Source of the DNA: Clostridia bacterium
GTDB taxonomy: Bacteria > Bacillota > Clostridia > Oscillospirales > CAG-272
Reading direction: 5' to 3'
Assembly (NCBI GenBank): GCA_017398595.1
Contig: JAFQFR010000020.1
Location: 9,196 to 73,195 of the forward strand
DNA: 64,000 nt
Part shown: positions 1 to 64,000 of the stretch, piece by piece
How positions within the stretch are numbered: position 1 is the first letter of the stretch
How the letters are laid out: the number at the start of each line of letters is the position of its first letter
The notes under the pieces: model-generated
Told to the model about the DNA's origin: nothing
Databases searched by the model: none
What the model saw: only the letters and a program-made list of their open reading frames with translations
Made by a program: the position numbers and the translations under genes

Positions 1-650
1 AGTGCAGTAACGGCAAGCGCGGCTTTCTCACCGAAGAAAGCATCCAGCATTTCCAAAACGAAACTCTCGCTGTCCGCATCCGCAAACACCACACGGCTTC
101 CCTCTACGGCATTTTTGAACTCGGGCAGAGACAAACGGATCAGTCCGTCTGCATCGTCCGTGAAATCCATGACGCGCAGATCTCTGTCCAAAGTCAGTTG
201 CCGCCCATGCGTCAGCGTGACGTAAACGGGCTCCGTTTCATGCACGACGATCTCCACCGAGGACGGGTATACTTTTACCAGTTCAATGCTCTCCACATAC
301 GGACATGCGGCGGCAACGCGCTTGTACACCGCCTGCTCTCCGAGCAGCGGCAATATGTCGCCGTCAATATCCGCCGCTGTAAGAATCTCCGCATCGGCGT
401 ACCGCGAATTGCCGCTGACCGTAACCGTCGCGGCACGGGTGACAATACATACAACCGCGATGATCAGCAGCACGCAGATCGTCAAACACAAGACTGCCGT
501 CAAAACAGACTGCGTTGCGGAACGCGCACGGCGAACATGGCTTGTCCGACGCATACGCCGATCACGGCGTATCTCATCCTGCACACTGAAGGACGGACCG
601 CGTCCGCTTTGCGGTTTGCTTCTCTCTCGATTATCTCGATTATCGCGCAC
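1..650 (-). CDS. ftsQ: Cell-division protein FtsQ/DivIB, N-terminal part (gene continues past window start)
   Basis: Absent from the ORF track because there is no stop in the window. My minus-strand translation from GTG at 650 (GGAGGG at 657-662) gives a basic N-terminus, the TM helix QSVLTAVLCLTICVLLIIAVVCIV, then a POTRA-like region VTVSGNSRYADAEILTAADIDGDILPLLGEQAVYKRV...VEIVVHETEPVYV. It lies directly after murG, as in dcw clusters. Confidence 0.75.
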   Translation of the reverse strand, partial: MRDNRDNRERSKPQSGRGPSFSVQDEIRRDRRMRRTSHVRRARSATQSVLTAVLCLTICVLLIIAVVCIVTRAATVTVSGNSRYADAEILTAADIDGDILPLLGEQAVYKRVAAACPYVESIELVKVYPSSVEIVVHETEPVYVTLTHGRQLTLDRDLRVMDFTDDADGLIRLSLPEFKNAVEGSRVVFADADSESFVLEMLDAFFGEKAALAVTA

Positions 651-686
651 GCGCCACCCTCCTTACATTTTGACCTTTTTTGACTT

Positions 687-1796
687 TTATCGACCGATCA
701 GGCGACAAATATCTTCATATATCTTTCGGTTTGCATCCGGCACGGCGAAATCATGAATCTTTTCGCCTATGTCCTTTTGCTTTTGCGGGTCTTCTAATAC
801 CGACACAATGAGATCCCGCATTTTTTCACGGGTGATGTCTTTCTCTTCGATCAAAAGCGCACCGCCCTTTTTCGCGATCGCATTGGCATTCTTAAATTGC
901 TGGTTGTCAGTGACATTGGGCGACGGGATAAACACCGCTGCTTTTTTCAGCAGTGCCAGTTCGGAAACCGTATTGGCGCCGCTGCGGCAAACCACCACGT
1001 CCGCCGCCGCCATTTGCAACGGCATGTCGTTGATATACTCCATAAAGCGGATATTGTCTTTTTGATCGAGCCCCCGCTCCCGGAAGATACCGGTCGCGAT
1101 CTCCCACTCGATCGAACCGGTGGCATGCACATGCAGCACCTCGGGGTGATGCTGTACATAATCCTGCATAAAATCGAGCATGGCAAAATTGACCTGCTCT
1201 GCGCCGAGCGAACCACCAAAGGACAGCACCACCTTGCGATCGGGTGCAATGCCCAACATCTTGCGCGCCGTCTGTTTGTCGATCGCCTCAAAATCCAGTC
1301 GCAGCGGGCAGCCGACACGCATCGCCTTTTCCTTGTGGGAAAGCATTTCGATGCTTTCTTCGTAATTGACATACACGCGATCCACATATGCGGCGAGCCG
1401 TCTGACTGTAACGCCCGGTACCGCATTGGACTCATGCACGGCACTCGGTACGCCGAGCTTGGATGCTGCCACAAGGATCGGCCAGGAAACATATCCGCCC
1501 GTTCCGATCACAATGTCGGGTTTAAACTCACGAATGATCTTTTTCGCACGCTGCGGAGAAACGAGCGCAAGATACATTGCCTTGATATTCTTCGGAGACA
1601 GACTGCGTCTGAACCCCTTAACATCAACATGATACATCTTGTATCCCGCCGCGCCGACCAGTTTGTTTTCCATACCGCTCGGCGTACCGACAAAAGCGAT
1701 CTCCGCTTTTGGGTCATTCTGTTTAATTACCGAGGCGATCGCCAGCGCCGGATATACATGTCCGCCTGTGCCGCCGCCCGTCATCAATACGCGCAT
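687..1796 (-). CDS. murG: MurG, undecaprenyl-PP-MurNAc-pentapeptide GlcNAc transferase
   Basis: 369-aa ORF with the N-terminal glycine loop MRVLMTGGGTGGHVYPALAIA. Located in the dcw cluster. Confidence 0.95.
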   Translation of the reverse strand: MRVLMTGGGTGGHVYPALAIASVIKQNDPKAEIAFVGTPSGMENKLVGAAGYKMYHVDVKGFRRSLSPKNIKAMYLALVSPQRAKKIIREFKPDIVIGTGGYVSWPILVAASKLGVPSAVHESNAVPGVTVRRLAAYVDRVYVNYEESIEMLSHKEKAMRVGCPLRLDFEAIDKQTARKMLGIAPDRKVVLSFGGSLGAEQVNFAMLDFMQDYVQHHPEVLHVHATGSIEWEIATGIFRERGLDQKDNIRFMEYINDMPLQMAAADVVVCRSGANTVSELALLKKAAVFIPSPNVTDNQQFKNANAIAKKGGALLIEEKDITREKMRDLIVSVLEDPQKQKDIGEKIHDFAVPDANRKIYEDICRLIGR

Positions 1797-1864
1797 ATTT
1801 TTTGACCTTTCTTGACTTTTATGTAGCTTAACTGCAATATAGTATTATATAAATAGGAAGATAA

Positions 1865-3073
1865 CTACTTCTTTTCGAGAGTGTACCTGGAGATCGCCAA
1901 GAGAGTTCCGAGCTCCACAAGCTGCACCACCATCGCCGTACCGCCATAACTGAACAGCGGAAGCGCGATACCCGTATTGGGGATAGAATTGGTAACGACC
2001 GCGATATTCAAAATGACCTGTAGCGCGATCTTGCTGCTGATACCGATCGCCACAAGCTGTGCAAAGCGATCTGGTGAACGCATTGCGATGACATAGCCAC
2101 GCCATACCAAAATACCGAACAGTGCGAACACCGCAAGCGCGCCGATGAATCCAAGTTCCTCACAGATGATCGTGAAAATAAAGTCGTTCTGCGGCTCCGA
2201 AACGTAGCTGTACTTTTGCCGGCTGTTGCCGAGTCCCAGTCCGAAGAAGCCACCCGAACCGATCGCACGCATGCCCTGCAAGGTCTGCCAACCGCCGTCC
2301 AGCGGATGCGCTGCGGGATTGAGCCAAATGTCGATGCGTCGCTTCGTATAATCGGTCAACAGCGCAAACGCTGCGACAAATACCGCCGCCGCACTGCCCA
2401 TGAGACCGAGCAGCTTGAGTTTGATACCCGAAGCAAACATGATCATCAAACCAATACAGCCGATAATGATGATACCCGAGAGATGCTTTTCCAGAAGGAC
2501 AAGCACGCAGATAAAACCGATCAGGCACAGCGGATAGATCGTTCCGTATAGATTGGAATTGCGCTTATTTTTAAAGTCAAAAGCTTTATCGCAGTATTTG
2601 GAATAATACCAGGCAAGCATAAGGATCAGCGAATACTTGGCGATCTCCGACGGCTGAAATCGTATAAAACCGAGGTCGATCCAGCGCTGCGCACCACCGC
2701 CGGTATCACCGATCACCAAAACTGCCACGAGCAGCAAAGCCGAAACGCAATACGCAGGAATCGCCGCCATCTTATAAAACCGAAGCGGAAAACGCGATGC
2801 AATGACCATGAAGATCAAGCCGATCACGACCATCACGCTCTGCCGCTTGATGAAATAATAGCTGTCACCGTAACGGCTCTCTGCATCCGCGTAGCTTGCG
2901 CTGAACACCATGATCAAGCCGTAAGCAACCAAGATGAGTATCGTAAACAGCAAAAAATTATCTACGCCCCCGCGCACTACCCTGTAGTCATCCGGATCAA
3001 AATGCTCCTTTTGCTTTTCAACGTTTGTCGCCGGCACGGGTGCGGCGTTTCTTATACTTTTATTCATTTCCAT
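1865..3073 (-). CDS. ftsW: FtsW/SpoVE SEDS-family cell-division protein
   Basis: 402-aa polytopic membrane ORF with a SEDS-type C-terminal region NSIPNTGIALPLFSYGGTAMV. Lies between mraY and murG. Confidence 0.9.
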   Translation of the reverse strand: MEMNKSIRNAAPVPATNVEKQKEHFDPDDYRVVRGGVDNFLLFTILILVAYGLIMVFSASYADAESRYGDSYYFIKRQSVMVVIGLIFMVIASRFPLRFYKMAAIPAYCVSALLLVAVLVIGDTGGGAQRWIDLGFIRFQPSEIAKYSLILMLAWYYSKYCDKAFDFKNKRNSNLYGTIYPLCLIGFICVLVLLEKHLSGIIIIGCIGLMIMFASGIKLKLLGLMGSAAAVFVAAFALLTDYTKRRIDIWLNPAAHPLDGGWQTLQGMRAIGSGGFFGLGLGNSRQKYSYVSEPQNDFIFTIICEELGFIGALAVFALFGILVWRGYVIAMRSPDRFAQLVAIGISSKIALQVILNIAVVTNSIPNTGIALPLFSYGGTAMVVQLVELGTLLAISRYTLEKK

Positions 3074-3096
3074 TTGCCGCTCCCCCTGTTTTCAAG

Positions 3097-4077
3097 TTAT
3101 GCGCCGAAATATGCCACTACAGAACAGATCGCAGTTACCGCAGAAAAAACAAATACGATCTTGCGCTCGCTCCAACCGCACTTTTCAAAGTGATGGTGAA
3201 TGGGCGCCATTTTAAAGACGCGCTTATGTGTGAGCTTATAAACGCCCACTTGAATGATGTCCGACAGCGCCTCGCATATGTATACGATACCTACGAGCGC
3301 AATGATCAGCGGATTGTCGATCATAAACGCCGCACCTGCAACAAGTCCGCCGAGAAAAAGCGAGCCTGTATCGCCCATGAATACGCGTGCGGGATAAAAA
3401 TTGTACACCAGGAAGCCGAGCGTCGCACCGACCATTGCCGCACCGAGCACCGCAAGCTCGATACCGCGGCTCGTAAATGCCAGCATGGACAAAAAGATGG
3501 CTACGACCAAGGTGACCGAACTTGCCAGACCGTCAATACCATCGGTCAGGTTGACGCTGTTGATGATACCGGTGATAAACACCAATGCAAACACATAATA
3601 GAACCAGCCAAGCTCCAGCTCATAGGTCGTAAACGGGATCGGCAGCGAGGTGTCGATCTCTCCGTACAAATTTAACAGCGCGATGAACGCACCCGCCATC
3701 GCAAGCTGTAAAGCGAATTTTTGCGGAGCAGTCAACCCCTCGTTTTGCTGCTTTTTAAACTTCGTCAAATCGTCGATGACGCCGATAGCACCATTGCCGA
3801 CGGCAAGCAGAAGCGTCAGCAGCAGCGGAAGTACGCTCGTGCTCTTACCGCTGAAGTGCAAATACAGCATTGCGATCACGCAAACCACCGTCGTGGGGAT
3901 CGCAAACGCAAGACCGCCCATCGTGGGTGTTCCCTCCTTGGACTTGTGCCAACGAGGACCAATATCCAGGATCTTCTGCCCCATTTTCATACTGCGCAGT
4001 TTCGGGATCAGGAAGCGCAGCGAAATTACCGTTGCCAAAAATACAAGCGCCGCAACTGCCACATATACTACTGTCAT
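3097..4077 (-). CDS. mraY: MraY, phospho-MurNAc-pentapeptide translocase
   Basis: 326-aa membrane ORF with NSVNLTDGIDGLASS, FMGDTGSLFLGG and PIHHHFE motifs. Confidence 0.95.
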   Translation of the reverse strand: MTVVYVAVAALVFLATVISLRFLIPKLRSMKMGQKILDIGPRWHKSKEGTPTMGGLAFAIPTTVVCVIAMLYLHFSGKSTSVLPLLLTLLLAVGNGAIGVIDDLTKFKKQQNEGLTAPQKFALQLAMAGAFIALLNLYGEIDTSLPIPFTTYELELGWFYYVFALVFITGIINSVNLTDGIDGLASSVTLVVAIFLSMLAFTSRGIELAVLGAAMVGATLGFLVYNFYPARVFMGDTGSLFLGGLVAGAAFMIDNPLIIALVGIVYICEALSDIIQVGVYKLTHKRVFKMAPIHHHFEKCGWSERKIVFVFSAVTAICSVVAYFGA

Positions 4078-4098
4078 ACCGTTTTCCAGCTTTCCGTG

Positions 4099-5502
4099 TT
4101 ATTTTTCAAATCTTGCGCGAAGATACTGTACGATCTCCGCCGCAGCGTTTTGTCTGCCCATTCGGATGAGCAGCACATCGCCTTCCTTTAAGATGCCAGC
4201 GACTGCCTCTGCGCTTTTCAGCGGAGAAAACAATTCAAGATTGCCCGAAACATCCCCTGCAGGCATACCTGCGCGCCGCGCGCCTACACCGATCTGCTCC
4301 GCGGCGACACCAAAGGTGAAGAGTTTGTCGATCTTCTTTTCGACGATATACGCACCCATGCGCTCGTGCAGCTCACGCGTATCCTGTCCGAAATCGCGAA
4401 TGTCACCGACCAGTGCGATCTTGCGCGAATGTTTGTGTATCTTCGCAATATCGCAAAGTGTATCGATGCCGCTCTTTACGCTCTCCGCCGTTGCAGAGGA
4501 ACTGTCGGCAATAAAAGTGATCCCGCCGACGGTGTAGATCTCCACACCGAGCTCGGAAGAATGATAGTTTTTTAGTCCCGTGCGAATCTTTTCGGCGGGC
4601 ACACCAAAGCGCAGTCCCACCAGTGCCGCAAACAGCGCGCTGTACACATTTTCGATGCCCGTGAAATGGATCTCCAAATTTTCAATGCGCACATCTTTGC
4701 CGCAAATGTCAAATACCGTGCGGTCTTTATACGCACGAATGTTTTCCGCATACAGCTGCGCATCGGCATTTTTTACCGATACCGTCTTGGTAGCAGCATC
4801 CATACGACAAACCAGTGACAACGCCTCGTCATCAGCGGAAAGCGCGATCTCGCCGCCCTCTTTGAGCCCTGCCAGCACGTCAATATTGGCAGTCTCGGTG
4901 ATCGGACTGTACACCGTCGTGATAATACCGAGGTCACAGTCCACAAGCTTTGCAAGACGAGCAACATCCCGCTTGTCGCGGATCTTGAGCTCTACAAGGA
5001 AAAAGTCGGCATCTGCGGGAATATCCAACAGCATCAGCGCGTCATTTTTCTCTGTATCTTTTTTATCCGTCGCTTTATGCACCTTGTACATCTCTTCGAG
5101 GACCGAGTAGACAAACTCGCCCGTGCGTGTCTTTCCCTTTGCACCCGTCAAAGCGATCGTGCGATGCTTGCCGCGCTTGACATACTGATTGGCAAAGCGC
5201 TCCATCGCCGCGCGGATATTGTCGCAGACGATGACCGCTGTATCGGGGATCTTCTCGAGCGCCGTCGGTGCCTTCGTGCACAGCACGCAATATGCGCCCT
5301 TCTTCGCCGCCGCCATCATTTCGGCAAGCGAGTTATCCGCATCTATGATAAACAACGTGTTTTTCGTAATTTCCGAAATCTCATTGGTCAGCAGCTCGAT
5401 CTGCTGCATCGGCGCATTTTCGGACAGAGCCATCAGCTCCGCTCCCATATATTCCGCAAGCTCTTTTGCCGTCACGGCTCCGAGTTTGAGTTCGATCTTC
5501 AT
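4099..5502 (-). CDS. murF: Divergent Mur ligase in the murF position (UDP-MurNAc-tripeptide--D-Ala-D-Ala ligase-like)
   Basis: 467-aa ORF between murE and mraY. It has a P-loop LTGAKGKTRT and a C-terminal GDIRDFG (compare GDMxELG). Other Mur-ligase motifs are degenerate (see findings). Confidence 0.7.
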   Translation of the reverse strand: MKIELKLGAVTAKELAEYMGAELMALSENAPMQQIELLTNEISEITKNTLFIIDADNSLAEMMAAAKKGAYCVLCTKAPTALEKIPDTAVIVCDNIRAAMERFANQYVKRGKHRTIALTGAKGKTRTGEFVYSVLEEMYKVHKATDKKDTEKNDALMLLDIPADADFFLVELKIRDKRDVARLAKLVDCDLGIITTVYSPITETANIDVLAGLKEGGEIALSADDEALSLVCRMDAATKTVSVKNADAQLYAENIRAYKDRTVFDICGKDVRIENLEIHFTGIENVYSALFAALVGLRFGVPAEKIRTGLKNYHSSELGVEIYTVGGITFIADSSSATAESVKSGIDTLCDIAKIHKHSRKIALVGDIRDFGQDTRELHERMGAYIVEKKIDKLFTFGVAAEQIGVGARRAGMPAGDVSGNLELFSPLKSAEAVAGILKEGDVLLIRMGRQNAAAEIVQYLRARFEK

Positions 5503-5530
5503 ACTGCGCCTCCTCTCCTGTTAAAACCTT

Positions 5531-7027
5531 TTATGTTCTTCTCTTTTCTGCAGCCTTCTCCGCAATTTCGATCTCGGAGAACGGATGCAGACCGTCTTTG
5601 TCGATTTCGTATTGCTCGTGTCCTTTGCCTACGAGCAATATAATGTCGCCCTCCAGGGCATTTTCGATCGCATATTCGATTGCCTCGCGGCGATCCGCGA
5701 TCACCGTGTAATTTTTAGCACCCTGCATACCTTCCAGCACATCCGACAAGATTGCCTGCGGATCCTCGGTACGCGAGTTGTCGCCCGTCAGGATCACATA
5801 GTCGCTCATGCGAACGGCAAGTGCTCCCATGATCGGACGCTTCTCTTTGTCGCGGTCACCGCCGCAGCCAAAGAGCGTTACGATCCGCTGTCCCGCACTG
5901 CGGAAACCGTTGACGGTGCGCAGCAGATTTTCCAGTGCATACGGCGTATGCGCGTAGTCAATGAACACCGTAAACGCATTGCCCGCAAAGCCGAGATCGA
6001 CGCGCTGCAGTCTGCCGCAAACGCCGTTGAGCGAATAGAGCGCGTTTTGGATATTCATCAGATCCACACCAAGCTCACGCGCCGCAGATGCGGCGGCAAG
6101 CGTATTGTACAGCGTGAAATCACCGGGAATGGTTGTTTTGATCTTGAACCTTGCATTTCCCGAATGCAGGATATACTCACTGCCGAACACACCGTTTTGG
6201 CGGATCTGCTCGGCGTAGTAGTCGCTTTTTTGCCGCATGCCGAAGCCGACCGTTTTACAGGTAGCTTTCTCGAGCAGTGCCCCCGCATATGCGTCATCCG
6301 CATTGTAGAGACCCACGCGGCAGTTTTGAAAAAGTTTTGCCTTCGCGGCAAGATAGTTTTCCATCGTGCCGTGGAAATCGAGGTGCTCCTCGCTGAGATT
6401 GGTAAATATACCAAGCGCAAACGCGATCGGCGCCAGTTTTTCCAGCGCAAGCGCGTGCGAAGAAGTCTCCATGATAAGGATCTCCACCCCCTGCTCCGCC
6501 ATCTCCCGCATCGCCATATATAAGGCATCGGGATCAGGCGTTGTCATGGTGGTGAAGTTATCCTGTTGCACCTCAGAAAGACCGGGGACATAGTCCTGCT
6601 CGCCGATCATGCTTTTGACCGTTCCGATCAAAGCGGTTTTATAGCCGCTATGCGCCAGAATGGTACGCAGCATGTAGGCGGTGGTGGTTTTGCCGTTGGT
6701 GCCTGTCACGCCGATCACACGCATGCGATCTTGCGGATTGCCGTTTTGATTGGCACAGGCGAAAGCGAGCGTGCGACGAGCGTTTTTTGTGATCAGCTGC
6801 GGAATATGCAGGCCGCTGACCGCTTTTTCTCCGATATAGACCGCGGCACCGCGCTGCTCTGCATCGAGCGCATAGCGGCTGCCATCGGTCTTTGTGCCCC
6901 CAAGAGCAACAAACACATCGCCCGGCTGCAAGCGGCGTGTATCATAGGATACGCCGCATACTTCCAGCGCTGCAAGCTCCTCGCCGAGAGATACATCTGT
7001 ATTTGCCAAAAGTTTTGCAAGTTCCAT
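5531..7027 (-). CDS. murE: MurE, UDP-MurNAc-L-Ala-D-Glu--2,6-diaminopimelate ligase
   Basis: 498 aa with canonical motifs GVTGTNGKTTT, METSSHAL, TNLSEEHLDFHG, IDYAHTP, GCGGDRDKEKRP and a DNSR (DNPR-like) motif. Confidence 0.95.
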   Translation of the reverse strand: MELAKLLANTDVSLGEELAALEVCGVSYDTRRLQPGDVFVALGGTKTDGSRYALDAEQRGAAVYIGEKAVSGLHIPQLITKNARRTLAFACANQNGNPQDRMRVIGVTGTNGKTTTAYMLRTILAHSGYKTALIGTVKSMIGEQDYVPGLSEVQQDNFTTMTTPDPDALYMAMREMAEQGVEILIMETSSHALALEKLAPIAFALGIFTNLSEEHLDFHGTMENYLAAKAKLFQNCRVGLYNADDAYAGALLEKATCKTVGFGMRQKSDYYAEQIRQNGVFGSEYILHSGNARFKIKTTIPGDFTLYNTLAAASAARELGVDLMNIQNALYSLNGVCGRLQRVDLGFAGNAFTVFIDYAHTPYALENLLRTVNGFRSAGQRIVTLFGCGGDRDKEKRPIMGALAVRMSDYVILTGDNSRTEDPQAILSDVLEGMQGAKNYTVIADRREAIEYAIENALEGDIILLVGKGHEQYEIDKDGLHPFSEIEIAEKAAEKRRT

Positions 7028-7083
7028 AAAAACCTCCGAAAGTTGATACTTTCACGTCCGTTTTTATGAAATTCCGCATCCTT

Positions 7084-9402
7084 TTAATCCGTTGCATCCA
7101 TATGCAGCACTTCCACGGTGATGACCGTACCGTACGGCACCGTAGCACCGCCGGCGTAAGACTGCGAAGTTACGATCGCACCGCTGCCCTTATCATAATT
7201 TTGCGCACCCTTGATCTCGATATTCAGTCCCGCGTTCACAAGCTTGGTATTTGCCTGCGCAGCGGTGAGTCCGAGCACGCTCGGTACCGTGACCGTCTTG
7301 CTCTCGGGATCGGCATCGTTCGTATACAGGATCACCTTTCCGCTTTCCTTGGAAACCGCGCTGCCGCGCTTGGGCACCTGTGCGGTTACGGTGTCGCCGC
7401 CGCCGACCACCTCGACCTTGAGACCGAGTTTTTCGATCTGTGCCTTGGCATCGGCAACACTGCTGCCGATATACCGTGCAACCGTTACCTGCATGGTGGC
7501 GAGTTCCTCGTCGGTGTAAGTGGGCTCAATGCCCATGTACGGCAAAACATTTGCCAGGAATGCCGAAACATACGGCGCTGCAACTACGCTGCCGTATACG
7601 CTGTCACCCGTCGGTTCATCGACCATGATGAGGACGGCGATCTGCGGATCGTCCGCAGGTGCATATGCGATCGTGGAGCTGATACGCTTTTCGTTTTCGC
7701 CCGTACCCTTCTGTGTAGTACCAGTTTTTGCGGCTACTTTATATCCCTTGACATAGGCGTTTTTCGCGCCGCCGTCACCCGAGACGCCTGCCTCCAGGAT
7801 CTCGGTAATGGTATTTGCGGTTGCCGTACTGATCACCTGACGTTTGGGAGTGTTGTCATACTCGTATATTACATTGCCCTCGTCGTCAACGAATTTATCC
7901 AACAGATGCGGCGTGACCAGATACCCGCCGTTGGCAATCGCGCAAAGTGCAGTCAAGTGTGTAATGGGATTGACATTGAAGCGCTGACCGAAAGAAGCAA
8001 CTGCGAGGTCAACATTACTCATGGTATTGCGGTCAAAGAAAATTGTCTGTGCCTCACCGGGAAGGTCGATCCCGCTCTTTTGGAAGTAGCCGAACGCCTC
8101 GCAGTAGTTACAGAATTTTTGCACGCCAACTCTTGCCGCAATGGTCATCAGTACAGGGTTGCAGGACTGCTGCAAGCCACGGGCGAACGTCACCGTTCCA
8201 TGACCGGAGGTTTTATGACAATGAATGGGTTTGGACCATCCGCTGACAAGCAAACTACCCGTGCAGGTAAAGGTTTCGGTGGGAGTAACCACGCCCTCTT
8301 CCAGCGCCATAGCAGTCGTGATCGGCTTGAATGTGGAACCCGGCTCGTAAGCATCCGTGGTCGCCTTGTTGCTCCACATGAGCTGCCGCAGTTCGGACAG
8401 CAGCTTTTTATACTCTTCGCTGCCTTCTTCAAATCCGCTGGCTGCCAGTGTCGCCTGTGAAAGTGAATCAAGCGTATAGGGATCGTTCAAATCAAAATCA
8501 GGCTGCACCGAGATCGCATAGATCTCACCCGTCTTGGGATTCATGGCAATACCGACCGCACGGTTGGTCGGCGCATTCTCCTCCACGGTCGCCTTGACCT
8601 GCGCGTCCAGCTCCTGCTGAATCCGCTCATCGATCGTGGTGATCATGTTGTATCCGTTGATCGGCTCGACATAGCTCTCATAATTATATGCCATTTCGTT
8701 GCCGTGTGCATCCTGCGCGATGATATATTTTCCTGCAATGCCGGTCAACTCTTCGTTGTACATGTATTCGAGACCGTAAAGTCCCTGACCGTCCGCACCT
8801 GTAAAACCAATCGTCTGCGCCGCAAGGCTGCCGTATGTATAGTAGCGCTTGTTGGTCGCCTCGAGATGCACTTGCTGTTCCAATCCGTTTTCCTCAATGA
8901 ATGCAAGCACCTTGTCGGCGGTCTCTTTGTCGACGTTCTTCTTGATCGTCTCGTCGCGTCTGCCCGCCTTTGCCGTTTTGGCAAGGATCGAGTCGCGATC
9001 TACGCCGAGAATTTCCGATAGACCGTCGGCGATCAGTTCATCCTGTCTGTCGCCCTTCGCGGAAACCGAAAAACTTTCGCCGTAGCGAACACGATAAATA
9101 GCGCGTTCGATCGCCGACGAATAAACCGCGGTTTGAATATCGACGGGCGAAATAAAAACGCGCCATGTAGTTTGATTGGTTGCGATCACATTCATGTTGC
9201 GATCGTAAATATCGCCGCGCTCTGCGGCAACGGAGTTCTCTACCGTGATCTGATCGATAACTTCCTGCTGATATGTATCGTACTCAAACACCTGCATCTT
9301 GAAAATAACGCAGATCAGCGCGGTAGCCAATAACGCAAAAAATGCGAGCAATATAAAGCCACGCTTAGCTGTTACACTGTTCACATTTCGCTGCGCCATC
9401 AT
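7084..9402 (-). CDS. Class B penicillin-binding protein (FtsI/PBP2B/SpoVD type) with two C-terminal PASTA domains
   Basis: 772 aa. It has an N-terminal TM anchor, transpeptidase motifs STFKP and KTGT, and two PASTA-like repeats (VTVARYIGSSVADAKAQIEKLGLKVEVVG and VTVPSVLGLTAAQANTKLVNAGLNIEIKG). Confidence 0.9.
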   Translation of the reverse strand: MMAQRNVNSVTAKRGFILLAFFALLATALICVIFKMQVFEYDTYQQEVIDQITVENSVAAERGDIYDRNMNVIATNQTTWRVFISPVDIQTAVYSSAIERAIYRVRYGESFSVSAKGDRQDELIADGLSEILGVDRDSILAKTAKAGRRDETIKKNVDKETADKVLAFIEENGLEQQVHLEATNKRYYTYGSLAAQTIGFTGADGQGLYGLEYMYNEELTGIAGKYIIAQDAHGNEMAYNYESYVEPINGYNMITTIDERIQQELDAQVKATVEENAPTNRAVGIAMNPKTGEIYAISVQPDFDLNDPYTLDSLSQATLAASGFEEGSEEYKKLLSELRQLMWSNKATTDAYEPGSTFKPITTAMALEEGVVTPTETFTCTGSLLVSGWSKPIHCHKTSGHGTVTFARGLQQSCNPVLMTIAARVGVQKFCNYCEAFGYFQKSGIDLPGEAQTIFFDRNTMSNVDLAVASFGQRFNVNPITHLTALCAIANGGYLVTPHLLDKFVDDEGNVIYEYDNTPKRQVISTATANTITEILEAGVSGDGGAKNAYVKGYKVAAKTGTTQKGTGENEKRISSTIAYAPADDPQIAVLIMVDEPTGDSVYGSVVAAPYVSAFLANVLPYMGIEPTYTDEELATMQVTVARYIGSSVADAKAQIEKLGLKVEVVGGGDTVTAQVPKRGSAVSKESGKVILYTNDADPESKTVTVPSVLGLTAAQANTKLVNAGLNIEIKGAQNYDKGSGAIVTSQSYAGGATVPYGTVITVEVLHMDATD

Positions 9403-9453
9403 TCTTTCTCCTTTGCGCCAAGTAGAGTATTCTCCTTATAAAGATATTCGGAT

Positions 9454-10149
9454 TCAGTCAAGATATTCTAAAAAGTTGCTGATCTTTTCACCAAAAGCAT
9501 TCAGCATATGGAACGTCACGGAAGTATTCTCCGTCTCTGCGGTATATGTACGGATCGAATTGCCGTCTGCAAGGGAAACATATTTCTGCTCCGCCTCAGC
9601 AACCTTGACCATGCCCAGTTCGTTCTTTGCAAGATCCTCGATCACCGTAAGGTCATTTTTCTCCTCGAGCTCCAGCGTGAGGGTCTTGTTCTCTGCCTGC
9701 AGATTCTCAAGCGTGCTCGTCAGCTCCGAATAGCGGCGTGCCTCTTCGTTGATAAGCGATCCGCTGAATACGACCATGGCAAGGACCATCGCCGTAACCA
9801 TGACCGATACGAGCATGCCAAGCGAAAATGAAGAGCTTTTGCGTCTCACCAGCTCAAAATTTTCGATTGCGACCACTTCTCTGCGTACCATATTCTCACG
9901 GCGTGCCGGAGCTGCTTTCAGTTCACGGACAACCGCATTCGGATTTTTCGAAGCGGGTGTCATTGCAGTTTTGGGAACGGAAATGCCTTTCACCTTTGCA
10001 CGCATTTCTTCAGTCACCTTGCGCGCACCGGCGTCTGTGCTTCTGCAAAACGGATTATAGCCGTTTTGAATTGCTTTTGCTACCAGGACATCACGAACGG
10101 TAGTGGTATATCTGCCGCTTTGGAATGTACTCTGATTCTGCATACCCAT
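9454..10149 (-). CDS. FtsL-like bitopic division protein (TM helix plus coiled coil)
   Basis: 231 aa with a single TM helix (LGMLVSVMVTAMVLAMVVF) followed by a heptad-like segment YSELTSTLENLQAENKTLTLELEEKNDL. It sits between rsmH and the PBP, and GGGGGA lies 6 nt upstream of the ATG. Confidence 0.55.
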   Translation of the reverse strand: MGMQNQSTFQSGRYTTTVRDVLVAKAIQNGYNPFCRSTDAGARKVTEEMRAKVKGISVPKTAMTPASKNPNAVVRELKAAPARRENMVRREVVAIENFELVRRKSSSFSLGMLVSVMVTAMVLAMVVFSGSLINEEARRYSELTSTLENLQAENKTLTLELEEKNDLTVIEDLAKNELGMVKVAEAEQKYVSLADGNSIRTYTAETENTSVTFHMLNAFGEKISNFLEYLD

Positions 10150-10164
10150 TTTTGTTCCCCCAAC

Positions 10165-11109
10165 TTAAAGTTTCTCTGCCACACGGAGCTTTGCACTTCT
10201 CGAGCGAGGATTGACCTGCAGCTCTTCATCGCTTGCCGTGATCGGCTTTTTACATACGGTTTTGATTTTCGGTTTATTGTTGCATATGCACACCGGAAAT
10301 TCCTTCGGGCAGGTGCATCCGGTCGCCAGCGTTGCAAATGTTTGTTTTACGATCCTATCCTCCAGCGAGTGGAAGGTGATGATCGCCAGCCTGCCGCCCA
10401 CGTTCATGTGGCAGACTGCCGCCTCGATCACGGGCGGAATGCCTGTCAGTTCGGCATTGACCTCAATGCGGATCGCTTGAAACGTACGTTTTGCGGGATG
10501 GTGGCCGCCTTCGCGCGCCGCTTTCGGCATCGAAGATTTGATCAGCTCCGAGAGCTGCAAGGTTGTTTCGATCGGCGCGTCGACACGCGCCTTTACAATG
10601 TTTGCCGCGATGTTCTTGGCAAACTTTTCTTCTCCGTATTCGTAAATGATGCGGCGAAGTTCTTCTTCGGAATATTCGTTGACGACTTCATATGCGCTGA
10701 GCGCGCTCGCTTGATCCATGCGCATGTCCAAACGCGCATCCTGCATATAGGAAAAGCCGCGTTCCGCCGTATCCAACTGATATGAAGAAACGCCGAGATC
10801 CAGCAAAACGCCGTCCACAGCATCGATCCCAAGATCGCGCAATACCGTGTCCAACTCCGAATAGTTACTGTGTACAAAGGTGATGCGCTCTGCATACGGC
10901 TCCAGCCGCTTTGCCGCAGCGGCAAGCGCGTCGGTATCGCGGTCAATGCAGATCAATCTGCCGCCGTCGGTCAGGCGCTTGACGATCTCGAGCGAATGTC
11001 CTCCGCCGCCCGTGGTACCGTCTACATAAATACCGTTCGGCTTAATATCCAGATTCTCGATGCATTCAGGCAGCAGCACCGAAACATGTGAAAACTTTAC
11101 TTCTTCCAT
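10165..11109 (-). CDS. rsmH: RsmH (MraW), 16S rRNA m4C1402 methyltransferase
   Basis: 314 aa with [22 protein letters not shown] and [10 protein letters not shown] motifs. Confidence 0.95.
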
Positions 11110-11120
11110 GACTTACCACC

Positions 11121-11555
11121 TTAAAATCCGAGAGCGTTGAACGTCTCTGCAAGTGCCTCGTCGCTAAGCTCGGCTTCCAGTGCATCCCAGTTATCCTCGG
11201 ACCAGATCTCGGCATGGTTGCCCGCGCCGACGATCACCGCATTCTTTTGCAGTTCGGCAAGCTCGCAGAGCTTGGCGGGAATGATGACTCTTCCCTGTGC
11301 ATCGGGTGTTGCATATGTCGTTTTGGAAAACACCTTGCGGGCGATACGCTTTGTATCCGCGGGGACGCCGTTTAAGAGCTTGTCCGTATAGCGGATCCAT
11401 TCTTCCTCGGAAAACAGAAGAAGGCATTTTTCGTTGATGCGGGAAATCGCAAAATTCTCACCGAGCAGTTCGCGGAACTTTGCAGGAATGAATAAACGGT
11501 TCTTGGCATCGAGCGAATGACGGTATTCACCGACAAACGTTTGCTTGCTTTCCAT
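11121..11555 (-). CDS. mraZ: MraZ transcriptional regulator
   Basis: 144 aa with two MraZ repeats (DAKNRLFIPAKFRE and DAQGRVIIPAKLCE). First gene of the dcw cluster. Confidence 0.95.
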   Translation of the reverse strand: MESKQTFVGEYRHSLDAKNRLFIPAKFRELLGENFAISRINEKCLLLFSEEEWIRYTDKLLNGVPADTKRIARKVFSKTTYATPDAQGRVIIPAKLCELAELQKNAVIVGAGNHAEIWSEDNWDALEAELSDEALAETFNALGF

Positions 11556-11597
11556 GCCGTTTATCCCCCTTTTTCCAACACTTTGATGAGAAAATTA

Positions 11598-11612
11598 CCC
11601 ACTTTTCCCCAC
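11598..11612 (-). promoter_or_regulatory. Two GTGGG (MraZ-box-like) direct repeats at 10-bp spacing in the mraZ leader
   Basis: The plus strand reads CCCACttttcCCCAC (11598-11602 and 11608-11612), which is GTGGGgaaaaGTGGG on the gene strand, just downstream of the candidate -10. A weaker GTGTT lies at 11577-11581. Confidence 0.45.
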
Positions 11613-11622
11613 CTATGCTTTT

Positions 11623-11651
11623 ATTATAAAGGAATCCTTTCCAAAATGCAA
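11623..11651 (-). promoter_or_regulatory. Candidate sigma-A promoter of the mraZ/dcw operon
   Basis: The minus strand reads TTGCAT (11651-11646), a 17-nt spacer, then TATAAT (11628-11623). Confidence 0.5.
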
Positions 11652-11692
11652 TACCTTTTTCTGAAAAAACCGAATTTTCTGTACTATAATAT

Positions 11693-11720
11693 AAAAGAGG
11701 TGGCGTTTGCCACCTCTTTT
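11693..11720. terminator. Hairpin terminator (bidirectional appearance)
   Basis: aaaagaggtggc-gttt-gccacctctttt, flanked by an A run and a T run. Confidence 0.6.
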
Positions 11721-11758
11721 GCAGGGAAACTCCCCCACCCAAGCGTTATTGCAAAGAA

Positions 11759-11793
11759 AAAACGCATCTTTTTCAAACAAAAAGATGCGTTTT
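11759..11793 (-). terminator. Rho-independent terminator after the acyltransferase gene
   Basis: aaacgcatcttttt-caaac-aaaaagatgcgttt. On the minus strand the stem is followed by a T run (plus-strand gaaaaaa at 11755-11760). Confidence 0.7.
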
Positions 11794-11797
11794 GTTT

Positions 11798-12952
11798 TTA
11801 CAGGTCCTCCACTTTCCCACACGTCAGCCGATCGTACCCTTTCATAAGCACTTTTGCGATCGGTTGCAAGCAAAGGCGCAGGACGATCGCCGAGCCAAAA
11901 GAGCACACAAATACCAATATCACCGTAAAGGCGAGCGGGAGCCGCAAATGCAATTCGATCACATTGTAAATCAGATTGTCCCACAAATACGAAAGCAAAT
12001 ACATTTCAAACGAGCACTGTGCGATCTGCTCCAGTGTTTTTTGCAAAAATCTCCCCTGTATATCCCCATCATAAAGTGCAAGAAATACCGCGAGCGCCGT
12101 TATACACGACGTAAGCGTTTGGAACCCGTTGCACACATACCACGCATACTGTCCGCGCAGATGCGTATATAGCAAGACCAAACCGCACGGCAGCAGCGGC
12201 GCACAAAGCGCAAGCAGCTTTTTGCCGCCGCGCAGCTTCGGTTGAAACTCCGCAATATAACAGCCCATAAAATAATACGTCACGGGATACAGCGTCTTGA
12301 AAAAATCCGGAAAAATATCCCACGTCACATCCGACGCGCCGCTGTAATACGGCGAAAGCCCCGCAGCCGTATCCGGCAGCACCGTGAGTAGGATCAGCGA
12401 AAGCAGCAAAATATGCTTGCCTCTGCGGGTATGAATGCCATGATAGATCATGTTCAAGAACGGTATCAGCAAAAAAAGACCGATATACATCTCAAAATAC
12501 CATGCATACGGATTTGCAGAAAAGTTCAAGAGGCTGTACACTGCACCGCCGAAACCGGACACCGCGTCGGTTTTATATCCATAGATCGCATACGCCGCCA
12601 CGCAAAGTATACTGATCACGATATACGAAAGATACAGCGGAATGATACCCCGATAATATGCCGCGCAGAATTTTTTCCGATTCTGCAGGTAGCCGCTAAG
12701 CATCAAAAAAAGCGGCACACAAGCAAACGAAAGCTGACGTAGATAGAGTGCAAGCACCCACATCGGCGACGCCGCATTTTCTATACATTCGGAAAGAGAA
12801 ATCGAATGCAGGATCACCACAAAAAGGATCGCCGCCGTGCGCACCGCGTCTATTCCATGCAGTCTGTTTTTCACCTTTTTCGCAGCCATCCTTTCGTCAA
12901 ACTCAGTACTCTCAGTATACCGCGTTTTTCGGAAAATGTAAACATCCATCAC
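11798..12952 (-). CDS. Acyltransferase family 3 (membrane O-acyltransferase)
   Basis: 384-aa polytopic ORF. The N-terminal LHGIDAVRTAAILFVVILHS is typical of Acyltransferase_3. The true start may be the internal MAAKK at 12889. Confidence 0.8.
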   Translation of the reverse strand: MMDVYIFRKTRYTESTEFDERMAAKKVKNRLHGIDAVRTAAILFVVILHSISLSECIENAASPMWVLALYLRQLSFACVPLFLMLSGYLQNRKKFCAAYYRGIIPLYLSYIVISILCVAAYAIYGYKTDAVSGFGGAVYSLLNFSANPYAWYFEMYIGLFLLIPFLNMIYHGIHTRRGKHILLLSLILLTVLPDTAAGLSPYYSGASDVTWDIFPDFFKTLYPVTYYFMGCYIAEFQPKLRGGKKLLALCAPLLPCGLVLLYTHLRGQYAWYVCNGFQTLTSCITALAVFLALYDGDIQGRFLQKTLEQIAQCSFEMYLLSYLWDNLIYNVIELHLRLPLAFTVILVFVCSFGSAIVLRLCLQPIAKVLMKGYDRLTCGKVEDL

Positions 12953-12975
12953 GAAATCTTAACATTTTTCGATAA

Positions 12976-13007
12976 AAAAGCACTGCATGAGCTCATGCAG
13001 TGCTTTT
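12976..13007 (-). terminator. Terminator after stalked protein A
   Basis: Perfect palindrome aaaagcactgcatgagctcatgcagtgctttt. Confidence 0.7.
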
Positions 13008-13022
13008 GAAATTACGTTTTAA

Positions 13023-14996
13023 TTAGTTCTTCTTTTTCTTAAGAACAACTACAACGATTGCAGCTACTACAACAACTGCGATCACGATACCAACGATCAG
13101 ACCGACATTTGCGCCGTCATCCGTCGGGGTGGTAGCAGGAGCAGCAGTGGTTACTGCGGGAGCATCCGTAGTTGCAGGAGCATCCTCGGTTGCAACAGGA
13201 GCAACAGTGGTCTCTGCGGGAGCAACGGTAGTCTCTGCAGGAGCTACAGTAGTAACAGCTGCAGGAGCATCGGTGGTCGTCGCAGGAGCAGCAGTGGTAA
13301 CTGCCGCATCAGCAGTAGTCGTTGCAGGAGCAGTCGTAGCAACAGGCTCTACAGAGGGAGCTGCCGTGGTAACTGCGGGAGCATCCGTAACAACGGGAGC
13401 ATCGGTAACTACAGGAGCATCCGTAACTACGGGAGCATCCGTAACTACGGGAGCCTCGGTAACAGCAGGAACCTCGATTGCGCCTACGATCTCAGCGTTA
13501 GGATGGTAACCTGCGTTCAAGAGAACTGCCTCTTCGCCGTATACGGTAACCTTGAGGTTATCCCAGTAAGCGGTATCGAGGTTAACCTGTGCATCCATAG
13601 CTACGCGCATACGGAAACCGAAAGAACCTTCGTACCACTCGGAAATAACCTGGGTATCCGTCCAAATAACTTCATCGCTGCCTACTGCGGTAGCAGTGGT
13701 AGTGAACGTACCGTCACCGGGATAGGTAACCTTGATGTGGTAATTTCCACCGGGATTGATCACAGGCTCGCCTACAACCAGGTTTCCGCCCCAGTTGCCT
13801 TCCCAGTTACCATAACCTACTGCAAACTTGGTAGCATCGTTGGCAATAAAGGAAGTATAGCCGTAGAAAGAGTTAGAATTCGGACGGCTTGCTGCCTGAG
13901 ACAGGTCTGCATGCGTAAGAATACCTGCAGAAGTCTGTACATTGTAGATGTCTGCCTCAACGGTATAGTTCTTCAGCAGATTTGCATCATGGTTAGCCGA
14001 GTACAGAATGAAGGAGAAGTTAGAGGTTGCATCGAAACCGGAAGTCAGCGCGCTGTAGTACAGACCGCCGTTCTTGATGGTCCACTCACCGCGATACTGG
14101 GTGAAATCGCTGATGGTTGCGGGATCCGAGAAGTCATTCGAATAGAATACATACTCGCTCTTGCTTGCATCCAGCTTGGAGGACTCAACCTTAACAACCT
14201 CGGGAACGGTTACTTCGATCGCATCGGTATGTGCAACAACAACAGCGTTGTTCTCAACACCGGAATTGTAATCTGCAAGAGACTTGCCTGCTGCGAGCCA
14301 ATCGCCGACTTCGCCGATAGCGGTAACCTTCAGGTTATCAAAGCCGACAGCACCCATGTTGATCAAACCGGAGTTCATACCAACCATACGGAAACCGAAA
14401 GAACCAAGTGCCCACTCGTCATTCTCCATTGTATAGTTGAAAAGCTCTACACCGGTATCCTTATCAGTTACAATGTATGTAAGATTTTTGCCTTCTACTT
14501 TGCAGTAGAGGTGCAGGTTTGCACCGGGAGCAGTTACATCCGTACCAACATGCAGGTTACCCTTCCAGCCGTCGGAAGCATCTGCACGACCGATTGCAGG
14601 CTTGCTGCCGGTGAAGCTGAGGAACATCTGATAACCATAGAATGCATTGGACGTAGAGTTGTTCGCCTTGGTAATATCGCAGCGAAGCAGAGGACCGCCC
14701 TGCGACTGGACATTCATCATATCTACTTCCAGGATATAGTCAGTGAGGTTCATAACGCCCTGATCCTTGGTGTAGAGCAAGAAGAACTGCTGCGCAAAGT
14801 CCAGATCACCGACATCGGTCAGCATCAGCTGTCCGTCAACGATGCCCCATACGCCGCGGTACTGGGTGAAGTCTGCAAGAGTGTTTGCATCCGAAAAATC
14901 ATTTTCGTAGTAAACATACTCCGCAGCGTTCGCAGTCATAACCATGCCGAAAACGAGCAGAATGGTTGCAACTGCAATTGCCAAAAGTTTTCTCAT
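13023..14996 (-). CDS. Secreted, membrane-tethered protein A: signal peptide, two concanavalin-A/DUF1080-like lectin-fold domains, T/A/P/V-rich stalk, C-terminal TM helix and KKKKN
   Basis: 657 aa. Signal peptide MRKLLAIAVATILLVFGMVMTANA. The module EYV(Y/F)Y.NDFSD...FTQYRG.W.I..G.L is internally duplicated. Stalk contains APVVTD x4-5. Tail is DDGANVGLIVGIVIAVVVVAAIVVVVLKKKKN. GGAGG RBS present. Confidence 0.85.
   Translation of the reverse strand: MRKLLAIAVATILLVFGMVMTANAAEYVYYENDFSDANTLADFTQYRGVWGIVDGQLMLTDVGDLDFAQQFFLLYTKDQGVMNLTDYILEVDMMNVQSQGGPLLRCDITKANNSTSNAFYGYQMFLSFTGSKPAIGRADASDGWKGNLHVGTDVTAPGANLHLYCKVEGKNLTYIVTDKDTGVELFNYTMENDEWALGSFGFRMVGMNSGLINMGAVGFDNLKVTAIGEVGDWLAAGKSLADYNSGVENNAVVVAHTDAIEVTVPEVVKVESSKLDASKSEYVFYSNDFSDPATISDFTQYRGEWTIKNGGLYYSALTSGFDATSNFSFILYSANHDANLLKNYTVEADIYNVQTSAGILTHADLSQAASRPNSNSFYGYTSFIANDATKFAVGYGNWEGNWGGNLVVGEPVINPGGNYHIKVTYPGDGTFTTTATAVGSDEVIWTDTQVISEWYEGSFGFRMRVAMDAQVNLDTAYWDNLKVTVYGEEAVLLNAGYHPNAEIVGAIEVPAVTEAPVVTDAPVVTDAPVVTDAPVVTDAPAVTTAAPSVEPVATTAPATTTADAAVTTAAPATTTDAPAAVTTVAPAETTVAPAETTVAPVATEDAPATTDAPAVTTAAPATTPTDDGANVGLIVGIVIAVVVVAAIVVVVLKKKKN
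13376..13466. repeat. In-frame 18-bp tandem repeat (about 5 units) encoding APVVTD in the stalk of protein A
   Basis: gggagcatccgtaactac-type units read directly. The peptide is VTEAPVVTDAPVVTDAPVVTDAPVVTDAPAVT. Confidence 0.85.
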
Positions 14997-15168
14997 TTGT
15001 ACATACCTCCGTATATATTGAATATATTACAAATTCACTATACACTATTTTGTGGTTAAAGTAAATACAGAAAGTAAATATTCCATTCAAAAAAAATAAA
15101 TATCCGAGCAATTTTTTTGCATAATTTGTACATTCTGTATATTTTTTCATGTTTGATTTAAACAAAAG

Positions 15169-15203
15169 GAACAAGGACTATATACTTTTATATAGTCCTT
15201 GTT
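15169..15203 (-). terminator. Terminator after stalked protein B
   Basis: aacaaggactatata-ctttt-atatagtccttgtt. Confidence 0.65.
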
Positions 15204-15216
15204 GCATAAATTGAAG

Positions 15217-17166
15217 TTAATTCTTCTTTTTGAAAATCACTGCAGCAATTCCGACAACCGCAACCACTGCAATAACAATGCCAACGATCAAAACAACATT
15301 GGCGCCGCCTTCCACTTGTGTAGTCGCAGGAGCAACAGTTGTGGCAGGTGTATCTGTTACCGCAGGCGCTGCAGCCGTCTCGGAAGCAGTCGTTGTTTCT
15401 GCTGAAGCAGCCGTCGTAACTACGGGCGCTGCAGTAGTCTCCGCAGGGGCTGCGGTCGTCTCGGGAACAGCAGAAGTCTCTGCCGGAGCAGCTGTGGTCA
15501 CTGCGGGAACCGTACCGGTCGCAGCAGTGACTGCCGTGGTAACTGCGGGCGCTGCGGTGGTCGCAGCAGTCGTCTCTGCGGGTGCTGTAGTAGTCTCTGC
15601 CGGAGCCGCGGTCGTCTCTGTGGGAGCGACGGTAACGGCAGGAATGCTGATCTCCCCTACGATCTCTGCGTTGGGATGATAGCCTGCATTCAAGAGAACT
15701 GCCTCTTCACCATATACCGTAACCTTGAGATTGTCAAAACCGGTATTATCCAGCGAAACCAGGCTGTCCATAGCCGCACGCATGCGGAAGCCGAAAGAAC
15801 CGGTGGGCCATTCTGCGGTGACCTGCGTATCCGTCCAGATCACATCGTTACTGCCGACAGCAGTGATCGTATAGATCATCATACCGTCTGCACACTCAAC
15901 TTTAAGATGATAGTCTCCGCCGGGATTCAGAAGAGGTTCGCCGACTGTCAAGCTACCTCCCCAGCCGCCTTGCCAATCACAATAACCGGTCGCACCCTTG
16001 GTGCCGTCATTGGAAATGAAAGAAAGATATCCATAGAAAGAGGTCGCGGTGTCACTGTCTGCCTGCGACAGATCAGCGTGCGTGATCACGCCGGATGCCG
16101 TCTGCGAATTGTGAACATCGACTTCCAACGTGTAATTCTGCAACAGATTTGCATCGTGATTTCCGGAATACAGAATAAAAGTGAAGTTGCCGGTCTCTTC
16201 AAAGCCGGTCGTCTTCGCGCTGTAATACAGGCGTCCGTCCTTGATCGTCCATTCGCCGCGATACTGCGTAAAATCCGCGATCGTAGCAGGATCCGAGAAA
16301 TCATTCTCGTAGAATACATATTCCGTCTTGGTTGCGTCCAGCTTGGAAGCTTCCACCTTTACGACCTCGGGAACAGTTACTTCGATCGCCTCGGTAACCT
16401 TGGGAACGATAACATTCGAGGCAACGCCGGGCTTGTAATCCGCAAGAGACTTACCGGCTGCAAGCCAATCGCCGACTTCACCGATAGCAGTGATCTTGAG
16501 ATTGTCAAAGCCGAGAACACCAAGGTTGATCAAGCCGGATTGCATGATCGCAGCACGGAAACCAAACGAGCCGTACGCCCACTCATCATTGTCGAGCTCG
16601 ATCGTGTACAGCTCACTGCCGGTATTCAGATCGGACATTATATATGTAATATGGGTTCCCTCATAGGTTACCTTGAGATGCAGGTTGGCACCGGGATTGG
16701 TCACTGCGGGGCTGACGTGCAAATTTCCCGCATATGCACCAAGACCGTTGCCGCGACCGAACGCACTCTTAGTACCGTTGTTGCTGAGAAATGCTATGTA
16801 GCCGTACCAGCCGTTCTCCGTTTCCGCCTGCGCCTGCGTGATATCGCAACGAGACATCAGACACGCTGCAGATTGTGTATTCATCAGATCCACTTCTGCA
16901 ATATAGTCGGTCAGATTCATAACAGCAGGATCCGCAGTGTACAGCATGAACGCAAATTTACTCAGGTCTTCAACATCGCCCGGTCCAACCAGCATTAACT
17001 GTCCGTCAATAATATCCCATTCGCCGCGATACTGCGTAAAATCGGAAAGTGTCTTCGGATCCGAGAAGTCGTTTTCGTAATATACATACTCTGCCGCACC
17101 CACGGTCATAGCCATGCCGCATACGAGCAGGATCGATGCAATTACGATGGTCAAAATTTTTTTCAT
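15217..17166 (-). CDS. Secreted, membrane-tethered protein B (paralog of A)
   Basis: I trimmed the start to ATG 17166 (MKKILTIVIASILLVCGMAMTVGA, GGAGGT RBS). The two-domain architecture matches A, with shared blocks ITAIGEVGDWLAAGKSLADY and VTVYGEEAVLLNAGYHPNAEIVG. Tail is VEGGANVVLIVGIVIAVVAVVGIAAVIFKKKN. Confidence 0.85.
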   Translation of the reverse strand: MKKILTIVIASILLVCGMAMTVGAAEYVYYENDFSDPKTLSDFTQYRGEWDIIDGQLMLVGPGDVEDLSKFAFMLYTADPAVMNLTDYIAEVDLMNTQSAACLMSRCDITQAQAETENGWYGYIAFLSNNGTKSAFGRGNGLGAYAGNLHVSPAVTNPGANLHLKVTYEGTHITYIMSDLNTGSELYTIELDNDEWAYGSFGFRAAIMQSGLINLGVLGFDNLKITAIGEVGDWLAAGKSLADYKPGVASNVIVPKVTEAIEVTVPEVVKVEASKLDATKTEYVFYENDFSDPATIADFTQYRGEWTIKDGRLYYSAKTTGFEETGNFTFILYSGNHDANLLQNYTLEVDVHNSQTASGVITHADLSQADSDTATSFYGYLSFISNDGTKGATGYCDWQGGWGGSLTVGEPLLNPGGDYHLKVECADGMMIYTITAVGSNDVIWTDTQVTAEWPTGSFGFRMRAAMDSLVSLDNTGFDNLKVTVYGEEAVLLNAGYHPNAEIVGEISIPAVTVAPTETTAAPAETTTAPAETTAATTAAPAVTTAVTAATGTVPAVTTAAPAETSAVPETTAAPAETTAAPVVTTAASAETTTASETAAAPAVTDTPATTVAPATTQVEGGANVVLIVGIVIAVVAVVGIAAVIFKKKN

Positions 17167-17412
17167 AGTGCATACCTCCGTAGAAATCAAATTATCCGGT
17201 AACCGCGAGGAACTTATCCATCGCTCAACATAAATATACACCATTCGCGTCTTAAATTGAATACAAAAAATCAAGATGTTTGTTCAAAAACAACACATCT
17301 ATTCGTATAAATCAAATGTATTTGTTCATCTCGCGCAAAACAAATACGTTTAAAAAGAAAGAGAGCCGAACGCGATCACCGTCAAAACGCGATGCATTCG
17401 ACTCTCATAAAG

Positions 17413-17904
17413 CTATCCCTGCCGCCGCTCCAAAAAAGATCGCGCGAGCTGCAATGCCGCAGGCGGCATCATCTCCTCCGCGCCCGTCCCTGCCGCAAGG
17501 CAACGACGCACAGCAGTGGAACTCACCGTATGGTATTCGGGTTTGGCAAACAGCAGTACGGTATCCAGACCGCAAAGCGAAAAATTTGTATCCGCCATCG
17601 TCTGCTCGTAGGTAACATCCGCGCCGCCACGAATACCGCGCACAAACGCATCGGCACCGCGGACCTTGGCAAAATCTGCAACATAACCATCGCAAGTTTC
17701 TACGGTGACATTCAAAATGTCGGCGAGCGCCGCCTTTGCGATCTCCGCACGCTCATCCGCCGAAAACATGTACTGCTTCTCCGCGTTCTGCGCCACCAAA
17801 ACGATCACTTGGTCAAAGAGTGCTGCCGCGCGGCGCGCGATATCGACATGCCCGTTTGTGATCGGATCAAAGCTCCCTGTCACCAGTGCCATTTTATGTT
17901 TCAT
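17413..17904 (-). CDS. coaD: Phosphopantetheine adenylyltransferase CoaD
   Basis: 163 aa with VTGSFDPITNGHVDI. Overlaps the end of rsmD. Confidence 0.9.
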   Translation of the reverse strand: MKHKMALVTGSFDPITNGHVDIARRAAALFDQVIVLVAQNAEKQYMFSADERAEIAKAALADILNVTVETCDGYVADFAKVRGADAFVRGIRGGADVTYEQTMADTNFSLCGLDTVLLFAKPEYHTVSSTAVRRCLAAGTGAEEMMPPAALQLARSFLERRQG

Positions 17905-18496
17905 CTTCTGCCTCGTTCTTTACAAAATAGTTTTCGGAGGGCGTCAGCAACTCGATATGCACTCTGCCGTAACCGTTTTGCCGTACGGAGGTATACATCT
18001 CTGCCAGTTTCGGTTCCTTTTCAAAGATGCGCGCATCCTCGTTTTCGCTTTCGCAGACCAACAGGCAACCGCGCTTCATCAGATTCGTGCGCGACAGGCG
18101 CAGCAGTGCATCGATGAGCGCGCCCGAAGCATAGGGCGGATCCAAAAAGATAATGTCAAATCCCTCGCGCCCCGCGGACTTACGCAAAAAGCTGCGATAA
18201 TCCGTGATCAAAGTCTTCGTCTGCTCGGTAAAGCGCGTTTTCTCGATATTTTTGCGCACAATGCCGATCGCATCCGCCGAGGCATCCGTAAACATGCAAT
18301 ATGCCGCACCGCGGCTGATCGCCTCCAGCCCGAGCTGTCCCGATCCCGCGAAAAGATCCAGCACGCGGCGCCCCTCGATCTCAAACTGTATCATGGAAAA
18401 GAGCGCTTCTTTTGCACGTTCCGAAGTCGGACGCGTAGCGTCCCCCTCCAGCGTAAACAGCTTTGTGCCCTTGGCAGTACCTGTGATAATTCTCAT
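17894..18496 (-). CDS. rsmD: RsmD, 16S rRNA m2G966 methyltransferase
   Basis: Start trimmed to ATG 18496 (MRIITGTAKG). Motifs RPTSERAKEALFSMI, LDLFAGSGQLGLEA and IIFLDPPY. ATGA overlap with the uvrC stop. Confidence 0.9.
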   Translation of the reverse strand: MRIITGTAKGTKLFTLEGDATRPTSERAKEALFSMIQFEIEGRRVLDLFAGSGQLGLEAISRGAAYCMFTDASADAIGIVRKNIEKTRFTEQTKTLITDYRSFLRKSAGREGFDIIFLDPPYASGALIDALLRLSRTNLMKRGCLLVCESENEDARIFEKEPKLAEMYTSVRQNGYGRVHIELLTPSENYFVKNEAEDET

Positions 18497-20355
18497 GTGT
18501 TGCTCTCCTGTTCCTTGTGAAAATATGCTATGATCGCAGCGGCATCTCTCTCTGGAATGCCCCACTCGGCAAATTTGCCGATGTCTGCCCCTTTTATAGC
18601 AGTAAGACTGCCGGCAGCTTTCAGATATTTTTTTGCTTTTGCCGGACCAATGCCCGGCACTTCTTCCAACATCGAGCGTTTCAGCGTTTTCCGCTTTGCG
18701 CTGTCCATGCGGCTGACGGCATAGCGATGCACTTCTTCCTGCAGTCCGTAGATGAATACGAACACGCTTTGCTCGCGGGCGATGCTGATGTCCCGCTCTC
18801 CGTCGGTGAGCGCGCGCGTCTTGTGGTGCTCATCCTTGACCATGCCGTATACGGGAATCGAAACTCCGAGTTCGTGCAGCAGTGTACGCACCGTGCCGAC
18901 ATGTCCCGCACCGCCGTCGAGCAAGATCAGATCGGGTCGATGCGAAAAGCTCCCTTCCTCATCCGCAAGATGTGCAAGGCGGCGTGAAAGTGTCTCGCGC
19001 ATCGCGCCGTAATCATCGATACCGTCCGTCGTGCGGATCGAAAAAGAGCGGTAGTCCTTTTTCTTTAGTTTTCCGTTTTCGGCAACGATCATGCCCGCCG
19101 TGATATGCTCTCTGCCGAGGTTGGAAATATCGTATGCTTCTATACGATGCGGCGGATCCGGCAGTGCAAGCAGCGCCGCGAGCTTTGCCAACATTTTGTT
19201 GTCGCGCTCGCTTGCCTGTGCAAACTTCGCCGCCTTCTCCGCGGCGTTGTCATACACCATCTCGCACAGCTTTTTCAGCTCACCGCGCAGCGGACGGTGC
19301 ACGCTGATCTTTCGCCCCGCCTTTTCGCTGAGCAATGTTGCAAGTGCCTCTGCGCTTTCGCCGTCCGTGTCATTGTACAAAAGGATCTCGCGCGGAATAT
19401 ACTCACGCGTGGAATACAGTCCGCAGAGAAAGCTCGGAATATCCTCATCCGAAAGGATCTCGTCAGCGGAAAAGACATACTCGCCCTTATCCACGAGCAT
19501 GCCGCCGCGCACATAGAACACCGAGATCACGCTGCATTTGTCATCACTGTACAGCGCGACTACGTCCTGCTCCGCCTTCGGCGAGGAGACGACCTTTTGC
19601 CGCTCGGAGATCTTCTCGAGCGCCGCAATGCTGTCTCGGCATTTTGCTGCCGCCTCAAAATTTTCGATTTCGGCGCAGTGGTACATGCGTTTTTCCAGCT
19701 CGTCCTTCGCCAAGGCAAAGTCACCGCCGAGCACGCGCAGTGCCGCCGAAATGGCAGCGTCGTACTCCTCTTTCGCGCTTCCCTTGCGGCAAACACCCAT
19801 GCACTGCCCGATCTGATAATAGATGCAGGGACGCTCCTTGCCAATATCGCGCGGAAAAACACGCTTGCAGTTCGGAATACCGAGCGTTTTGCAAAGCGTA
19901 TCCACGATATTATATGCCACACTCACGCCCGAATACGGACCGAAATATTTGGCGCGATCCGCACCGCGGGTACGCGTGACAACGAGCCGCGGATACTCCT
20001 CGCCCGTAGTAACTTTAATATAAGGATAACTTTTGGAATCTTTTAAGTTGATGTTATACCGCGGATAATGCTCTTTGATCAGAACATTCTCCAGTGTGAG
20101 CGCCTCCATCTCGGTATCGCACAAAAAGAAGTCGAACTCCTGTACGGCAGCTACCATTTTTTTGGTCTTGATATTTTTCTCGCTGTTCTGAAAATACTGC
20201 GACACGCGATTTTTCAGCTTGCGCGATTTGCCGACATAGATGACCTCACCGGAGGCATTTTTCATAATATAAACGCCCGGCCGAAGCGGCAATGAATTCG
20301 CCTTTTCCAACAGGCGTGCCAGACGCTCCTCGCGGGTCTCTGTTATTTTTGCCAT
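18493..20355 (-). CDS. uvrC: Excinuclease ABC subunit C
   Basis: Start trimmed to ATG 20355 (AGGAGG RBS). GIY-YIG block PGVYIMKNASGEVIYVGKSRKLKNRVSQY and a C-terminal HhH region. Confidence 0.95.
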   Translation of the reverse strand: MAKITETREERLARLLEKANSLPLRPGVYIMKNASGEVIYVGKSRKLKNRVSQYFQNSEKNIKTKKMVAAVQEFDFFLCDTEMEALTLENVLIKEHYPRYNINLKDSKSYPYIKVTTGEEYPRLVVTRTRGADRAKYFGPYSGVSVAYNIVDTLCKTLGIPNCKRVFPRDIGKERPCIYYQIGQCMGVCRKGSAKEEYDAAISAALRVLGGDFALAKDELEKRMYHCAEIENFEAAAKCRDSIAALEKISERQKVVSSPKAEQDVVALYSDDKCSVISVFYVRGGMLVDKGEYVFSADEILSDEDIPSFLCGLYSTREYIPREILLYNDTDGESAEALATLLSEKAGRKISVHRPLRGELKKLCEMVYDNAAEKAAKFAQASERDNKMLAKLAALLALPDPPHRIEAYDISNLGREHITAGMIVAENGKLKKKDYRSFSIRTTDGIDDYGAMRETLSRRLAHLADEEGSFSHRPDLILLDGGAGHVGTVRTLLHELGVSIPVYGMVKDEHHKTRALTDGERDISIAREQSVFVFIYGLQEEVHRYAVSRMDSAKRKTLKRSMLEEVPGIGPAKAKKYLKAAGSLTAIKGADIGKFAEWGIPERDAAAIIAYFHKEQESNT

Positions 20356-20430
20356 ACAGCCTCCTGCAAAATAAGAAAGGCGACCACAACGAATTCCGTT
20401 ATGCCCGCCATTCAATAATCACCCTTTTGC

Positions 20431-20694
20431 TTATTCGTTGAAACCGTTTTCGATAAGCTCCTTGAGTCCTGCAATTGCCTCTTCCTCGTCGGAACCGTCT
20501 GCAACCAACGTAATGGTCATGCCGCTTACAATACCGAGGGAAAGAACGCCCAACAAACTCTTTGCATTTACGCTGCGATCATCTTTTTCCACCCAGATCG
20601 AACTCTTATAGGAATTTGCCTTCTGGATAAAGAAAGTCGCAGGTCTTGCATGCAAACCGACACTGTTGGTAATTGTAACTTCTTGGGTCATCAT
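20431..20694 (-). CDS. ptsH: Phosphocarrier protein HPr
   Basis: Start trimmed to MMTQEVTITNSVGLHARPATFF (His-15 context). A Ser-46 context VNAKSLLGVLSLG is present, and an AAGGAG RBS lies upstream. Confidence 0.9.
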   Translation of the reverse strand: MMTQEVTITNSVGLHARPATFFIQKANSYKSSIWVEKDDRSVNAKSLLGVLSLGIVSGMTITLVADGSDEEEAIAGLKELIENGFNE

Positions 20695-20835
20695 ATCAGA
20701 AAATCGCTCCTTCATTCCAAAACAGGTACCTAAGTACACAATGATGCGCTTATTACTGTAATTTAGTATAACAAATCCATGGAAAAAATGCAAGCACTTT
20801 TCAATATTTTTTAATATTTCAGTACTTTTTACGCA

Positions 20836-21312
20836 TTATTTGAGTGTAATATCGGTAATCAGAATGTTTACATTGATGTCCGGCAGGTAAGCATAGGTCG
20901 TCATACCGGGAGCAATATACTGCGTTCCGCCCATCAAAAAGCCGCTCTCGCTCATTTGTCCCTCGCATTCAAAAGTACCGACGAGGTCCACACGTCCTGC
21001 TTCGGAGTACGCCTTGATGATCTCACCGTTCTCTTCATAATAATATACAGAAGGTGTGGCTGTGATCTCGCCGACGATCCTGCCCATGTCGCAGCCGAGC
21101 GACTGGCTGTAGATCTTATCCCCTGCTTTAAAGCAGTACTGCGACGCACTCTGCACATTGGAGACATGGAACGTGATCACGGCAGTCTGTGTCTCCAGCT
21201 TCGGATCTGTGTTCTTCGCACCGCCGCGCAGCAGCGCACCCGCAATGCAAAGCACTACAGCCGCCAAAATCAGAAAATCCAGGATATTTACACGAAGTTT
21301 TCTCTTACTCAT
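20836..21312 (-). CDS. DUF4330-like small membrane-anchored protein
   Basis: 158 aa with the N-terminal anchor RVNILDFLILAAVVLCIAGALL. The family name is recalled from memory and not verified. Confidence 0.6.
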   Translation of the reverse strand: MSKRKLRVNILDFLILAAVVLCIAGALLRGGAKNTDPKLETQTAVITFHVSNVQSASQYCFKAGDKIYSQSLGCDMGRIVGEITATPSVYYYEENGEIIKAYSEAGRVDLVGTFECEGQMSESGFLMGGTQYIAPGMTTYAYLPDINVNILITDITLK

Positions 21313-21322
21313 CGTCCGCTCC

Positions 21323-21811
21323 TTACTTGATCAGCATTTCGCTGACATAGCCCGTACCGCAGAAATTCTTGGCATGGATACTGATGCCCGTGCCTACAGC
21401 CATTTTAATACCGTTGACGTAATACATCTCGTCGGATTCATACCCATCCGCCTGAATCGTAATATAAACGGTAACGTAATCGGGATGCGTTGCCACCTGC
21501 ATCATGTCGGTCTCCTGGTTATACACATCCTTGGTATAAGGCTCATACCGTACGGATGTCACTGTGCCGAGTCCCAAGCGTTTTGCTGCCTCGACCACCG
21601 CATCTCCCACCTGCACTTTATCGGCAAATTCGGAACGCAGACCGCTGAACTGCAACGTGTATTCCACCGTCAGGCTTTCCTTGTCCGAAGACGCATCCAC
21701 GCCAAAAGCATTGGCGATCATGATCGCACCGACCGCGATCACGCACGCGATCACTACCGTGATCAAAACATCTACGATATTGATCCGAAAAGATCTTTTT
21801 TCTTCTGTCAT
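21323..21811 (-). CDS. DUF4330-like small membrane-anchored protein (paralog of the previous gene)
   Basis: 162 aa with FRINIVDVLITVVIACVIAVGAIMIA and the same architecture. Confidence 0.6.
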   Translation of the reverse strand: MTEEKRSFRINIVDVLITVVIACVIAVGAIMIANAFGVDASSDKESLTVEYTLQFSGLRSEFADKVQVGDAVVEAAKRLGLGTVTSVRYEPYTKDVYNQETDMMQVATHPDYVTVYITIQADGYESDEMYYVNGIKMAVGTGISIHAKNFCGTGYVSEMLIK

Positions 21812-21812
21812 C

Positions 21813-23741
21813 TTAGTTTTCCCCCAATGTCAAATCTACGCTGCACGCGCTGCTTGTATACATGTGCTTTTGCCGTGCGGCATAGTCGATGCGCCGTGCC
21901 GCGGCGACAAGACCGATCACTAACCAAAACACAAAGAACACGCGATAGTTATACCATACATAATCGGTCATGCCCTGCACCAGTGCCGCCAGCACGCCGC
22001 AAAGTGCGCCGCAACCGATCAGACGAACTTCTTTGTCCGCTCCGTGCTTGGCAAGCGAAAAGCCGCACTGGAACAGGCAGATCAAAAGTGCAAGGAATAT
22101 AATAAAGCCGAAAATGCCGACCTCGATAAACAGCTGCAAAAACAGATTGTGCGCATGCGGTGCTTTTTCAATGCCCGCAAACGAGTAGTACGGATAGATG
22201 CGGTTGAACGCCTCTTCACCGATGCCGATGCCCGTCAATGCATAATCCGCCGCCATCTTGGTACTGCCGCGCCAGATATACACGCGGTAGTTCGTAGAGG
22301 TATCGGTCAGGTCGCCGATGCTCGAAAAGCGGGAAACGATGCTTGCGGGCAGATACGGGATCAGCATAGGCAGTGCAAGCACGCCCGCCAGCAGCAGTCC
22401 CATTGTGCGTTTGTTCCACATGAGCAGGAAAACGACCGCCGCAAACAAAAAGCCGAGCCATGCGCCGCGCGCCCATGTGTAAATCAGACATGCTGCACCT
22501 GCGGCAAACGAGAGAATATATCGCGGCTTCTTCCACCAGTTCTTTTCTCCGATCATTTCCGCCGCCAAAAGAGGCAGCAGCAGGATCAGATACAGACCGA
22601 GCATATTGGGATTTTCAAATGTGGAGACCACGCGTCCGCCGATCGACTCAAACATTTCGGTGTCGATCCACTCGGCAGAGATATTGCCGGTGAAATTCTG
22701 ATACAAGCCGTATGCCGAAACCAGCAGCAGAGACACGCACAGTACCGTCGCCGACTTTTTCAGCATCTCCTTGGTGTTGACAAGTCCGACCGTCAAAAAG
22801 TAACCGAGCATAAGCACCACATAGATGGATGCCGCCTTGATCGACTGCATACCGCCGTAAGAGATCAAACCGCCGAGCAGCATCACCGCCATAAAGCAGA
22901 TCACCAGAGCATCCAGCAGTTCAAATTTGCAGGAGCGCTTTCCTAAAATCACCTTGATCACAAAGCAGCCGAATGTGTAAACGGTCAGCAATGCGAGCAG
23001 GATACTCGGATGCGGCAGCACCACCAAAAACGGCAGGATAAACAGTATCAAAAGGTAGCCGCACTCGGGGTTCAGCAAAACAATATACGCAAAGATCAAA
23101 CCGATCATCAAGATCAGCATCAGCGCCGGATTTACGAAACAGGAAAGAATACCGAACGGCAGTCCCAAAATAAACGCCGCGTTTTTGCGCCCTGTCGGTT
23201 TTCCTTCCACCTGAAAGCTCCGTTCGCGGAAACCGCAGAAGTCCCGCGCGATCCTGCCGAACACCGCGCTGTCGTACACGACGCTGCAAAGCGCCCGCTT
23301 GGAAAACAAAAACGGAATGCTGAGCAGAATGATCGCCACCGAGATCGCACCGTATAAGAGCGTTTGATCGCTCGGCGCCAAAAGATACAGAATGAGCTGT
23401 GCCAAGAGAGAATAAAATCCCGATGACATCAAGAATACGCCGATTACACGCATCGACAATCGGCTGAGATACCGCATCATCGAACCGATCGCGGTTACAT
23501 ACACGCTTTCTTCCATATTCGAGGCAAGAAAACGACTGACCGCGCCGCGCTTTTTCTTTTGTTTGGAGCCTACCGCGCTGTCCTCAAAGGTCTCGCACAT
23601 CGTATCGTACGAGCCGAACGCAAAGCTGTATGCGCCCTGCCCCAGCTTTTTATAGAGCAAGCTGCCGAGTTTATCCAACCCGCGCAGGATCGCGCTGCCT
23701 TCCAAAAAGCCCGAAAGCCATTTCCCGAATCCGCTTTTCAC
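21813..23741 (-). CDS. O-antigen ligase/polymerase (Wzy_C)-like polytopic membrane protein
   Basis: 642 aa with many TM helices. Wzy_C-like region WARGAWLGFLFAAVVFLLMW ... HAHNLFLQLFIEVGIFGFIIFLALL. The GTG start at 23741 overlaps the trmD stop (GTGA), and an AAGGAG RBS lies inside the trmD 3' end. Confidence 0.75.
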   Translation of the reverse strand: MKSGFGKWLSGFLEGSAILRGLDKLGSLLYKKLGQGAYSFAFGSYDTMCETFEDSAVGSKQKKKRGAVSRFLASNMEESVYVTAIGSMMRYLSRLSMRVIGVFLMSSGFYSLLAQLILYLLAPSDQTLLYGAISVAIILLSIPFLFSKRALCSVVYDSAVFGRIARDFCGFRERSFQVEGKPTGRKNAAFILGLPFGILSCFVNPALMLILMIGLIFAYIVLLNPECGYLLILFILPFLVVLPHPSILLALLTVYTFGCFVIKVILGKRSCKFELLDALVICFMAVMLLGGLISYGGMQSIKAASIYVVLMLGYFLTVGLVNTKEMLKKSATVLCVSLLLVSAYGLYQNFTGNISAEWIDTEMFESIGGRVVSTFENPNMLGLYLILLLPLLAAEMIGEKNWWKKPRYILSFAAGAACLIYTWARGAWLGFLFAAVVFLLMWNKRTMGLLLAGVLALPMLIPYLPASIVSRFSSIGDLTDTSTNYRVYIWRGSTKMAADYALTGIGIGEEAFNRIYPYYSFAGIEKAPHAHNLFLQLFIEVGIFGFIIFLALLICLFQCGFSLAKHGADKEVRLIGCGALCGVLAALVQGMTDYVWYNYRVFFVFWLVIGLVAAARRIDYAARQKHMYTSSACSVDLTLGEN

Positions 23742-24487
23742 GTCTCTTCTCCTTTCCGTCTTGTTTTTTTCTTCTTTTCCACAGGCGGGTGCGCCGCTTC
23801 CCAGACCGCATAGAGGTCAGGGCGGTTTTTCTTGGTCAGTTCCACCGACTGTTCCAGCCGCCATTTTTCAATATTTTCATGGTGCCCCGAGATCAGCACA
23901 TCGGGCACCTTTTTGCCGTGAAATTCATACGGACGGGTATACTGCGGATACTCAAGGAGTCCGCTTGCAATGCTCTCTTTTTCAAAGCATTCGGTATCCG
24001 AGAGCACACCGTCCACCAGGCGCGCCACCGCGTCGGTCACAATACACGCGGGCAGTTCGCCGCCCGTCAGCACAAAATCGCCGATAGAGATCTCCTCATC
24101 CACGATCTCCTCTATGATGCGCGCATCCACGCCCTCATAGTGTCCGCAAAGGATCACCACATTGTCATATGCCGCAAGCTCACACGCCTTTTGATGATTG
24201 AAAATACTGCCGCGCGGAGACATGTAGATCACTCTGCGGCGCACATCTTCAGGCTGCATTGCGCAGATCGCACGAAAGCAATTGTCGATCGGCGGCGCCG
24301 CCATCAGCATGCCCATGCCGCCGCCGTAAGGCGTATCGTCCACGCGGCGGTGCTTATCCTCCGAGTAGTCGCGGATGTTGTGCGCATGCACTTCGATCGC
24401 GCCGCTTTTCTGTGCTCTGCCGATGATGCTCTCGCCGAGGATCCCCGTCACAAGGTCGGGAAACAGCGTCATTATGTCAAAACGCAT
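23738..24487 (-). CDS. trmD: tRNA (guanine37-N1)-methyltransferase TrmD
   Basis: 249 aa with MRFDIMTLFPD, YGGGMGMLM and a Lys/Arg-rich C-terminal extension. Confidence 0.95.
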   Translation of the reverse strand: MRFDIMTLFPDLVTGILGESIIGRAQKSGAIEVHAHNIRDYSEDKHRRVDDTPYGGGMGMLMAAPPIDNCFRAICAMQPEDVRRRVIYMSPRGSIFNHQKACELAAYDNVVILCGHYEGVDARIIEEIVDEEISIGDFVLTGGELPACIVTDAVARLVDGVLSDTECFEKESIASGLLEYPQYTRPYEFHGKKVPDVLISGHHENIEKWRLEQSVELTKKNRPDLYAVWEAAHPPVEKKKKTRRKGEET

Positions 24488-24990
24488 CAGTCAAACATCC
24501 CTTCAATCGCTTGTATATAGATCCCGCTCTCGGGGTCAATCTTTTTGACGAACGCGGGTACCACGGGAACCAAGAACTTTCCCTTTTCGGTTTGCACTTC
24601 ATACAGATCCGAGGCAGCGCCCGAGATCACATCGGTGAGCACGCCGTATTTTTCTCCCGTTTCGAGTTCCAACACGGGCAGACCAAGCAGATCCTGCACA
24701 AAGTAGTCGCCCTCTCCGAGCGGCAGATCACCGCGCGCAGCAAACAACACTGTGTTTTTGAGCACCGCCGCCTGCTCCAGTACGGTGATGCCTTCCAGCG
24801 CCGCAAGCACCCTGCCTTTGTAAACAGATGCTTTTTGCACCTTGATGGGCGAATAAACGCCGTTTTTCTCGGTATATACTGTTTTCAGCGCGGCAAGCAC
24901 CTCGGGGCTGTCGCACCATGATTCTATGAGCACATCGCCGCGCACACCGTGCGTATTGGCGATTTTTCCGCATTCCAGATATTCTTTCAT
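24487..24990 (-). CDS. rimM: 16S rRNA processing protein RimM
   Basis: Start trimmed to MKEYLECGKIANTHGVRGDVLIES. Directly abuts trmD. Confidence 0.9.
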   Translation of the reverse strand: MKEYLECGKIANTHGVRGDVLIESWCDSPEVLAALKTVYTEKNGVYSPIKVQKASVYKGRVLAALEGITVLEQAAVLKNTVLFAARGDLPLGEGDYFVQDLLGLPVLELETGEKYGVLTDVISGAASDLYEVQTEKGKFLVPVVPAFVKKIDPESGIYIQAIEGMFD

Positions 24991-25065
24991 TGTGTTCCCT
25001 TTTCTGCTTTGTATTAAAATATAGTATACCACATAAAGACTCTGTTTGTAAACAACAATTTATGC

Positions 25066-25094
25066 TTGCTTTCGTCGCTTTTTCATTGTATAAT
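25066..25094 (+). promoter_or_regulatory. Candidate sigma-A promoter for smpB
   Basis: TTGCTT (25066-25071), a 17-nt spacer, then TGtTATAAT (-10 at 25089-25094). Confidence 0.55.
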
Positions 25095-25124
25095 AAACTG
25101 GAACCACAAAAGGAGGTATGCACC

Positions 25125-25589
25125 GTGGAAAAGAAAGCAGGCAAGAGCATTGCACAGAACAAAAAAGCATACCACGACTACTTCGTGCTGGAAAAATACG
25201 AGGCGGGCGTGGCGCTCTACGGAACAGAGGTAAAATCCCTGCGTCAGGGCGCGGTCAACCTCAAGGACTCCTATTGTGAGATCAAGAACGGCGAGTTGTT
25301 TGCACTCGGCGTGCATATCAGTCCGTATGAAAAAGGAAATATTTACAACCGCGAGCCCCTGCGCGAAAAGAAGCTGCTGATGCACAAACGTGAGATCATC
25401 CGCCTGTTCTCTAAAGTCAAAGAAGACGGACTCACTCTCGTTCCGCTGTCGCTCTACTTCTCGGGTTCGCATGTGAAAGTCGAAGTCGGACTCTGCAAAG
25501 GTAAAAAACTCTATGACAAGCGCGAATCGGATGCAAAACGGCAGGCTTCACGCGATATTGACCGTGCTATGAAGGACAGAAGATCATGA
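25125..25589 (+). CDS. smpB: SsrA-binding protein SmpB
   Basis: In-frame GTG at 25125, 8 nt after AGGAGG (25111-25116). Contains IAQNKKAYHDYFVLEKYEAGVALYGTEVKSLR. Confidence 0.93.
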   Translation: MEKKAGKSIAQNKKAYHDYFVLEKYEAGVALYGTEVKSLRQGAVNLKDSYCEIKNGELFALGVHISPYEKGNIYNREPLREKKLLMHKREIIRLFSKVKEDGLTLVPLSLYFSGSHVKVEVGLCKGKKLYDKRESDAKRQASRDIDRAMKDRRS

Positions 25590-26446
25590 TCTACGAAATA
25601 AAAAATATCGAACTCGATTATTCCAAAATAGATGTGCAAAAACCGCAAAATGCGCCCTACGCACCGTACATGAAAGTGTTCGTGCCGAATTTGGACGGCG
25701 ATATGCAGAAGTATAATGTCGGCACGCGCCCGACTGTTTTGGTACTGCCCGGCGGCGGTTACAGCTTCACTTCCGAGCGTGAGGCAGAGCCGATCGCGAT
25801 GCGGTTTCTCTCCCGCGGATGCAATGTCTGCATCCTGCACTACACCGTAGGGGATACGCCTTTCCCTGTTGCACTGCTGGAAGCGCTCAGCGCGATCCGA
25901 TACATCCGCGAAAATCTTACCGCGTGGCAGGGCTCGGCAGATAAAGTGTATGTCTGCGGCTTTTCCGCAGGCGGTCACCTCGCCGCAAGCGTCGGCGTAT
26001 TTTGGGATAAAGAAATCTCCAAAAACTACTTCGGCGATACCGAAGCCGTTCGCCCGAACGGTCTGATCCTCTCCTACCCTGTGATCACAAGCGATCCGGC
26101 ACTCACGCACGAAGGATCCATACAACATCTGCTCGGTGGCAGAACCGATCCCGCTCTGCGCGAAATGGTGTCGCTCGAAAAGCAAGTCTCTGAAAGCACA
26201 CCGCCGTCTTTCCTTTGGACGACGTTTGCGGATGATCTCGTTCCCTATGAGAATACGATGCTGTTTGCCTCTGCTTTGCAGAAGCACGGCATCCCGTTTG
26301 AGCTGCACATTTTTGAAAAGGGGCCGCACGGCGGCGCTACCGGCGATAAGGTTTCCTGTATACAGAATCATCGCTTCGGCGCATGGCTGGATCTGGCATG
26401 CGACTGGTGCCTGGATACGCGCCTTGTGCCAAAGAAATCCACTTGA
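25586..26446 (+). CDS. Alpha/beta-hydrolase esterase
   Basis: 286 aa with LVLPGGGYSFTS and the nucleophile elbow VCGFSAGGHLA. ATGA overlap with the smpB stop. Confidence 0.8.
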   Translation: MIYEIKNIELDYSKIDVQKPQNAPYAPYMKVFVPNLDGDMQKYNVGTRPTVLVLPGGGYSFTSEREAEPIAMRFLSRGCNVCILHYTVGDTPFPVALLEALSAIRYIRENLTAWQGSADKVYVCGFSAGGHLAASVGVFWDKEISKNYFGDTEAVRPNGLILSYPVITSDPALTHEGSIQHLLGGRTDPALREMVSLEKQVSESTPPSFLWTTFADDLVPYENTMLFASALQKHGIPFELHIFEKGPHGGATGDKVSCIQNHRFGAWLDLACDWCLDTRLVPKKST

Positions 26447-26471
26447 CATTGCGCATCACGCGTGTTAAAAT
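26443..26471 (+). promoter_or_regulatory. Candidate sigma-A promoter for ssrA
   Basis: TTGACA (26443-26448), a 17-nt spacer, then TAAAAT (26466-26471). Confidence 0.6.
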
Positions 26472-26513
26472 ATTTACCTACCGATAAATCACGGCACAAA
26501 CGTGCCGTCCCAT

Positions 26514-26880
26514 GGGGGCGTAAAGGTTTCGACGGGGATTTTGAGGTATGATAAGCGGGTAGAGGTCGGGGATCCTCTCTAAAAGCTCCAACTTAAAATT
26601 AAACGCTAACGATAACGTAGCACTGGCAGCGTAAGCTGTGCCGCTGCTTTTTCAAGCAGCCCGTCAGACCGTTGAGGACCACGGCTTCGGATCTGGCGTC
26701 ATGCAGTGGTAAATGTGCACCGCCCGTTTGCTTTTGAAGCGGTCATAAAGAAAAAAGCTACCAAACCGTTACCCCCGTGCACCGGGGTGCGGCGCGGGAA
26801 ATCTTAAAGGTGTCCTGCACCCGGAGAAAGTTATATCAAGGGATTTTCGGACGGGGGTTCGATTCCCCCCGCCTCCACCA
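26514..26880 (+). ncRNA. ssrA: tmRNA (SsrA)
   Basis: The 5' end GGGGGCGTAAAGGTTTCGACGGGG pairs with the 3' end CGCCTCCACCA, including the G3-U pair. T-arm is GGGGGTTCGATTCCCCC. The tag reading frame is 26605-26634: gct aac gat aac gta gca ctg gca gcg taa, giving ANDNVALAA. Confidence 0.95.
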
Positions 26881-26885
26881 GAAAG

Positions 26886-26916
26886 AAAAAAGAGCCATGC
26901 GGCTCTTTTTCTTTTT
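26886..26916 (+). terminator. ssrA terminator
   Basis: aaaaagagcc-atgc-ggctcttttt followed by a T-rich run. Confidence 0.8.
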
Positions 26917-26987
26917 GCGTCGAAAGTGAAGGTGCGAGAACCACCGCGCGCAAGCGCGGGGGTCAATGGCTTCGCGCAGCGAAGACA

Positions 26988-27012
26988 ATTTCCCCACCGC
27001 CTCCACCAGAAA
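26988..27012. repeat. Second, degenerate copy of the ssrA 3' end (att-like direct repeat)
   Basis: ccgcctccaccagaaa at 26997-27012 is identical to 26869-26884. The preceding gggggtcaa...aatttcccc resembles a T-arm interrupted by a hairpin. Confidence 0.75.
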
Positions 27013-27041
27013 AACCGACTTGTTTTTACAAGTCGGTTTTT
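27011..27041 (+). terminator. Hairpin terminator after the ssrA 3'-end duplicate
   Basis: aaaaccgacttgt-tttt-acaagtcggtttt. Confidence 0.65.
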
Positions 27042-27066
27042 CAACTAAATCCACCCTTACGGGTGG

Positions 27067-27170
27067 GTGAAATATTGCTTCGCAATGTGAAATACGCCTG
27101 CGGCGTGTGAAATCGCTGCGGCGGTGGGTGGATTTAATTTCACATTTTGCCGCAAGGCAAAATATTTCAC
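27067..27170. repeat. Phased GTGAAAT heptamer array (3 direct copies at exactly 20-bp spacing, 1 degenerate, 2 inverted)
   Basis: GTGAAAT at 27067, 27087 and 27107. GTGGATT at 27128. ATTTCAC at 27137 and 27164. Each unit carries a different short GC hairpin (attgc-ttc-gcaat, acgcc-tgc-ggcgt, ttgcc-gcaa-ggcaa). Confidence 0.8.
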
Positions 27171-27440
27171 TATTAACGAGAGTTATGCCCCCTACTTTGC
27201 GAGTTAATTTTACCATGAGCAAATGCAAACCATTTCACTTTTTAAATTTTCGCAACCAAGGAAATGTTTTTTCCTCATCGTTATGATATAATGAAAATGC
27301 CAAACGGGAAAGGGGCATCCGACAGGGTTGCATTCAAGCACACCATTCGATATATCGAAAAAATCGCATAGAGAAATTATCATAGACGAATTGGCAAAGT
27401 ACAGTACACTATTCCAACTGAGATCGCGGAGGAGCAATAT

Positions 27441-27944
27441 ATGAAAACATATGAAACAGATCGCTGTGTAGTGACGTTTTTACAGGAAAACGACTTTTCA
27501 GAAGCACTGCGTTTGCTGACAGACAAGCAAATCCGCGCTTTTCTCGGAGGTCCGCTTGCCGAAGACGATGCCTACAGACGTCTGCGCTTTTGGACAGAAA
27601 ACACCGATAGCATTCACTATACTGTCAGATTACGGGAGACAAACGCGATGATGGGAATTATAGCCATTGCACCACATCACGATATGACAGTAAAAGAAAT
27701 ATCGTATCAATTTCTACCCGAATATTGGGGCAAAGGATATGCAACCGAAGTGTTGCAATGGACTCTGCGACATTGTTATAAAGATCTGCAACTGTCTTGG
27801 GTCGTATCCGAGACGCAAAGCGCCAACACGCGCTCCTGCAAATTATTGGAGCGTTTAGGCTATATATTAGACAGTGTCATAGTACGTTTTGATGCAGAAC
27901 AACGCATATACAAATACGATTTAGCCACCAATATTCTAAATTAA
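27441..27944 (+). CDS. GNAT-family N-acetyltransferase (RimJ/RimL-like)
   Basis: 167 aa with EYWGKGYATEVLQWTLRHCY (acetyl-CoA binding type). A GGAGGAG RBS lies upstream. Confidence 0.75.
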   Translation: MKTYETDRCVVTFLQENDFSEALRLLTDKQIRAFLGGPLAEDDAYRRLRFWTENTDSIHYTVRLRETNAMMGIIAIAPHHDMTVKEISYQFLPEYWGKGYATEVLQWTLRHCYKDLQLSWVVSETQSANTRSCKLLERLGYILDSVIVRFDAEQRIYKYDLATNILN

Positions 27945-27947
27945 CAC

Positions 27948-27990
27948 AAAGCACCGCACGACAAGTTTCCCTTACCATGCGGTGCTTTTT
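27948..27990. terminator. Convergent-gene terminator (GNAT gene and ABC operon)
   Basis: aaagcaccgca...tgcggtgcttttt. The stem is 11 bp and the loop is long. Confidence 0.5.
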
Positions 27991-27996
27991 ACAACC

Positions 27997-29748
27997 TTAC
28001 ATCCCCTTTAAAAAATCCTTCTTGCGCGACAGCTCTGCGTACAGGCCGTTTTGCTGCATGAGGGCATCGTGCGTGCCGCTTTCGGCAATGATGCCGCTTT
28101 GCAGGACATAAATGCAATCGCAGCTTCGGATGGTAGACAAGCGATGTGCAATGAAGATACAGGTGCGATCGCGGCTGATGCTGTCGATCGCCTTTTGCAG
28201 AATGCTTTCGGTGTGCGAATCGATGTGCGCGGTCGCTTCATCGAGTACAAGCACCGAGGGATTTTCGGCAATGGCGCGCGCAAAGGACAAGAGCTGCCGC
28301 TCTCCCGTGGAAAAGTTCACACCCTGCTCGTAGACCTTGTTTTCCAACCCCTCGGGCAGGCGCAAAAATTCACCGACCTGCGCCGTTTTGAGCGCGTCTA
28401 CGATCTCAGCATCCGTCAGCCCCGCCTGCATGTCGATATTCTCCCGCACCGTGCCGGTAAACAGAAATACGTCCTGCAAAACGGTCGCACAACTACGGCG
28501 CAGATCACGCAGGCACCAGTCGTTGATGTTCACGCCGTCGATCAAGATCTCGCCGCGCTGCGGCATGTAGTATCGGCTGATGAGCGAAATGATCGTGCTT
28601 TTCCCTGCTCCGGTCGCGCCCACAAACGCGGCTTTCTGCCCCGCTTTTATGTGGAAGCTGACGCCCCGCAGTACCCATTCATCGGGATTGTACGCAAACC
28701 AGACGTCGCGGAACTCAATATCGCCGATCACGCGTCCGCGCTGCTCGCCGCTTTCCATATCCTCGGTATCTTCGGTGTTGAGCACCTCGTTGATACGGTC
28801 CATCGAAACGAATGCGGACTGCACCGTGGTATACTTGTCGGCAAGGTCGTTGATCGGGGCAAAAAACTTGGTGACATAGGTGGTAAAGGCGTACAGCACA
28901 CCCACCTCGAGCACGCCGCCCGCAACGCGATTGTACGAAAAGGCAATGAGCAGCGCAATGACGAAGTTGTTGACGACTTCCATCGACGGGCGCAGGATCG
29001 TGTTAAAGAACACCTGCGTCATATTGGCGCGGTACAACTGCTGATTGAGCGCCTTAAACTCCTGCAGCTTCTCGCGCATGACCGAAAACGCATGGATCAG
29101 CCGCATGCCGCTGATGCTTTCGGCGATAAAGCCGTTCATCGCACCCGTCAGAGACTTGATCTTCTTGTGATTCTCTTTGACCACGCGCTTGATCGAAAAC
29201 GCAATGGCGCAAATGATCGGAATGCCGATAAACGCGATCACCGCAAGGTTTGCATCGACGGCAAACATCGCAATGACGATGCCGATCAGCAAAAATATAT
29301 CCTTGAACAGGTTGATAAACACGTCCGAATAAAACTCGTTGATGGTTTCCACATCGTTGGTCGAACGGGTGATGAGCCTGCCCGTGCCGTTGTGATCCAA
29401 CTCGCCGAGCGACATGTGCAGGATCTTGTCAAACACCTCGGAGCGCATCTGATACAGGATGCTCTGCGACACGCGGGAGATCAGTCGGCTCTCGTACATG
29501 TTGCAGAGCGAACCGATCACCTGCAGCAAGAAATAAACCATAGCAACGCCCGCGATCGAATAAAGCCCGCGGCTCTCTGCCCCGCCCTTGAGAAAATCGT
29601 CAATAATGATCGCGGTGAGCAAGGGATTGATCAATTCCGCGACATTGGCGATGATGACATTCACGCCGCAGAGGACAAACTTGCCCTTGTACGGCAGCAT
29701 CCACGAGATCAAGCCTTGGATACCGCCGATATGCTTCTTAGTTTGCAT
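27997..29748 (-). CDS. ABC exporter, fused permease/ATPase (type 1 exporter half-transporter)
   Basis: Start trimmed to MQTKKHIGG at 29748. Six-TM N-terminal domain, Walker A GATGAGKST, signature FSTGERQ and Walker B LVLDEAT. Confidence 0.9.
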   Translation of the reverse strand: MQTKKHIGGIQGLISWMLPYKGKFVLCGVNVIIANVAELINPLLTAIIIDDFLKGGAESRGLYSIAGVAMVYFLLQVIGSLCNMYESRLISRVSQSILYQMRSEVFDKILHMSLGELDHNGTGRLITRSTNDVETINEFYSDVFINLFKDIFLLIGIVIAMFAVDANLAVIAFIGIPIICAIAFSIKRVVKENHKKIKSLTGAMNGFIAESISGMRLIHAFSVMREKLQEFKALNQQLYRANMTQVFFNTILRPSMEVVNNFVIALLIAFSYNRVAGGVLEVGVLYAFTTYVTKFFAPINDLADKYTTVQSAFVSMDRINEVLNTEDTEDMESGEQRGRVIGDIEFRDVWFAYNPDEWVLRGVSFHIKAGQKAAFVGATGAGKSTIISLISRYYMPQRGEILIDGVNINDWCLRDLRRSCATVLQDVFLFTGTVRENIDMQAGLTDAEIVDALKTAQVGEFLRLPEGLENKVYEQGVNFSTGERQLLSFARAIAENPSVLVLDEATAHIDSHTESILQKAIDSISRDRTCIFIAHRLSTIRSCDCIYVLQSGIIAESGTHDALMQQNGLYAELSRKKDFLKGM

Positions 29749-31459
29749 GGTCCACCTCCGCCTGCTCGTTGTATGCCGCGGCATAGCTGCCGCCCTTTGC
29801 CATCAGTTCATCATGCGTGCCGCGCTCGGTGACAACGCCGTTATCCATATACAAAATCAGGTCGCAATCCTTGATCGCGGACAGGCGGTGGCTGATGATG
29901 ATCGCGGTCTTCTGTTGCAAAACGCCGTCCAGATTGGCGATGATCTTCTCCTCGGTGATATTGTCCACCGCCGAGAGCGTGTCGTCCAAAAAGAGCATCT
30001 CGGGATCGCGCACCAGCGCACGCGCAAGGGAGATACGCTGCTTTTGTCCGCCGCTGAGACGCGTGCCGCGCTCGCCGACGGCGGTCTCGTAGCCATCCGA
30101 AAAGTGCAGAATATCCGCGGCAACATCGGCAAGTTCGGCGGCGCGCTCGACCTGCTCCTTGGAACTGCCCGAATAGAAAGAAATATTGCCGCTGACCGTG
30201 TCCGAAAACAAAAAGCCGTCCTGCATGACATAACCCGTGCTGCGGCGAATGTTCGCCGCGGGAATATCGCAGATGTCTTTGCCGCCGATGAAGATAGAAC
30301 CGCGCGGCGGTTGATAAAACTTGAGCAGCAGGCTGAGCAATGTGGTCTTTCCACAGCCCGTGGTGCCCGCAATGCCGAGCTTTTGCCCCTGCTTTAAGGT
30401 AAAGCTGACGTCCGACAGCGCATCTTCCTCGGCATCGGCATATCGAAACGTCAGATTTTTTACTTCAATATCACCCGATACCGCTTCGGTGAATTCCAAC
30501 TCCTTTTGCGGGATGGACGGCTCATCCATGATGGTTTTGATACGCTTGTAGCTTGCTACGCCGCGCTGTACATTGTTGATGATCTTGCCGAGCTGCAAAA
30601 CAGGCGTCTGCACGAGCGCAAGGTAATTCAAAAATGCCGCCAGATCACCGACCGTGATGCTGCCCGCCAGCACAAGGCTGCTGCCGTAGATAATGCTGAT
30701 CAGATAGCTGCATCCGAAAATGATGCTGACCGTGGGCGAAATGAGCGACGATGCGTTGACCAGCTTCACATTGGCATCGCGCATATCATCGGAGATTGCA
30801 TTAAATGCATCGTGCCGCTCCTCCTCGCGGGCGAACGTCTTGATGACCTTGATGCCCATGATCGACTCATTGACAAATCCCGAAATGCCCGAAAACAACT
30901 GCTGCACGCGGGTAAAGCGGCGGCGCACCAACTGTCCGAGCAGGATCAGGCAGGCGACCGCAAACGGTACCGGAATCAGCGCAAAAAATGCCAGCCGCGA
31001 GTCCACCTCATCCACCATCGAAAGGATGGAAAACAGCGCGGTCAGAATACCGTTAATGCCCAGTGCCAGCACCGAGCCGAACGCCATACGCACCGCGTTG
31101 GTATCGCTGATCACATAGGACAAAAGATCGCCCGAGCGTCTGCGCTCAAAGAATTCCTCGGGCAATGACTGCAGCTTGGCAAAGAACGCCGTGCGCAGAT
31201 GCCGCTCCAAGCGTCTGCCGTTGCCGATGACGCACATACGCCAGATGAACACCGAGCAGAATACGCCCACCGCTGTCAAAAACAGCTTGAGCGCGATGGC
31301 ATAGAGATCCGCCGCATCCGTGGCAGTCAGATCCGAAAGCATGTCGATAGCATTGCCGAGTATATTCGGTATACCGGTCTTGAGTCGGGCGCCAACAAAC
31401 AAAAACAGCATGCCCGGCAGATACCACCAGCCGTATTTCTTAAAAAAGTCCTTTAGCAT
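29738..31459 (-). CDS. ABC exporter, fused permease/ATPase (partner half-transporter)
   Basis: 573 aa with GTTGCGKTT, LSGGQKQRISLARA and MLFLDDTLSAVD. Overlaps the downstream half-transporter by 11 nt, so they probably form a heterodimer. Confidence 0.9.
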   Translation of the reverse strand: MLKDFFKKYGWWYLPGMLFLFVGARLKTGIPNILGNAIDMLSDLTATDAADLYAIALKLFLTAVGVFCSVFIWRMCVIGNGRRLERHLRTAFFAKLQSLPEEFFERRRSGDLLSYVISDTNAVRMAFGSVLALGINGILTALFSILSMVDEVDSRLAFFALIPVPFAVACLILLGQLVRRRFTRVQQLFSGISGFVNESIMGIKVIKTFAREEERHDAFNAISDDMRDANVKLVNASSLISPTVSIIFGCSYLISIIYGSSLVLAGSITVGDLAAFLNYLALVQTPVLQLGKIINNVQRGVASYKRIKTIMDEPSIPQKELEFTEAVSGDIEVKNLTFRYADAEEDALSDVSFTLKQGQKLGIAGTTGCGKTTLLSLLLKFYQPPRGSIFIGGKDICDIPAANIRRSTGYVMQDGFLFSDTVSGNISFYSGSSKEQVERAAELADVAADILHFSDGYETAVGERGTRLSGGQKQRISLARALVRDPEMLFLDDTLSAVDNITEEKIIANLDGVLQQKTAIIISHRLSAIKDCDLILYMDNGVVTERGTHDELMAKGGSYAAAYNEQAEVDHAN

Positions 31460-31530
31460 CGCAGTCTCCCACAGTCTCGATCGTAAAAATCCGTATACCT
31501 TATTTTAACATATTCTGCTTAGGAAAGCAA

Positions 31531-31566
31531 GTAACCGTGCGTTACAAAACCACAACCGTGCGTTGT
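31531..31566. promoter_or_regulatory. Two 15-bp palindromes sharing an AACCGTGCGTT core, 21 bp centre to centre, upstream of the ABC operon promoter
   Basis: gtAACCGTGCGTTac (31531-31545) and acAACCGTGCGTTgt (31552-31566). The minus-strand candidate promoter TTGCTT-17-TAAAAT lies immediately downstream toward 31459. Confidence 0.5.
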
Positions 31567-31569
31567 AAC

Positions 31570-31725
31570 AAGTATTTATAATAAAATCTTGTTTTAAAGA
31601 CGGACATGCGCAACCTAAAGCTGCGCTTTAGCTAGCTTTAAAACTCCTTGAAAACCGCGCCCGGTGAGGGCGTCGCGAGACTTGCGGTTTTGCTTTCTGT
31701 CGAAAAACCTTGGTTTTTCGACAGC
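31570..31725 (+). repeat. Structured intergenic repeat, copy A (three-hairpin element)
   Basis: Near-identical to the reverse complement of 43016-43151, apart from an approximately 20-nt internal indel. Stems are GTTTTAAAG/CTTTAAAAC, AAAACCGC/GCGGTTTT and GTCGAAAAACC/GGTTTTTCGAC. Confidence 0.85.
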
Positions 31726-31730
31726 TTCAA

Positions 31731-31763
31731 AAAAAGGTGCTCAACCGTGTTGAGCACCTTTTT
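31731..31763 (-). terminator. Terminator of the giant surface-protein gene
   Basis: aaaaaggtgctcaa-ccgtg-ttgagcaccttttt, with a T run on the minus strand. Confidence 0.8.
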
Positions 31764-31771
31764 GATCGTAT

Positions 31772-34700
31772 TTACTTTTCCAGATTTACGCAATAGCGCT
31801 GGAAGAGCGTCGCTACTTCGGCGCGAGTCGCATTGCTGCTCGGGTCGAAGACCTTATTATCCTTGCCCTGCATCAAGCCGTGCATCGTCATGTAGCATAC
31901 GGACTCATATGCCCAATCGGAGATCTCGGCACGGTCGGTGTAGTCGAGCAAGAACATCCACATGCCGGTGAAGCCGCCGCCATTCTTCTGAATGTAGCGG
32001 TACAGCATCGTTGCCATCTGTTCGCGGGTGATGCTGTCATCGGGCGCGAAGGTCGTCGCGTCATAACCCTGTACGATCCCCTCGGATGCCGCCCAGCGAA
32101 TAGCCTCGGCATACCATGTATCCTGATCCACATCCTCAAACCGCATCAGATAGTTGACCACGGGACTGCCCTCAAAGCGCCACAGCATCGTCACAAACAT
32201 CGCGCGGGTCGTCTCTGCACCGGGCATGAAAAGATCATCGGAGCATCCGACCATCAGACCATTGTCGAGGCAGTAATGCACGCCGTCGTGGTACCATTCA
32301 GATCTGTCGAGGTCGGTATAGCCGTACATCGGGCAGGTATTGTCACGCGGGCAAACCTTGACGGTCGCCTTGAACGTCACTTTGATATTGACCTTGCCGG
32401 TCGGCTGCTTGAAGCTGTACGTGCCGTCACCTTTGTCCGTAACAGTTACGGGATCGCCGTTTTTGTCGGTAACAATGATCTCGTCAACCTCATAGCCTGT
32501 ATCGGGAGCGGGGGTAACGGTTACAGTGTCGCCCTTTTCGGGTTTTGCGGGAGTCACGGTCACGTCACCGTTATCGCCGCTATCCACAGTGGGAGGATAG
32601 GTGGTAGTAGTAGACGTATTGCTCGAAACGTAGACACGGGTCCACTTTGCATAAAACGTCTTCGCACCGGTATCCGAAGCGGTGATCTCCGTTACGGGAG
32701 TACCCGTGCAGGCTTCGTTATCGTACCAGCCATCGAAGCTGTAACCGCTTCTCTTGACATTGGTCGGAAGTGTCGCGCCGATACCGTACGTGTACTCGGT
32801 TACATTGCCATCGCGGACCGTGCCGCCGTTTGTAACAAGCGTGACGGAGTAGGTATCAGCCGTCCACTGCACATAAAGGGTAACTTCACAGCCGCCGTTG
32901 CCATTGTCATCGGCAAACGTGAAGGTGTCGCCGCCGCTGTAGCTGTCGCCGCTGCCGTCAGCCTTCGTGTTCCAGCCGGCAAAGGTATGGTATACCCGGC
33001 TCGGCTGATTCGAGGACACCGTGATTGTCACTCCGCCGGTGTAATGGCTACCCGGAGCGTTTTCGCCACCGTTTGCATCATAGGACAGGGTGTTGGCTGC
33101 ATGAAGGATCTTGACATTCTGTGCCTTTTCGCCGACAGCAACGGATTCTGTTACGGTGATGCCGACATTGTCTTTGAGCGAAGCGGTCACCGCTACTTTA
33201 TATGTACCGCCGTCGGAGACGTTGCCGTCCAAACGCAAGACCGCATCGGTTGCACCGTCGATCGGTGTGCCGTCCTTATACCACTGATAGCTGTAATCCA
33301 GTACCTCGTCATTTCTGTTGCTGACTGTTGCCGTCAGGATACGGGTGGAATTACCGGGAACATAGTACTGGTAAGTGTCCGAGATCGCACCGGGTACTTC
33401 CAATGTGATCTTTACAGTCGGCGCAAGAACCTTTCGCTGTACAAACAGCGTATGATCTCCCGCAGTTTCAACAACTGTCAGCTTGCTGATCTTCGTATCC
33501 GTAACATTGCCGCTTTCATCCACCAGATACCAGTTGCTGTCACCGCCGGACAGACCGGTGATCGCAGAGGACGGGAGCTTGCCGTACTTCTCACCGAATG
33601 TTACGGTGATGGGATCGATCGCCGCACCGCCGTTTGCGTTAAACGAAACTGTGTAGGTGTTGGGGCTTACTGTCAGCGTGCCGTCCTGCAAAGTGAACGT
33701 GTAATTGTCGCTGACATCCGTTTCTTCAGAGTCTTTGACCACAGGCGTGCCGGAGATCGTGATGGTGTAAGTGCCTTCTGCGGTAAGATCGGCATCGGCG
33801 CATACCGCCGTGATACCGCTGACCTTAGGACCATCCTCTTCATCGTAACTTTCATCCCAACCGGTGACGGTGTAGGTGTATTCCGGTGCACTGCCGCCCA
33901 CGCTTACGCTCTTGTTGTCTGCCGTGATCGTCAGAGGACGCTTGGCAACCTCGTATGTTACAGAGGCGGTTACGCCATTGTAGGTGATGGAAGCCGTGTA
34001 AGTTCCCGCATTCACAGGATCTGCACTGTACACAATGTCCTCGGAATCAAGCGAGATCTGATCTGTGTATCCGTAGAGAGAAGCGGTATGCCACAGCCCC
34101 TCTGTATAAACAGCATCCTCGGGCGCAACGATCTGTACAAGCGCCACTTTTCCGTCCTTGGGACAGTTATCCTTGGTACAGGTAGCAAAGATAGTGTCGT
34201 TTTCGGTGATGGTCGTACCCAGCGTATAACCGCTTTCGTCAAAGACATGGACGTGCTCCAGCACCGTGAGTCCGCCGGAGATGGGATTGAAGTCGTAATT
34301 GTCGGCAGTCATTCCGTCAGTGTTGACTTCGATGAAGTAATACCCCTCTTTGGACATATCCGGCGTCTCATCATAGGTCAGCACGGGTGTGCCCGTGATG
34401 CCTGCCGTTTCCGCCGTCTCACCGTTTACAAATCCGGTAACAGTGTAGGTAGGCGTGGGGCAATCGTCGCCCACTTCGGCAAACAGATCGTCTGCCGTAA
34501 CGTCCAGCAATACTTTCTCAACGGTTGCTTCCACACAGGCGGGAGTGCTTTCATCGTTGTCGCCCAACGCCTTGTACCACACGTAGTAGGTACCGGCATT
34601 CGTTGCTGTGGGGATGTCGGTGCTCCAGCCGTCCGTGGGAGCAGTTTCGCCGTTATTACTCAGTGCATACTGCATCACGCCGCTGTAAGCAGTGCCGGCA

Positions 34701-37700
34701 GTGACAAGCGCCTGAGACTGTCCGGAGTAAGTAGGATATTCCGGATAAGGTTCTTCTTCCACCTCAGTAGCGAGAACAACATTTATCTTCTCCTCCCACA
34801 CCACATAGTAACTGACCGTCGGAGAATTACCGATCGCCACATCCAGTTCCACGATATCTGCGGCAAGATCGTACGCTTCAAAAACGGAAAATACTGCCTG
34901 CACAAGATTCGTGTTAAAGTTAATGTCATACGACGTATCTTTGCCGAAATTGATAGCTACGGGTATACAAGTCCCCGAAGAATTAAATATCAGCAAGTCT
35001 GTGGGGCCGAATTCCGTCATATTCTCGCCTTTGACCGTAATGATCAGAGGATGCTCTGTGCTGACGGTAAATGTCTTGGTATCGGCGTCGTATGCGGAGC
35101 TGTCGCTGTTGAACGTCACACTCGTGATCTTCGGCACAGCGTATTCCCCGGTATCTTTCACCACATCGTAATATCCGGTTTCCTTGTTATATACAGCACC
35201 GTATCCATCGGCTACCCATTCACCCGGGTGGACTATGAAGGAACCGCCAGTGATGGAGCAAGCGGCGTCAGGTTGGACTGTAACTACATTCTTGAAGGTG
35301 CCGCCGCTGATATTCAGCGTACCGCTAAATGCCCCAACTACACCTTCAAAAATACCGTCCTCGATCTTTGCCGTATTATTAAATGCCAGATACGGCTGGA
35401 AAACTCCGTCTCCAGCGGTATCTACGATGGTCAGCTGGCTATATGCCACAAACTGAGAGAAACCATTTTCTTCTGCGTCAATTACTTTTTTTCCGTTCAG
35501 GTCCAGGGTGAACACGCCGGAGTTGACCGTAAAGTCATATAGCGTAACGTCTTTCAGCAGCTTCAGAACCGCGTTATCCTCTGCGCTCGCATTTTCCAGC
35601 GCGGTCACAGCACTCTCAAGATCGGCGTAGAGCGTCGTCGTGCCGTTGGCGGTCACGGAAGCAGCCGCGTTATCGAGCGTGAGCTCCTTAAAGACTGCTG
35701 TCACAGTGACGTTGCCGGCAGGCATGGTGAAGGTGTACTCGCCGTCCTCGCCCTTGGTGGCGGTCACAGGGGTCTCGCCCTGCTTAACCGTCAGCGTATC
35801 CGGTACATAGCCGCCATCCGGCACGACCGTCACAGTGACGGTAACCCCTGCGGCGGCAAAGTTTTTATCCGCCATGACGAAGCCATTGGTGATACTGTCA
35901 TCCACCGTAACGCTGTATCCGACAGCATACTTCACCGTCTTGGCAGGGGTAAAGTTAGCATAGTCATCCTCGGTGCCGATGGAGGTATAGTAAACGCCGT
36001 AGGCTTCAAAACTGCCGGTCACATAGTCCGCAGGCTCGCTGACAGCCACTTTGTCCGTGCCGATGCCGCTGTACGCTGCGATGGCAGCCGTATTGCCGCT
36101 GATCTCAACGGGGGTGCTGACGGTCAGCATCCCGTTCGTGAAGATGCCGCATAAGCCGCCGCTGATCTTTCCCACCGTCGCGTTTTCCGCAAAGGTCACG
36201 CCGCTGTCCGCGTAGATGCCATAGCCGTATTGAGAGCTGCCGGTTATATCGCCCACTGTACCGCTGATGGTCACGCCACCGGTCGCGAAGATGCCGCAAT
36301 CGTTACCTGTGATGTCACCGTCTACCGTGCCGCTGACGGTCACACTGCCTTCGGCGTAGATACCGAGGCTGCTGCCGGTGATGTCACCCATGGTGCCGCT
36401 GACGGTCACACTGCCGACCGCGCCGATGCCCTTGCCGCCGGTGCCGGTGATCTGATTGGTGCCGATGCCGTAAACAATGAGGTCGCCTTTAGCCTGGGTT
36501 CCGTCGTCGCCGCCGTAATAGATAGCGGCATTCTTATATCCCTTGCCCTCATAGGTGTAGTTGTTGAGGGTCAAGGTATTGGTGTCGGGGTCGTAGGTTG
36601 CCGTACCGCCGTTTGCATCGGTGATAGTCAGCTTTGCGGAGTTGAACTGCTCACCGCCGACCCACAGAGAATATTTTTCTCCCCAGATCGCATAGAGCGT
36701 TATATTTTCCGTTACGTCAACCGTAGTGGTTGTTATCGCTTCACCGTCAGCGCTCAGTGCCCAGCCTGCGAACGCTTTATCCGTAGGCGCGGTGAAGCCG
36801 TTTGCGGGGAGTGTGTATTCGCCCGAAACGTCGGGTACATCATCCATCGTGCCCGTACCGCCGTTTGCGTTAAAGGAAACGGTGTAAGTAGTCGCGGGCG
36901 CCTTCGCCTCAAACACAGCTGTCAAATTGCGGTCAGCACTTGCCGTGAAGGCATAGCTTGCATCGGTGCTGACAGCACTGTCGTTTTCCGTCCACTTGAC
37001 GAAGGTATAACCGTCATTTGCAGTCGTCGTAACGGTAACGGACGCGTTTTCTTCGTACGTGCCGCTGCCTGTAACTGTACCGCCCTCTGCGGGAGATGCG
37101 GTGACGGCTACGGTGTAGGTGGTGGGTTTGGGGTCAGAACCGCCCTCGTTGAAATATTGCGGTGTGGCAGACGCATCGTGATAGACCACCTTACCGTCAA
37201 ACACCGGTGTCTCATGTGTCTTGAGCGTCTGATACCATACCAAATCATCCCCCTCGGATGTAGAACCGTTCAGGAGATAGCATACTTCGCCCGATGCAAA
37301 CTCCTCGGCGGTCTTACCTGTGACGCCGTTATAATCTGCATCTCCGACTGCGCCGTATGATGCGCCTGTTGTGTTATAATAGCAATTTGTCGCCGTTCCG
37401 CTTAAGTAACCGGCAAAATTTCCGAAAGCCCAATTGGAGATTGTGCCTGTTACAAGAATATCGCCATAGTTGTAACAATTCGTAATCGAGCCTGCAAAAG
37501 AACCGACCAAACCGCCGACTTGATTACTACTCGAATTGCTTCCCGATATAATTATGTCGCCGAGACTATAGCAATTTTCAATAACAGCATCACCGCTGGA
37601 TGTGCCGCTTCCTCTTCCGACAATACCGCCAAGAGGATTTCGGTTGGTTGAAACCCACACAATATCGCCTGTATTAACACATTTTTTGACAGTGGAAGCA

Positions 37701-38542
37701 TATGTCATATCACCGATAATACCACCGCCGATGCCTGCAGATAATATTTTACCCTCATTCCTGCAGTCTTCAATCACAGCTGTGCCGCCGCCCACAATTC
37801 CGGCTGCTCTTTCTGATGTGGCTTTTACGGTTGCCTTGTTGACGCAGTTTATAATGCTCCTTTTGGAAGCTGTTCCGCCGTCACTTGTGTAGCCGATAAT
37901 TCCGCCTACCCACGTGCTGCCAAGAATATATGAGTCATCCAAAGTGAGGTCTTTAATTGTAATCGCATTGGATAATGCAACAAATCCAACATACAGATCG
38001 GACGCGGTATCGGTTGACACAAGACCGCTTACGGTTTTGTTATTTCCGTCAAAAATTCCGCACATACGACTACGGCTGGCTCCGATAGGATTCCACTGCA
38101 AAAATGTGCCGGTGTTCAAATCGCCGTTAGCATCAAGAACATTTGTGTTGACGGTAATATCGTTTATCAGTACCGCATTGACTTTAACCTCGGTATATGC
38201 AAAATATTTGGTAGTTGTACCGATAGTTGCCTCATCAACACTCTTTGCAAACCAGTAAAGCTGACCTGCATTCTCGATCGCATAGTAGCCGCTATGCGAA
38301 GCATTTAACTCGGAGTGGTGTGTTTCACTCACCTGCTTCGCAGGCTGATAGTGTGTTGCATCTGCCGAGCAAAATCCGCTTGCATTATATGTTCCCGCAC
38401 AGTCTGTTGCGTCGCAAGGGGTGGTTGTGCTGCTTGCGGTTTCTGCACTTGCCGACAGCGTAAAGCCCGGCAGCATGCCCACCACCATGATGATAGCGAG
38501 CAGCATGCTCAGTATTCTTTTTGAAAATTTTGTTTTTGTCAT
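31772..38542 (-). CDS. Giant S-layer-homology-anchored surface protein (GLUG repeats, Listeria-Bacteroides repeats, beta-helix-like repeats, 3 C-terminal SLH domains)
   Basis: 2256 aa. Signal peptide MTKTKFSKRILSMLLAIIMVVGMLPGFTLSASA. GLUG-like GG(I/L)VG...I.NCYN.GDI repeats. YTVSFNANGG...F.GW repeats. The C-terminus has FEDVDQDTWYAEAIRWAASEGIVQGY and two further SLH units. Confidence 0.9.
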   Translation of the reverse strand: MTKTKFSKRILSMLLAIIMVVGMLPGFTLSASAETASSTTTPCDATDCAGTYNASGFCSADATHYQPAKQVSETHHSELNASHSGYYAIENAGQLYWFAKSVDEATIGTTTKYFAYTEVKVNAVLINDITVNTNVLDANGDLNTGTFLQWNPIGASRSRMCGIFDGNNKTVSGLVSTDTASDLYVGFVALSNAITIKDLTLDDSYILGSTWVGGIIGYTSDGGTASKRSIINCVNKATVKATSERAAGIVGGGTAVIEDCRNEGKILSAGIGGGIIGDMTYASTVKKCVNTGDIVWVSTNRNPLGGIVGRGSGTSSGDAVIENCYSLGDIIISGSNSSSNQVGGLVGSFAGSITNCYNYGDILVTGTISNWAFGNFAGYLSGTATNCYYNTTGASYGAVGDADYNGVTGKTAEEFASGEVCYLLNGSTSEGDDLVWYQTLKTHETPVFDGKVVYHDASATPQYFNEGGSDPKPTTYTVAVTASPAEGGTVTGSGTYEENASVTVTTTANDGYTFVKWTENDSAVSTDASYAFTASADRNLTAVFEAKAPATTYTVSFNANGGTGTMDDVPDVSGEYTLPANGFTAPTDKAFAGWALSADGEAITTTTVDVTENITLYAIWGEKYSLWVGGEQFNSAKLTITDANGGTATYDPDTNTLTLNNYTYEGKGYKNAAIYYGGDDGTQAKGDLIVYGIGTNQITGTGGKGIGAVGSVTVSGTMGDITGSSLGIYAEGSVTVSGTVDGDITGNDCGIFATGGVTISGTVGDITGSSQYGYGIYADSGVTFAENATVGKISGGLCGIFTNGMLTVSTPVEISGNTAAIAAYSGIGTDKVAVSEPADYVTGSFEAYGVYYTSIGTEDDYANFTPAKTVKYAVGYSVTVDDSITNGFVMADKNFAAAGVTVTVTVVPDGGYVPDTLTVKQGETPVTATKGEDGEYTFTMPAGNVTVTAVFKELTLDNAAASVTANGTTTLYADLESAVTALENASAEDNAVLKLLKDVTLYDFTVNSGVFTLDLNGKKVIDAEENGFSQFVAYSQLTIVDTAGDGVFQPYLAFNNTAKIEDGIFEGVVGAFSGTLNISGGTFKNVVTVQPDAACSITGGSFIVHPGEWVADGYGAVYNKETGYYDVVKDTGEYAVPKITSVTFNSDSSAYDADTKTFTVSTEHPLIITVKGENMTEFGPTDLLIFNSSGTCIPVAINFGKDTSYDINFNTNLVQAVFSVFEAYDLAADIVELDVAIGNSPTVSYYVVWEEKINVVLATEVEEEPYPEYPTYSGQSQALVTAGTAYSGVMQYALSNNGETAPTDGWSTDIPTATNAGTYYVWYKALGDNDESTPACVEATVEKVLLDVTADDLFAEVGDDCPTPTYTVTGFVNGETAETAGITGTPVLTYDETPDMSKEGYYFIEVNTDGMTADNYDFNPISGGLTVLEHVHVFDESGYTLGTTITENDTIFATCTKDNCPKDGKVALVQIVAPEDAVYTEGLWHTASLYGYTDQISLDSEDIVYSADPVNAGTYTASITYNGVTASVTYEVAKRPLTITADNKSVSVGGSAPEYTYTVTGWDESYDEEDGPKVSGITAVCADADLTAEGTYTITISGTPVVKDSEETDVSDNYTFTLQDGTLTVSPNTYTVSFNANGGAAIDPITVTFGEKYGKLPSSAITGLSGGDSNWYLVDESGNVTDTKISKLTVVETAGDHTLFVQRKVLAPTVKITLEVPGAISDTYQYYVPGNSTRILTATVSNRNDEVLDYSYQWYKDGTPIDGATDAVLRLDGNVSDGGTYKVAVTASLKDNVGITVTESVAVGEKAQNVKILHAANTLSYDANGGENAPGSHYTGGVTITVSSNQPSRVYHTFAGWNTKADGSGDSYSGGDTFTFADDNGNGGCEVTLYVQWTADTYSVTLVTNGGTVRDGNVTEYTYGIGATLPTNVKRSGYSFDGWYDNEACTGTPVTEITASDTGAKTFYAKWTRVYVSSNTSTTTTYPPTVDSGDNGDVTVTPAKPEKGDTVTVTPAPDTGYEVDEIIVTDKNGDPVTVTDKGDGTYSFKQPTGKVNIKVTFKATVKVCPRDNTCPMYGYTDLDRSEWYHDGVHYCLDNGLMVGCSDDLFMPGAETTRAMFVTMLWRFEGSPVVNYLMRFEDVDQDTWYAEAIRWAASEGIVQGYDATTFAPDDSITREQMATMLYRYIQKNGGGFTGMWMFLLDYTDRAEISDWAYESVCYMTMHGLMQGKDNKVFDPSSNATRAEVATLFQRYCVNLEK

Positions 38543-38688
38543 AGTACCAAATCTCCTATGGGGATCATTTCTTAGTGATAGACTTGTTCACACGCCCTAT
38601 AGGGCTTTTTTCTTTTTTTCATTCATATTTATATACTCCTATATTGCGACCAAAGAGGAGACCCCTTTGTGCCGTGGTTTACCTATAT

Positions 38689-39372
38689 TTAAAGTTCGCC
38701 TTCCAGATAGGCAAACATATCTTCTACCGTCTGCTTTGCGATCGCGGGGTAATCAAACTGCCCTACAAAGGCGATCGCTTCCTCTATTTTTTCCTCGGGG
38801 ATCCTGTACACCCGCAGACTCGTCTCCAAAAAGCGGTGTACCTTTCGCTCTATGGTAAAATACATATCGCACGGCAGTACCATATATTCGCGGATAATGC
38901 CGCCCGTGGCAAGTTCGAGTTCAAAAAAGTCCTTAGTATCAAAGTCCGGCAGATACTCCCGAAAGATCACCTGCACCAGCTTTTCCGTAACCGCACTGTG
39001 GATCATCGCCGCACTCTGCGGCATGGAATATGCCGCGCCATACAGGCTGCGGATCGCCTCGTCGCTCTCCGCAAGATAAAGCTGCAATGTGGTCTCTGCG
39101 GCGTAGTACAGCACGGGGTCCTCTGTCACGCCTGCAAGCATCTTTTTGGCAGCGGAAAACTGCCTGTCAAGCACGAAGCCGACCAACTCGCACAGGATCT
39201 GTTCCTTACTGCCGAAGGAACGGTTCATTGCGCTGATATGGACGCCCGCGGCGTCCGCGATCTCCCGCGTGGAAGACCTTTCATACCCCTTTTCCAAAAA
39301 CAGTTTTGCCGCCGCGTGCAGTACCCGGGAATGAAATACTGCGCGTTCTTGTTCGGATTTTACATTCGCCAT
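38689..39372 (-). CDS. TetR/AcrR-family transcriptional regulator
   Basis: 227 aa with the N-terminal HTH AAAKLFLEKGYERSSTREIADAAGVHISAMNRSFGSKEQIL. Confidence 0.9.
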   Translation of the reverse strand: MANVKSEQERAVFHSRVLHAAAKLFLEKGYERSSTREIADAAGVHISAMNRSFGSKEQILCELVGFVLDRQFSAAKKMLAGVTEDPVLYYAAETTLQLYLAESDEAIRSLYGAAYSMPQSAAMIHSAVTEKLVQVIFREYLPDFDTKDFFELELATGGIIREYMVLPCDMYFTIERKVHRFLETSLRVYRIPEEKIEEAIAFVGQFDYPAIAKQTVEDMFAYLEGEL

Positions 39373-39546
39373 GGCTGCCCTCCTGTGGTTGTGAGAACCG
39401 CAAACCGAATCGCGGTTCTTTTTGGGTATATTTTACCATGCCGCCTATTTTATATCAATAGATTCTGCAAAAAACCGTCTTGAAAAATAAAAAGTTTTAT
39501 TGATAATTCCGACCGCGATGCGCATACTACTTTCGGGGGTGACAAC

Positions 39547-40863
39547 ATGCAATCTGTTTGGGCGGAAGTCACAATGCCGCGATTTACGGCGCTCGACGGC
39601 GATATTCGCACCGATGTGCTGATCGTCGGCGGCGGTATTGCGGGGATCCTTACGGCATATTCCCTTTGCAGCCGCGGAGTGGACTGCGTCATTGCCGAGG
39701 CGGGGACCATCTGCGGCGGAGTCACGCAAAATACCACGGCGAAGATCACTGCACAGCACGGCTTTCTCTACGACAAGCTGATCCGCACCCACGGTGTGGA
39801 AACAGCGGGTCTGTATCTGCGTGCCAACGAAGAAGCGCTCGAGCGATACCGCCGCCTTTGCGCGTCGATCCCATGCGAGTTTGCGCAAAAGGACGCTTTT
39901 GCTTACTCGCTGCACGATGCGCGCAAGGTCGAGCGGGAGCTGCGCGCGCTGGAGCGGCTCGGCTATGGTGCAAAAGCGGCAGACTGCGCGGCGCTTCCCT
40001 TTACGGTGGCGGGCGCGGTATGCTTTCCCCGGCAGGCGCAGTTTCACCCCCTGCGATTTCTGAAAGAGATCGCAAAAGAGCTGACCATCTACGAGCACAC
40101 CGAGGTCACCGAGCTTGCAGACGGCGTCGCACGCACGCCGCGCGGCAGCATCCGTGCCGAAAAGATCATTATTGCAACGCACTTCCCCATTCTCAACAAG
40201 CACGGCAGTTACTTCTTAAAGCTGTATCAGCAGCGCGCGTATGTAACCGCCGTTCGCGACGGCGCGGATGTCGGCGGCATGTATATCGACGGCGACGGCG
40301 GGCTATCATGGCGCAACAGCGGTGATCTGCTCCTGATCGGCAGCGGCAGTGGGCGCACCGGTAAGCAGAGCCGCGGCTGGCAAGATGCAGAGGAAGCCGC
40401 ACGGCGGTATTATCCCAAAGCGACGATCGCCTATCAGTGGGCAACGCAGGATTGCATGACGCTGGACGGCATCCCCTACGTCGGGCAGTACTCTGCCCGC
40501 ACGCCGAACCTGTATGTTGCAACCGGGTTCAACAAATGGGGGATGACGTCGGCAATGGCGGCGGCAGAACTGCTCGCCGACCTTGTCTGCGGCAAGCAAA
40601 ACGAGTATGCGGCGGTATTTTCGCCGTCGCGCTCGATCCTGCACCCACAGCTTGCCGTCAACGCTATCGGCGCGGTGGCAAATCTGCTGCGCCCGACGGT
40701 GCCGCGATGCCCGCATCTCGGCTGTGCTCTGCGGTGGAACCCGCGTGAGCACTCCTGGGACTGCCCCTGTCACGGCTCCCGCTTTGACCGTGACGGCAGG
40801 CTGCTGAACAATCCCGCGACGGGAGATCTGAAGAAAAAGCCGCCGAAGCACAAAAAGCATTGA
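39547..40863 (+). CDS. FAD-dependent oxidoreductase fused to a C-terminal Rieske [2Fe-2S] domain
   Basis: 438 aa with the dinucleotide fold DVLIVGGGIAGILTAYSL and the Rieske motif CPHLGCALRW...CPCHGSRF. Confidence 0.85.
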   Translation: MQSVWAEVTMPRFTALDGDIRTDVLIVGGGIAGILTAYSLCSRGVDCVIAEAGTICGGVTQNTTAKITAQHGFLYDKLIRTHGVETAGLYLRANEEALERYRRLCASIPCEFAQKDAFAYSLHDARKVERELRALERLGYGAKAADCAALPFTVAGAVCFPRQAQFHPLRFLKEIAKELTIYEHTEVTELADGVARTPRGSIRAEKIIIATHFPILNKHGSYFLKLYQQRAYVTAVRDGADVGGMYIDGDGGLSWRNSGDLLLIGSGSGRTGKQSRGWQDAEEAARRYYPKATIAYQWATQDCMTLDGIPYVGQYSARTPNLYVATGFNKWGMTSAMAAAELLADLVCGKQNEYAAVFSPSRSILHPQLAVNAIGAVANLLRPTVPRCPHLGCALRWNPREHSWDCPCHGSRFDRDGRLLNNPATGDLKKKPPKHKKH

Positions 40864-40918
40864 AAAGCGGCGGAAAATGTGGTACACTGAGGATAGTTTT
40901 CTATCGGAGGGTTCCACA

Positions 40919-41878
40919 TTGAAACGATTTCTTTTGATTTTGGCAGCCTGTTCGGCGGTGCTGCTTGCTTCGTGTGACAAAGAAGCAAAGGCACCCGAGC
41001 TGAAACCGGGTGAAGTCTCCGCCGAAACCACAGCGGCAGACGCAAACGGTGATGCATCGGGCACGATCGTGATCGAGGATGAACGCATCACGATCACTTC
41101 CCTTGAAAACTGGCAGGCATTTAACCACGACGGCAATTTTTCGGACAACTGCCTGGAGTTTTTGCGCAACTTCATCCAAAACGACTCGGAATATTTCGAG
41201 TTTAACACCGTACACCTTGGCGAGTGGGAGATCATTCGCGACCCCGAGATCTACGGCTTCGACCTCGCGTTTAACTTTACGGTGACGGCATCCGAGCTTG
41301 ACACCATCCCCGTCGGCAACTATCAAACGATCGTGACCGACGCTGTAGACTGCACCATGCAGTTTGTACAGTCGCCGCGTGTGGAAAGCACGGTCACAGC
41401 ACCCGTTTCCGCGGCAACGGAGACGGTCTCGGCATGGCTGACCATCACGCTTTGTTACGATTTCTGCGACTACGGCAAGTGGGAAAGCGATCCGTTCAAG
41501 CATTATCTGTGTACACGCTACGCGGATGCGTCGGGCAAGCTGCTGTATGCCGATTTTGAGACGCTGGCAAAAGAAAAATTCGGCGCCGACGTCCAAAAAG
41601 AGGATTATTTATCGAATGCGCAATTGTATATCGAAAATAACAAGCTGTATATCCAATCGGAGGGCGGCAACATGGAGCCCTGCTTTGACATTGTGAGTGA
41701 AACGGTCGCGGACGGTGTTTCCACGGTCACGGTACAATTCTACGCCGACTGCAACAAGTTTTTGCAGTCGTACAAGGCAGCATACCGCATTGACAGCGCA
41801 GATCGGTTCCTCGGCTGTGAGATCTTAGAAGTCTCGCCGTACAAACCGTACTGTCTGCATTCGGTATATGGAAACTAA
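40919..41878 (+). CDS. Lipoprotein of unknown function
   Basis: In-frame TTG at 40919, 7 nt after GGAGGG (40906-40911). Lipobox in KRFLLILAACSAVLLASC. I recognised no other motif. Confidence 0.65.
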   Translation: MKRFLLILAACSAVLLASCDKEAKAPELKPGEVSAETTAADANGDASGTIVIEDERITITSLENWQAFNHDGNFSDNCLEFLRNFIQNDSEYFEFNTVHLGEWEIIRDPEIYGFDLAFNFTVTASELDTIPVGNYQTIVTDAVDCTMQFVQSPRVESTVTAPVSAATETVSAWLTITLCYDFCDYGKWESDPFKHYLCTRYADASGKLLYADFETLAKEKFGADVQKEDYLSNAQLYIENNKLYIQSEGGNMEPCFDIVSETVADGVSTVTVQFYADCNKFLQSYKAAYRIDSADRFLGCEILEVSPYKPYCLHSVYGN

Positions 41879-41886
41879 ATGAAGAT

Positions 41887-41921
41887 AAAAACAGCCGAGA
41901 GCCCGGGCTCTCGGCTGTTTT
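41887..41921. terminator. Bidirectional terminator between convergent genes
   Basis: aaaacagccgagagcccgggctctcggctgttttt. Confidence 0.8.
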
Positions 41922-41933
41922 TATGTACTTGGC

Positions 41934-42899
41934 TTAGTTCTTTTTCTTTTTGAGAACGATTACAACGATTGCAACGACTACAACGATCGCAGTAACAATG
42001 CCGATGATGAGACCGACATTAGAGCCGCCCTCCTCTGCGGGAGCGGTAGATGCTGCGGGAGCAGTCGTGGTGGGCGCAGCGGGCGCTGCGGTTGTAACTG
42101 CGGGAGCCTCTGTCGTCTCCACGGGTGCTTCGGTGGTTTCTGCGGGAGCAGCCGTCGTAGTTACAGCGGGAGCTGCGGTAGTCTCTGCGGGAGCAGCGGT
42201 GGTAACTACAGCAGGTGCTGCGGTCGTAACCACGGGAGCCTCGGTCGTAACAACAGGTGCGTTGGTTACAGCGGGAGCATTCTCATCGCCGTAGGTCAGC
42301 ACAGTACCGCCGAGGTTCTCGATGGTGAAGGTCTCTTGTGCAGCCTTGGAAAGGATCGCAGTGCCGCCGAGCTCAACGACGATCTTGTAGTGATAGTCAT
42401 TGCCGGGCTTGGTCTGCAGAATAACCGAATCCGTTACGGTAAGCGTCGTACCGAGACCGACCTTGATGGTGTTCTGATTGTTCTCCTGGAACAGAATGAT
42501 GTCATCAAAAACAACATTGCTCTGGAGCGTCAGCGTTGCACCGGTCGCCATCTTGAATGCGCAGGCAGGGTTCTCTGCGGGTTCGGGATTCTTGTAGTCA
42601 ACGCCGTTGTACACGCTGGTGATGGTCAGCGTATCGGACATTGCGGGCATGGTGTAGCTTGCGCCGAGATATGCTTTACCAACGGCAACAAGCGTACCGC
42701 CGTTTTGCAGCAGACTCATAACGCCGGCATCCTCAAAAGTCTTCCAGGACTTCTTGGGCGTATCGGGCGTCAGACCGTCATACGCGTCGTTTCCGCCCCA
42801 GCTGACATATGCAACCGTTTCATCCGCAGCAAACGCGGTCAGCGAAAAAGTGCACAACAAAAGCAGAGCTGCAAGCATAACAGAAAGAATTTTTTTCAT
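41934..42899 (-). CDS. Secreted, membrane-tethered protein C (short beta-helix-like domain, T/A/P stalk, TM helix and KKKKN)
   Basis: Start trimmed to ATG 42899 (MKKILSVMLAALLLLCTFSLTAFA, GGAGG RBS). Tail is EEGGSNVGLIIGIVTAIVVVVAIVVIVLKKKKN. Confidence 0.85.
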   Translation of the reverse strand: MKKILSVMLAALLLLCTFSLTAFAADETVAYVSWGGNDAYDGLTPDTPKKSWKTFEDAGVMSLLQNGGTLVAVGKAYLGASYTMPAMSDTLTITSVYNGVDYKNPEPAENPACAFKMATGATLTLQSNVVFDDIILFQENNQNTIKVGLGTTLTVTDSVILQTKPGNDYHYKIVVELGGTAILSKAAQETFTIENLGGTVLTYGDENAPAVTNAPVVTTEAPVVTTAAPAVVTTAAPAETTAAPAVTTTAAPAETTEAPVETTEAPAVTTAAPAAPTTTAPAASTAPAEEGGSNVGLIIGIVTAIVVVVAIVVIVLKKKKN

Positions 42900-42970
42900 A
42901 CGTACCTCCTTGATCATAGGCAAATCTGCCAATATCAATTTTATTATAATATAAGGAAAAAACCGAATCA

Positions 42971-43012
42971 ATGAAAAAACCACTGCAACGATGTGCAGTG
43001 GTTTTTTCATTT
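42971..43012. repeat. 42-bp direct repeat, left copy (terminator-hairpin sequence)
   Basis: atgaaaaaaccactgcaacgatgtgcagtggttttttcattt is identical to 43166-43207. Confidence 0.9.
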
Positions 43013-43015
43013 AAG

Positions 43016-43151
43016 GCTGTCGAAAACCAAGGGTTTTCGACAGGATACAAAACCGCAAGTCTCGCGACGCCCTCACCGGGCGCGGTTTTCAAGGAGTTTT
43101 AAAGCCGGCGCATGTCCGTCTTTAAAACAAGATTTTTATTATAAATACTTT
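43016..43151 (-). repeat. Structured intergenic repeat, copy B (inverted relative to copy A)
   Basis: Its reverse complement aligns with 31570-31725 and has the same three stems. Confidence 0.85.
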
Positions 43152-43165
43152 TTTGACAAGCTGTA

Positions 43166-43207
43166 ATGAAAAAACCACTGCAACGATGTGCAGTGGTTTT
43201 TTCATTT
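43166..43207 (-). terminator. Terminator of protein E gene; also the right copy of the 42-bp direct repeat
   Basis: aaaaaaccactgca-acga-tgtgcagtggtttttt lies 7 nt after the stop of the 43214-44551 gene. Confidence 0.8.
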
Positions 43208-43213
43208 GGCTTA

Positions 43214-44551
43214 TTACTTGGTGATGGTTGCGGTGGAAGTTGCGCCGTCCCATGCTACGGTGCCGCCGAGGGTTTCAGCGACAAAACGTACGGGCATGTA
43301 AGTGCGATCATTTTCGATGAACGCGGGGGAATCGAGTGCTACGCTCTTGCCGTTTACGGTTGCATTTGCCGCACCGACCGTAATCTTGATCTCGGTGTCA
43401 GCCGTTTTGAGCGTTGCAGTGGAGGTTGCACCGTCCCAAGCGATCTCAGCACCGAGAGCCTCGGCTACATAACGTACAGGAAGCATGGTGCGCTCGTTGC
43501 GGATGATGGGAGCAACGTCCATGGTCTTGGTTTCGCCGTTGAGCGTGTAGGTGGTCTTGCCAAGCGTCATCTTGAGTTCCACTGCAGGACCGGTGGGAAT
43601 CTCGTCAACATAGTTTACCTTGTCGAAGAAGAGAGAAATGATCTTTGCATCTACGTTGGGAGTAGCATACAAAGTAGCCGTACCGTCAACTACGAATTCA
43701 GCAATAGCTGCTTCCACGCTCTTGGATGCATTGCCTACTGCACCGCCGGAGAAGTTAACGGTAGTCTTGCCCATTACGTTGTTCAGCACGAGACCGCCGA
43801 TCGTACCACCGGTGATGTTTACAACGCAGTTACCGTTCAGACGACGGGTGCCGTCTCCGCCGGTATAAACATTGGTAATGTTGCCGCCCTTGATATTGAT
43901 CTCTCCATGGCCGCCATAGTTGCCGTTAACGCACGCGCCGTAAACAGATCCGATTTCGCCACCCTCAACAGTGATATGTGAGGTACCGGTGAACTCGTAA
44001 TCACCTGCGCTGCGGCTGTGACCTGCGATCAGATAATAGTTACCGCTCTTGATCGTAACATCCGAATCCTTGTCAAATACCGCCGCATCGTCAAGAGGCA
44101 ACTGATAACCACCAACGATATACGCCTTGGTGCCGGCGTCAATGATGCCTTCGCCCATGATCAGCTTGTTGTAGCGTGCAACGATCAAGTGGGTAGTGCC
44201 TGCCGCATACGAGAAGGTAATATTCTCAAACGTGGTGGAACCGGGACCGCTGAGGAACCAGCGATTGTACTTTCCGTGTGAGAACACATACTTGCCGCCG
44301 GTGATCACGATGTTGCCGACATGCTCGGGCTCGTAATACTCTTCTGCGCAGGTATACGTATCTACGATGATGACTTTACCGCCGTCTGTAGCGATCTTAT
44401 TGATCGCTTCGGTCATGTTGCCAAGGGGCTTGTCAGCCGCAGAGCCGTCACCGGTACCGCCGTCATTGACATACACGTCTGCTGCGGATGCCGCTACTGC
44501 GAGCATAACGCAAAGAATCGCTGCGAGGAAAATGCCAAGATACTTTTTCAT
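43214..44551 (-). CDS. Secreted beta-helix-like protein E with two C-terminal copper-amine-oxidase-N-terminal-like (stalk) domains
   Basis: Start trimmed to ATG 44551 ([23 protein letters not shown]). The N-terminal 330 aa are paralogous to protein D. The C-terminus has TLNGETKTMDVAPIIRNERTMLPVRYVAEALGAEIAWDG and a second similar unit. Confidence 0.85.
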   Translation of the reverse strand: MKKYLGIFLAAILCVMLAVAASAADVYVNDGGTGDGSAADKPLGNMTEAINKIATDGGKVIIVDTYTCAEEYYEPEHVGNIVITGGKYVFSHGKYNRWFLSGPGSTTFENITFSYAAGTTHLIVARYNKLIMGEGIIDAGTKAYIVGGYQLPLDDAAVFDKDSDVTIKSGNYYLIAGHSRSAGDYEFTGTSHITVEGGEIGSVYGACVNGNYGGHGEINIKGGNITNVYTGGDGTRRLNGNCVVNITGGTIGGLVLNNVMGKTTVNFSGGAVGNASKSVEAAIAEFVVDGTATLYATPNVDAKIISLFFDKVNYVDEIPTGPAVELKMTLGKTTYTLNGETKTMDVAPIIRNERTMLPVRYVAEALGAEIAWDGATSTATLKTADTEIKITVGAANATVNGKSVALDSPAFIENDRTYMPVRFVAETLGGTVAWDGATSTATITK

Positions 44552-44587
44552 AGGAACCTCCAAATATAAAATTTTTGAAATAAAAAA

Positions 44588-45919
44588 TTATTTCTTTTTC
44601 TTAACATATACTACCACGATCACTGCGACAACGACTACAACCAGAGCGATACCGATGATCAAACCGATATTAGAGCCGCCATCCTCTGCGGAAGTAGTAG
44701 GAGCTGCGGTGGTCGTTGCGGGTGCTGCGGTAGTAACCGCAGGTGCCTCGGCAGTCTCTATAGGAGCGGCAGTGGTCACTGCGGGTGTTGCAGTCGTTTT
44801 TGCAGGAGCTGCGGTGGTCACTACGGGTGCTGCGGTGGTCACTGCGGGAGCTGCGGTGGTCGCTGCGGGAGCCGCGGTGGTCGCTGCGGGAGCTGCGGTG
44901 GTCGCTGCGGGGGCTGCGGTGGTCGCTGCGGGAGCTGCGGTCTGTGCGGGCGTTTCATCCGGGATCGCACTGACATAGTTGACCTTGTCAAAGAAGAGCG
45001 AAATGATCTTTGCATCTACATCGGCAGTTGCATTCAACGTTGCCGTACCATCAGTAACGAACATTGCTATTGCAGGCTCGACCGTCTTTTCTGCGTTGGC
45101 AACAGAACCGCCGGAGAAGTTGACCGTGGTCTTACCCATAACATTGTTGAGAGAAAGGAGCGTGACCATGCCGCCGCTGATGTTGACAGTGCAATCACCG
45201 TCGAGTCGGCGGGTTGCATCACCGGCAGTACGAAGATTGTTGATCGTGCCGCCCTTGATATTGATCACAGCATTGCCGGAATAGTTACCGTTAACGCTCG
45301 CACCGTATACAGTTGCTATTTCGCCGCCTTCTACAGTGATGTGCGCTGTTCCGACGAAAGAATACTCAGAGTTGCCGCGACTATGACCTGCTACCAGCCA
45401 ATAGTTGCCACTCTTAACCGTAACATCGGAATCCAGATCAAATACAGCTGTATCGGTCAAGGGAACCTGATAACCGCCGATAACGTACGCTTTACCGCTT
45501 GCATCAAAGGACAGTCCTTCACCAAGAACCAACTTGTTATACTGTGCGATGATCAGCGAAGTAGTGCCCGCACCGTACTCAAAAGACATGTTCTCAAAAG
45601 TGGTGGAACCGGGACCGCTGAGGAACCAGCGATTGTACTGCCCCTGTGAGAACACATACTTGCCGCCGGTGATCACGATGTTGCCGACATGCTCGGGCTC
45701 GTAATACTCTTCTGCGCAAGTGTAGGTGTCAACGATGATGACCTTACCGCCGTCCGCACCGATCTTATTGATCGCATCGGTCATGCTGCCGAGCGGCGCA
45801 TCCGCCGAGGAACCGTCGCCGGTACCGCCATCGTTGACGTAAACATCTGCTGCGGATGCCGCTACCGCAAGCATCATGCAAAGCAGTGCCGCCAGAAAAA
45901 TGCCAAGAAACTTTTTCAT
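44588..45919 (-). CDS. Secreted, membrane-tethered beta-helix-like protein D (paralog of E with T/A/P stalk, TM helix and KKKK)
   Basis: Start trimmed to ATG 45919 ([31 protein letters not shown]). Tail is [32 protein letters not shown]. Confidence 0.85.
44803..44948. repeat. In-frame 24-bp tandem repeat (about 6 units) encoding AAPAATTA in the stalk of protein D
   Basis: ggagctgcggtggtcgctgcggga-type units. The peptide is [36 protein letters not shown]. Confidence 0.85.
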
Positions 45920-46170
45920 ATGTAACCTCCAAAATAATAAATTTTTCATATTATTAAGATTTTCGGATCGCTTGCAAGAAAATTCTATCAAAATGAATCT
46001 TGCAAATCTATAGACCATATCATTGAGATTATTGCAAATATCAAAAAAGTTTACCCGGTTGCACAATTTGATCCAATTTTTATTGTACAATATTTTTTGT
46101 TGATTTTCAACAATTTTTCGGAAGATTTCAACAATTTTTTCATCAAAAATGAAATATTTTTGTATAACCA

Positions 46171-47268
46171 CTATTTTTTCTTTGCAGCAAATTTTGCATC
46201 CGCCATTGCGGCATATTTTTTAAAAATACGCATCTCTTTCGGATCGTAGGGGCGGAAATTCGGACGGAACAGCTCATGCTGCCACTGCGTAAAGTCGTAG
46301 TGCTCGCCCTGTCCGTTTTCCCATCTGCGCCAGATCGCTTCCCAAGGCTCATTGTTTTGGCTCTTACCGACGACAAGACCCCAGTTGAAGCATGCGACCT
46401 TTTCGAGATAGAAGAGGGGCAGATGCGTTTGTACCTTATTGCCCTGCATTCTGTGCAGCCACTCGGTATTGAAAATAGGGCGGTCAAACTCCTTGAGAAT
46501 ATCCAGGATATCGACAGATACCTGGAAGTTGCGGTAATCGTGGTAACTAATAACATCCGACAGCTCGATGGCACGCATATCCCAGGGATGGATCTTCTCT
46601 TCACGCTCGGGACCGATCGACCACGCGTCTGCAGTCAGAGGCTGAATCGGGTCGTGCGAACGTGCGATCTCGAAGAAACGCTCCATCCACGGCACGCTGA
46701 GCATCTGCCGACGGCTGTTGCCGATCTCATTGAACATGTTCCAAACGATAACACGCTCGTCCTTTGCATATTTGCCGACGATCTCGTCCACCATCTGGCA
46801 GAAATGCTCTGCGTACTCCGGTACATCCAGCGGAGACTTACCATGATCGGCAAGAACATCATGCGGCGAACGCGCCATGCCGCCGTGGTAGCCCATATCT
46901 ACATGCTGCGGGCCGAGCTCGGGGAGCTTGTACTCTGCCATCGGAACGGTACAGTCGTTACCGAAGCAGAACATTACGCCGATCTCATTCTCTGCACAGA
47001 TCTGCAGATAAGTTTCGATATACTCCATGAAAGTATCGTGCTGACGTCCCCAAACTTCATACGGCAGGATCGAGCGAACAGCATTAAAGCCATACTCGTG
47101 TGCAAGCTTCATTTCCTCACGGAAACATTTTTCAATACGGTCGTGCTCAAGCTCCTGCCATTGTTCGATGCGGTTTACGGCGCCGTAAGCGACATAGTTG
47201 AAACCGCGGATCCAAGGACGGCTGTTATACCATTCCCAGGCTCTTTCTTTTGACCATTTTTCACCCAT
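46171..47268 (-). CDS. TIM-barrel glycoside hydrolase (clan GH-A / GH5-like)
   Basis: Start trimmed to MGEKWSKERAWEWY at 47268 (AAGGGGG RBS). Contains a WNMFNEIGNS acid/base-type NE motif. Family assignment is tentative. Confidence 0.65.
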   Translation of the reverse strand: MGEKWSKERAWEWYNSRPWIRGFNYVAYGAVNRIEQWQELEHDRIEKCFREEMKLAHEYGFNAVRSILPYEVWGRQHDTFMEYIETYLQICAENEIGVMFCFGNDCTVPMAEYKLPELGPQHVDMGYHGGMARSPHDVLADHGKSPLDVPEYAEHFCQMVDEIVGKYAKDERVIVWNMFNEIGNSRRQMLSVPWMERFFEIARSHDPIQPLTADAWSIGPEREEKIHPWDMRAIELSDVISYHDYRNFQVSVDILDILKEFDRPIFNTEWLHRMQGNKVQTHLPLFYLEKVACFNWGLVVGKSQNNEPWEAIWRRWENGQGEHYDFTQWQHELFRPNFRPYDPKEMRIFKKYAAMADAKFAAKKK

Positions 47269-47339
47269 GTATTTATACCCCCTTGTGATACGCAAATAAA
47301 ACCTGTGGTTATGCAGGCTTTATTTGCATAGCATTGTAT

Positions 47340-50300
47340 TTATTTGCAGAAAATATCAAACATCGCAACCGGGAAGTTGGTCACATCCAGCTTTCTTGCC
47401 TCTTCGATGTGCTCCTTTGCCTGGATGACTCTGCCGAGTCCCAGTTCACCGAATGCCATGAGAACCAGTCCCTTGACGGTATTGATCTTCGGGAAGTTGT
47501 ACTCAAACGGGCAGGGGCAAGGCGAACCAACACCGTAGTATGCGCTGACATCTTTATCCTTGATCTTCTGCTTACCGGCTGCGATCATCTGCTCGCACAG
47601 TGCGCGTGCAGCGCTGATCTCGCCCGCTTCATAGAAAGCAAGTGCGCGGAAGTAGCTGATCTCGGAGGGAGCGGCGGTATCGTTCATCGCCGCGGCAAGT
47701 GTCTCAGCATATGCTTTCTCATCGCCGAGCGCCTTGTATGCCATAGCAAGACCGTAGTTCAGGTGATTTTCCTGTGCGAAGTAGTTCTTCTCCTCGCCGT
47801 AGCAGAGCGGGAATACAAAACCATTCTTGTATGCTTCGATCGCTTCGGCGTATTTGCCCTCGTCAGCAAGCTTCTTGCCGATGAGCGTCATCAACCATGC
47901 ATGGTGACGGGTGAGGTTGCCCTCGCCGCCCTCGTAGGTGTGGAACCAATGTGCGTCGAGAAGCGCCTTTGCTTCGTCATATCTGCCAAGCTCGGTGAGC
48001 AGGATGGAGTGATCCAGCGTACAGTCATCGCGCATTGCGCTCATTGCCGCATACTTTTCGTGCAGTGCGAGTCTCTCCTCTACGCTCTTGCCGCCGTTCT
48101 TGTAGAGCTGCGCAAGTTCGAAGAAAATGCGGTCATTCTGACCGTTGTCGAGTTCGAGTGCTTTTCTGAGCATCTTCTCTGCACCGGTGAAGTCCTCGCG
48201 CTTGTCGAAGTAGGCAAGGCCGAGGTTGCGGCATGCGGGTACCAGACCGCCGACTTCCTTGTCAGCAGCTTCCCACATTGCGATCGCATCCTCATAGCGG
48301 CGTCTGTCATAGTACAGGCAACCGAGGTAGTACTTCGCCATGCCGGTGTTGGCAGCCTTCAGTACGGCAATATCCTCGAGACGTGCGGGGAATGCACATG
48401 CCCAGTCGCACTTATCGGCGATCTCGTAGTACTTCTTGTCGCCCTTGAGATAACCGAGGTAGTAGTTGACCATCGGATTCTTTGCATTTGCTTTTTCGAG
48501 GATCGCAATTGCCTTGTCGGTCATGCCGGCGTTCATATACTCGATCGCACGGTCAATGTAGTACTCGTGCTTTTCGGGAAGTACGTCGAACAAGGGGTCG
48601 ATCTCCTTGATCTTTGCAAAGAGCTCCTTGTCACCGGTGATCTCTGCCTTGAGTTTCATAGCCTCAAGGTTCATCGTGCCGACAGACAGGCAGATGTCGA
48701 GCTTCTTAACCGCTTCGTCAAAGTCGCCGCGGATGCAGTCGATGCCTGCAAGTGCATAGTAGCCTGCCGCGATATAGTCATAGCTCCAGATGCTGCGATA
48801 GAAATAATTGTACGCTTCATCGAGCTTACCGAGGTAACGGAGCGCAAGTCCCTTATGGTAGAGTGCCTCAACATCGTAAGGGTTGTCGTTGCGAAGCGTC
48901 AGACGCTTGATCGCCTTGTCGTAGTACTCGATCGCTTCTTCAAATCTGCCCTCTTTCAGGCGGATGTTACCCATTGCGGTGTTGCAGCGGCTGTCGCCGT
49001 CGTCTCTCTTCAGCGCTTCGAGATAGTAATCCGTGGGCTCATATGCGAAGTGCTTATACTGCTCCAGATGCTTGCCGTTGATGAAGAGTTCTTCGTTCGT
49101 CTTGATCTCACAGGGCGGCAGAGCGGGCTTTCTGGGTTCGATCGGCTTCTTGTGACCGCGCTCGAAGTATCTGTAGTCTACAAGTTTTACTCCCTCAGCA
49201 TCGGTGAAGTCCACCGAAACCTTCTTCATGTCGAGATCCTTGATCTCGTAGTACTTGGTAAAGGTAGTCTCGGGAGAGATCACTGCGATCGTCTCATCGA
49301 TCACATCTTCGCCGTGACGGATCACCAGCTTTGCATTCTTGTACTCACCGGTAGCGTATACGCCGACGAAGAGCTTGCCGTCGCGCTCCTCCACGTTGAT
49401 CGCAGCGTCAATGGTCGCATTCTTGGTCTCACCGATGTCCTTTACGGGATACCAGTACTGCTCAAAGGTCTTGGTCTCATACGGCATGATCCAGGTGAAG
49501 TCAGGCTGGTTATCGGTGTAGACACCGGTCATCAGCTCAACATACTTGGAGCCGTCATCGGTCAGGTTGGAGCACCACTTATCACCGAAGGGGTGATTGC
49601 CCCAGTGCCAGAGCTTCTTACCGGGGGAGATGTGGTGATTGGCAACGGTAACGATACCGCATTCTCTGCCTGCATCGTATCCGGAAATGTAGTCGTGGTC
49701 GCACTGTCCCTTGGAAACGAGGTAAGAGGAAGGTACGCGAACGTTTGCGAGGTTGTGAATGTCGGTGCCATCGCCGAAGTCAAACGGACGGGCGGTGTGG
49801 TATACGCCCTTTGCGATCGGCCATTCGAGTACCGCACGGCGGTCGTGGTCGTTGACCCATTCAACATCCGGCGGGAATACAACGCGGTAATCCTCGTTGA
49901 TCTCTACCGCGAGGTTTGCCCACCACATGAAAGGCTGCGGATACGGCGTGCGGTTGTAGATCTGTACTTCCGCTTTGAAATAGGACTTACCGGGCACGAT
50001 GGTGATACCTGCCATGCCCTTCATGCGCAGAAGCGGATCGACCTCGCCGACCCATGCGGTCTTTTCGCCGTTTTCACGCTCGGTGATGGTCGCTTCGAGC
50101 GGCATGTATGTAGTCGGACGGTGATGCTGCGGCCAGTTGAACTCGATACCGCCGGAAACCCAAGGTCCTGCCAGACCGACCATTGCGGGCTTGATCACCT
50201 TGTTGTGATATACGAAGTCGTAGTTGTTGGTCTTATCCAGTGCGCGCTGGATCTTACCGCCGATCTCGGGAAGAACCTCCAGCTTGATGTACTCGTTTTC

Positions 50301-50492
50301 GAGTACCGCTGCTTTATAGGTCACATCCTGCTTTTCGTCGCTGATCTTGGTCGTGAACGGGATCGGATACAGATGCCCGCTCGCCCCTTGATAAGGCTTC
50401 TTTTCAAAGAACATCGGCAGCGACTCACACGCACCCGGCTTATAGGTGGGGATCACAAGATCCTGAAACTGTGCAGTAGTTTTCTTTGCCAT
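47340..50492 (-). CDS. DUF5107-like N-terminal domain fused to a long TPR-repeat region
   Basis: Start trimmed to MAKKTTAQFQDLVIPTYKPG at 50492. It has a beta-rich N-terminal half and a C-terminal half of repeated TPR-like A..Y...G....A motifs. The family name is recalled and not verified. Confidence 0.6.
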   Translation of the reverse strand: MAKKTTAQFQDLVIPTYKPGACESLPMFFEKKPYQGASGHLYPIPFTTKISDEKQDVTYKAAVLENEYIKLEVLPEIGGKIQRALDKTNNYDFVYHNKVIKPAMVGLAGPWVSGGIEFNWPQHHRPTTYMPLEATITERENGEKTAWVGEVDPLLRMKGMAGITIVPGKSYFKAEVQIYNRTPYPQPFMWWANLAVEINEDYRVVFPPDVEWVNDHDRRAVLEWPIAKGVYHTARPFDFGDGTDIHNLANVRVPSSYLVSKGQCDHDYISGYDAGRECGIVTVANHHISPGKKLWHWGNHPFGDKWCSNLTDDGSKYVELMTGVYTDNQPDFTWIMPYETKTFEQYWYPVKDIGETKNATIDAAINVEERDGKLFVGVYATGEYKNAKLVIRHGEDVIDETIAVISPETTFTKYYEIKDLDMKKVSVDFTDAEGVKLVDYRYFERGHKKPIEPRKPALPPCEIKTNEELFINGKHLEQYKHFAYEPTDYYLEALKRDDGDSRCNTAMGNIRLKEGRFEEAIEYYDKAIKRLTLRNDNPYDVEALYHKGLALRYLGKLDEAYNYFYRSIWSYDYIAAGYYALAGIDCIRGDFDEAVKKLDICLSVGTMNLEAMKLKAEITGDKELFAKIKEIDPLFDVLPEKHEYYIDRAIEYMNAGMTDKAIAILEKANAKNPMVNYYLGYLKGDKKYYEIADKCDWACAFPARLEDIAVLKAANTGMAKYYLGCLYYDRRRYEDAIAMWEAADKEVGGLVPACRNLGLAYFDKREDFTGAEKMLRKALELDNGQNDRIFFELAQLYKNGGKSVEERLALHEKYAAMSAMRDDCTLDHSILLTELGRYDEAKALLDAHWFHTYEGGEGNLTRHHAWLMTLIGKKLADEGKYAEAIEAYKNGFVFPLCYGEEKNYFAQENHLNYGLAMAYKALGDEKAYAETLAAAMNDTAAPSEISYFRALAFYEAGEISAARALCEQMIAAGKQKIKDKDVSAYYGVGSPCPCPFEYNFPKINTVKGLVLMAFGELGLGRVIQAKEHIEEARKLDVTNFPVAMFDIFCK

Positions 50493-50606
50493 TTTCTTAT
50501 CTCCCAAAAGATTTTTGAAATTTTGTTTTTCTATACTTTGATTGTAGCACCTTGCCCAAATATTCTCAATATCAATAAATTTTTTACCGATTTTTGCACT
50601 TTTGTC

Positions 50607-50635
50607 TTGACAAAACAGCATTGCCGCGCTATAAT
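50607..50635 (+). promoter_or_regulatory. Candidate sigma-A promoter of the hybrid regulator gene
   Basis: TTGACA (50607-50612), a 17-nt spacer, then TATAAT (50630-50635). Confidence 0.55.
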
Positions 50636-50676
50636 AATAAGCCAAATTGCATTCTTGCCTAAACGGGAGGTACTGT

Positions 50677-51774
50677 ATGCGGATTTTTATCGTATGTCAG
50701 CCGGACGCCGACAAGACGCACTGGTGTGCTTTGTACTTAAAAGGTATATACAGCGAAGCGAGACGCAAAGGCGACACAGTCACGCTTCTTTCCTTTCCCG
50801 AGGCTGTCGCGGCGTTTCAAAAGGACAAGCCTGTCTGCGCGGGTATCCTCTCCAATTCGCGCGCCTGGACGGAGGAAGTAGCCGCCGCCCTCTCGGGGCT
50901 CGGCGTGGAACCGCTCGTCATCGGCGGCGCATCCCGCGACGGCTATCGCCACGCAAGTTATGTTTATATGGACTATCGGGAAGCGACCTATCAGCTGATC
51001 GAGTATCTCCGCGCGTATCAGAAAAACCGCATTGCCCTGTTTGCCGTCAGCACCGACTCGGCGACCGACATGATCAAAAAAGACGCCTTTCTCGCCTATG
51101 ACAAATGCCGCGAACAGGATGTGTTTTACTACACGGGAACCGACGGACTGATGAATGCCGCCTGCAAACGCTTCTTGGAAGTCTGCCGCAACTATGACGC
51201 GGTGATCTGCTCCAATGATGCAAGCGCAGTCATCCTTTTGCACCAGCTTGAAGAAGCGGGCATCCGCGTTCCCGAGGACATTTTTCTCTGCTCCTTCGGC
51301 GACATGGCGGTAAGCTCCAGCGGCAAAAAGACGATGACCATGGCGCGGCTCAACTGTGTGGAGATCGGCAAACAAGTCGTCTATATGTGCCGCCATTTAA
51401 CGACCTGCGAAAACATCTCAAGCGTCAGCACCAAGATCCGCTGCGAACTGGTCATCGGCGATACCACAGCCAATCTTCCCCTCGTTGCCGAAACGCTCGG
51501 CACAGCACACACGCCCGACGATGCCGCTTCCAAATTTCACAGCGATCCCAGCATTTCGCGCATCTTCCTTGCCGAAAAGATCCTCTCCGCCTGCGACGCG
51601 ATCGACATCGATATGTTCAAGCTGATCATCAACGGCTACAAATACTTCGATATTGCCGAGATCCTGCACGTCTCCGAAAGCACGATCAAATACCGACTCA
51701 AGAGGATTCTATCGATTTCGGGACTTTCCACCCGCGAGGAAATTATCGAAGTGATGGCGGCATTTTTGAACTGA
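50677..51774 (+). CDS. Hybrid regulator: LacI-type sugar-binding (periplasmic-binding-protein fold) domain with a C-terminal LuxR/GerE HTH
   Basis: Start at ATG 50677 after GGGAGG. The N-terminal 270 aa resemble a LacI effector domain (AVICSNDASAVILLHQLEEAGIRVPEDIFLCSFGD) but have no N-terminal HTH. The C-terminus is DIAEILHVSESTIKYRLKRILSISGLSTREEI. Confidence 0.65.
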   Translation: MRIFIVCQPDADKTHWCALYLKGIYSEARRKGDTVTLLSFPEAVAAFQKDKPVCAGILSNSRAWTEEVAAALSGLGVEPLVIGGASRDGYRHASYVYMDYREATYQLIEYLRAYQKNRIALFAVSTDSATDMIKKDAFLAYDKCREQDVFYYTGTDGLMNAACKRFLEVCRNYDAVICSNDASAVILLHQLEEAGIRVPEDIFLCSFGDMAVSSSGKKTMTMARLNCVEIGKQVVYMCRHLTTCENISSVSTKIRCELVIGDTTANLPLVAETLGTAHTPDDAASKFHSDPSISRIFLAEKILSACDAIDIDMFKLIINGYKYFDIAEILHVSESTIKYRLKRILSISGLSTREEIIEVMAAFLN

Positions 51775-51790
51775 AAATCCGAGAATACAG

Positions 51791-51825
51791 AAAAACAGCG
51801 ATACGCAAAAACGTATCGCTGTTTT
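51791..51825. terminator. Bidirectional terminator between convergent genes
   Basis: aaaaacagcgatacg-caaaaa-cgtatcgctgtttt. Confidence 0.8.
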
Positions 51826-51831
51826 GTTATT

Positions 51832-52533
51832 TTACCGTAAAAATCCGCCGCCGACGTGCAGGACTTCGCCCGTGATGAAAGTATCTTTTGCAAGATACAG
51901 CGCAAGCGCGGCTACATCCGCAGGCGTGCCGATCCTGCCGAGAGGCGTTTCATCAATCAGTGCCGCTTTATCTTCCGCGCTGAGACGCGCGTTCATCTCG
52001 GTTTCGATCACACCGGGCGCAATACAGTTGACCTGTATGCCGCTCGGTCCGACCTCCTTGGCAAGCGCCTTGGTAAAGCCGATGATGCCCGCTTTGGCAG
52101 CGGAATATGCCACCTCGCACGAGCCGCCGACCGCGCCGAAGATTGAGGAAATATTGATGATTCTGCCGCTCTTTTTGCGGATCATGTCGGGGAGAAACAC
52201 TTTAGAGGTAAGAAAAACGGATTTGAGATTGACCGCAATGATACGGTCCCATTCGTCCTCCGAAACATCGGTGATCAGACCGAAATGCGAGATCGCGGCG
52301 TTGTTGATGAGAATATCCACTGCGCCGACCGTTTCATACACCTTTTGCATCGAAGCAAGCGAGGATACATCCCCCTGCACCGCGGTGATGTTAAGGTCGC
52401 CGACATCCGTCAGCTTTTCGGGCGCATTATGCCAAAGGGCAAATACTTTATAGCCGTTTTTAGCGAACTGCACGGCGATCTCATGCCCGATACCGCGCGA
52501 CGCACCCGTGACAAATACCGTCGGTTTCATCAA
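51832..52533 (-). CDS. Short-chain dehydrogenase/reductase (FabG-like)
   Basis: 233 aa with TGASRGIGHEIA, NNAAI and a catalytic S...YSAAKAG. Confidence 0.85.
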   Translation of the reverse strand: MMKPTVFVTGASRGIGHEIAVQFAKNGYKVFALWHNAPEKLTDVGDLNITAVQGDVSSLASMQKVYETVGAVDILINNAAISHFGLITDVSEDEWDRIIAVNLKSVFLTSKVFLPDMIRKKSGRIINISSIFGAVGGSCEVAYSAAKAGIIGFTKALAKEVGPSGIQVNCIAPGVIETEMNARLSAEDKAALIDETPLGRIGTPADVAALALYLAKDTFITGEVLHVGGGFLR

Positions 52534-54299
52534 GCGGTCACCGTGTCTTTCGGCGGGAGGGCATATTTTGCCTTGTAAGAATTATAGCAGTCGGTATAGC
52601 GGGAATTGCCATCGCTCTTGAGCTTGTTGAGATACTCGTGCAGATCCAGCGCATCGTGCTCCATCTCGATCACGCAGCCTGCAATATTCGAGCAATGGTC
52701 GGAAACACGCTCGAGATTGGTGAGCAGGTCGTTGAGCACAAAGCCGAGCTCGATCGTGCATTCGCCGCGCTGCAAACGTGCAACATGGCGCTTTTTGATC
52801 TTTGCATTGAGAATATCGATCACTTCTTCGAGCGGTTCCACTTCAAACGCGGTTTTCATATCGCTGTCGCAGAAGGACTTCAGCGCATTGTCCAGAATCT
52901 CGGTGACTGCCGAAACCATGACGCTGATCTCCTTGGAAGCCTTTTCGGAGAAAGTCAGCTTCTTCTCTGCCATTTCCTGCGCAGTCGCCGCAATGTTGAC
53001 CGCGTGGTCGGAAATGCGCTCAAAGTCGCCGATAATATGCAACAGTTTTGCCAGTTCATGGCTATCCTGCTCGGTCAGCTCACTGGAGCTGATCTTGACA
53101 AGGTATGTGCCGAGCGCGTCCTCGTATTTATCCACGCGATCTTCTTCGGCACGGACAATCTCCATGCCTTTATCCGTGTAGCCGGACAAAAGCGTCAAAG
53201 AATTTTTGAGGGAGCTGATGGAAAGCTCTGCCATCTCCACCGTGACCGTGCGGGCACGCTCAATAGCAACAGCGGGCGTAGCCAAAAAACGATCGTCGAG
53301 GAGCTGTGCCTGCTCGGCATCGTCCTTGCTGTCGCGTACCGTGAGCATTGCCAGCTTTTCGAGAAGACGAGAGCAAGGCATCAACAGGAACAGCGCGAAG
53401 ATCTTGAATACCGTGTGTACGATCGCGATACCAAGCTGGTCGATATGCGCCGGGAACGGGAAATCCAGGAACGCATCGAGCGTATAGAACACACCGCCGA
53501 CGATAGCAGCGGCAATCAGGTTAAAGTACAGGTGCACAAGCGCCGCACGGCGAGCGTTTTTGCCCGCGCCGATAGAAGAGATCATCGCGCTGACACAGGT
53601 ACCGATATTCTGACCGATGATGATCGGGATCGCCACGTCATATGTAATGACGCCCGTTGCGGAAAGTGCCTGCAGAATACCGACCGATGCCGACGACGAC
53701 TGAATGATCGCCGTAAAGACCGTACCCATCAAAATGCCGAGAAAAGGATTGGAGAATTTCGTGAGTACAGCCTGAAATTCGGGAGACTCGGCAAGCGGAT
53801 CCACCGCCGCAGACATGGTCTCCATGCCCGTCATCAAAACGGCAAAGCCCATCAGGATCAGACCGACATCTTTGCGTTTTTCGTTCTTTTGGAACATCAA
53901 AAGAACGATGGCAACAAAGGCGAGGATCGGCGAAAAAGCAGAGGGCTTGAACATGCTGATATACCAGACATTGCTCTCGATGCCCGTGAGACTGAGCATC
54001 CAAGAGGTCACCGAGGTGCCGAGGTTTGCACCCATGATAACGCCGGTTGCCTGATGCAGCGTCATAACGCCCGAGTTTACGAAACCTACAACCATGACCG
54101 TGGTTGCAGAAGAAGACTGGATAACCGCCGTAACGCAGAGACCGAGCAAAAAGCCGTTGAACGTATTGGAGGTCAGCTTTGCAAGAATGTTTTTGAGCTG
54201 TCGTCCGGCGCTCTTTTCCAGTGCGTCACCCATGACCTTCATTCCATAGAGGAACATTGCGAGTCCCCCAAGCAGGGTGAATACATCAAAAATAGTCAT
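52530..54299 (-). CDS. Na+/phosphate cotransporter family protein with C-terminal PhoU-like domains
   Basis: 589 aa with duplicated QSSSA(T/S) motifs (VIQSSSATTVMVVGF and IIQSSSASVGILQAL) and a PhoU-like helical C-terminus. Confidence 0.85.
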   Translation of the reverse strand: MTIFDVFTLLGGLAMFLYGMKVMGDALEKSAGRQLKNILAKLTSNTFNGFLLGLCVTAVIQSSSATTVMVVGFVNSGVMTLHQATGVIMGANLGTSVTSWMLSLTGIESNVWYISMFKPSAFSPILAFVAIVLLMFQKNEKRKDVGLILMGFAVLMTGMETMSAAVDPLAESPEFQAVLTKFSNPFLGILMGTVFTAIIQSSSASVGILQALSATGVITYDVAIPIIIGQNIGTCVSAMISSIGAGKNARRAALVHLYFNLIAAAIVGGVFYTLDAFLDFPFPAHIDQLGIAIVHTVFKIFALFLLMPCSRLLEKLAMLTVRDSKDDAEQAQLLDDRFLATPAVAIERARTVTVEMAELSISSLKNSLTLLSGYTDKGMEIVRAEEDRVDKYEDALGTYLVKISSSELTEQDSHELAKLLHIIGDFERISDHAVNIAATAQEMAEKKLTFSEKASKEISVMVSAVTEILDNALKSFCDSDMKTAFEVEPLEEVIDILNAKIKKRHVARLQRGECTIELGFVLNDLLTNLERVSDHCSNIAGCVIEMEHDALDLHEYLNKLKSDGNSRYTDCYNSYKAKYALPPKDTVTA

Positions 54300-54447
54300 T
54301 CGCTACTCCTTTGTTTGTCGCCGCAGCCCGCGGCGAAATGTTATATTATCCTATTTTTCTTTACACACAGTTTTATATTACCATATCCGCGTAAAAACCG
54401 CAATAGTGCAAATATAACGAATTTTTCGTCAAAATTTCACCGTATGC

Positions 54448-55107
54448 TTACAGAACCGCCTGTCCGTTGATCATCAGACCGAAGGTAAGACCGAGCGTTT
54501 GCGCAGCGTTTTTGCACAAGCTCATGCGCGTATGAAAGATCTCGAAAAAGTCCATCACGGAGCCGTAAGCCGTGTCGATCTCGAGTCGCAGCGTGAGCGT
54601 TTTTACCTCGGTATTCAGTTCCAGTTCGGTCGAATGCACCGAATAGTTGACACGGTCGTGAATATCGAAGGAGGAGTGGTCGGTGTTGCGCACGCGGCTG
54701 CGGCGCACATCGCTTTTGTCGGCGATGATCAGCGCGGCGGCAATGGGATTGACCGGCACACCCGTGCCCTCATCGTGGTTGCCGATCGCGCACACAACGC
54801 GCGAAAGATCCAGCGGATCCATGCCCTCTTTGTCGAGGATACGGAACGCCATGATCGCGCCGCTCTGCGAGTGATCGGTACGGTTGACAAGGTTGCCGAT
54901 GTCATGCATGTACCCCGCGATTCTGGTCAGCTCCACGGTATGCTCGTCATACCCCAGTTTTTCCAGCAGATCTCCCGCCGTGGTCGCTACTTTGGTAACA
55001 TGCGCAAAGCTGTGCTCGGTAAAACCGAGCGCGCCGAGCGTGCGGTCTGCCTCTTCGATATACACCCGAATTGCGGGATGATTTTTGATCTGTTCATATG
55101 TGATCAT
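54448..55107 (-). CDS. HD-domain phosphohydrolase
   Basis: 219 aa with H...YMHDIGN and GNHDEG motifs. Confidence 0.75.
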   Translation of the reverse strand: MITYEQIKNHPAIRVYIEEADRTLGALGFTEHSFAHVTKVATTAGDLLEKLGYDEHTVELTRIAGYMHDIGNLVNRTDHSQSGAIMAFRILDKEGMDPLDLSRVVCAIGNHDEGTGVPVNPIAAALIIADKSDVRRSRVRNTDHSSFDIHDRVNYSVHSTELELNTEVKTLTLRLEIDTAYGSVMDFFEIFHTRMSLCKNAAQTLGLTFGLMINGQAVL

Positions 55108-55134
55108 ACAATACCGCCTTTAAAATAAACTTAA

Positions 55135-57234
55135 CTAAAAATCAAATTTTGCGGATCTGTCTTCCAGGCGCAGAGCCGCATCAAAAGGTTTGCCGTTTTT
55201 GGAGATAAACCCTTTGATTTTGGAAGTTTTTCCGTTTTGCACCAACATCAAAATGTTCTGCTTGGAGATCACTCTGCCGCAGATCACGCGATTGACGGTA
55301 AATTTGCAGCCTTCCCTGTATCCGCTGCAGCCGTAACCGAATGTGGTTCGGCGGATCTTGCCGCCGCAGAACGGGCAGTCGCAGATCTCGTCGCCGAGAA
55401 ATCCGTCGTCATAGTCCTCCTCGGGCGGCAGCTGCTTCTTGGCAAACACCTCGCTGATCTCCCGCTCGGCGAGCTTTACGCCGCCGCCGATCGTCATATT
55501 GCCGCGGTAGATCTGTTTGAGCGCCTTGCCCATTTCGGAAGTCTTGTACTTATCCATGGAAATCCCCATCTGCAGCAGCGATTGGATCAGAAACTCGCCG
55601 CCGGGCAGGATGTAGTAGACATCCTTTTTCAGCTCAATATATCCGCTTTTGCGCGCATTGTCGATGATACCCGTGCGCGTCGCCTCGGTGCCGAGCTCCA
55701 GACCTTCAAAGATCGCCTTGTAGTCTTCCTCGTCGCCTTCTTCGCCCTCTTCCTTGGCGGCGGCTTTTTCCTCTTTGAACGGATTCTTCAGATAGTTATT
55801 GAGCGTCTCAATAGTGTAGTGCTTCGGCGGGGTGGTCTCCTTTTCGGCTGGCATGAAGTGGATATTGACCGCATCGCCCTTTTCGAGCGGGGGCAGTACC
55901 TTGTCCTTTTGCGAATAGTCGTCATACTTTGTCCAGCCGGGTTCGAGAATGACCGTGCCTTTGAGCGTGAATTCTTCCAGATCCCCGACCGCGATCTTGA
56001 TCTCGGTCTTTTCGGCTTTGCATTCCTTTGCGCAGAACACCGCGACAAAACGGCGGAACACCGTGGAATATACCTTGTTTTCCGCCTCGCTGAGATCTCC
56101 TTTTTTCGGGATCTTGTAGGTAGGGGTGAGCGCCGAGTGAGACTCGATCTTGGAATCGTCGAAAATCGTTTTCTTAAACTTAAATTCCACGGGATAGCCG
56201 AGCGCGGCGACATTTTCGAGGATCTTTTTCACCTTGCCCTGCTCTGCCGTGGCAAGATACTCGGAGTTGGTACGCGGGTAAGTCAGATACCCGCGCTCGT
56301 ACAGGTTCTGCACGATCTCCAAGCTCTCACCCATCGACATTTTATACTTTTTACCGAGCACGTTTTGCAGTTTGGAAAGCGAATAGAGTTTGCCCGGCAG
56401 AATGGAGTCCTTTTTGCGCTTGACCGCGGTGACAGTCGCGCCCGTTTGATTATACTTTTGACAAAGTGCCTCGGCTTTTGCACGTTCCGCCGCCGAAAAC
56501 TTTGCCTTGCTCGTCAGCTCGACCGCGTATCCCTTTGTCTCCTCGGCACTGCGGGGCGCGTAATACTTCTCGGGCACAAAATGGCGGATCGCCATATCAC
56601 GGTCATAGATCGCCTTGACGATCGGCACGATGACTCTGCCCACGCGGAGCAGCTTGCCCGTCTTGAGCGTCGCATAGCGCGTGAGATTTACACCGTAGAG
56701 CCAGTCGATATAGGTGCGGGCAAAGCCCTCGTTGGCGAGCATCTCATACTCGCTCTCGTCCTTCATCTCTTCCAGTGCCGCACGCACCGTTTCGGCAGTC
56801 TGGTCGGGGAGCCACAGACGCAAAAACGGCTTCTGCCCCTCCAGCGCGTGCATCACGCAAAGGCGCACGATGATCTCACCCTCGCGGTCGGCGTCTCCCG
56901 CGTTGACGATCGCGTCCACGTCGGCACGGTTGCAGAGTGCCTTCAGCGTCTCAAACTGGCGTACCACGCCCGTATCCACCTGCTTGTCCGCTCCGCGGCG
57001 CAGCGTAAAGCGAAACTCCCGCGGAAAGCAAGGGAGATTTTCGATTGTCCAGCGCCCGTCAGCAGGCGGATTGTCCAAATAATCTTCAATATCACAAAGG
57101 GAAAACAAATGGCCGAACGCCCAGCTCACGATGTAGCCGCCGCCTTCAAAATAACCATTGCGCTTTTGCTGTCCCCCGATAGCGGCGGAAATGTTGCGCG
57201 CCAGACTCGGCTTTTCGGCAATGATCAGCTTCAT
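55135..57234 (-). CDS. topB: DNA topoisomerase III
   Basis: 699 aa. Toprim start MKLIIAEKPSLARNISAAIG, active-site context GYLTYPRTNSEYL, and C-terminal zinc-ribbon cysteines CPFCGG...CSGY..GCKF. Confidence 0.9.
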   Translation of the reverse strand: MKLIIAEKPSLARNISAAIGGQQKRNGYFEGGGYIVSWAFGHLFSLCDIEDYLDNPPADGRWTIENLPCFPREFRFTLRRGADKQVDTGVVRQFETLKALCNRADVDAIVNAGDADREGEIIVRLCVMHALEGQKPFLRLWLPDQTAETVRAALEEMKDESEYEMLANEGFARTYIDWLYGVNLTRYATLKTGKLLRVGRVIVPIVKAIYDRDMAIRHFVPEKYYAPRSAEETKGYAVELTSKAKFSAAERAKAEALCQKYNQTGATVTAVKRKKDSILPGKLYSLSKLQNVLGKKYKMSMGESLEIVQNLYERGYLTYPRTNSEYLATAEQGKVKKILENVAALGYPVEFKFKKTIFDDSKIESHSALTPTYKIPKKGDLSEAENKVYSTVFRRFVAVFCAKECKAEKTEIKIAVGDLEEFTLKGTVILEPGWTKYDDYSQKDKVLPPLEKGDAVNIHFMPAEKETTPPKHYTIETLNNYLKNPFKEEKAAAKEEGEEGDEEDYKAIFEGLELGTEATRTGIIDNARKSGYIELKKDVYYILPGGEFLIQSLLQMGISMDKYKTSEMGKALKQIYRGNMTIGGGVKLAEREISEVFAKKQLPPEEDYDDGFLGDEICDCPFCGGKIRRTTFGYGCSGYREGCKFTVNRVICGRVISKQNILMLVQNGKTSKIKGFISKNGKPFDAALRLEDRSAKFDF

Positions 57235-57374
57235 ATTGCTTTCCCTCCTTTACAGTCGTATCAAGAGACATTTTACCATAAATCACAAGGTTATGCAAGC
57301 AAAGACTGAAAAAGTATTTTTCACTACCAAAAAATAATCCGTTTTTAAAATCGGTTTGCATTGCATATAAAAAA

Positions 57375-57416
57375 ATGATATGTTAGACTATAGTAATGAT
57401 ATGTTAAACTGTGGTA
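57375..57416. repeat. Tandem 21-bp direct repeat (2 units, 18/21 identical) abutting the RBS of the 57430 gene
   Basis: ATGATATGTTAgACTaTaGTA followed by ATGATATGTTAaACTgTgGTA. Confidence 0.85.
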
Positions 57417-57429
57417 AAGGAGTATTTTT

Positions 57430-59484
57430 ATGTTCTCTGTACAGTACGAAAATCAAAAATTCACACTCGGCGAAGGCACAAATGCCGTCATTACGCTCTG
57501 CCCCGCCAAGATCGAATGCAACGGTAAAGAAATTACCGGTACGGCAGTTTATGACCTTGAGAAAGGTGAGATCTGCACAAAGATCGCCTCGCTCACGGTG
57601 CGCGATACATATACCAATGCAGGAGACGGACTCTATAAGGTACTCCGCGTGATCGAAAACGGCGGTACGAACACACTCACCTTCCGCGATATTTTCGAGG
57701 TGCAGACGGCGTTTGCGCCCGCGCGCTACCTCATTCCCTGTGTCAACTACAACGGCAACGACGGATGCCGTGAAAATACGCCGACAGGTCTGACACGCGA
57801 CGGCGAGGCGTGGATCTTTGCCTACGACCGCACGGGCATTCCCGCCTGCACGCTCTGCGAGAACAAAAACTTCGGCAGCGCGATCTTCGCCGCCGACGAC
57901 TCGGAAAGCTCGCTGCGCTCCGCCTGCTCGCTCGTGAAAAACGCAAACGGAACCTTTACCCAGCGCATCTATCACCCCGTCGTAGAAGCGCCCTACACCT
58001 ATTCAAGCAAAAACATCCTCACCGAGCGCTATGACGAATACACCACGCTGAAACCCGGCGAAACCTTCACCGCCGCGATGTACGTTTTTGCCTGTGTGCC
58101 CATGTATGAAAACTACGCAGCGGCAAATCTGCTCGACCACGCGGCAGATGTTTTCAGCCTTGCACTCGATCCCTGTCTCACACCGAAGCAAGTCTGGGAT
58201 CTCGGCATTGACTATGCCAAAGCGCTGCTCTACGACTACAAGGGGCACAAAATGATCATCACCCACTTCGCGCCCCGCCTGTTCCGTTCGCAACACGGCG
58301 CGGCGATCACCCCCGAGGAGATGCAGCGCAGACTGCGCGATCCCTATTACACCGAGATCGGACGCTTTGACGAGCGCTTCGAGATGGGCTGGGCAGACCA
58401 GGGACTCCTCAACGCGCGCATGCTCGCCGCCGACGCGATCGAACGCGGCGACAAAGAAATGCTGGATACGGCAATCGGCATTTTCGAATCCTGGGCAGAT
58501 AAGCAGCAGAAAAACGGACTGCTGCGCACTCAGTTCCAGCAGTACTACGAAGCCGAAGCCTACGATTTCGCCAATCCCGATGTCTGCAACTTCGGCTGGG
58601 GCGCAGCAGAAATGTCGAGAATGTACACGATGCTCCGCGAGCACGGCATCGAAAAGCCGAAATTCCGCGACTTCGCCGTCAAGCTCTGTGACTTCTTCTG
58701 CGAGCACTACTCGGATAAATACGGCTTCGGCAAGTCCTGGACGCTCGAGGGCGAATGCGTCATGCCAAACGGATCCATCGGCGGCTTCTTGGCTCTCGGC
58801 ATGCTCGAGACCTACCGCGTAACGAAAGATAAAAAATATCTCGACACCGCGATCAAAGCATGCAACTTCTACTACAACCGCGACCTTGACAAGTTTATCT
58901 GCTCCGCGGGCGCGCTCGACTGCCAAAGCATCGACAAGGAGACTGCGTACCCCTTCATCTATGTATCACTGATCCTCTTTGAGGAAACGGGCGAACAGAT
59001 CTACCTCGACCGCGCAAAGAAAGCGGCATACTACTTCTTCTCCTGGGCATTCCACTACGACGTGCTCTACGGCGAGGACAGCGAGTTCACCCAGTACGGC
59101 TACCACACCAAGGGCGGCACCGCGATCTCGACCGAGCACCACGCCATCGATTCCTGGGGCTCAGCTGCCGTCACACCGTTCTTGCTCCTCGCGCACTACA
59201 CGGGCGATGACCGCTGGGTAAAGCGTGCGCACGCCATGTGGGCAAACGCCATTCAGGGTATCGCATCCGAGGACAATCGCACATTCCACGGGCAGATGCG
59301 CCCCCTCGGCTCGCAAAATGAAGGCTTCTTCCAGTGCCGCTGGACGAAGTACCGCCCCACCTGCGAGGAGCGCGGTCACTACAATGACTGTCTCTGCGCA
59401 TGGTCGGGCGCGTACCGCATGATGACGCTGTATGATCAGAAAGTAAACGAAAAAGTGAAAGATATGTTTTTGGAGAGAAAGTAA
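57430..59484 (+). CDS. Uncharacterised 684-aa cytoplasmic protein, C-terminal half probably an alpha/alpha-toroid (possible glycoside hydrolase or lyase)
   Basis: AAAGGAG RBS and no signal peptide. The C-terminal half is helix-rich with W/Y/H-rich blocks (YYFFSWAFHYDVLYG, STEHHAIDSWGSAAV). The fold call is only an impression. Confidence 0.4.
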   Translation: MFSVQYENQKFTLGEGTNAVITLCPAKIECNGKEITGTAVYDLEKGEICTKIASLTVRDTYTNAGDGLYKVLRVIENGGTNTLTFRDIFEVQTAFAPARYLIPCVNYNGNDGCRENTPTGLTRDGEAWIFAYDRTGIPACTLCENKNFGSAIFAADDSESSLRSACSLVKNANGTFTQRIYHPVVEAPYTYSSKNILTERYDEYTTLKPGETFTAAMYVFACVPMYENYAAANLLDHAADVFSLALDPCLTPKQVWDLGIDYAKALLYDYKGHKMIITHFAPRLFRSQHGAAITPEEMQRRLRDPYYTEIGRFDERFEMGWADQGLLNARMLAADAIERGDKEMLDTAIGIFESWADKQQKNGLLRTQFQQYYEAEAYDFANPDVCNFGWGAAEMSRMYTMLREHGIEKPKFRDFAVKLCDFFCEHYSDKYGFGKSWTLEGECVMPNGSIGGFLALGMLETYRVTKDKKYLDTAIKACNFYYNRDLDKFICSAGALDCQSIDKETAYPFIYVSLILFEETGEQIYLDRAKKAAYYFFSWAFHYDVLYGEDSEFTQYGYHTKGGTAISTEHHAIDSWGSAAVTPFLLLAHYTGDDRWVKRAHAMWANAIQGIASEDNRTFHGQMRPLGSQNEGFFQCRWTKYRPTCEERGHYNDCLCAWSGAYRMMTLYDQKVNEKVKDMFLERK

Positions 59485-59497
59485 ATGGCATCGAAAG

Positions 59498-59676
59498 TCC
59501 CTCATCCGTCACCTTACGGTGACAGCTTCCCCCAGTTTAATATGTACATAGCCATAACAAAATCTATTGGGGAAGCCTGTTTGCAGCACCATTCAAGCCT
59601 TCCCCAAAGCACTATGCTATGGCTGCAAAGATAGAAGAACGGGGGAAGGTGTCGCCGGACGGCGACGGATGAGGGA
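59498..59676. repeat. 179-nt nested palindrome / structured element (35-bp imperfect terminal inverted repeats)
   Basis: Stems are ccctcatccgtc/gacggatgaggg, cttccccc/gggggaag, agccata/tatggct and ttggggaag/cttccccaa. There are also two arm hairpins, gtcacc-ttac-ggtgac and gtcgcc-ggac-ggcgac. Confidence 0.8.
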
Positions 59677-59709
59677 ATCAATTATTGCAATATTTTTTGT
59701 CATAAGGTG

Positions 59710-59738
59710 TTGACAAAGCGGCAAAGATGTATTACAAT
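59710..59738 (+). promoter_or_regulatory. Sigma-A promoter of the lysine-biosynthesis operon
   Basis: Consensus TTGACA (59710-59715), a 17-nt spacer, then TACAAT (59733-59738). Confidence 0.7.
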
Positions 59739-59744
59739 CACTAC

Positions 59745-59915
59745 AAATGGTAGAGGCGCGTTGTGTCGGGAGTAGCCATGATGTCAAAGATTTTGCAGAT
59801 CGTTGTCATGGTAAAAGAGGCAGACGCCGAAGGCGGCAAAGCAAATTGCCGTTCTGGTCGTACATAATAAGATGTGTATGACTGTCGCTTGTAAAAGCGG
59901 AGGGCTATCGGTTAA
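59745..59915 (+). promoter_or_regulatory. Lysine riboswitch (L-box) aptamer
   Basis: Conserved L-box strings in order: GTAGAGGCGC, GGGAGTAG, GCCGAAGG, CTGGTC, GACTGTC, GGAGGGCTATC. Lies upstream of dapA-dapB-lysA. Confidence 0.85.
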
Positions 59916-59953
59916 TAGATTTGGAAAATTTTTTAAGCCAAAATATATTTACC

Positions 59954-59988
59954 AAACAGCCGATCCGCAGGATCGGCTGTTTTTTCTA
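59954..59988 (+). terminator. Riboswitch expression-platform terminator
   Basis: aacagccgatcc-gca-ggatcggctgtt followed by tttttt, 20 nt before the dapA ATG. Confidence 0.8.
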
Positions 59989-60006
59989 CCATAGAAAGGA
60001 TAAACT

Positions 60007-60894
60007 ATGAAAAAGACTGTATTCAAGGGCGTTGCAACCGCGCTCATCACTCCCCTTACCGAAAACGGGATCGATTTTGATGCATTCGGCAAGCTGATCG
60101 ACTGGCAGATCGACGAGGGCATCAACGCGCTGGTCGTCTGCGGCACCACGGGCGAGGCATCCACCCTCACCGATGAGGAGCACCGCGCGGCAATTTCCTT
60201 TGCCGTTAAGCGTGCTGCAGGACGTGTGCCGATCATCGCGGGCACGGGTTCCAACGACACCGCATATGCGCTCGAACTGACGCACCACGCGTGCGAAGCG
60301 GGCGCTGACGCTATCCTCGTTGCCACCCCCTACTACAACAAGGCAACCCAAAAGGGACTCATTCAAATGTACACGGCGATCGCCGACGCCAGCACCGTGC
60401 CGGTCATCCTCTACAATGTTCCCTCCCGCACGGGCGTAAACATTGAGCCTACCACTTATCAGGCACTCGCCGAGCATCCCAATATCGTTGCGATCAAGGA
60501 AGCCAACGGAAATATCTCGAAAATTGTCGAAACCATGTCGCTCGTACATGACAAGCTCGACCTGTATTCGGGCAACGACGATCAGATCGTGCCTCTCATG
60601 TCGCTCGGCGGCATCGGCGTGATCTCGGTCATCTCCAATCTTCTGCCTAAGGAGACCGTCGAGCTTACCGACCGCTTCTTTGCAGGCGACATCAAGGGCG
60701 CCGCAGAGCTGCAATACAAGTATCACTACCTGATCGACGCGCTGTTCAGCGAAGTCAACCCCATTCCCGTGAAGGCGGCAATGGCAGCTATGGGCTTCTG
60801 CGAAGACTACCTGCGCCTGCCCCTTACGCCGATGGAAGAAAAGACCAAGGCTGTCCTGCTGCAGGCAATGCGCGACGTCGGAATCGAGGTTTAA
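60007..60894 (+). CDS. dapA: 4-hydroxy-tetrahydrodipicolinate synthase
   Basis: 295 aa with VALITPLTENGIDFDAFGKLIDWQIDEGINALVVCGTTGEASTLT and IVAIKEANGN (active-site Lys). Confidence 0.95.
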   Translation: MKKTVFKGVATALITPLTENGIDFDAFGKLIDWQIDEGINALVVCGTTGEASTLTDEEHRAAISFAVKRAAGRVPIIAGTGSNDTAYALELTHHACEAGADAILVATPYYNKATQKGLIQMYTAIADASTVPVILYNVPSRTGVNIEPTTYQALAEHPNIVAIKEANGNISKIVETMSLVHDKLDLYSGNDDQIVPLMSLGGIGVISVISNLLPKETVELTDRFFAGDIKGAAELQYKYHYLIDALFSEVNPIPVKAAMAAMGFCEDYLRLPLTPMEEKTKAVLLQAMRDVGIEV

Positions 60895-60897
60895 GCC

Positions 60898-61638
60898 ATG
60901 AAGATCATACTCAACGGTGCCTGCGGCAAAATGGGCAAGACGATCCTCGCCTGCATGGAAAAGGACGCGGATATGACGCTTGCCGCGGCAGTCGATCCTT
61001 TCTTTACCGAAACCGACGAAACCCATCTGCGCGCTCTGCCCGATACGGACATCGGTGCGGATGTCATCATTGACTTTTCGCATCACACCTCTACGGGTGC
61101 GGTCGCGGACTACGCCGAAAAATTCGGCATCCCCGTTGTGCTCTGTACCACGGGACAGACCGAGGAGGAGCTTGCACGCGTGCATGCGCTTGCGGCGAAA
61201 GTCCCCGTGTTCTTCTCGGCAAATATGTCGATGGGCATTGCCCTTTTGGTCGAGCTTGCAAAGAAGAGCGCAGCAGTGCTCCCGAATGCGGACATCGAGA
61301 TCATCGAGAAGCACCATTCGGCAAAATTGGATGCCCCCAGCGGCACGGCGCTGATGATCGCACAGGCGATCAAGTCGGTGCGCGAAAGTCTCACCATGAT
61401 GCTCGGCAGAAGCGGCCGACGCGCCCGTGAGAAGAACGAGATCGGCATCCATGCCGTTCGCGCGGGCAGCATCGTCGGCGAGCATGAGGTCATTCTCGCG
61501 ACAGAAAACGAGATCATCACCATCGGTCACGCGGCGCAGAGCCGCAGCGTATTTGCAGACGGCGCCATCGCCGCGGCAAAGTGGCTGATCGGTAAAGACG
61601 CAGGCTGTTACACCATGCAGGATATGATTTCCAAGTAA
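60898..61638 (+). CDS. dapB: 4-hydroxy-tetrahydrodipicolinate reductase
   Basis: 246 aa with the IIEKHHSAKLDAPSGTAL signature. Confidence 0.93.
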   Translation: MKIILNGACGKMGKTILACMEKDADMTLAAAVDPFFTETDETHLRALPDTDIGADVIIDFSHHTSTGAVADYAEKFGIPVVLCTTGQTEEELARVHALAAKVPVFFSANMSMGIALLVELAKKSAAVLPNADIEIIEKHHSAKLDAPSGTALMIAQAIKSVRESLTMMLGRSGRRAREKNEIGIHAVRAGSIVGEHEVILATENEIITIGHAAQSRSVFADGAIAAAKWLIGKDAGCYTMQDMISK

Positions 61639-61657
61639 GGAAGAAAAGGTACAAACA

Positions 61658-62953
61658 ATGATTTACTCCAATCTCTCGGTCAACGAGGCAGGACATCTCA
61701 CCATCGCAGGTCTGGATGCCGTCGCCCTCACAGAAGAATACGGCTCCCCGCTGATGGTGCTCGACGAAGGTCGCGTGCGCGAGCACTGCCGCACCTATGT
61801 GGAAAGCATGCAAAAATATCTCCCCGCAGGCTCCATGCCCCTCTACGCGGGCAAGGCATTCTGCTTTAAAGGACTGTACAAGATCATCGAAAGTGAAGGC
61901 ATGGGCGCGGACGTTGTCTCCCCCGGTGAGGTATACACCGTCTCGGCTGCAGGCTTCCCTATGGAGCATGTATATTTCCACGGAAATAATAAGACCGACG
62001 AGGACATCGCCCTCGCCATCGAAAAAAAACTCGGTTGCTTTGTCGCCGACAACCGCGACGAGCTGTGCAGCATTGACCGCATCGCACGCGAAAACGGCAT
62101 TACCCAGCGCGTGCTGCTCCGCCTCACCCCCGGTATCGACCCGCACACGCATGCCAAGATCAGCACGGGCAAGGTAGATTCCAAGTTCGGCACGGCGATC
62201 GAAACCGGACAAGCCATGGAGCTTGTCGAATTTGCGCTGTCGCTCAAAAATATCGATCTGGAAGGCTTTCATTGCCACATCGGTTCGCAGATCTTTGATT
62301 CTTCGCCCTTCTGCGATGCGGCGGACATCATGTTGCAGTTCATCGCCGATGTCAAGGCAAAGTTCGGTTACGCTGTCAAGGTGCTCAACCTCGGCGGCGG
62401 CTACGGCGTTCGCTATGTCGAGTCACACCCCGAGATCGACATTGCCGATAATATTCGTCAGCTCGGCGAGCATATCGACGCAGACTGCAAAAAACTCGGC
62501 ATCACACCCCCGCAGATCCGTCTCGAGCCCGGCCGCAGCATCGTTGCCGACTGCTGCACTACCCTTTACAAGATCGGCAGCGTCAAGACCATCACGGGCT
62601 ACAAGAGCTATGTTTCGATCGACGGCGGCATGACCGATAACCCGCGTTATGCCCTCTACGGCTCGGAATACACCGTGCTCAACGCTTCGCGCGCAAACGA
62701 GAAAGCTGACTTCGTCTGCACCGTCGCAGGACGCTGCTGCGAAAGCGGCGACCTTATCCAAGAGGATGTGGCGATCGCCAACCCCAAACGCGGCGATATT
62801 CTCGCGGTGCTCTGCACGGGTGCCTATAACTACTCGATGGCATCCAACTATAACCGCATCTGCCGCCCTGCAGTCGTCATCGTCAAAGACGGAAAAACAC
62901 GCCTCGGCATCCGCAGAGAGACGTTTGAAGATCTGATTAGAAACGATATGTAA
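61658..62953 (+). CDS. lysA: Diaminopimelate decarboxylase
   Basis: 431 aa with YAGKAF (PLP Lys), HCHIGSQI, LNLGGGYG, EPGRSIVA and CESGD. Confidence 0.95.
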   Translation: MIYSNLSVNEAGHLTIAGLDAVALTEEYGSPLMVLDEGRVREHCRTYVESMQKYLPAGSMPLYAGKAFCFKGLYKIIESEGMGADVVSPGEVYTVSAAGFPMEHVYFHGNNKTDEDIALAIEKKLGCFVADNRDELCSIDRIARENGITQRVLLRLTPGIDPHTHAKISTGKVDSKFGTAIETGQAMELVEFALSLKNIDLEGFHCHIGSQIFDSSPFCDAADIMLQFIADVKAKFGYAVKVLNLGGGYGVRYVESHPEIDIADNIRQLGEHIDADCKKLGITPPQIRLEPGRSIVADCCTTLYKIGSVKTITGYKSYVSIDGGMTDNPRYALYGSEYTVLNASRANEKADFVCTVAGRCCESGDLIQEDVAIANPKRGDILAVLCTGAYNYSMASNYNRICRPAVVIVKDGKTRLGIRRETFEDLIRNDM

Positions 62954-62956
62954 AAA

Positions 62957-62993
62957 CAAAAGGCTTCTCATCGAGAAGCCTTTTGTTTTTGTT
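62957..62993 (+). terminator. lysA terminator
   Basis: aaaaggcttctc-atcg-agaagcctttt followed by gtttttgttt. Confidence 0.8.
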
Positions 62994-63171
62994 TGCTTAT
63001 CTTTCCAATACCGTTCAATACATAAAAAGCAGCCGACAGTGTCCCATATACTCTGTCGGCTGTTCTTCTTTACATATATATTATACCACAAAATTCCTAA
63101 AAAATCAAGACTTGTTCTGATGCATCGGTTTTGCTATAATCCTACTTACACACATACAAGGGGGACACAAT

Positions 63172-64000
63172 ATGGTCATCAACGCATTGGACGAAGTACT
63201 CTTTTGGCAGGACATTGCCGTTATCCACGAGGTCATACAAGATCTTACGGCAAAGTACCATCCGCACGATCCGCAAAGTTACTTTGCAGAGAAAAAGCAA
63301 TTCTTACAAAAGACGATCCCGACAAAAGCAGACTTTCTTCGCCGCTTAGAACACTATGCGGAAAATGGCACGCCAACATGGATCTCAGGACGAACCGACT
63401 ACTGTGATGATTTAGGGATGAATGCGCTCAAAAAGGCAATACATTTCAGCACGCCGGAAAACGGTGAACAAAAATCAGCAAAAGCTGAAAGTGTCCTTGC
63501 GCGCGATCCTGCATTTTGGACGCAGTATGCAAATGAAATCCTAAGCAAAGACAAAAACACCGTTTTGGAAATGACCATCGGTGCGGGACTTGGAACCACA
63601 GCGATCCTGCGCCAGATGCGACCTGCAGACATGTATTTCGGCGTTGACATCGATTTTAGATGCGCAAAGAATGCGGACGCGCTGGCAAGGCATTATCAGG
63701 TAAACGGTTTGGGAATAACGGCTTCGCTGTGGAACCTGCCTTTTGATGACAATACTTTTTCTACCATCTGCTCCAACCAAGGGCTTGAAGAGTGTCGCGA
63801 GATTCCCACGATTCTCGCCGAGTCGGTGCGTGTCCTGCAGCCCGGCGGAAAGCTGGTTTTACACTGCTTGAAAACGTCACATTGGGTACGTTACTTTACG
63901 GATTACGGCTTTTCTGACGCAGAAATCTACGATTGGCTGTGCCGTCTGCGGGTGTATGCAGGCATAGAGCAAATTGATGCGATCCTGCTTACACAAAGCA
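63172..64000 (+). CDS. Class I SAM-dependent methyltransferase (3' end beyond window)
   Basis: Not in the ORF track because there is no stop. My translation from ATG 63172 (AAGGGGG RBS; TTGTTC-17-TATAAT upstream) gives MVINALDEVLFWQD...VLEMTIGAGLGTTAIL (motif I)...VLQPGGKLVLH. Confidence 0.7.
   Translation, partial: MVINALDEVLFWQDIAVIHEVIQDLTAKYHPHDPQSYFAEKKQFLQKTIPTKADFLRRLEHYAENGTPTWISGRTDYCDDLGMNALKKAIHFSTPENGEQKSAKAESVLARDPAFWTQYANEILSKDKNTVLEMTIGAGLGTTAILRQMRPADMYFGVDIDFRCAKNADALARHYQVNGLGITASLWNLPFDDNTFSTICSNQGLEECREIPTILAESVRVLQPGGKLVLHCLKTSHWVRYFTDYGFSDAEIYDWLCRLRVYAGIEQIDAILLTQS

What the first reader, a model, noticed from the sequence alone, without database searches (positions are those of the whole stretch)
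13023..13124. Four secreted proteins of three unrelated architectures share a sorting-signal-like tail: GG[AS]N, a TM helix, then KKKK(N)
The four tails are as follows. Protein A (13023-13124) ends DDGANVGLIVGIVIAVVVVAAIVVVVLKKKKN. Protein B (15217-15315) ends VEGGANVVLIVGIVIAVVAVVGIAAVIFKKKN. Protein C (41934-42035) ends EEGGSNVGLIIGIVTAIVVVVAIVVIVLKKKKN. Protein D (44588-44686) ends [32 protein letters not shown]. All four have N-terminal signal peptides and a low-complexity T/A/P stalk just before the tail. The consensus is [DE][DEG]G[AS]N[VI]xLI[VI]GI, about 18 hydrophobic residues, then K3-4. This is the tripartite layout (short motif, TM helix, basic cluster) of known C-terminal sorting domains such as LPXTG, PEP-CTERM and especially GlyGly-CTERM. 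The encoding DNA differs at many synonymous positions between the four genes, so conservation is at the protein level and not from recent copying. No sortase, exosortase or rhomboid-like gene lies in this window. The tail could be a plain type I anchor, or the substrate tag of an unlinked and possibly undescribed processing system.
Basis: partly seen in the sequence, partly recalled or inferred. Interest (0 to 1): 0.65.

Follow-up and report, generated by a model that had tools for sequence, protein, structure and literature searches.

The report
Shared membrane-anchor tail on surface proteins
Four secreted proteins in this gut Clostridia genome piece end in the same short tail, which is most likely a lineage-typical membrane anchor that holds sugar-binding proteins on the cell surface, common in gut Clostridia, missed by curated sorting-signal models, and without any sign of a processing enzyme.

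Summary
Four minus-strand genes (A, B, C, D) encode signal-peptide proteins that end in a T/A/P stalk, then [DE]xG[AS]N[VI]xLI[VI]GI, a 22-residue V/I/A helix and KKK(K)(N). The DNA pattern matches 4 times against 0.00 expected. Synonymous sites are near saturation, so this is not recent copying.

The tail is a widespread module. 225 cluster representatives match at E≤1e-3. A truncated species-level genome scan gave at least 111 true tails, about 100 of them from gut or rumen Clostridia, on 53 unrelated body clusters and often several per genome.

No curated model reaches its cut-off on the four window tails with a signature motif aligned. This covers LPXTG, Rumino_NPXTG, GG_III-CTERM, Firmicu-CTERM and GlyGly-CTERM.

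In homologues chosen by body, the tail is swapped for Cu_amine_oxidN1, SLH or true [TN]PxTGD sortase signals, so it acts as a surface-retention module.

I found no sortase, rhomboid or exosortase-like gene in the window or among 482 neighbouring ORFs. The GLIIGI core is dispensable in homologues. The conserved Asn sits at the predicted helix N-cap. Animal type I membrane proteins also hit the tail profile.

Best reading: an unprocessed type I stop-transfer anchor (about 0.6). An undescribed sorting signal with an unlinked enzyme is not excluded (about 0.25).

The parts
13023..14996 (-). Protein A (657 aa): signal peptide, two concanavalin-A-like/CBM66-like lectin-fold domains, about 120-aa T/A/P stalk, and tail DDGANVGLIVGIVIAVVVVAAIVVVVLKKKKN
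   Evidence: ORF and translation. AF2 mean pLDDT 84, body >90, stalk <50, terminal helix 631-656. Foldseek best hits are BT3469 4jqt at E 7e-13 and CBM66 4b1m at TM 0.78, plus legume lectins.
13023..13124 (-). Tail of A (the coordinates given in the finding): juxtamembrane DDGAN, a 22-residue V/I/A helix with GLIVG (GxxxG), then KKKKN and stop
   Evidence: Asn630 lies immediately before the predicted helix.
15217..17169 (-). Protein B (650 aa), a paralogue of A (60% identity) with tail VEGGANVVLIVGIVIAVVAVVGIAAVIFKKKN (tail at 15217-15315)
41934..42899 (-). Protein C (321 aa): signal peptide, body with no Pfam hit, T/A/P stalk, and tail EEGGSNVGLIIGIVTAIVVVVAIVVIVLKKKKN (tail at 41934-42035)
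   Evidence: Its 90% cluster includes MBQ4598903.1 from a Clostridia MAG. C-like bodies with this tail occur in L016, L020, L037 and L097.
44588..45919 (-). Protein D (443 aa): signal peptide, beta-helix-like body, stalk of 21-nt repeats (44700-44941), and tail [32 protein letters not shown] (tail at 44588-44686)
   Evidence: AF2 mean pLDDT 82, stacked beta strands at 24-315, helix 418-442. Foldseek gives only weak matches, mostly beta-helix proteins.
43214..44551 (-). Paralogue of D (445 aa). It is 77% identical over the first 320 aa, then carries a Cu_amine_oxidN1 domain in place of the stalk and TM tail. This is an anchor-module swap.
   Evidence: Pfam PF07833 at E 4e-55. BLASTP.
31772..38542 (-). 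Context: a 2256-aa surface protein with Flg_new and MBG repeats and C-terminal SLH domains. It shows a third surface-retention mode in the same window.
   Evidence: Pfam.

Best explanation
The tail is a lineage-typical C-terminal type I membrane-anchor module of gut and rumen Clostridia. It is not shown to be a cleaved sorting signal.

Proposed mechanism:
1. The N-terminal signal peptide sends the protein through Sec (inferred from sequence).
2. The body folds outside the membrane. For A and B it is a tandem ConA-like lectin fold, and for D it is beta-helix-like (AF2 and Foldseek).
3. A disordered T/A/P stalk of 95-130 residues, encoded by repeats, acts as a spacer through the wall (inferred).
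4. The last 32 residues stop translocation (inferred from the positive-inside rule and from what is known of Gram-positive 'hydrophobic tail' proteins).
   - An acidic residue plus Gly-Gly marks the outer boundary.
   - Asn (or Pro/Ser) caps the helix.
   - A helix of fixed length, about 22 residues and made almost only of V, I and A, spans the bilayer. It often starts with a GxxxG(xxxA/G) face.
   - Three or four lysines at the very C-terminus stay in the cytoplasm.
5. The mature protein stays tethered by this helix.

The module is evolutionarily interchangeable with other surface-retention devices: Cu_amine_oxidN1, SLH and [TN]PxTGD sortase signals.
For: Architecture. Signal peptide, stalk, single terminal helix and K-run are present in all four proteins. 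AF2 shows the disordered stalk and the terminal helix, which starts one residue after the conserved Asn.

Generality. 225 representatives match at E≤1e-3, nearly all at the extreme C-terminus. A DNA scan that specified only GLI[IV]GI, a 16-aa gap and KKK gave 111 true tails out of 126 matches. Of these, 99 stop within 1 residue after the K-run, and N is at position -2 in 75 of 111. The tails sit on 53 body clusters.

Function as a retention module. D and its neighbouring paralogue swap the tail for Cu_amine_oxidN1. Among 112 D-body homologues, 90 have a TM tail, about 14 have Cu_amine_oxidN1, 1 has SLH, and the distant ones have NPSTGD or PPTGD. A-body homologues show the same spread, including TPxTGD signals.

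Against the need for an enzyme-read motif. In the body-selected samples the GLIIGI core drifts to GAIIGI, NPVVIAVI or SSTTVIII, while TM length and the KKKK end persist.

Generic physics. Oyster, mantis-shrimp and nematode proteins match the tail profile. The oyster and mantis-shrimp ones are type I proteins with the same boundary pattern.

No enzyme found. No sortase, rhomboid, CPBP or exosortase-like gene is in the window or among 482 neighbouring ORFs.

Precedent. Unprocessed C-terminal hydrophobic-tail surface proteins are an accepted class in Gram-positives (PMC4010754).
Against: - By Haft's published heuristics (PMC3237569), this pattern is what 'may strongly imply' an undescribed sorting system. 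The features are a paralogous C-terminal domain with motif, TM helix and basic cluster, 0-5 residues after the TM, many copies per genome, and body families whose other members carry LPXTG-type signals.
- The [DE]GG boundary is conserved inside an otherwise hypervariable stalk. It lies 26-28 residues before the K-run in 34 of 43 de-replicated D-family tails. Topology alone would not require that much conservation.
- The tail coexists with sortase-type signals on the same contigs (L083, L093) and differs from them in composition, so it has constraints of its own.
- Absence of a neighbouring enzyme is weak evidence, because many-to-one sorting enzymes are usually unlinked.
- Retention of the C-terminus in the mature protein has not been measured.
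Confidence: 0.6

Rival explanations
1. The tail is a genuine, so far uncurated C-terminal sorting signal of Clostridia. After Sec export and membrane arrest, an unlinked many-to-one enzyme would recognise the [DE]GG[SA]N-GLIIGI region, remove the helix, and release or re-attach the protein. The enzyme could be a rhomboid-like or other intramembrane protease, or a new transpeptidase.
For: - Tripartite layout at the extreme C-terminus, with 0-3 residues after the K-run in about 90% of cases.
- Many copies per genome on unrelated bodies: 4 in this window and 5 in Oscillospiraceae SIG694, even in a truncated scan.
- Conserved [DE]GG and N positions that the search pattern did not specify.
- Body families that elsewhere use sortase signals.
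- Small or helix-weakening residues (GG, N/P, GxxxG) at the outer end of the helix, which is where rhomboid-type substrates are cut (PMC3237569).
Against: - No candidate enzyme in the window or in 482 neighbouring ORFs.
- The motif is degenerate. G, S or K occur at -4, N, P or S at -2, and the GLIIGI core is lost in homologues.
- The Asn position is explained by helix capping.
- The same pattern occurs in metazoan type I proteins and in small Bacteroidales proteins.
- No curated sorting model reaches its cut-off on the window tails.
Confidence: 0.25
2. The tail is a degenerate sortase signal, with xSNTG or GANVG standing in for [LTN]PxTG, and is still processed by a clostridial sortase with relaxed specificity.
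For: - Isolated tails touch Rumino_NPXTG (35 of 101 at E≤0.015, best 2e-5) and LPXTG_anchor (32 of 101).
- T-G precedes the helix in about 45% of survey tails.
- Distant body homologues carry real NPSTGD, PPTGD or TPxTGD signals.
Against: - There is no Pro at the P position, and none of the four window tails has Thr (ANVG, ANVV, SNVG, SNIG).
- The HMM alignments on tails of this class start at model positions 3-11 and do not cover the pentapeptide.
- True sortase-type tails in the same families have a different TM composition (A/L/C/F-rich) and longer basic ends (KKREN).
- Both classes coexist on single contigs, which argues for two distinct systems.
Confidence: 0.05
3. The similarity is only compositional or due to chance: low-complexity hydrophobic ends that look alike.
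For: The TM segment is low-complexity (V/I/A). Generic TM-plus-basic regions from many unrelated models give weak hits.
Against: - 4 matches against 0.00 expected in the window.
- Position-specific conservation outside the hydrophobic run, and fixed spacing.
- pN/pS of 0.16-0.48 with synonymous sites near saturation.
Confidence: 0.03

Closest known systems
C-terminal 'hydrophobic tail' (type I, stop-transfer) surface proteins of Gram-positive bacteria, for example Listeria ActA (PMC4010754)
   Same: N-terminal Sec signal, a single C-terminal membrane-spanning helix followed by positive charges, no processing required, and the protein displayed on the surface.
   Different: Listeria tails are not described as a conserved paralogous sequence family. 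Here the juxtamembrane [DE]GG[SA]N, the GxxxG start, the V/I/A-only helix of fixed length and the KKKK end recur across at least 53 protein families and many genera.
LPXTG-type and NPXTG-type sortase sorting signals (TIGR01167, NF033846 Rumino_NPXTG)
   Same: Tripartite layout, extreme C-terminal position, a preceding wall-spanning low-complexity region, and use on the same body families. The TM-plus-basic half aligns weakly to these models.
   Different: There is no [LTN]PxTG pentapeptide. The four window tails score below cut-off except A alone on LPXTG_anchor (16.7 bits against 15.9), and that alignment covers only model positions 7-34. The TM composition and the basic end differ from the true TPxTGD tails of distant homologues.
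GlyGly-CTERM / rhombosortase (TIGR03501; PMC3237569)
   Same: A Gly-containing motif at the outer end of a terminal TM helix, a basic cluster, 0-5 trailing residues, many-to-one paralogy, and body families that swap anchors.
   Different: TIGR03501 gives no hit, even at E≤10. GlyGly-CTERM is essentially proteobacterial and is defined by co-distribution with a rhombosortase. No such enzyme or co-distribution is shown here.
NCBIfam NF041738 GG_III-CTERM ('GGIII-like transmembrane region-containing protein')
   Same: This is the nearest curated sibling by alignment. Model positions 3-27 align to LI[IV]GI...KKKK, so both describe a Gly-started aliphatic terminal helix followed by Lys. The curators' name is neutral about processing.
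   Different: Scores are below the 22-bit cut-off: 7.9-13.5 bits for the three window tails that hit (B had no hit) and at most 19.5 bits for relatives. I could not read the model's description or its membership.
GxxxG / glycine-zipper TM helix packing motifs (glycophorin-A type; from general knowledge)
   Same: G-L-I-[IV]-G-I-x-x-[A/G] puts small residues on one helix face in most tails.
   Different: The motif is dispensable in body-selected homologues (NPVVIAVI variants). Oligomerisation is untested.

Membership tests
LPXTG/sortase sorting signal (TIGR01167) | [LTN]PxTG-like pentapeptide cleaved between T and G | tested here: not met
   The window tails read DGANVG, GGANVV, GGSNVG and GGSNIG, with no P-x-T-G. 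LPXTG_anchor alignments on tails of this class begin at model positions 3-11 and do not cover the pentapeptide.
LPXTG/sortase sorting signal (TIGR01167) | Hydrophobic segment plus basic residues at the extreme C-terminus | tested here: met
   Tail A alone scores 16.7 bits (cut-off 15.9) from this half only. The whole proteins do not hit.
LPXTG/sortase sorting signal (TIGR01167) | A sortase in the same genome | not testable with these tools
   None in the 64-kb window or in 482 neighbouring ORFs. The whole genome was not available. Sortase-type substrates coexist on L083 and L093.
GlyGly-CTERM / rhombosortase (TIGR03501) | Match to the TIGR03501 profile | tested here: not met
   Not listed for any of 14 tails at E≤10, and not among the 25 of 32 families shown for 101 tails at E≤0.015.
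GlyGly-CTERM / rhombosortase (TIGR03501) | Gly-rich motif, TM helix and basic cluster, with 0-5 residues after the TM | tested here: met
   [DE]GG lies 26-28 residues before the K-run in 34 of 43 tails. About 90% end within 3 residues after the K-run.
GlyGly-CTERM / rhombosortase (TIGR03501) | Co-distribution with a rhombosortase-subfamily rhomboid protease | not testable with these tools
   No rhomboid-like neighbour was found. Genome-wide profiling could not be run.
Rumino_NPXTG (NF033846) | Score of at least 23.5 bits with the NPXTG motif aligned | tested here: not met
   Window tails score 8.2-14.1 bits from model position 8 onward. Among 101 survey tails the best is E 2e-5, which I estimate at about 25 bits, from xSNTG variants without N-P. 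True NPSTGD and PPTGD homologues align from model positions 1-2.
GG_III-CTERM (NF041738) | Score of at least 22 bits | tested here: not met
   7.9-13.5 bits for window tails A, C and D, with no hit for B. At most 19.5 bits for consensus-like relatives. Best E 1.6e-3 among 101 tails.
Firmicu-CTERM (TIGR04145) | Score of at least 50 bits | tested here: not met
   No hit for the window tails. Relatives score 11.7-11.8 bits.
Plain C-terminal hydrophobic-tail (type I) membrane anchor | Cleavable N-terminal signal peptide plus one C-terminal TM helix followed by cytoplasmic positive charges, with no further domain | tested here: met
   Sequence. AF2 helices at 631-656 in A and 418-442 in D, after a disordered stalk.
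Plain C-terminal hydrophobic-tail (type I) membrane anchor | The mature protein keeps its C-terminal helix | not testable with these tools
   Needs proteomics or tagging.

The most novel reading that the evidence does not exclude
The [DE]GG[SA]N-GLIIGI-(V/I/A)n-KKKK tail would be a previously undescribed CTERM sorting domain of gut and rumen Clostridia. A dedicated, unlinked and still unidentified processing enzyme would read it. That would define a second surface-protein sorting pathway working alongside sortase in these bacteria.
Probability: 0.22. Interest if true: 0.65.

Novelty: new member of a known kind. Interest (0 to 1): 0.38.

Why it matters
Gut and rumen Clostridia are mostly uncultured, and their surface proteins are largely annotated as 'hypothetical'.

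A simple profile for this tail would flag a large set of membrane-tethered, outward-facing proteins across Oscillospiraceae, Lachnospiraceae and Ruminococcus. Those modelled here have lectin-like or beta-helix-like bodies. It would also separate them from sortase substrates, which the generic LPXTG_anchor model can confuse them with when only the TM-plus-basic half matches.

If the tail proved to be processed, it would point to a new sorting enzyme in abundant gut bacteria. If it is not processed, it is still a useful annotation rule and an example of how strongly a plain anchor can be conserved.

Tried and rejected
1. The word-index protein search with the tail profile returned only short fragments and missed the window's own proteins. 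I replaced it with the exhaustive HMM search and a DNA-pattern scan.
2. Full-text searches for GLIIGI, GLIVGI, GGIII, NPXTG and GVDTG found nothing on such a tail.
3. Recent gene conversion or copying of the tails is rejected: nucleotide identity is 60-75% and pS is 0.48-0.81.
4. I looked for a linked processing enzyme. Clustering 482 neighbouring ORFs gave sugar ABC transporter parts, ABC exporters, HTH_3 membrane regulators, DUF624, SLH proteins and Wzy_C. Motif searches for sortase TLxTC, rhomboid GxSG and CPBP EExxxR found nothing credible.
5. Unannotated window ORFs were checked as possible hidden membrane enzymes and rejected. None is polytopic, and several are antisense artefacts.
6. 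I considered the Asn as a bacterial N-glycosylation sequon (D/E-x-N-x-S/T). It does not fit, because position +2 from the Asn is Gly.
7. I considered the tail as a replacement used where sortase is absent. This is rejected because sortase-type signals coexist on L083 and L093.
8. The Foldseek hit of D to Rhombotarget A (9cdu, E 7.8) is not significant and reflects generic beta-helix resemblance.
9. I did not walk along the source contig to look for an enzyme. It would add only about 77 kb, so the expected yield was low.
Full report
**Observation**

The four tails exist exactly as quoted, all on the minus strand.
- A: 13023-14996, 657 aa.
- B: 15217-17169, 650 aa.
- C: 41934-42899, 321 aa.
- D: 44588-45919, 443 aa.

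A six-frame scan for ORFs ending in a hydrophobic run plus K/R finds only these four in the window. A degenerate DNA pattern for G[AS]N[VI]xLI[VI]GI matches 4 times, against 0.00 expected in 100 shuffles. The Asn-to-Lys distance is 22 residues in all four.

The tails are 60-75% identical in DNA. Synonymous sites are near saturation (pS 0.48-0.81) while pN is 0.10-0.25. Conservation is therefore at protein level and is not due to recent copying. A and B are paralogues (60% identity). C and D share only a weak N-terminal resemblance.

**Context**

The source is a ruminant-gut Clostridia MAG. The window holds:
- a dcw cell-division cluster and housekeeping genes;
- ABC exporters;
- a 2256-aa SLH-anchored repeat protein;
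- a TetR gene and an FAD/Rieske oxidoreductase;
- a DUF5107/TPR protein;
- a lysine-riboswitch dapA-dapB-lysA operon;
- tmRNA and Gut-1 RNA.

There is no sortase, rhomboid, exosortase or other polytopic candidate enzyme.

**What is anchored**

AF2 with homologue alignments gives confident bodies, disordered stalks and a terminal helix. A and B are two concanavalin-A-like/CBM66-like lectin-fold domains (BT3469 4jqt E 7e-13; CBM66 TM 0.78). D is beta-helix-like, with weak matches that are mostly to beta-helix proteins. The stalks are encoded by imperfect 18/21/45-nt repeats.

**The tail is a widespread module**

An exhaustive HMM search of 1.84 billion representatives with the four-tail profile gave 225 hits at E≤1e-3. 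Almost all are at the extreme C-terminus of signal-peptide proteins. The consensus is E-x-G-S-N-[VTI]-G-L-I-I-G-I-V-A-A-V-V-V-V, then KKKK. The K-run starts 15-17 residues after the GI, and 118 of 132 proteins end within 3 residues after it.

I then scanned one genome per species with a pattern that specified only GLI[IV]GI, a 16-aa gap and KKK.
- 111 of 126 matches are true tails.
- About 100 come from gut or rumen Clostridia: Oscillospiraceae, Lachnospiraceae, Ruminococcus, Faecousia, Acetatifactor, Butyrivibrio and Faecalibacterium.
- Several genomes carry multiple copies.
- Positions the pattern did not specify are strongly biased. N is at -2 in 75 of 111, G at -4 in 64, E/D at -6 in 65, and 99 stop within 1 residue after the K-run.
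- The bodies fall into 53 BLAST clusters, 33 of them singletons.

**Comparison with curated models**

Whole proteins hit no NCBIfam sorting model. The results for isolated tails are below.

| Model | Cut-off (bits) | Window tails | Relatives |
|---|---|---|---|
| LPXTG_anchor | 15.9 | 12.2-16.7; only A passes, aligned to model positions 7-34 | several of the tested relatives pass (17.3-18.4), still without the pentapeptide aligned |
| Rumino_NPXTG | 23.5 | 8.2-14.1 | best E 2e-5 among 101 (about 25 bits by my estimate), from xSNTG variants without N-P |
| GG_III-CTERM | 22 | 7.9-13.5 (no hit for B) | at most 19.5 |
| Firmicu-CTERM | 50 | no hit | about 12 |
| GlyGly-CTERM | not seen | never listed | never listed |

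In these searches, NCBI-sourced tail-bearing homologues that carry a name are 'hypothetical protein'. Full-text searches found no description of the tail.

**Samples chosen by body, not by tail**

Of 112 homologues of the D body:
- 90 end in a TM+KKKK tail;
- about 14 end in Cu_amine_oxidN1;
- 1 ends in SLH;
- the most distant carry NPSTGD or PPTGD signals.

Of 88 homologues of the A body:
- 62 have the tail, and 5 more have a KGKKK variant;
- 15-18 have Cu_amine_oxidN1;
- five single-domain relatives carry TPxTGD, then an A/L/C/F-rich TM and KKxxN.

D's immediate neighbour is a 77%-identical paralogue that carries Cu_amine_oxidN1 instead of the stalk and tail. The tail is therefore one option among several surface-retention modules.

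Within these samples the GLIIGI core is not invariant; GAIIGI, NPVVIAVI and SSTTVIII variants occur. The [DE]GG boundary (26-28 residues before the K-run in 34 of 43), the helix length and the KKKK end persist. Sortase-type signals coexist with this tail on the same contigs (L083, L093). The two classes are therefore distinct.

**Search for a partner enzyme**

Among 482 ORFs flanking the survey tails, the recurrent families are:
- sugar ABC transporter components;
- ABC exporters;
- HTH_3 membrane regulators;
- DUF624;
- SLH proteins;
- a Wzy_C protein.

No sortase-, rhomboid- or CPBP-like protein appears. This is weak negative evidence, because many-to-one sorting enzymes are usually unlinked (PMC3237569).

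**Interpretation**

The simplest mechanism that fits everything is a type I stop-transfer anchor:
- Sec export;
- an extracellular lectin-like or beta-helix body;
- a wall-spanning disordered stalk;
- an acidic/Gly-Gly boundary;
- Asn at the helix N-cap, since the AF2 helices start one residue after it;
- a fixed-length aliphatic helix;
- a cytoplasmic Lys cluster.

Such unprocessed hydrophobic-tail surface proteins are an accepted class in Gram-positives (PMC4010754). The generic nature of the boundary is underlined by oyster, mantis-shrimp and nematode proteins that match the tail profile. The oyster and mantis-shrimp proteins show the same boundary pattern followed by long cytoplasmic extensions. 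Small Bacteroidales proteins carry it too.

Haft's published criteria for suspecting a new sorting system are all met except the decisive one, a co-distributed enzyme. The conservation of [DE]GG in a hypervariable stalk also exceeds what topology alone needs.

My probabilities are:
- unprocessed anchor, about 0.6;
- undescribed sorting signal, about 0.25;
- relaxed sortase substrate, about 0.05;
- compositional coincidence, about 0.03.

**Verdict**

- The feature is real, widespread and not captured by curated models, but it belongs to a known kind (C-terminal TM anchor or sorting-like domain). Its nearest curated sibling is GG_III-CTERM.
- Interest is moderate to low unless a partner enzyme is found.

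Noticed in passing
window 43214-44551 (-): This paralogue of D is 77% identical over 320 aa. It ends in a Cu_amine_oxidN1 domain instead of the stalk and TM tail. The same swap recurs in many homologues of both the A and the D bodies, so these are 'choice of anchor' families.
   Followed up: yes
window 21813-23741 (-), plus two DUF4330 genes downstream; L020 180-~2100; L097 ~6195: A 642-aa Wzy_C (O-antigen-ligase-like) membrane protein lies 4.6 kb upstream of B's start. The same family lies within 6 kb of tail genes in two other loci. It might glycosylate the T/A/P stalks, or the proximity may just be conserved synteny.
   Followed up: partly
window 26514-26880 (+) and 27042-27118 (+): A tmRNA gene (161 bits) is followed within about 160 nt by a Gut-1 RNA motif (95 bits), an orphan sRNA family from gut metagenomes.
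   Followed up: no
window 59743-59915 (+), 60007-62953 (+): A lysine riboswitch lies upstream of DapA-like and DapB-like ORFs and LysA. The 514-aa minus-strand ORF at 59986-61530 is therefore a spurious antisense ORF.
   Followed up: partly
window 13129-13509 (+), 15230-15679 (+), 41950-42294 (+), 44367-44978 (+): Long ORFs antisense to the stalk and tail regions are artefacts of the repetitive GCN/GTN/ACN codons. The stalk DNA consists of imperfect 18/21/45-nt tandem repeats, for example 21 nt x 11.5 copies at 44700-44941.
   Followed up: yes
L008, L023, L084, L119 (Bacteroidales MAGs): Signal-peptide proteins of about 90-100 aa carry the same tail (…GKTSVGLIIGIVAAVIVIGGAAVMLTRKKK). Their neighbours are conserved: a sugar-phosphate-isomerase-like protein, a Gfo/Idh/MocA-like protein and a TPR membrane protein. 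So the tail also occurs in diderm bacteria.
   Followed up: partly
P0136 (Crassostrea gigas XP_011450892), P0156 (Oratosquilla oratoria XP_076042826), P0009 (Meloidogyne enterolobii): Animal proteins score E≤1e-4 (oyster, mantis shrimp) or E 0.015 (nematode fragment) against the tail profile. The oyster and mantis-shrimp sequences read acidic-S/P-N-x-GLI[IV]GI, then a basic cluster and long cytoplasmic extensions.
   Followed up: partly
L011 ~5093, L018 ~6522, L036 654 and 1543: Transcription-regulator-like proteins with an HTH_3 (XRE) domain and 4-6 TM helices sit next to tail-protein genes in five loci.
   Followed up: partly
L083 and L093: ORFs ending in LPKTGD… and TPKTGS… (sortase-type signals) lie on the same contigs as proteins with the tail studied here.
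   Followed up: yes
window 31772-38542 (-): A 2256-aa surface protein with Flg_new/List_Bact repeats, MBG domains and C-terminal SLH domains. The organism therefore also uses SLH-mediated wall attachment.
   Followed up: partly
window 46171-47295 (-): A 374-aa ORF directly upstream of D has no signal peptide and no Pfam hit. It looks glycoside-hydrolase-like by eye (…VWNMFNEIGN…), and its function was not tested.
   Followed up: no

Follow-up and report, generated by a model that had tools for sequence, protein, structure and literature searches.

A probable MITE-like element bracketed by duplicated intrinsic terminators in an uncultured lineage of Clostridia

Copies, limits and ends of the repeat

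The stretch of DNA analysed here, a window of 64 kb, carries between its genes two copies of a sequence that folds into three hairpins, raising the question of whether this repeat is a structured RNA, a host repeat, a recombination site or a mobile element. A repeat search and alignment confirmed that there are two copies and that they are reverse complements of each other, with copy A (E_A, 166 nt) on the + strand at 31563..31728, as delimited by alignment with copy B and a further copy C, and copy B (E_B, 152 nt, complete) on the − strand at 43013..43164. Covariance model scores were 176 and 161 bits for copy A and 140 and 183 bits for copy B. The original prediction, which had placed the repeat at 31570-31725 and 43016-43151, was right about its existence and drew its limits too short.

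An unfiltered covariance model built from copies A and B retrieved no third copy from the 64-kb window. Past the left edge of the window, an extension of ~10 kb reached via MurG (locus L041) revealed copy C (E_C) at L041 13289-13448 on the window − strand, with a score of 99.9 bits for model R1 and 155.7 bits for model R2. Copy C belongs to the same organism and lies ~1.5 kb beyond the window in the spacer between ftsZ and dpaA, so that the repeat is not limited to the two copies described at the outset; three copies are known. Their flanks are unrelated, and their orientations relative to the neighbouring genes differ.

Alignment of copies A and B revealed a core of 57 nt (GCTTTAAAAC...GCGGTTTTG) with 100% identity, and the 43-nt sequence of hairpin 2 occurs exactly twice in the 64-kb window versus zero times in shuffles. 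The indel of about 20 nt that had been noticed in the first loop is present and could be specified as a 21-nt palindromic insert in the hairpin 1 loop of copy A, accompanied by two substitutions; three further substitutions are found in the 7-nt linker preceding hairpin 3.

The limits of copies B and C were set by flanking duplications. On this basis, E_B runs on the − strand from 43164 to 43013 (ACAGCTTGTCAAAAAAGTATT...GGTTTTCGACAGCCTT) and E_C from GAAAATTGCCGAAAAAGTATT to GTTTTTTGACAGTTTC, as read from these repeats. Both copies start with TTGYCRAAAAA on the left, to which TTTTYGACA on the right corresponds in inverted orientation, though imperfectly, with TGYCRAAAA as the common core. The match comprises 9-14 imperfect, A-rich nucleotides with a shuffle p of ~0.04 in each of B and C, and no such match is present in the truncated copy A. 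The right repeat doubles as the 3' arm of hairpin 3, and the five outermost nucleotides are unlike between B and C, whereas conservation in a typical MITE family is highest at the tips. With this modest support, the ends would qualify as short imperfect terminal inverted repeats (TIRs), situated partly beyond the coordinates first given, at odds with the statement that the element has none.

The coding capacity of the 152-166-nt copies is restricted to one TTG-started open frame, which is not conserved past 23 aa and for which no relative was found among 5.8 billion proteins. A 1255-aa ORF elsewhere in the window (47334-51101, +), without Pfam match, was rejected as the shadow of a 1050-aa DUF5107/TPR gene on the opposite strand, as evident from the gene calls of locus L024.

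In Rfam 15, no family matched the element at gathering score, which agrees with the view that the repeat family had not been catalogued before. The best sub-threshold scores were those of rpsL_ricks (33 bits, threshold 60) and NmsRb (31 bits, threshold 52), reflecting in part generic consecutive hairpins including the flanking terminator. The only Rfam matches of the window are a tmRNA at 26514-26880 (161 bits), a Gut-1 RNA 160 nt later at 27042-27118 (95 bits), with smpB adjoining this region in relatives, and a lysine riboswitch at 59743-59915. Directly upstream of the latter lies an inverted repeat (59498-59676) with 81-nt arms that are 73% complementary and 17 nt apart.

Pattern searches of GTDB species representatives (TTGAAAACCGCGCCCNNNNNGGGCG) and JGI metagenomes (TTGAAAACCGCGCCCGGTGA) returned chance matches only, and these negatives are weak, the patterns having been placed on the outer stem of hairpin 2, which copy C revealed to be the most variable part of the element. 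Viral contigs, queried with various sub-motifs including the end motif, gave chance matches or none, and BLASTN against phage and plasmid collections gave no match. Neither a transposase nor a full-length parent was found in the host genome, of which ~74 kb were covered, or in the other loci retrieved (including L024 and L041). The same ~74 kb contain no gene for a reverse transcriptase or Cas proteins, and no recombinase, Y1 or RAYT gene is nearby.

Duplicated terminators and empty sites

A terminator scan bore out that the copies are intergenic and lie next to terminators. For copy B, the adjoining terminator had been recognised, and it had been missed that two exact 43-nt copies of it bracket the element as direct repeats. 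This palindromic intrinsic terminator, T_B (AAATGAAAAAACCACTGCACATCGTTGCAGTGGTTTTTTCATT), is present on the − strand upstream of E_B at 43165..43207, where it was terminator-like in the scan, and again downstream at 42970..43012, followed by the promoter of a 322-aa gene, so that the preceding gene is closed by one terminator copy, and the second copy separates the element from the promoter of the following gene. The same arrangement was found for copy C, where exact 30-nt repeats of T_C (AAATGCAGACCGGAAACGGTCTGCATTTTT), a terminator unrelated to T_B, flank the element at L041 13259-13288 and 13449-13478. In both complete copies, the duplication spans the palindrome from foot to foot within ~1 nt. 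With two unrelated palindromic terminators as targets of B and C, and a third terminator adjoining copy A, we conclude that the element inserts at palindromic intrinsic terminators.

The state of the ftsZ-dpaA spacer before insertion was read from three related genomes, L045, L046 and L047, which were picked by FtsZ identity (98, 96 and 94%). The element is absent from this position in all three, and their spacers measure 103-126 nt versus 291 nt in the filled site. L045 and L047 possess a single terminator homologous to T_C, the place of which is taken in L046 by an unrelated hairpin. Where the element is present, the native flanks are divided between the two T_C copies, with AATACATAAAA to the left of the upstream copy and CACGCATTT to the right of the downstream copy. 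Since L045 and L047 combine a single terminator with matching outer flanks, the element together with one terminator copy (190 nt) constitutes an insertion, and the terminator is the target-site duplication of the element.

The element is likewise absent from the loci of copies A and B in relatives L017-L023, whose ABC-transporter orthologues are 88-91% identical. The terminator that follows the Cu-amine-oxidase-domain gene in these relatives is the one that follows the 322-aa gene in the window. Two blocks of the window are missing from the same 88-91% relatives. One, at 31772-39372, contains a TetR regulator and a 2256-aa SLH/Flg_new surface protein, and no matching repeat was seen at the other end of this island near 39.4 kb. 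The other, at 41934-42902, encodes the 322-aa Thr/Ala/Pro-rich surface protein and has copy B just upstream. Tandem repeats of 18-21 nt at 13030-13500, 15220-15640, 41940-42280 and 44590-44960 encode Thr/Ala/Pro-rich linkers of a family of at least five secreted or anchored paralogues, several of which share the C-terminal anchor GGSN(V/I)GLIIGI...KKKK. The idea that the segment between copies A and B is invertible was dropped, as its gene order and orientation match those of the relatives.

Copy A is an altered copy. Its 3' end adjoins T' (31729..31765), a bidirectional terminator hairpin that closes the 2256-aa gene, which hairpin is present once and differs from T_B, leaving copy A without an upstream terminator copy and without a duplication. 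Its left end is truncated, with the outer part missing, and at TTGT/TTGTA the homology to E_B starts exactly where the flank homology to the empty locus of the relatives stops. Copy A is located at the edge of the strain-specific island comprising the TetR gene and the 2256-aa SLH surface-protein gene. This configuration points to a secondary rearrangement by which copy A would have lost its outer left end and the upstream duplicate; rearrangement-linked IS insertions without duplications are known (bioRxiv 10.1101/2024.06.02.596822). Copy A abuts two tandem small hairpins with AACCGTGCGTT (31533-31566). These closely precede the −35 box of the ABC-transporter promoter, are kept as a hairpin pair in relatives (L017 9893-9930) and are probably a regulator binding site or an insulating terminator.

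Several metagenome assemblies from the ruminant gut contain the organism, and their copies A and B are identical to those of the window. Copy B is present in three other assemblies, the contigs of which break inside it, as evident from the ends of L024, L026 and scaffold_937 (window ~43134-43150 and 43048). The contigs of these assemblies end where A and B diverge, i.e. at AAGTATTTATAATAAAA, at GCGGTTTTG or in the terminator, which is the behaviour of a dispersed repeat that fragments assemblies. Repeats of this type break metagenome assemblies and can pass for tandem terminators or for genes of sRNAs.

Owing to the duplication, neither ftsZ nor the Cu-amine-oxidase-domain gene loses its terminator upon insertion, and the downstream promoters stay intact and shielded from transcription leaving the element. 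These promoters comprise TTGATT-17-TATAAT in front of the 322-aa gene and, upstream of dpaA, a CATACAATA box that is sigma-K-like by eye. This mode of landing is nearly neutral for the host, and an insertion that is near cost-free would explain the persistence of the element next to essential genes such as ftsZ.

Conserved pairing and the weighing of rival readings

Minimum free energy (MFE) folding recovered all three consecutive hairpins that had been described for each copy, and the folds of copies B and C revealed the same architecture independently. In copy A (+), hairpin 1 (31591..31644) consists of a 9-bp AU-rich basal stem GTTTTAAAG/CTTTAAAAC and a variable distal part. Hairpin 2 (31651..31691) has the outer stem AAAACCGC/GCGGTTTT enclosing GCCC-GGTGA-GGGC, as previously stated, and additionally a GTC-GCGA-GAC tetraloop hairpin, so that it is a three-way junction. 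Hairpin 3 (31697..31724) has the form CTGTCGAAAAACC-TT-GGTTTTTCGACAG in the MFE fold and the alignment. The corresponding parts of E_B on the − strand are hairpin 1 at 43128-43096, hairpin 2 at 43090-43048, hairpin 3 at 43043-43017 and TATAAT at 43143-43138. In line with the earlier description, the stem of hairpin 3 is preserved in copy B, with one A:T pair lost and the stem intact. A resemblance of hairpin 1 (GTTTTAAAG...CTTTAAAAC) to an sgRNA/tracrRNA or a CRISPR repeat was discarded, given the lack of cas genes and of an Rfam tracrRNA match, as was an IS110 bridge-RNA-like guide, for which inspection by eye gave no convincing match between the variable stem and the target terminators and only three copies are available.

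Covariation was counted on a four-row alignment (A5) of three independent sequences with five helices and 40 pairs, in which 98.7% of the cells are paired. Seven of the 40 pairs are changed on both sides, all of them in copy C, so that the covariation sought after the original prediction is indeed present. The outer stem of hairpin 2 accounts for five of these changes among its eight pairs (AAAACCGC/GCGGTTTT to AGGGGCAC/GTGCCCCT), the inner stem for one among its four pairs (GCCC/GGGC to GCAC/GTGC) and hairpin 3 for one pair. None of 500 shuffles reached the observed level, and slid registers gave 0-2. Hairpin 1 is identical in B and C; copy A shares its basal stem and differs distally. No difference among the three copies was seen in GTCGCGAGACTT, in the loop GGTGA or in the linker TCCTT. 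All pairs are of the Watson-Crick type except for one G-U pair in hairpin 1 of copy A, which fits the + orientation only. In one assembly (ERZ28653886; L025 9797-9948), copy B carries a single C-to-A exchange (GAGACTT to GAGAATT) that breaks the closing pair of the GUC-GCGA-GAC hairpin, representing either a polymorphism or an assembly error near the contig end. The alignment provides strong but not final support for selection on the hairpin pairing, the cause of which may be a requirement of transposition or the function of a transcript.

A transcript would be in accordance with the AT-rich end of the element, where the TATAAT noticed early on is conserved in all three copies as part of the invariant −10-like box TATAATAAAAT (31577..31587, +). 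Two ordinary genes of the window have the same 10-mer as the −10 of their promoters. A −35-like box (TTGTAA, TTGTCA or TTGCCG) is situated 8, 10 or 22 nt from the −10, i.e. without consistency, with a 13-nt insert between the two boxes in copy C, and a consensus promoter scan revealed a weak promoter for B and nothing for A or C. The box TATAATAAAAT may belong to a real sRNA promoter, or it may be what is left of the promoter from which a parent IS expressed its transposase.

Among the readings of these data, a MITE-like, non-autonomous transposon of ~150-165 bp that captures cruciform or hairpin targets and was recently active in this uncultured lineage of Clostridia is, in our view, the probable one. 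Target-site duplications and empty sites, together with putative imperfect TIRs, describe a transposon-like insertion, contrary to the earlier opinion that the element is not a classical MITE. Counting against this reading are the failure to find a transposase or parent in the ~74 kb and the fetched loci, the modest TIR support with tips that differ between B and C, the small number of three copies, the lack of a duplication at copy A and for IS1272 itself, and the covarying internal hairpins, which a plain DDE cut-and-paste mechanism leaves unexplained. The pairing would be accounted for if the element were mainly a mobile sRNA gene, with transcription starting just after TATAAT, passing through the three hairpins and stopping at the host terminator that the insertion has duplicated. 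A complete and insulated sRNA gene would arise with every insertion, and selection would preserve the RNA, a view that is compatible with mobility. This alternative, which we regard as tentative and less probable, draws on the invariance of TATAATAAAAT and its match to the −10 of real promoters, on TCCTT, GGTGA and GTCGCGAGACTT staying invariant while the stems covary, on a terminator within 6-8 nt 3' of every copy, on a single-stranded CUCCUU linker that is complementary to the Shine-Dalgarno sequence, and on the orientation of the G-U pair in copy A. It is weakened by the inconsistent −35 spacing and the blank promoter scan for A and C, by the remaining pairs being Watson-Crick, so that the transcribed strand is not fixed by pairing, by the lack of an Rfam relative, and by the fact that TATAAT in a MITE could be a leftover of the transposase promoter of the parent IS. 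A small structured RNA as a second layer on a mobile element is possible. The fully self-contained version of a mobile sRNA gene, with its own −10, a selected RNA, and a terminator and an upstream insulator gained by duplication, appears slightly more doubtful still.

The remaining explanations fare considerably worse. Target-primed reverse transcription gives long target duplications of variable length and selects for RNA structure, so that a retro-element moving through an RNA intermediate would fit duplications of 30 and 43 nt as well as stem covariation suggestive of an RNA-level constraint. It is nevertheless improbable, since the duplications match palindrome feet and are not arbitrary, the copied unit holds two parts that would be missing from the transcript of that promoter, namely the −10 box and the putative left terminal repeat, and there is neither an A-rich or other defined 3' tail nor a reverse transcriptase in 74 kb. 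Even less likely are two of the options put forward originally, a host repeat of the REP/BIME type and a site for site-specific recombination. In their favour, the element is intergenic, hairpin-rich and close to terminators, and the window copies are inverted and bracket 11.6 kb. No defining feature of the REP/BIME family was seen, the element exceeds a REP unit by far in size and complexity, and site-specific recombination does not duplicate its target, whereas the target duplication and the empty sites found here point to transposition. The genes between A and B include syntenic ancestral genes with unchanged orientation, and no recombinase or RAYT gene is nearby. A cis-regulatory leader, i.e. 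a riboswitch or attenuator of the downstream gene, would explain why B and C are upstream of the next gene in the same orientation with a terminator between, but it is hardly credible given that the gene next to copy A is convergent with it, so that the element is directed at the 3' end of this gene, that the downstream genes are unrelated (surface protein, dpaA) and have their own promoters after the terminator, and that relatives have the same genes without the element.

Proposed mechanism and comparison with known systems

For the preferred transposon reading, we infer a transposase supplied in trans, which would recognise an extruded hairpin or cruciform and not a sequence. Such an enzyme could join each end of the element to one foot of the palindrome, the feet being adjacent in space, and gap repair would then copy the whole stem-loop. 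Repair of the stem-loop would make the duplication length a property of the hairpin, giving 30 nt in one case and 43 nt in the other. With ordinary DDE transposition, target duplications have a fixed length in the range of 2-13 bp. For the duplication of a whole palindrome of 30 or 43 nt, hairpin capture and joining at the feet would be the simplest explanation.

The hallmark of this new MITE-like element is the targeting of terminators with duplication of the whole terminator, combined with a structured, covarying core. Under the mechanism outlined above, whole-terminator duplication would be direct genomic evidence of a bacterial transposition system that reads the shape of DNA, a hairpin or cruciform, and not its sequence, and it would reveal that the ends of the element become joined to the feet of this structure. 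The structured core, if transcribed, would make the element a rare mobile sRNA gene, and if that reading is true, transposition itself builds a complete, harmless transcription unit. The covariance model of the element allows a direct survey.

Like the bacterial MITEs Correia, RUP, BOX, ERIC and Nezha, the element is small, non-coding, AT-rich, intergenic and highly folded, and it shares with them a target duplication and a patchy occurrence among close relatives; its short imperfect ends may correspond to their TIRs. Known MITEs, however, have fixed duplications of 2-9 bp and fold mainly end to end, whereas the duplications of the element measure 30-43 bp, as determined by the structure of the target, and its folding consists of three local hairpins, the loops of which are conserved. 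From IS200/IS605-derived PATE and from REP/BIME, it is distinguished by the long target duplications and by the absence of a Y1 or RAYT gene nearby. SPRITE, a Firmicute repeat of ~150 nt with very short TIRs, is enriched at gene 3' ends, and its mobilising enzyme is unknown (PMC3049150). While SPRITE itself looks like a terminator and has no known target duplication, the element is no terminator, but inserts at one and duplicates it.

Cas1-Cas2 performs a staggered attack at the borders of an often palindromic repeat of ~30-40 bp and thereby duplicates the repeat around the insert. The repeat-insert-repeat geometry of spacer integration and of casposons equals the terminator-element-terminator order found here, as an analogy of outcome only. 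Unlike in the Cas1-Cas2 system, the insert is a defined 150-nt element with putative end repeats of its own, the targets are ordinary terminators, and no cas gene is present in 74 kb.

The IS1182 family has direct repeats of 0-60 bp in ISfinder and includes some palindrome-targeting members. By analogy with its members IS1272 and TnSha1, the element may be assigned IS1182/IS1272-like behaviour. IS1272/TnSha1 target terminator hairpins without sequence specificity (PMC4923244); in staphylococci, their targets are inverted repeats downstream of genes, with insertion in either orientation and terminal repeats of ~16 bp (PMC4923244, PMC5678879). The element shares the preference for stem-loops, mostly intrinsic terminators, irrespective of primary sequence. 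It differs from IS1272, an autonomous IS of 1.9 kb, in its size of ~150 bp and the lack of an ORF. Upon insertion of IS1272/TnSha1, the hairpin is replaced or partly deleted and no duplication is left (PMC5678879, PMC4923244). In the model for IS1272, a hypothetical 'pathway b' with joining at the 5' feet leads to a second copy of the entire stem-loop (PMC5678879, Fig 13). Unlike IS1272, the element described here duplicates the intact hairpin, which is the outcome of this pathway (PMC5678879), so far drawn for the IS1272 group as a hypothetical one only.

Follow-up and report, generated by a model that had tools for sequence, protein, structure and literature searches.

The stretch of DNA analyzed here (64,000 nt; hereafter the window) carries on its minus strand a 152-nt element that bears a putative promoter, lacks a terminator and putatively encodes a small RNA (sRNA), enclosed between two identical copies of a complete intrinsic terminator. 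By alignment with related genomes, the 152 nt between the hairpins are shown to be an insertion relative to those genomes. Judging from three copies with readable junctions, the element is probably an sRNA cassette that has no terminator and inserts at terminator hairpins, with the hairpin being duplicated when the cassette is co-directional with the upstream gene.

The doubled sequence, AATGAAAAAACCACTGCAACGATGTGCAGTGGTTTTTTCATTT, is a perfect direct repeat at positions 42970-43012 and 43165-43207 (43/43 nt identical) with a spacing of 195 nt, while 0 matches of this length are expected by chance (100 shuffles). An earlier note on this DNA had reported a 42-bp duplication at 42971-43012 and 43166-43207; the duplication is real and perfect, and the actual repeat is 43 nt long, one base longer. 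Each copy of the 43-mer consists of a perfect 18-bp stem and a 6-nt loop with an A-run and a T-run on either side, has a folding energy of -25.9 kcal/mol (z = -8.4) and is scored as terminator-like on the minus strand by the terminator scan, its tail on that strand being TTTTTTCATT. The duplicated unit covers the hairpin over all 42 nt that are self-complementary, with 1 nt added. The 43-mer combines a stable stem-loop, a U-tract and a position directly 3' of a coding gene, as intrinsic terminators do, and is conserved with compensatory changes in two related genomes (L038 and L039). The left copy of the duplicated target, T(1) (43165..43207, minus strand), lies 6 nt past the stop codon of the gene at 43214-44551 and is orthologous to the single terminator of both relatives. 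It is the intrinsic terminator of this upstream gene, and the strong terminator that the earlier note assigned to the gene is confirmed by the 18-bp stem, the T-run and this position. The right copy, T(2) (42970..43012, minus strand), is identical to T(1) and has a T-rich tail, and the sequence on its 3' side has its orthologue in the right flank of the empty sites of the same relatives. T(2) would now terminate the putative sRNA and insulate the downstream gene, gene 1.

The terminator that is doubled belongs to gene 2 (43214..44551, minus strand), which is located upstream of the element and encodes a 445-aa secreted protein with two Cu_amine_oxidN1 domains (Pfam PF07833, 3.7e-55). Gene 1 (41934..42899, minus strand) encodes, according to its translation, a 321-aa protein that is secreted and membrane-anchored and has a Thr/Ala/Pro-rich repeat linker. 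The protein gave no Pfam domain match, and its orthologues P0006 and P0008 are 74% identical and share the same synteny. A promoter-like site of gene 1 (TTGATT-17-TATAAT; 42943..42971, minus strand; promoter scan) is present 3' of T(2), its ribosome-binding site (RBS), UCAAGGAG, is found at 42906-42913, and a 40-nt perfect palindromic terminator (41885-41924) closes the region. Annotated neighbours within approximately 10 kb comprise surface proteins, DAO/Rieske, TetR, an SLH protein and ABC transporters, and the gene tables list no transposase, integrase or cas gene over this distance.

An assembly artefact can be ruled out as the origin of the terminator-element-terminator arrangement, given that four assemblies agree and that 43 nt is shorter than the assembler k of 141. 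The arrangement is reproduced in contigs of four independent ENA assemblies, which were retrieved by exact-protein look-up of both flanking genes. The entire region is covered by L001/L005, without any difference from the window. L002 extends from gene 2 across the terminator and the element (with one SNP) into the second terminator, and L006 runs from the element through the second terminator into gene 1. L003 and L004 stop inside the region.

The syntenic loci of relatives were found via orthologues of the DAO/Rieske gene and of gene 1. L038 and L039 share the order of a gene 2-like C-terminus (...AWDGATSTATITK*), one terminator, a promoter, gene 1 (74% identity), a 316-aa gene and the DAO gene, with no element in between. 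Their one terminator is orthologous to that of the window; for instance, the hairpin of L039 is AAAAACCACTGTAGATTTCTACAGTGGTTTTTT (arms CCACTGTAGA...TCTACAGTGG). The spacer between gene 2 and gene 1 measures 109 and 117 nt in L038 and L039, respectively, compared to 314 nt in the window, and the excess of 195 nt in the window equals 43 + 152 nt. What lies left of T(1) and right of T(2) in the window can be aligned with the respective flanks of the single hairpin, and the equivalent of the gene 1 promoter region comes after this hairpin. Since L038 and L039 carry one terminator and no element, the doubled terminator is the derived state. The empty sites for which the earlier note had suggested a search are thus present in relatives, and no relative with a doubled terminator but without the element was found. 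In the more distant L033-L037, neither gene 1 nor the element nor the SLH/TetR block is present. Direct repeats permit precise loss, and the ‘empty’ sites of copy B could in principle be secondary deletions.

The same comparison bears on the second explanation of the earlier note, namely that a 195-bp unit of terminator plus element was tandemly duplicated and subsequently lost in part. The spacing of exactly 195 nt would fit such an event, as would a 10-nt motif, TTTATTATAA, that recurs in register at 42940-42949 and 43135-43144 (11-nt exact matches in the stretch). Yet, only one element copy is present, and the 70 nt that follow T(2) have their orthologue in the gene 1 promoter and 5' UTR of the empty sites and bear no relation to the element. 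The recurring motif, which outside the 43-mer is the sole similarity in register, is the -10 box of two different promoters and is separated from the 43-nt repeat by 20 dissimilar nt. Tandem duplication is therefore disfavoured and can be regarded as highly improbable.

The inserted element itself (copy B; 43013..43164, minus strand) is absent from L038 and L039. The earlier note had the space between the hairpins filled by a repeat element plus 14 nt, which agrees with the 152 nt observed, as 14 nt (43151-43164, minus strand) are not shared with the second copy in the window, copy A. These 14 extra nt resemble the right junction of copy A. Read along the minus strand, they are followed by a TATAAT box (43138-43143; ATTACA-18-TATAAT in the promoter scan), a first helix P1 (43096-43128; GUUUUAAAG...CUUUAAAAC), a single-stranded linker CUCCUUGA (43089-43096), a branched three-way region P2 with GGUGA and GCGA loops (43049-43089) and a third helix P3 (43017-43043; CUGUCGAAAACC...GGUUUUCGACAG, then CCUU). 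From there, the 3' end runs directly into T(2), without a terminator of the element's own. The folded region spans 120 nt and begins approximately 7 nt after the TATAAT box. A TATAAT box about 7 nt before P1 is conserved in copies A and B and in a copy from another species (L009), with a weak -35, and a terminator is present 3' of the RNA gene in all three.

The z-scores of the fold against shuffles are -8.1 for copy B and -6.5 for copy A, and the covariance model scores them at 147 and 125 bits, respectively. A model-based alignment (n = 5 sequences) contains 35 pairs with 97.5% of the cells paired, and six pairs, located in P1, P2a and P3, are changed on both sides. These values are equalled in 1 out of 500 shuffles, and slid controls are 37-52% paired. 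With five sequences, the covariation is supportive of an RNA fold, not conclusive. G-U pairs are present on the proposed RNA strand. No Rfam 15 family matches copy A or B at the gathering threshold, nor was one found in local E-value searches; the sub-threshold Rfam matches stem from the terminator hairpins. The element ends (left ACAGCTTGTC.../AAGTATTT..., right ...CGACAGCCTT) lack terminal inverted repeats; apart from the terminator hairpins themselves, the borders contain no inverted repeats. A possible repetition of the right end in the left end, as in a circle or tandem junction, was considered and is not significant (p = 0.057 for copy B and 0.42 for L009). Because a covarying three-hairpin fold coincides with an absence of terminal inverted repeats, the element is best read as a putative structured-sRNA gene that belongs to a new family and not as a classical MITE. 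For what the earlier note called a repeat element, a structured sRNA gene is a better description than a generic repeat. A cis-regulatory leader of gene 1 was rejected as a general reading, as copy A has no downstream gene on the same strand and gene 1 keeps its own promoter past T(2).

As to a possible role of this RNA, the single-stranded linker, CUCCUUGA(AAA), is invariant and complementary to the RBS of the downstream gene, both in the window (UCAAGGAG) and in L009 (UUUUUAAGGAG). As its core is a generic anti-Shine-Dalgarno sequence, this complementarity is not significant on its own. Speculatively, the linker could base-pair with the ribosome-binding sites of genes, gene 1 among them. All four family members identified adjoin genes for cell-surface proteins (Cu_amine_oxidN1, SLH, Flg_new).

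Copy A (164 nt; 31566..31729, plus strand; blastn and alignment against copy B) has the opposite orientation. It contains the -10 box and all three helices, shares an identical 57-nt core with copy B and has an additional hairpin of 21 nt within the loop of P1. The insertion point of copy A is the 5' foot of a bidirectional terminator that belongs to a convergent gene encoding a 2256-aa SLH protein, and this resident terminator (31731..31763, plus strand; terminator scan, -21.6 kcal/mol) would be used by the copy. The corresponding empty site is found in L032 (DAO 93% identical), where ...ACAACCGCACGTTGTAAAAAAAGTGGCTCAACTGCGTTGAGCCACTTTTT... is uninterrupted and the terminator is already present, with compensatory changes in its stem. 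Alignment with this site, of which the flanks are approximately 93% identical, places the insertion exactly at the start of the A-tract of the terminator, with a target duplication of 0-2 nt. The earlier note was right that copy A lacks an equivalent long duplication, none being present in its flanks. The AACCGTGCGTT repeats at 31534-31565 were evaluated as a decayed upstream copy of the hairpin and dismissed, as they already occur in the empty site of L032.

A third copy is encoded by a different species, an ‘Eubacteriales bacterium’ MAG (L009), in which the RNA gene is located downstream of tsf. The 149-nt copy is flanked by ATCCCGAGGCGAATGCCTCGGGATTTTTT at positions 509-537 and 689-717, a duplication of 29-31 nt whose T-run differs by one T between the copies. 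The duplicated terminator is unrelated in sequence to that of the window, and the examination of further copies for doubled hairpins, advised in the earlier note, thus yields a second case. The L009 copy shows compensatory changes in P2a (GCCC/GGGC to GCGC/GCGC) and P3 (CUGUCG/CGACAG to CGUUCG/CGAACG). Similarly, a diverged and truncated fourth member (L031) displays compensatory changes in P1. In L040 (EF-Ts 86% identical), tsf is followed by a single, unrelated terminator and no sRNA, which makes it a weak candidate for the empty site of the L009 copy.

Two copies occur in the 64-kb window, none in approximately 170 kb of relatives, and others were seen only in L009 and L031. A covariance-model search with filters off revealed no further copies in the window, a match at 62953-63064 being rejected as two ordinary terminators. 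An exact-pattern scan of a genome collection gave one true match, L009, and similar scans gave none in a metagenome collection, viral contigs, plasmids or phages, with patterns that are too strict for diverged members and too narrow to gauge the size of the family, as L031 shows the family to be more diverged. Closer relatives lack the element at both sites of the window and a more distant species has it elsewhere, a patchy distribution that fits mobility.

Both doubled cases share a neighbour, as copy B and the L009 copy are each located directly upstream of a gene of the gene 1 family (56% identity), and these two copies could consequently reflect shared ancestry and not independent insertion. 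An obligatory linkage between the sRNA and the gene 1 family was rejected, since the paralogue loci L024-L031 have no sRNA upstream. Taken further, an ancestral terminator-sRNA-terminator unit could have existed upstream of a gene 1-family gene, with the hairpins homogenized by gene conversion and with the sRNA and one terminator lost in L038 and L039. The location of both duplicated cases directly upstream of gene 1 homologues would be in line with this history, as would the ability of 43-nt direct repeats to delete precisely to a single terminator. The upstream genes nonetheless differ (gene 2 versus tsf), and the hairpins are unrelated between the genomes while (near-)identical within each. 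An ancestral unit also agrees poorly with the patchy distribution described above, in which the syntenic closer relatives are the ones that lack the element, and with L033 and L037, which have no gene 1. We consider an ancestral unit quite unlikely.

All three copies with readable junctions obey the same rule: with its 3' end, the element adjoins the 5' foot of an intrinsic terminator resident at the site and points into this terminator, which each time is that of a protein-coding gene. The 3' end consists of P3 plus CCUU, CUUC or GUUC, and the junctions read CAGCTTC|AAAAAAAGGTGCTC for copy A, CAGCCTT|AAATGAAAAAACC for copy B and ACGGTTC|ATCCCGAGG for L009. On the left, the flanks differ (..CATT, ..TTAT and ..GTAA), without a conserved target motif. 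The outcome varies with orientation. Copy A, which converges on its neighbouring gene, has no duplication; the co-directional copies (copy B and L009) have a terminator on both sides. Duplication is hence seen in 2/3 copies with both junctions readable and, as copy A illustrates, is not obligatory.

These junctions are also informative on whether the element is instead a non-autonomous transposon of MITE or PATE type that is mobilized in trans at the DNA level, with the hairpins serving transposase recognition and transcription being incidental. Presence/absence polymorphism at two sites and subterminal hairpins near both ends are what such a transposon would display, and hairpins of single-stranded DNA would preserve covariation equally well. 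Against it speak the lack of terminal inverted repeats and of a conserved flanking target motif, a duplication length that is variable and hairpin-sized, and the low copy number in the window and its relatives. The identical orientation towards the terminator in 3/3 copies, the conserved TATAAT box at the right distance and the G-U pairs on the proposed RNA strand are likewise more difficult to reconcile with a DNA-level element. Mobilization of this kind seems improbable, about as much so as the ancestral unit.

The combined data are most compatible with a mobile or horizontally spread cassette that would encode a trans-acting small RNA and capture resident terminators. After a convergent landing such as that of copy A, one bidirectional terminator would serve both transcripts and nothing would be doubled. 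For a co-directional landing (copy B and L009), we propose that the DNA is broken at the two hairpin feet and joined there to the ends of the element, whereupon gap filling would copy the entire hairpin to either side of the element. The length of the duplication would then be set by the hairpin (43 nt, or ~31 nt in L009) and not by an enzyme. Gene 2 and the sRNA would then each have a terminator and gene 1 a promoter of its own, giving three insulated transcription units. One tentative possibility is a structure-directed integration pathway in which the cassette is joined at the feet of an extruded terminator hairpin and the target duplication is the terminator itself. Insertion at the hairpin with a long target duplication, the first explanation given in the earlier note, thus receives support from the empty sites and from L009; its mechanism is what we infer, and copy A is left undoubled.

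The undoubled copy A also leaves room for a two-step scenario, in which the cassette inserted beside a single terminator that was later copied across by local rearrangement (slippage, unequal exchange or template switching) and kept by selection, because the sRNA requires a terminator and gene 1 must be shielded from read-through. Copy A exemplifies an insertion at the hairpin foot without duplication, selection for a terminator 3' of a co-directional sRNA is plausible, and the one-T difference between the terminator copies of L009 is consistent with two separate steps. This scenario nevertheless demands a non-tandem 43-nt duplication exactly over a 152-nt insert, with whole-terminator boundaries, twice independently. 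Intermediates that combine the element with a single terminator on one side or the other (T-X or X-T) were not seen. Other hairpin duplications are lacking as well: a scan of 418 kb for direct repeats that are exact, at least 18 nt long and 40-1500 nt apart and that contain a hairpin returned only the repeats that flank the RNA gene and one 824-nt gene-conversion tract between paralogous genes in L033, in which a 7-bp stem is incidental. A two-step origin is unlikely, if somewhat less so than the ancestral unit or a DNA-level transposon.

Hairpin-directed insertion of an sRNA cassette, the reading that we prefer, has partial counterparts among known systems. Literature searches yielded no account of an insertion that duplicates a whole terminator over the length of its hairpin. 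As for transposons with target site duplications (TSDs), the insertion is flanked by a direct duplication of the target that is single-copy in empty sites. The IS1202 group is known for unusually long TSDs of 16-28 bp (PMC10132070). Unlike these TSDs, the duplication described here measures 43 or ~31 nt, tracks the size of the hairpin and coincides with the whole terminator; the element itself is 150 nt long and has neither a transposase nor terminal inverted repeats.

Group IIC introns target terminator stem-loops by structure (PMC1702495). The element resembles them in that all three readable copies abut the terminator of a protein-coding gene, and differs in being 150 nt long without a group II ribozyme match in Rfam and without any ORF, hence no reverse transcriptase. 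To our knowledge, group IIC introns do not duplicate the terminator.

Small intergenic repeats and MITEs that carry promoters or terminators include Correia, ERIC, RUP and bcr1. Like these, the element is short, non-coding, structured and insertion-polymorphic, and it may be transcribed and affect its neighbours. In contrast to MITEs, it has no terminal inverted repeats and a low copy number in the DNA covered, its duplications (43 nt for copy B, 29-31 nt for L009 and 0-2 nt for copy A) do not form a short fixed TSD, and its three-hairpin fold is preserved in different species with covarying pairs, as expected of a functional RNA. It also deviates from the IS200/IS605-derived PATE in the absence of a conserved tetra- or pentanucleotide on the left and in the long duplications of 2/3 copies. 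Campbell-type integration at tRNA or tmRNA 3' ends provides a further parallel, as its flanking direct repeats include a terminator-like stem. In that process, one copy of a fixed att site is supplied by the integrating element. The element studied here cannot have carried the repeats, since these are different resident terminators at different loci.

CRISPR spacer integration offers the closest mechanistic analogy, with an insert between identical palindromic units. Cas1-Cas2 attacks both borders of the repeat, and gap filling then yields a palindromic unit of ~30-45 nt on either side of the insert. The differences are substantial: the insert here is a 152-nt putative RNA gene versus a spacer of ~30-40 nt, there is a single unit, and no array, leader or nearby cas genes are present. 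Moreover, CRISPR repeat recognition does not depend on cruciform formation in the systems tested (PMC6698737). The analogy is therefore limited to the product, and no shared mechanism is established.

The origin and movement of bacterial small-RNA genes are poorly understood, and filled and empty sites are visible here for two copies of one putative sRNA gene. If the structure-directed pathway is true, sRNA genes would spread between loci and species and gain a terminator automatically, while the terminator of the host gene would stay intact. Such a pathway would imply an enzyme or repair route that recognizes hairpins or cruciforms and not sequence. The element also adds a new putative structured RNA family, with an anti-Shine-Dalgarno-like single-stranded segment, to uncultured Clostridia (Oscillospiraceae-like MAGs). 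If the finding is general, sRNA genes may act as minimal mobile cassettes that parasitize resident terminators, terminator hairpins would be structural integration targets beyond group IIC introns, and target duplications may be sized by DNA structure in a manner mechanistically similar to the duplication of CRISPR repeats.

The single-stranded linker of the small RNA (sRNA), CUCCUUGA(AAA), is complementary to the ribosome-binding site (RBS) of the directly downstream gene, both in the window and at L009, a locus of a different species in which the sRNA gene lies downstream of tsf. In the window, the complementarity comprises 8 bp between the RBS at 42906-42913 and the linker at 43089-43096, while at L009 it extends to 11 bp (about 820-830 versus 606-617). 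The empty-site orthologues carry UUUGGAGG in place of the linker-complementary RBS sequence.

The gene downstream of copy B (gene 1, 41934-42899, minus strand) encodes a secreted, membrane-anchored protein. A perfect 40-nt palindrome at 41885-41924 (ATAAAAACAGCCGAGAGCCC/GGGCTCTCGGCTGTTTTTAT) forms a bidirectional terminator shared by gene 1 and the convergent gene at 40877-41878. This palindrome is kept, with compensatory stem changes, in L032, a relative with an empty site for copy A, and in the more distant relatives L033 and L037. In the latter two it directly follows the orthologue of the Cu_amine_oxidN1 gene (gene 2, 43214-44551), because gene 1 is missing there. Gene 2 and the gene at 44588-46171 are tandem paralogues with 72-77% identity over 180-300 nt. 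Tandem repeats of 21 nt, located at 42040-42270 and 44680-44960, encode Thr/Ala/Pro-rich linkers of gene 1 and of the 44588-46171 paralogue, respectively. L033 contains an 824-nt perfect direct repeat (12836-13659 and 14232-15055) between two neighbouring paralogous surface-protein genes, which looks like recent gene conversion. The block at 31772-39500, comprising a gene for a 2256-aa SLH/Flg_new protein and a TetR gene, also varies among relatives: the SLH gene product measures only 1598 aa in L032, and the SLH/TetR block is missing between the ABC transporter and DAO genes in L033-L037.

Other non-coding RNAs are encoded in the window as well. Downstream of smpB, a tmRNA gene (26514-26880; tag ANDNVALAA) and a Gut-1 RNA (27042-27118; 95 bits) lie side by side, the latter about 160 nt after the former. 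A lysine riboswitch aptamer is located at 59743-59915 on the plus strand (75.9 bits).

Within the sRNA family itself, the P1 loop of copy A is extended by an insertion of 21 nt (31612-31632) that is present neither in copy B nor in the L009 copy and folds on its own into a perfect hairpin of 7 bp (CUAAAGC-UGC-GCUUUAG). In copy B, 14 nt (43151-43164; minus strand ACAGCTTGTCAAAA) separate the terminator hairpin T(1) from the onset of A/B homology. Their sequence is similar to ACAGCTTCAAAAAAA, the right end of copy A together with the A-tract of the terminator, and looks like the copy of a junction between a right and a left end. When the elements were each tested for a terminal repeat, neither result reached significance (p = 0.057 for copy B, 0.42 for the L009 copy). 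Contigs L002, L003, L004, L006 and L007, from three other assemblies, end within or beside the region in which the sRNA gene is flanked by both hairpins; these breaks could stem from repeats that interrupt the assembly graph, or from the insertion being present in some strains and absent from others. Finally, the locus L031 carries a diverged family member (7437-7512; 46 bits), truncated by the contig end and adjoined by Flg_new/Cu_amine_oxidN1 genes, in which P1 covaries (GUUUACAAGG...CCUUGUAAAC). The sRNA family is thus wider than exact-pattern scans could pick up.

Follow-up and report, generated by a model that had tools for sequence, protein, structure and literature searches.

A probable REP-like tail-to-tail hairpin dimer inserted between a GH76-like gene and a lysine riboswitch operon in a Clostridia bacterium

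The 179-nt imperfect palindrome at positions 59498-59676 of the window (the whole 64,000-nt stretch of a Clostridia bacterium contig that was analysed) is probably a tail-to-tail (TT) dimer of a REP-like dispersed repeat that has spread as non-autonomous DNA, and not a dedicated regulatory RNA. Hairpins of this repeat are maintained by strictly Watson-Crick compensatory change, and the window copy, a lineage-specific insertion, lies between the promoter of a lysine-riboswitch operon and the stop codon of the GH76-like gene before it. An initial annotation had described a single elaborate nested structure; the element instead comprises two inverted copies of a dispersed module of about 50 nt. 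Each module carries a 5′ tag, CCCCTCATC[C/A], followed by a first hairpin, H1 (GTCnnn-loop-nnnGAC), an A, and a second hairpin, H2 ([C/G]CTTCCCC-loop-GGGGAAG[G/C]). The features of the element and its surroundings are listed below, with scores from a covariance model, R1, which was built from nine natural Clostridia copies only.

59498-59676, no strand assigned: whole element, a TT dimer of two double-hairpin modules forming an imperfect palindrome; both halves match R1 end to end
59496-59580, plus strand: module A, with tag, H1, A and H2 with an enlarged 36-nt loop (R1 57.0 bits, E 2.6e-12, model positions 1-53; nhmmer E 6.4e-9)
59498-59507, plus strand: 5′ tag of module A, TCCCTCATCC, partner of 59667-59676 in the long-hairpin fold; the tag is conserved in the family
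59508-59523, plus strand: H1 of module A, GTCACC-TTAC-GGTGAC, a variant also present in loci L024, L039 and L069; H1 covaries family-wide
59525-59576, plus strand: H2 of module A, GCTTCCCC (59525-59532) paired with GGGGAAGC (59569-59576), an 8-bp stem with a 36-nt loop (repeat finder, R1)
59594-59678, minus strand: module B, with tag, H1′, A and H2′ with an enlarged loop (R1 61.2 bits, E 2e-13, model positions 1-53; nhmmer E 1.2e-9)
59598-59649, minus strand: H2′ of module B, CCTTCCCC (59598-59605) paired with GGGGAAGG (59642-59649), an 8-bp stem with a 36-nt loop (repeat finder, R1)
59651-59666, minus strand: H1′ of module B, GTCGCC-GGAC-GGCGAC, the most frequent H1 variant among family copies
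59667-59676, minus strand: 5′ tag of module B, TCCCTCATCC on the minus strand and GGATGAGGGA on the plus strand
57430-59484, plus strand: 684-aa gene upstream, weakly matching GH76, with 13 nt between its stop codon and the element
59710-59738, plus strand: sigma-70-type promoter of the lysine operon (TTGACA, 17 nt, TACAAT), conserved in loci L124 and L182; its -35 box lies 33 nt downstream of the element
59743-59915, plus strand: lysine riboswitch upstream of dapA-dapB-lysA (RF00168, 75.9 bits)

The position and sequence of the palindrome were as the initial annotation gave them, downstream of the TAA codon at 59482-59484 that ends the 684-aa ORF. Its first half reads TCCCTCATCC-GTCACC-TTAC-GGTGAC-A-GCTTCCCCC...GGGGAAGC and its second half ...GCCTTCCCC...GGGGGAAGG-T-GTCGCC-GGAC-GGCGAC-GGATGAGGGA. 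An inverted-repeat finder delimits two arms of 81 nt each (59498-59578 and 59596-59676) that are 73% complementary and separated by a 17-nt spacer. The nested palindrome described earlier is present, although its outer perfect stem measures 13 bp instead of the claimed 12. Both arm hairpins were correctly described, with their paired A/G and T/C changes, but a second pair of local hairpins, GCTTCCCC/GGGGAAGC and CCTTCCCC/GGGGAAGG, had been overlooked. CTTCCCC/GGGGAAG thus occurs four times within the element in alternating orientation, so that either half is able to fold alone. As RNA, the element has a minimum free energy of -94.8 kcal/mol against -49.6 +/- 4.1 for shuffled sequences (z -11.0; none of 200 shuffles equal), and as DNA -48.6 kcal/mol (z -8.9). 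The long hairpin is favoured thermodynamically in the window element over a 'cloverleaf' alternative (-76 kcal/mol), in which four local hairpins are joined to a closing stem made by tag-tag pairing.

Related copies were sought with a 25-nt pattern of the tag and arm hairpin, CCCTCATCCGTYRCCNNNCGGYRAC, scanned against 185,579 species genomes. By our own estimate about one match was expected by chance, and at least 112 genome stretches matched. BLAST comparison of the element with the matching loci confines conservation to positions 2-36 and 144-178. H2 trails the tag and H1 in nearly all genuine matches though it lies outside the search pattern, which confirms homology independently. Its stem of 8-9 bp is conserved in sequence (SCTTCCCC/GGGGAAGS), the H1 stem has 6 bp, and the tag is near-invariant and present in essentially all copies of the family. 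Across the loci gathered around tag-plus-H1 matches, about 0.73 Mb in total, R1 returns 337 matches at E<=1 and more than 200 at E<=1e-3; among the latter are the window element's two halves and full-length copies from Caulobacter, which score 50-60 bits. Chance, or a purely local inverted duplication unrelated to other sequences, would fit the unique interior of the element and the one copy in the window; with both halves matching the family model at E of about 1e-12 to 1e-13 and hundreds of related copies elsewhere, this explanation is already refuted and its probability is negligible.

The repeated unit is the module. The central 109 nt of the element, enlarged H2 loops included, have no homolog among all collected loci, and the exact 179-nt unit itself is therefore not demonstrated as repeated. 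BLAST, nhmmer, the covariance model and regular expressions detect no second copy within the 64-kb window, and two matches with three mismatches, at 16657 and 47903, fall in coding sequence and were dismissed as chance. Pattern matches from Agrobacterium were likewise discarded. In L014, L016, L033 and other Agrobacterium/Rhizobium loci, the pattern coincides with sequence coding for the N-terminus of dapE (A-L-I-R-C-P-S-V-T-P, within …ALIRCPSVTP…) without any hairpin logic; this coincidence indicates that the degenerate Y/R positions of the pattern let in false positives. By crude ORF calls nearly all true copies are intergenic, and the clusters found inside ORFs are almost all these chance dapE matches.

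The family is hosted by two distant groups of bacteria. Among Clostridia it occurs in MAGs of HGM11420, UMGS509, Candidatus Anaerofilum faecale, and Ruminococcus and Oscillospiraceae bins, and among Alphaproteobacteria in Caulobacter, Mesorhizobium, Bosea and others, including Rhizobiales. Between Clostridia and Caulobacter or other Alphaproteobacteria, the tag and H2 hardly differ in sequence. Copy density differs widely, from 4-5 per 8 kb in some MAG loci to one dimer per 64 kb in the window. A plasmid collection gave no match to the module; a phage collection gave four unannotated gut 'Bacteriophage sp.' contigs carrying the 35-nt module alone, and IMG/VR gave one matching contig. One unverified gut 'Bacteriophage sp.' sequence (MT836571.1; L185, 330-460) contains a head-to-head (HH) dimer in which H2, GCTTCCCCC-GA-GGGGGAAGC, is followed by TTTTTTG, an arrangement resembling an intrinsic terminator, so some copies may be co-opted. 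In one Clostridia MAG (L052, 6400-7750), modules and longer mosaic repeats of about 200 nt lie between phage-like genes, including a portal-like ORF, which suggests that the repeats populate prophage regions too.

Modules are found as singletons, HH dimers, TT dimers and in tandem. TT dimers of 94-183 nt occur in the window and in L075, L085, L103, L111, L115, L140 and L147, and 25 HH dimers are found in Caulobacter-type loci. The Caulobacter HH dimers span about 120-160 nt and start 4-15 nt past stop codons (L042, L046, L071, L099 and others); they are heterodimers, as the left partner has a different H1 (GCCGC-GAA-GCGG). A metagenome scan added many H1 variants, tandem arrays made of H2 only, and a further subfamily in which H2 has a long loop. 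The H2-only arrays (L147, 926-1102; also L150, L155 and L172) repeat with a period of about 30 nt between two tag-plus-H1 ends, indicating that H2 is able to amplify independently. Members of the long-loop subfamily, on metagenome contigs L139, L141, L146, L160, L163 and L166, contain, within the H2 loop, an inner hairpin that is conserved, ACACCT-GAA-GGTGT; in principle this resembles the enlarged H2 loops of the window element, with unrelated sequence. A different palindromic repeat, GTAGGGGAGGCG...CGCCTCCCCTAC, lies downstream of an 88%-identical ortholog of the 684-aa gene (L122, 4700-4790) and is another dispersed hairpin type of these Clostridia.

These arrangements bear on whether the element is a classical MITE, a deletion derivative of an insertion sequence with a DDE transposase, whose ends of about 35 bp would serve as terminal inverted repeats (TIRs) for cut-and-paste transposition. 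Correia/NEMIS, RUP and ERIC elements have TIRs and target-site duplications, often TA. The window element shares with them its small size (about 100-200 bp), intergenic position, non-autonomy, inverted ends and capacity to give long stem-loop transcripts; conserved inverted ends of about 35 nt around a non-conserved interior, lineage-specific insertion and dimer lengths of 94-183 nt, typical of MITEs, also speak for such an origin. However, target-site duplications are absent at all eight TT dimers examined, the conserved units are hairpins and not plain TIRs, and TIR logic does not predict the single, head-to-head and tandem occurrences of the module. Nor is any full-length element with a transposase between modules found: no transposase is seen among ORFs flanked by inverted modules in pieces of about 8 kb around the copies. 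A classical MITE is therefore very unlikely, and of the MITE-like character suggested by the initial annotation, repetitive DNA of MITE or REP type remains while the classical form with TIRs and target-site duplications does not.

Comparison with related species establishes the window copy as an insertion. In L124/L125 (77% amino acid identity in the upstream gene) and L182 (73%), the order of topoisomerase, GH76-like gene, promoter, lysine riboswitch and dapA is kept, and no module is detected at these orthologous loci of two related species; the same gene order without the module marks the window element as lineage-specific. The distance from the stop codon to the T-run of the promoter is about 205 nt in the window; L124 has about 120 nt there, of unrelated sequence, and L182 has a few. 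The promoter, lysine riboswitch and terminator hairpin before dapA-dapB-lysA are highly conserved in the three species (59710-59990 of the window; L124, 4660-4930; L182), and the DNA immediately upstream of the lysine operon promoter is wholly variable across them.

Within its own species, the element is present in nine of nine strain contigs at 98-100% identity. Of five contigs compared with it, L002 is identical and the other four have 3-4 differences over the 179 nt (1.7-2.2%). At third-codon positions the divergence is 2.2-4.4% for the GH76-like gene, across all five contigs, and 1.7-6.8% for dapA in four of them, L002 being identical there; the promoter, riboswitch and leader show 0-1 differences per 330 nt. 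The single-nucleotide changes in the element weaken its stems and are uncompensated. Drift at a rate like that of third-codon positions, together with these uncompensated changes, indicates that the window copy is under little or no purifying selection.

Across the family, the hairpins themselves are closely maintained. In an alignment of 144 distinct copies that was fitted to the model, from loci ascertained with a pattern fixing the common H1 (both of which inflate apparent conservation), 99.1% of stem cells are standard pairs and 173 cells carry double-sided changes, a number that none of 500 shuffles attains (35.6 +/- 4.3). Changes on both sides are found at 11 of the 14 stem pairs, and pairing drops to 36-69% in slid-partner controls. 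The outer three pairs of H1 (G-C, T-A, C-G) are mostly fixed and the inner three vary freely, giving variants such as GTCACC/GGTGAC, GTCAAC/GTTGAC, GCCCCC/GGGGGC and GTCGGC/GCCGAC, among others. The earlier reading of the paired arm-hairpin changes as a sign of selected structure is sustained for these local hairpins. In other dimers the H1 and H1′ sequences are unrelated and mutual pairing is impossible; what is conserved is thus the local hairpins and not a long nested palindrome. RNA transcribed from one strand would be expected to tolerate G.U pairs and not A.C mismatches. Among 1960 stem cells, G.T is counted 6 times and A.C 8 times, and this strict, strand-symmetric Watson-Crick pairing points to hairpins or cruciforms in DNA rather than in RNA.

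A functional RNA, whether as a 3′ UTR of the 684-aa gene, a terminator, an insulator of the lysine operon, a block to 3′-5′ exonucleases or an sRNA, is an unlikely alternative given this lack of wobble tolerance. Its attraction lies in the placement and stability of the element, which begins 13 nt past a stop codon and folds with a z of -11, and Caulobacter copies are similarly placed behind stop codons. In addition, H2 followed by TTTTTTG in one gut contig has the look of an intrinsic terminator, and REPs are reported to lie for the most part downstream of coding regions and to have a stabilising effect on mRNA (PMC3733652). Against these points, Rfam searched at gathering thresholds gives nothing on the element (in a scan of the whole window) or on 18 related loci, and its permissive E-value mode over 59440-59740 returns spurious look-alikes of plant and animal miRNA precursors alone, far below threshold. 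An intrinsic terminator combines a GC-rich hairpin with an immediate U-tract, whereas the hairpin here is followed by AATCAATTATTGCAATATTTTTTG, the T-run begins 16 nt further downstream, and a terminator scan of 59300-60100 found no site. Relatives without the element retain that T-run along with the promoter region, so the element is not a canonical terminator. Divergent intergenic regions are not clearly avoided by the copies either (6 convergent and 5 divergent by crude ORF calls, a small sample), two related species have the same operon layout without the element, and the window copy drifts as described above. The RNA readings of the initial annotation, namely a large 3′-UTR structure, an unusually elaborate terminator or an sRNA, thus gain no support from the Rfam results, the pairing, the missing U-tract or the near-neutral drift. 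A hammerhead ribozyme was also considered, as CUGAUGAG occurs on the reverse strand of some copies, and was rejected: the position concerned is variable, reading CGGAUGA in the window, a GAAA box is missing, and none of the Rfam hammerhead models matched. Elsewhere in the window, structured RNAs are represented by a tmRNA gene (26514-26880; RF00023, 161 bits) and, about 160 nt later, a Gut-1 RNA (27042-27118; RF01706, 95 bits). Gut-1 is an sRNA motif of unknown function known from gut metagenomes.

A further explanation holds that the module is a host-domesticated, BIME-like site whose hairpins or cruciform are bound by a conserved host factor such as gyrase, a nucleoid protein or polymerase. 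Binding of this kind would account for sequence conservation across phyla, including the near-identity of tag and H2 between Clostridia and Caulobacter beside a freely varying inner H1, and the failure to find a dedicated transposase parallels the CGTC REPs (PMC3733652). It is, however, distinctly unlikely in view of the near-neutral drift of the window copy, the patchy presence of the element, which related species lack at the same site, and the very unequal copy densities among loci.

The preferred reading, a REP-like repeat spread as DNA, would work as follows. The module would spread as non-autonomous DNA in the manner of REPs and REPINs, its hairpins forming in single-stranded DNA, where both they and the 5′ tag would be recognised by an enzyme acting in trans from a gene elsewhere. 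Most plausibly this enzyme would be an HUH/Y1 transposase (RAYT or IS200-type). Such transposases leave no target duplication, and one of them would explain both the tag-plus-hairpin anatomy and the lack of target-site duplications. The neighbours of the copies are unrelated housekeeping genes: among 141 neighbouring ORFs scanned with Pfam, every family is limited to one or two ORFs, and no transposase is among the recurrent families. All-against-all clustering of 1364 ORFs reveals no gene family recurring beside copies, and a crude motif screen with regular expressions found no Y1/HUH ORF in the pieces of about 8 kb around them. In transcripts of the upstream gene the element would form the 3′ end, and any local effect is likely to be incidental at most. 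A hairpin of -95 kcal/mol could impede exonucleases or RNA polymerase, and could in this way shield the 3′ end of the mRNA or reduce transcription running on into the lysine operon.

On this interpretation, the palindrome beside the lysine riboswitch represents an inserted repeat dimer and neither a component of lysine regulation nor a new RNA class. The interest of the family lies in its two-hairpin unit, in the absence of a linked transposase from the loci surveyed and in its nearly identical sequence in two distant bacterial classes; the identity of the factor that copies or binds it would bear on the persistence of REP-type DNA. In the annotation of gut MAGs, the modules give rise to false small ORFs and to strong hairpin signals, and they probably also break the assemblies.

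REPs are usually lineage-specific, and near-identity of the module across Clostridia and Alphaproteobacteria is unusual for them. The initial annotation had allowed for a match to a known repeat family: membership in a repeat family is established, but no name for it was found in Rfam or the literature searched, where string searches for the module sequence returned unrelated primers alone. Tentatively, the module may represent an undescribed REP superfamily, defined by the CCCCTCATC tag and a bipartite H1 and H2 and shared by gut and rumen Clostridia, Caulobacter and Rhizobiales. If so, either a trans-acting enzyme of fixed specificity for single-stranded DNA has spread horizontally or the module is recognised by a universally conserved host factor, and the window copy would be one insertion of a selfish hairpin element that crosses phyla.

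REPs, BIMEs and REPINs are short GC-rich hairpins with a conserved unpaired tag at one end and many intergenic copies; their dimers, HH or TT, lie 20-100 bp apart, can fold into one large hairpin, are often heterodimers with differing stems and show no target duplication (Bertels and Rainey 2011, PMC3116915; PMC3733652). The module agrees with this general description as a short unit in many copies (over 200 R1 matches at E<=1e-3 in 0.73 Mb), extragenic by crude ORF calls, with a compensated hairpin and a conserved unpaired tag, and frequently arranged in HH or TT dimers with variable spacers. It differs in that its tag is neither GTAG nor CGTC, its unit consists of two hairpins side by side, no RAYT gene flanked by the repeat is seen in pieces of about 8 kb, and its hosts include Clostridia, with a sequence common to two distant classes. 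In REPIN-RAYT systems the whole dimer and its spacer form the replicating unit, whereas the central 109 nt of the window element stand alone among the collected loci.

Another comparison is offered by Di Nocera et al. (2013), who described GTAG- and CGTC-tagged REP superfamilies with HH and TT dimers, heterodimers and variable spacers (PMC3733652); Clostridia or Firmicutes are nowhere mentioned there among the hosts of tagged REPs. The unpaired GTAG of the first superfamily is replaced in the module by CCCCTCATC. CGTC REPs occur mainly in Alphaproteobacteria, including C. crescentus, mostly as HH dimers and apparently without a dedicated transposase, and consist of an unpaired CGTC, a stem of 8-9 bp beginning with A-T pairs, a loop of 4-5 nt and a CCA tail (PMC3733652). 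The module resembles them in its alphaproteobacterial hosts, in its HH dimers there, in the absence of a dedicated transposase from the loci surveyed and in the CCGTC that many copies contain at the junction of tag and H1. In the module, however, GTC pairs with GAC in a GC-rich stem of 6 bp, the CCA tail is missing and another hairpin comes after the first. Chen and Shapiro (2003) described CIRs, which, in the summary given in PMC2229807, are intergenic elements of about 110 bp in Caulobacter and Brucella with two inverted-repeat arms and a linker, conserved among Alphaproteobacteria and defined by conserved GANTC methylation sites in the loop. Judged against that description, the module is distinct: GANTC is present in 1 of 25 Caulobacter module dimers, and the window element offers only a GAATC that straddles its right end, at 59675. 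Differing from the GTAG, CGTC and CIR types, the module is REP-dimer-like and stands outside every named REP family tested.
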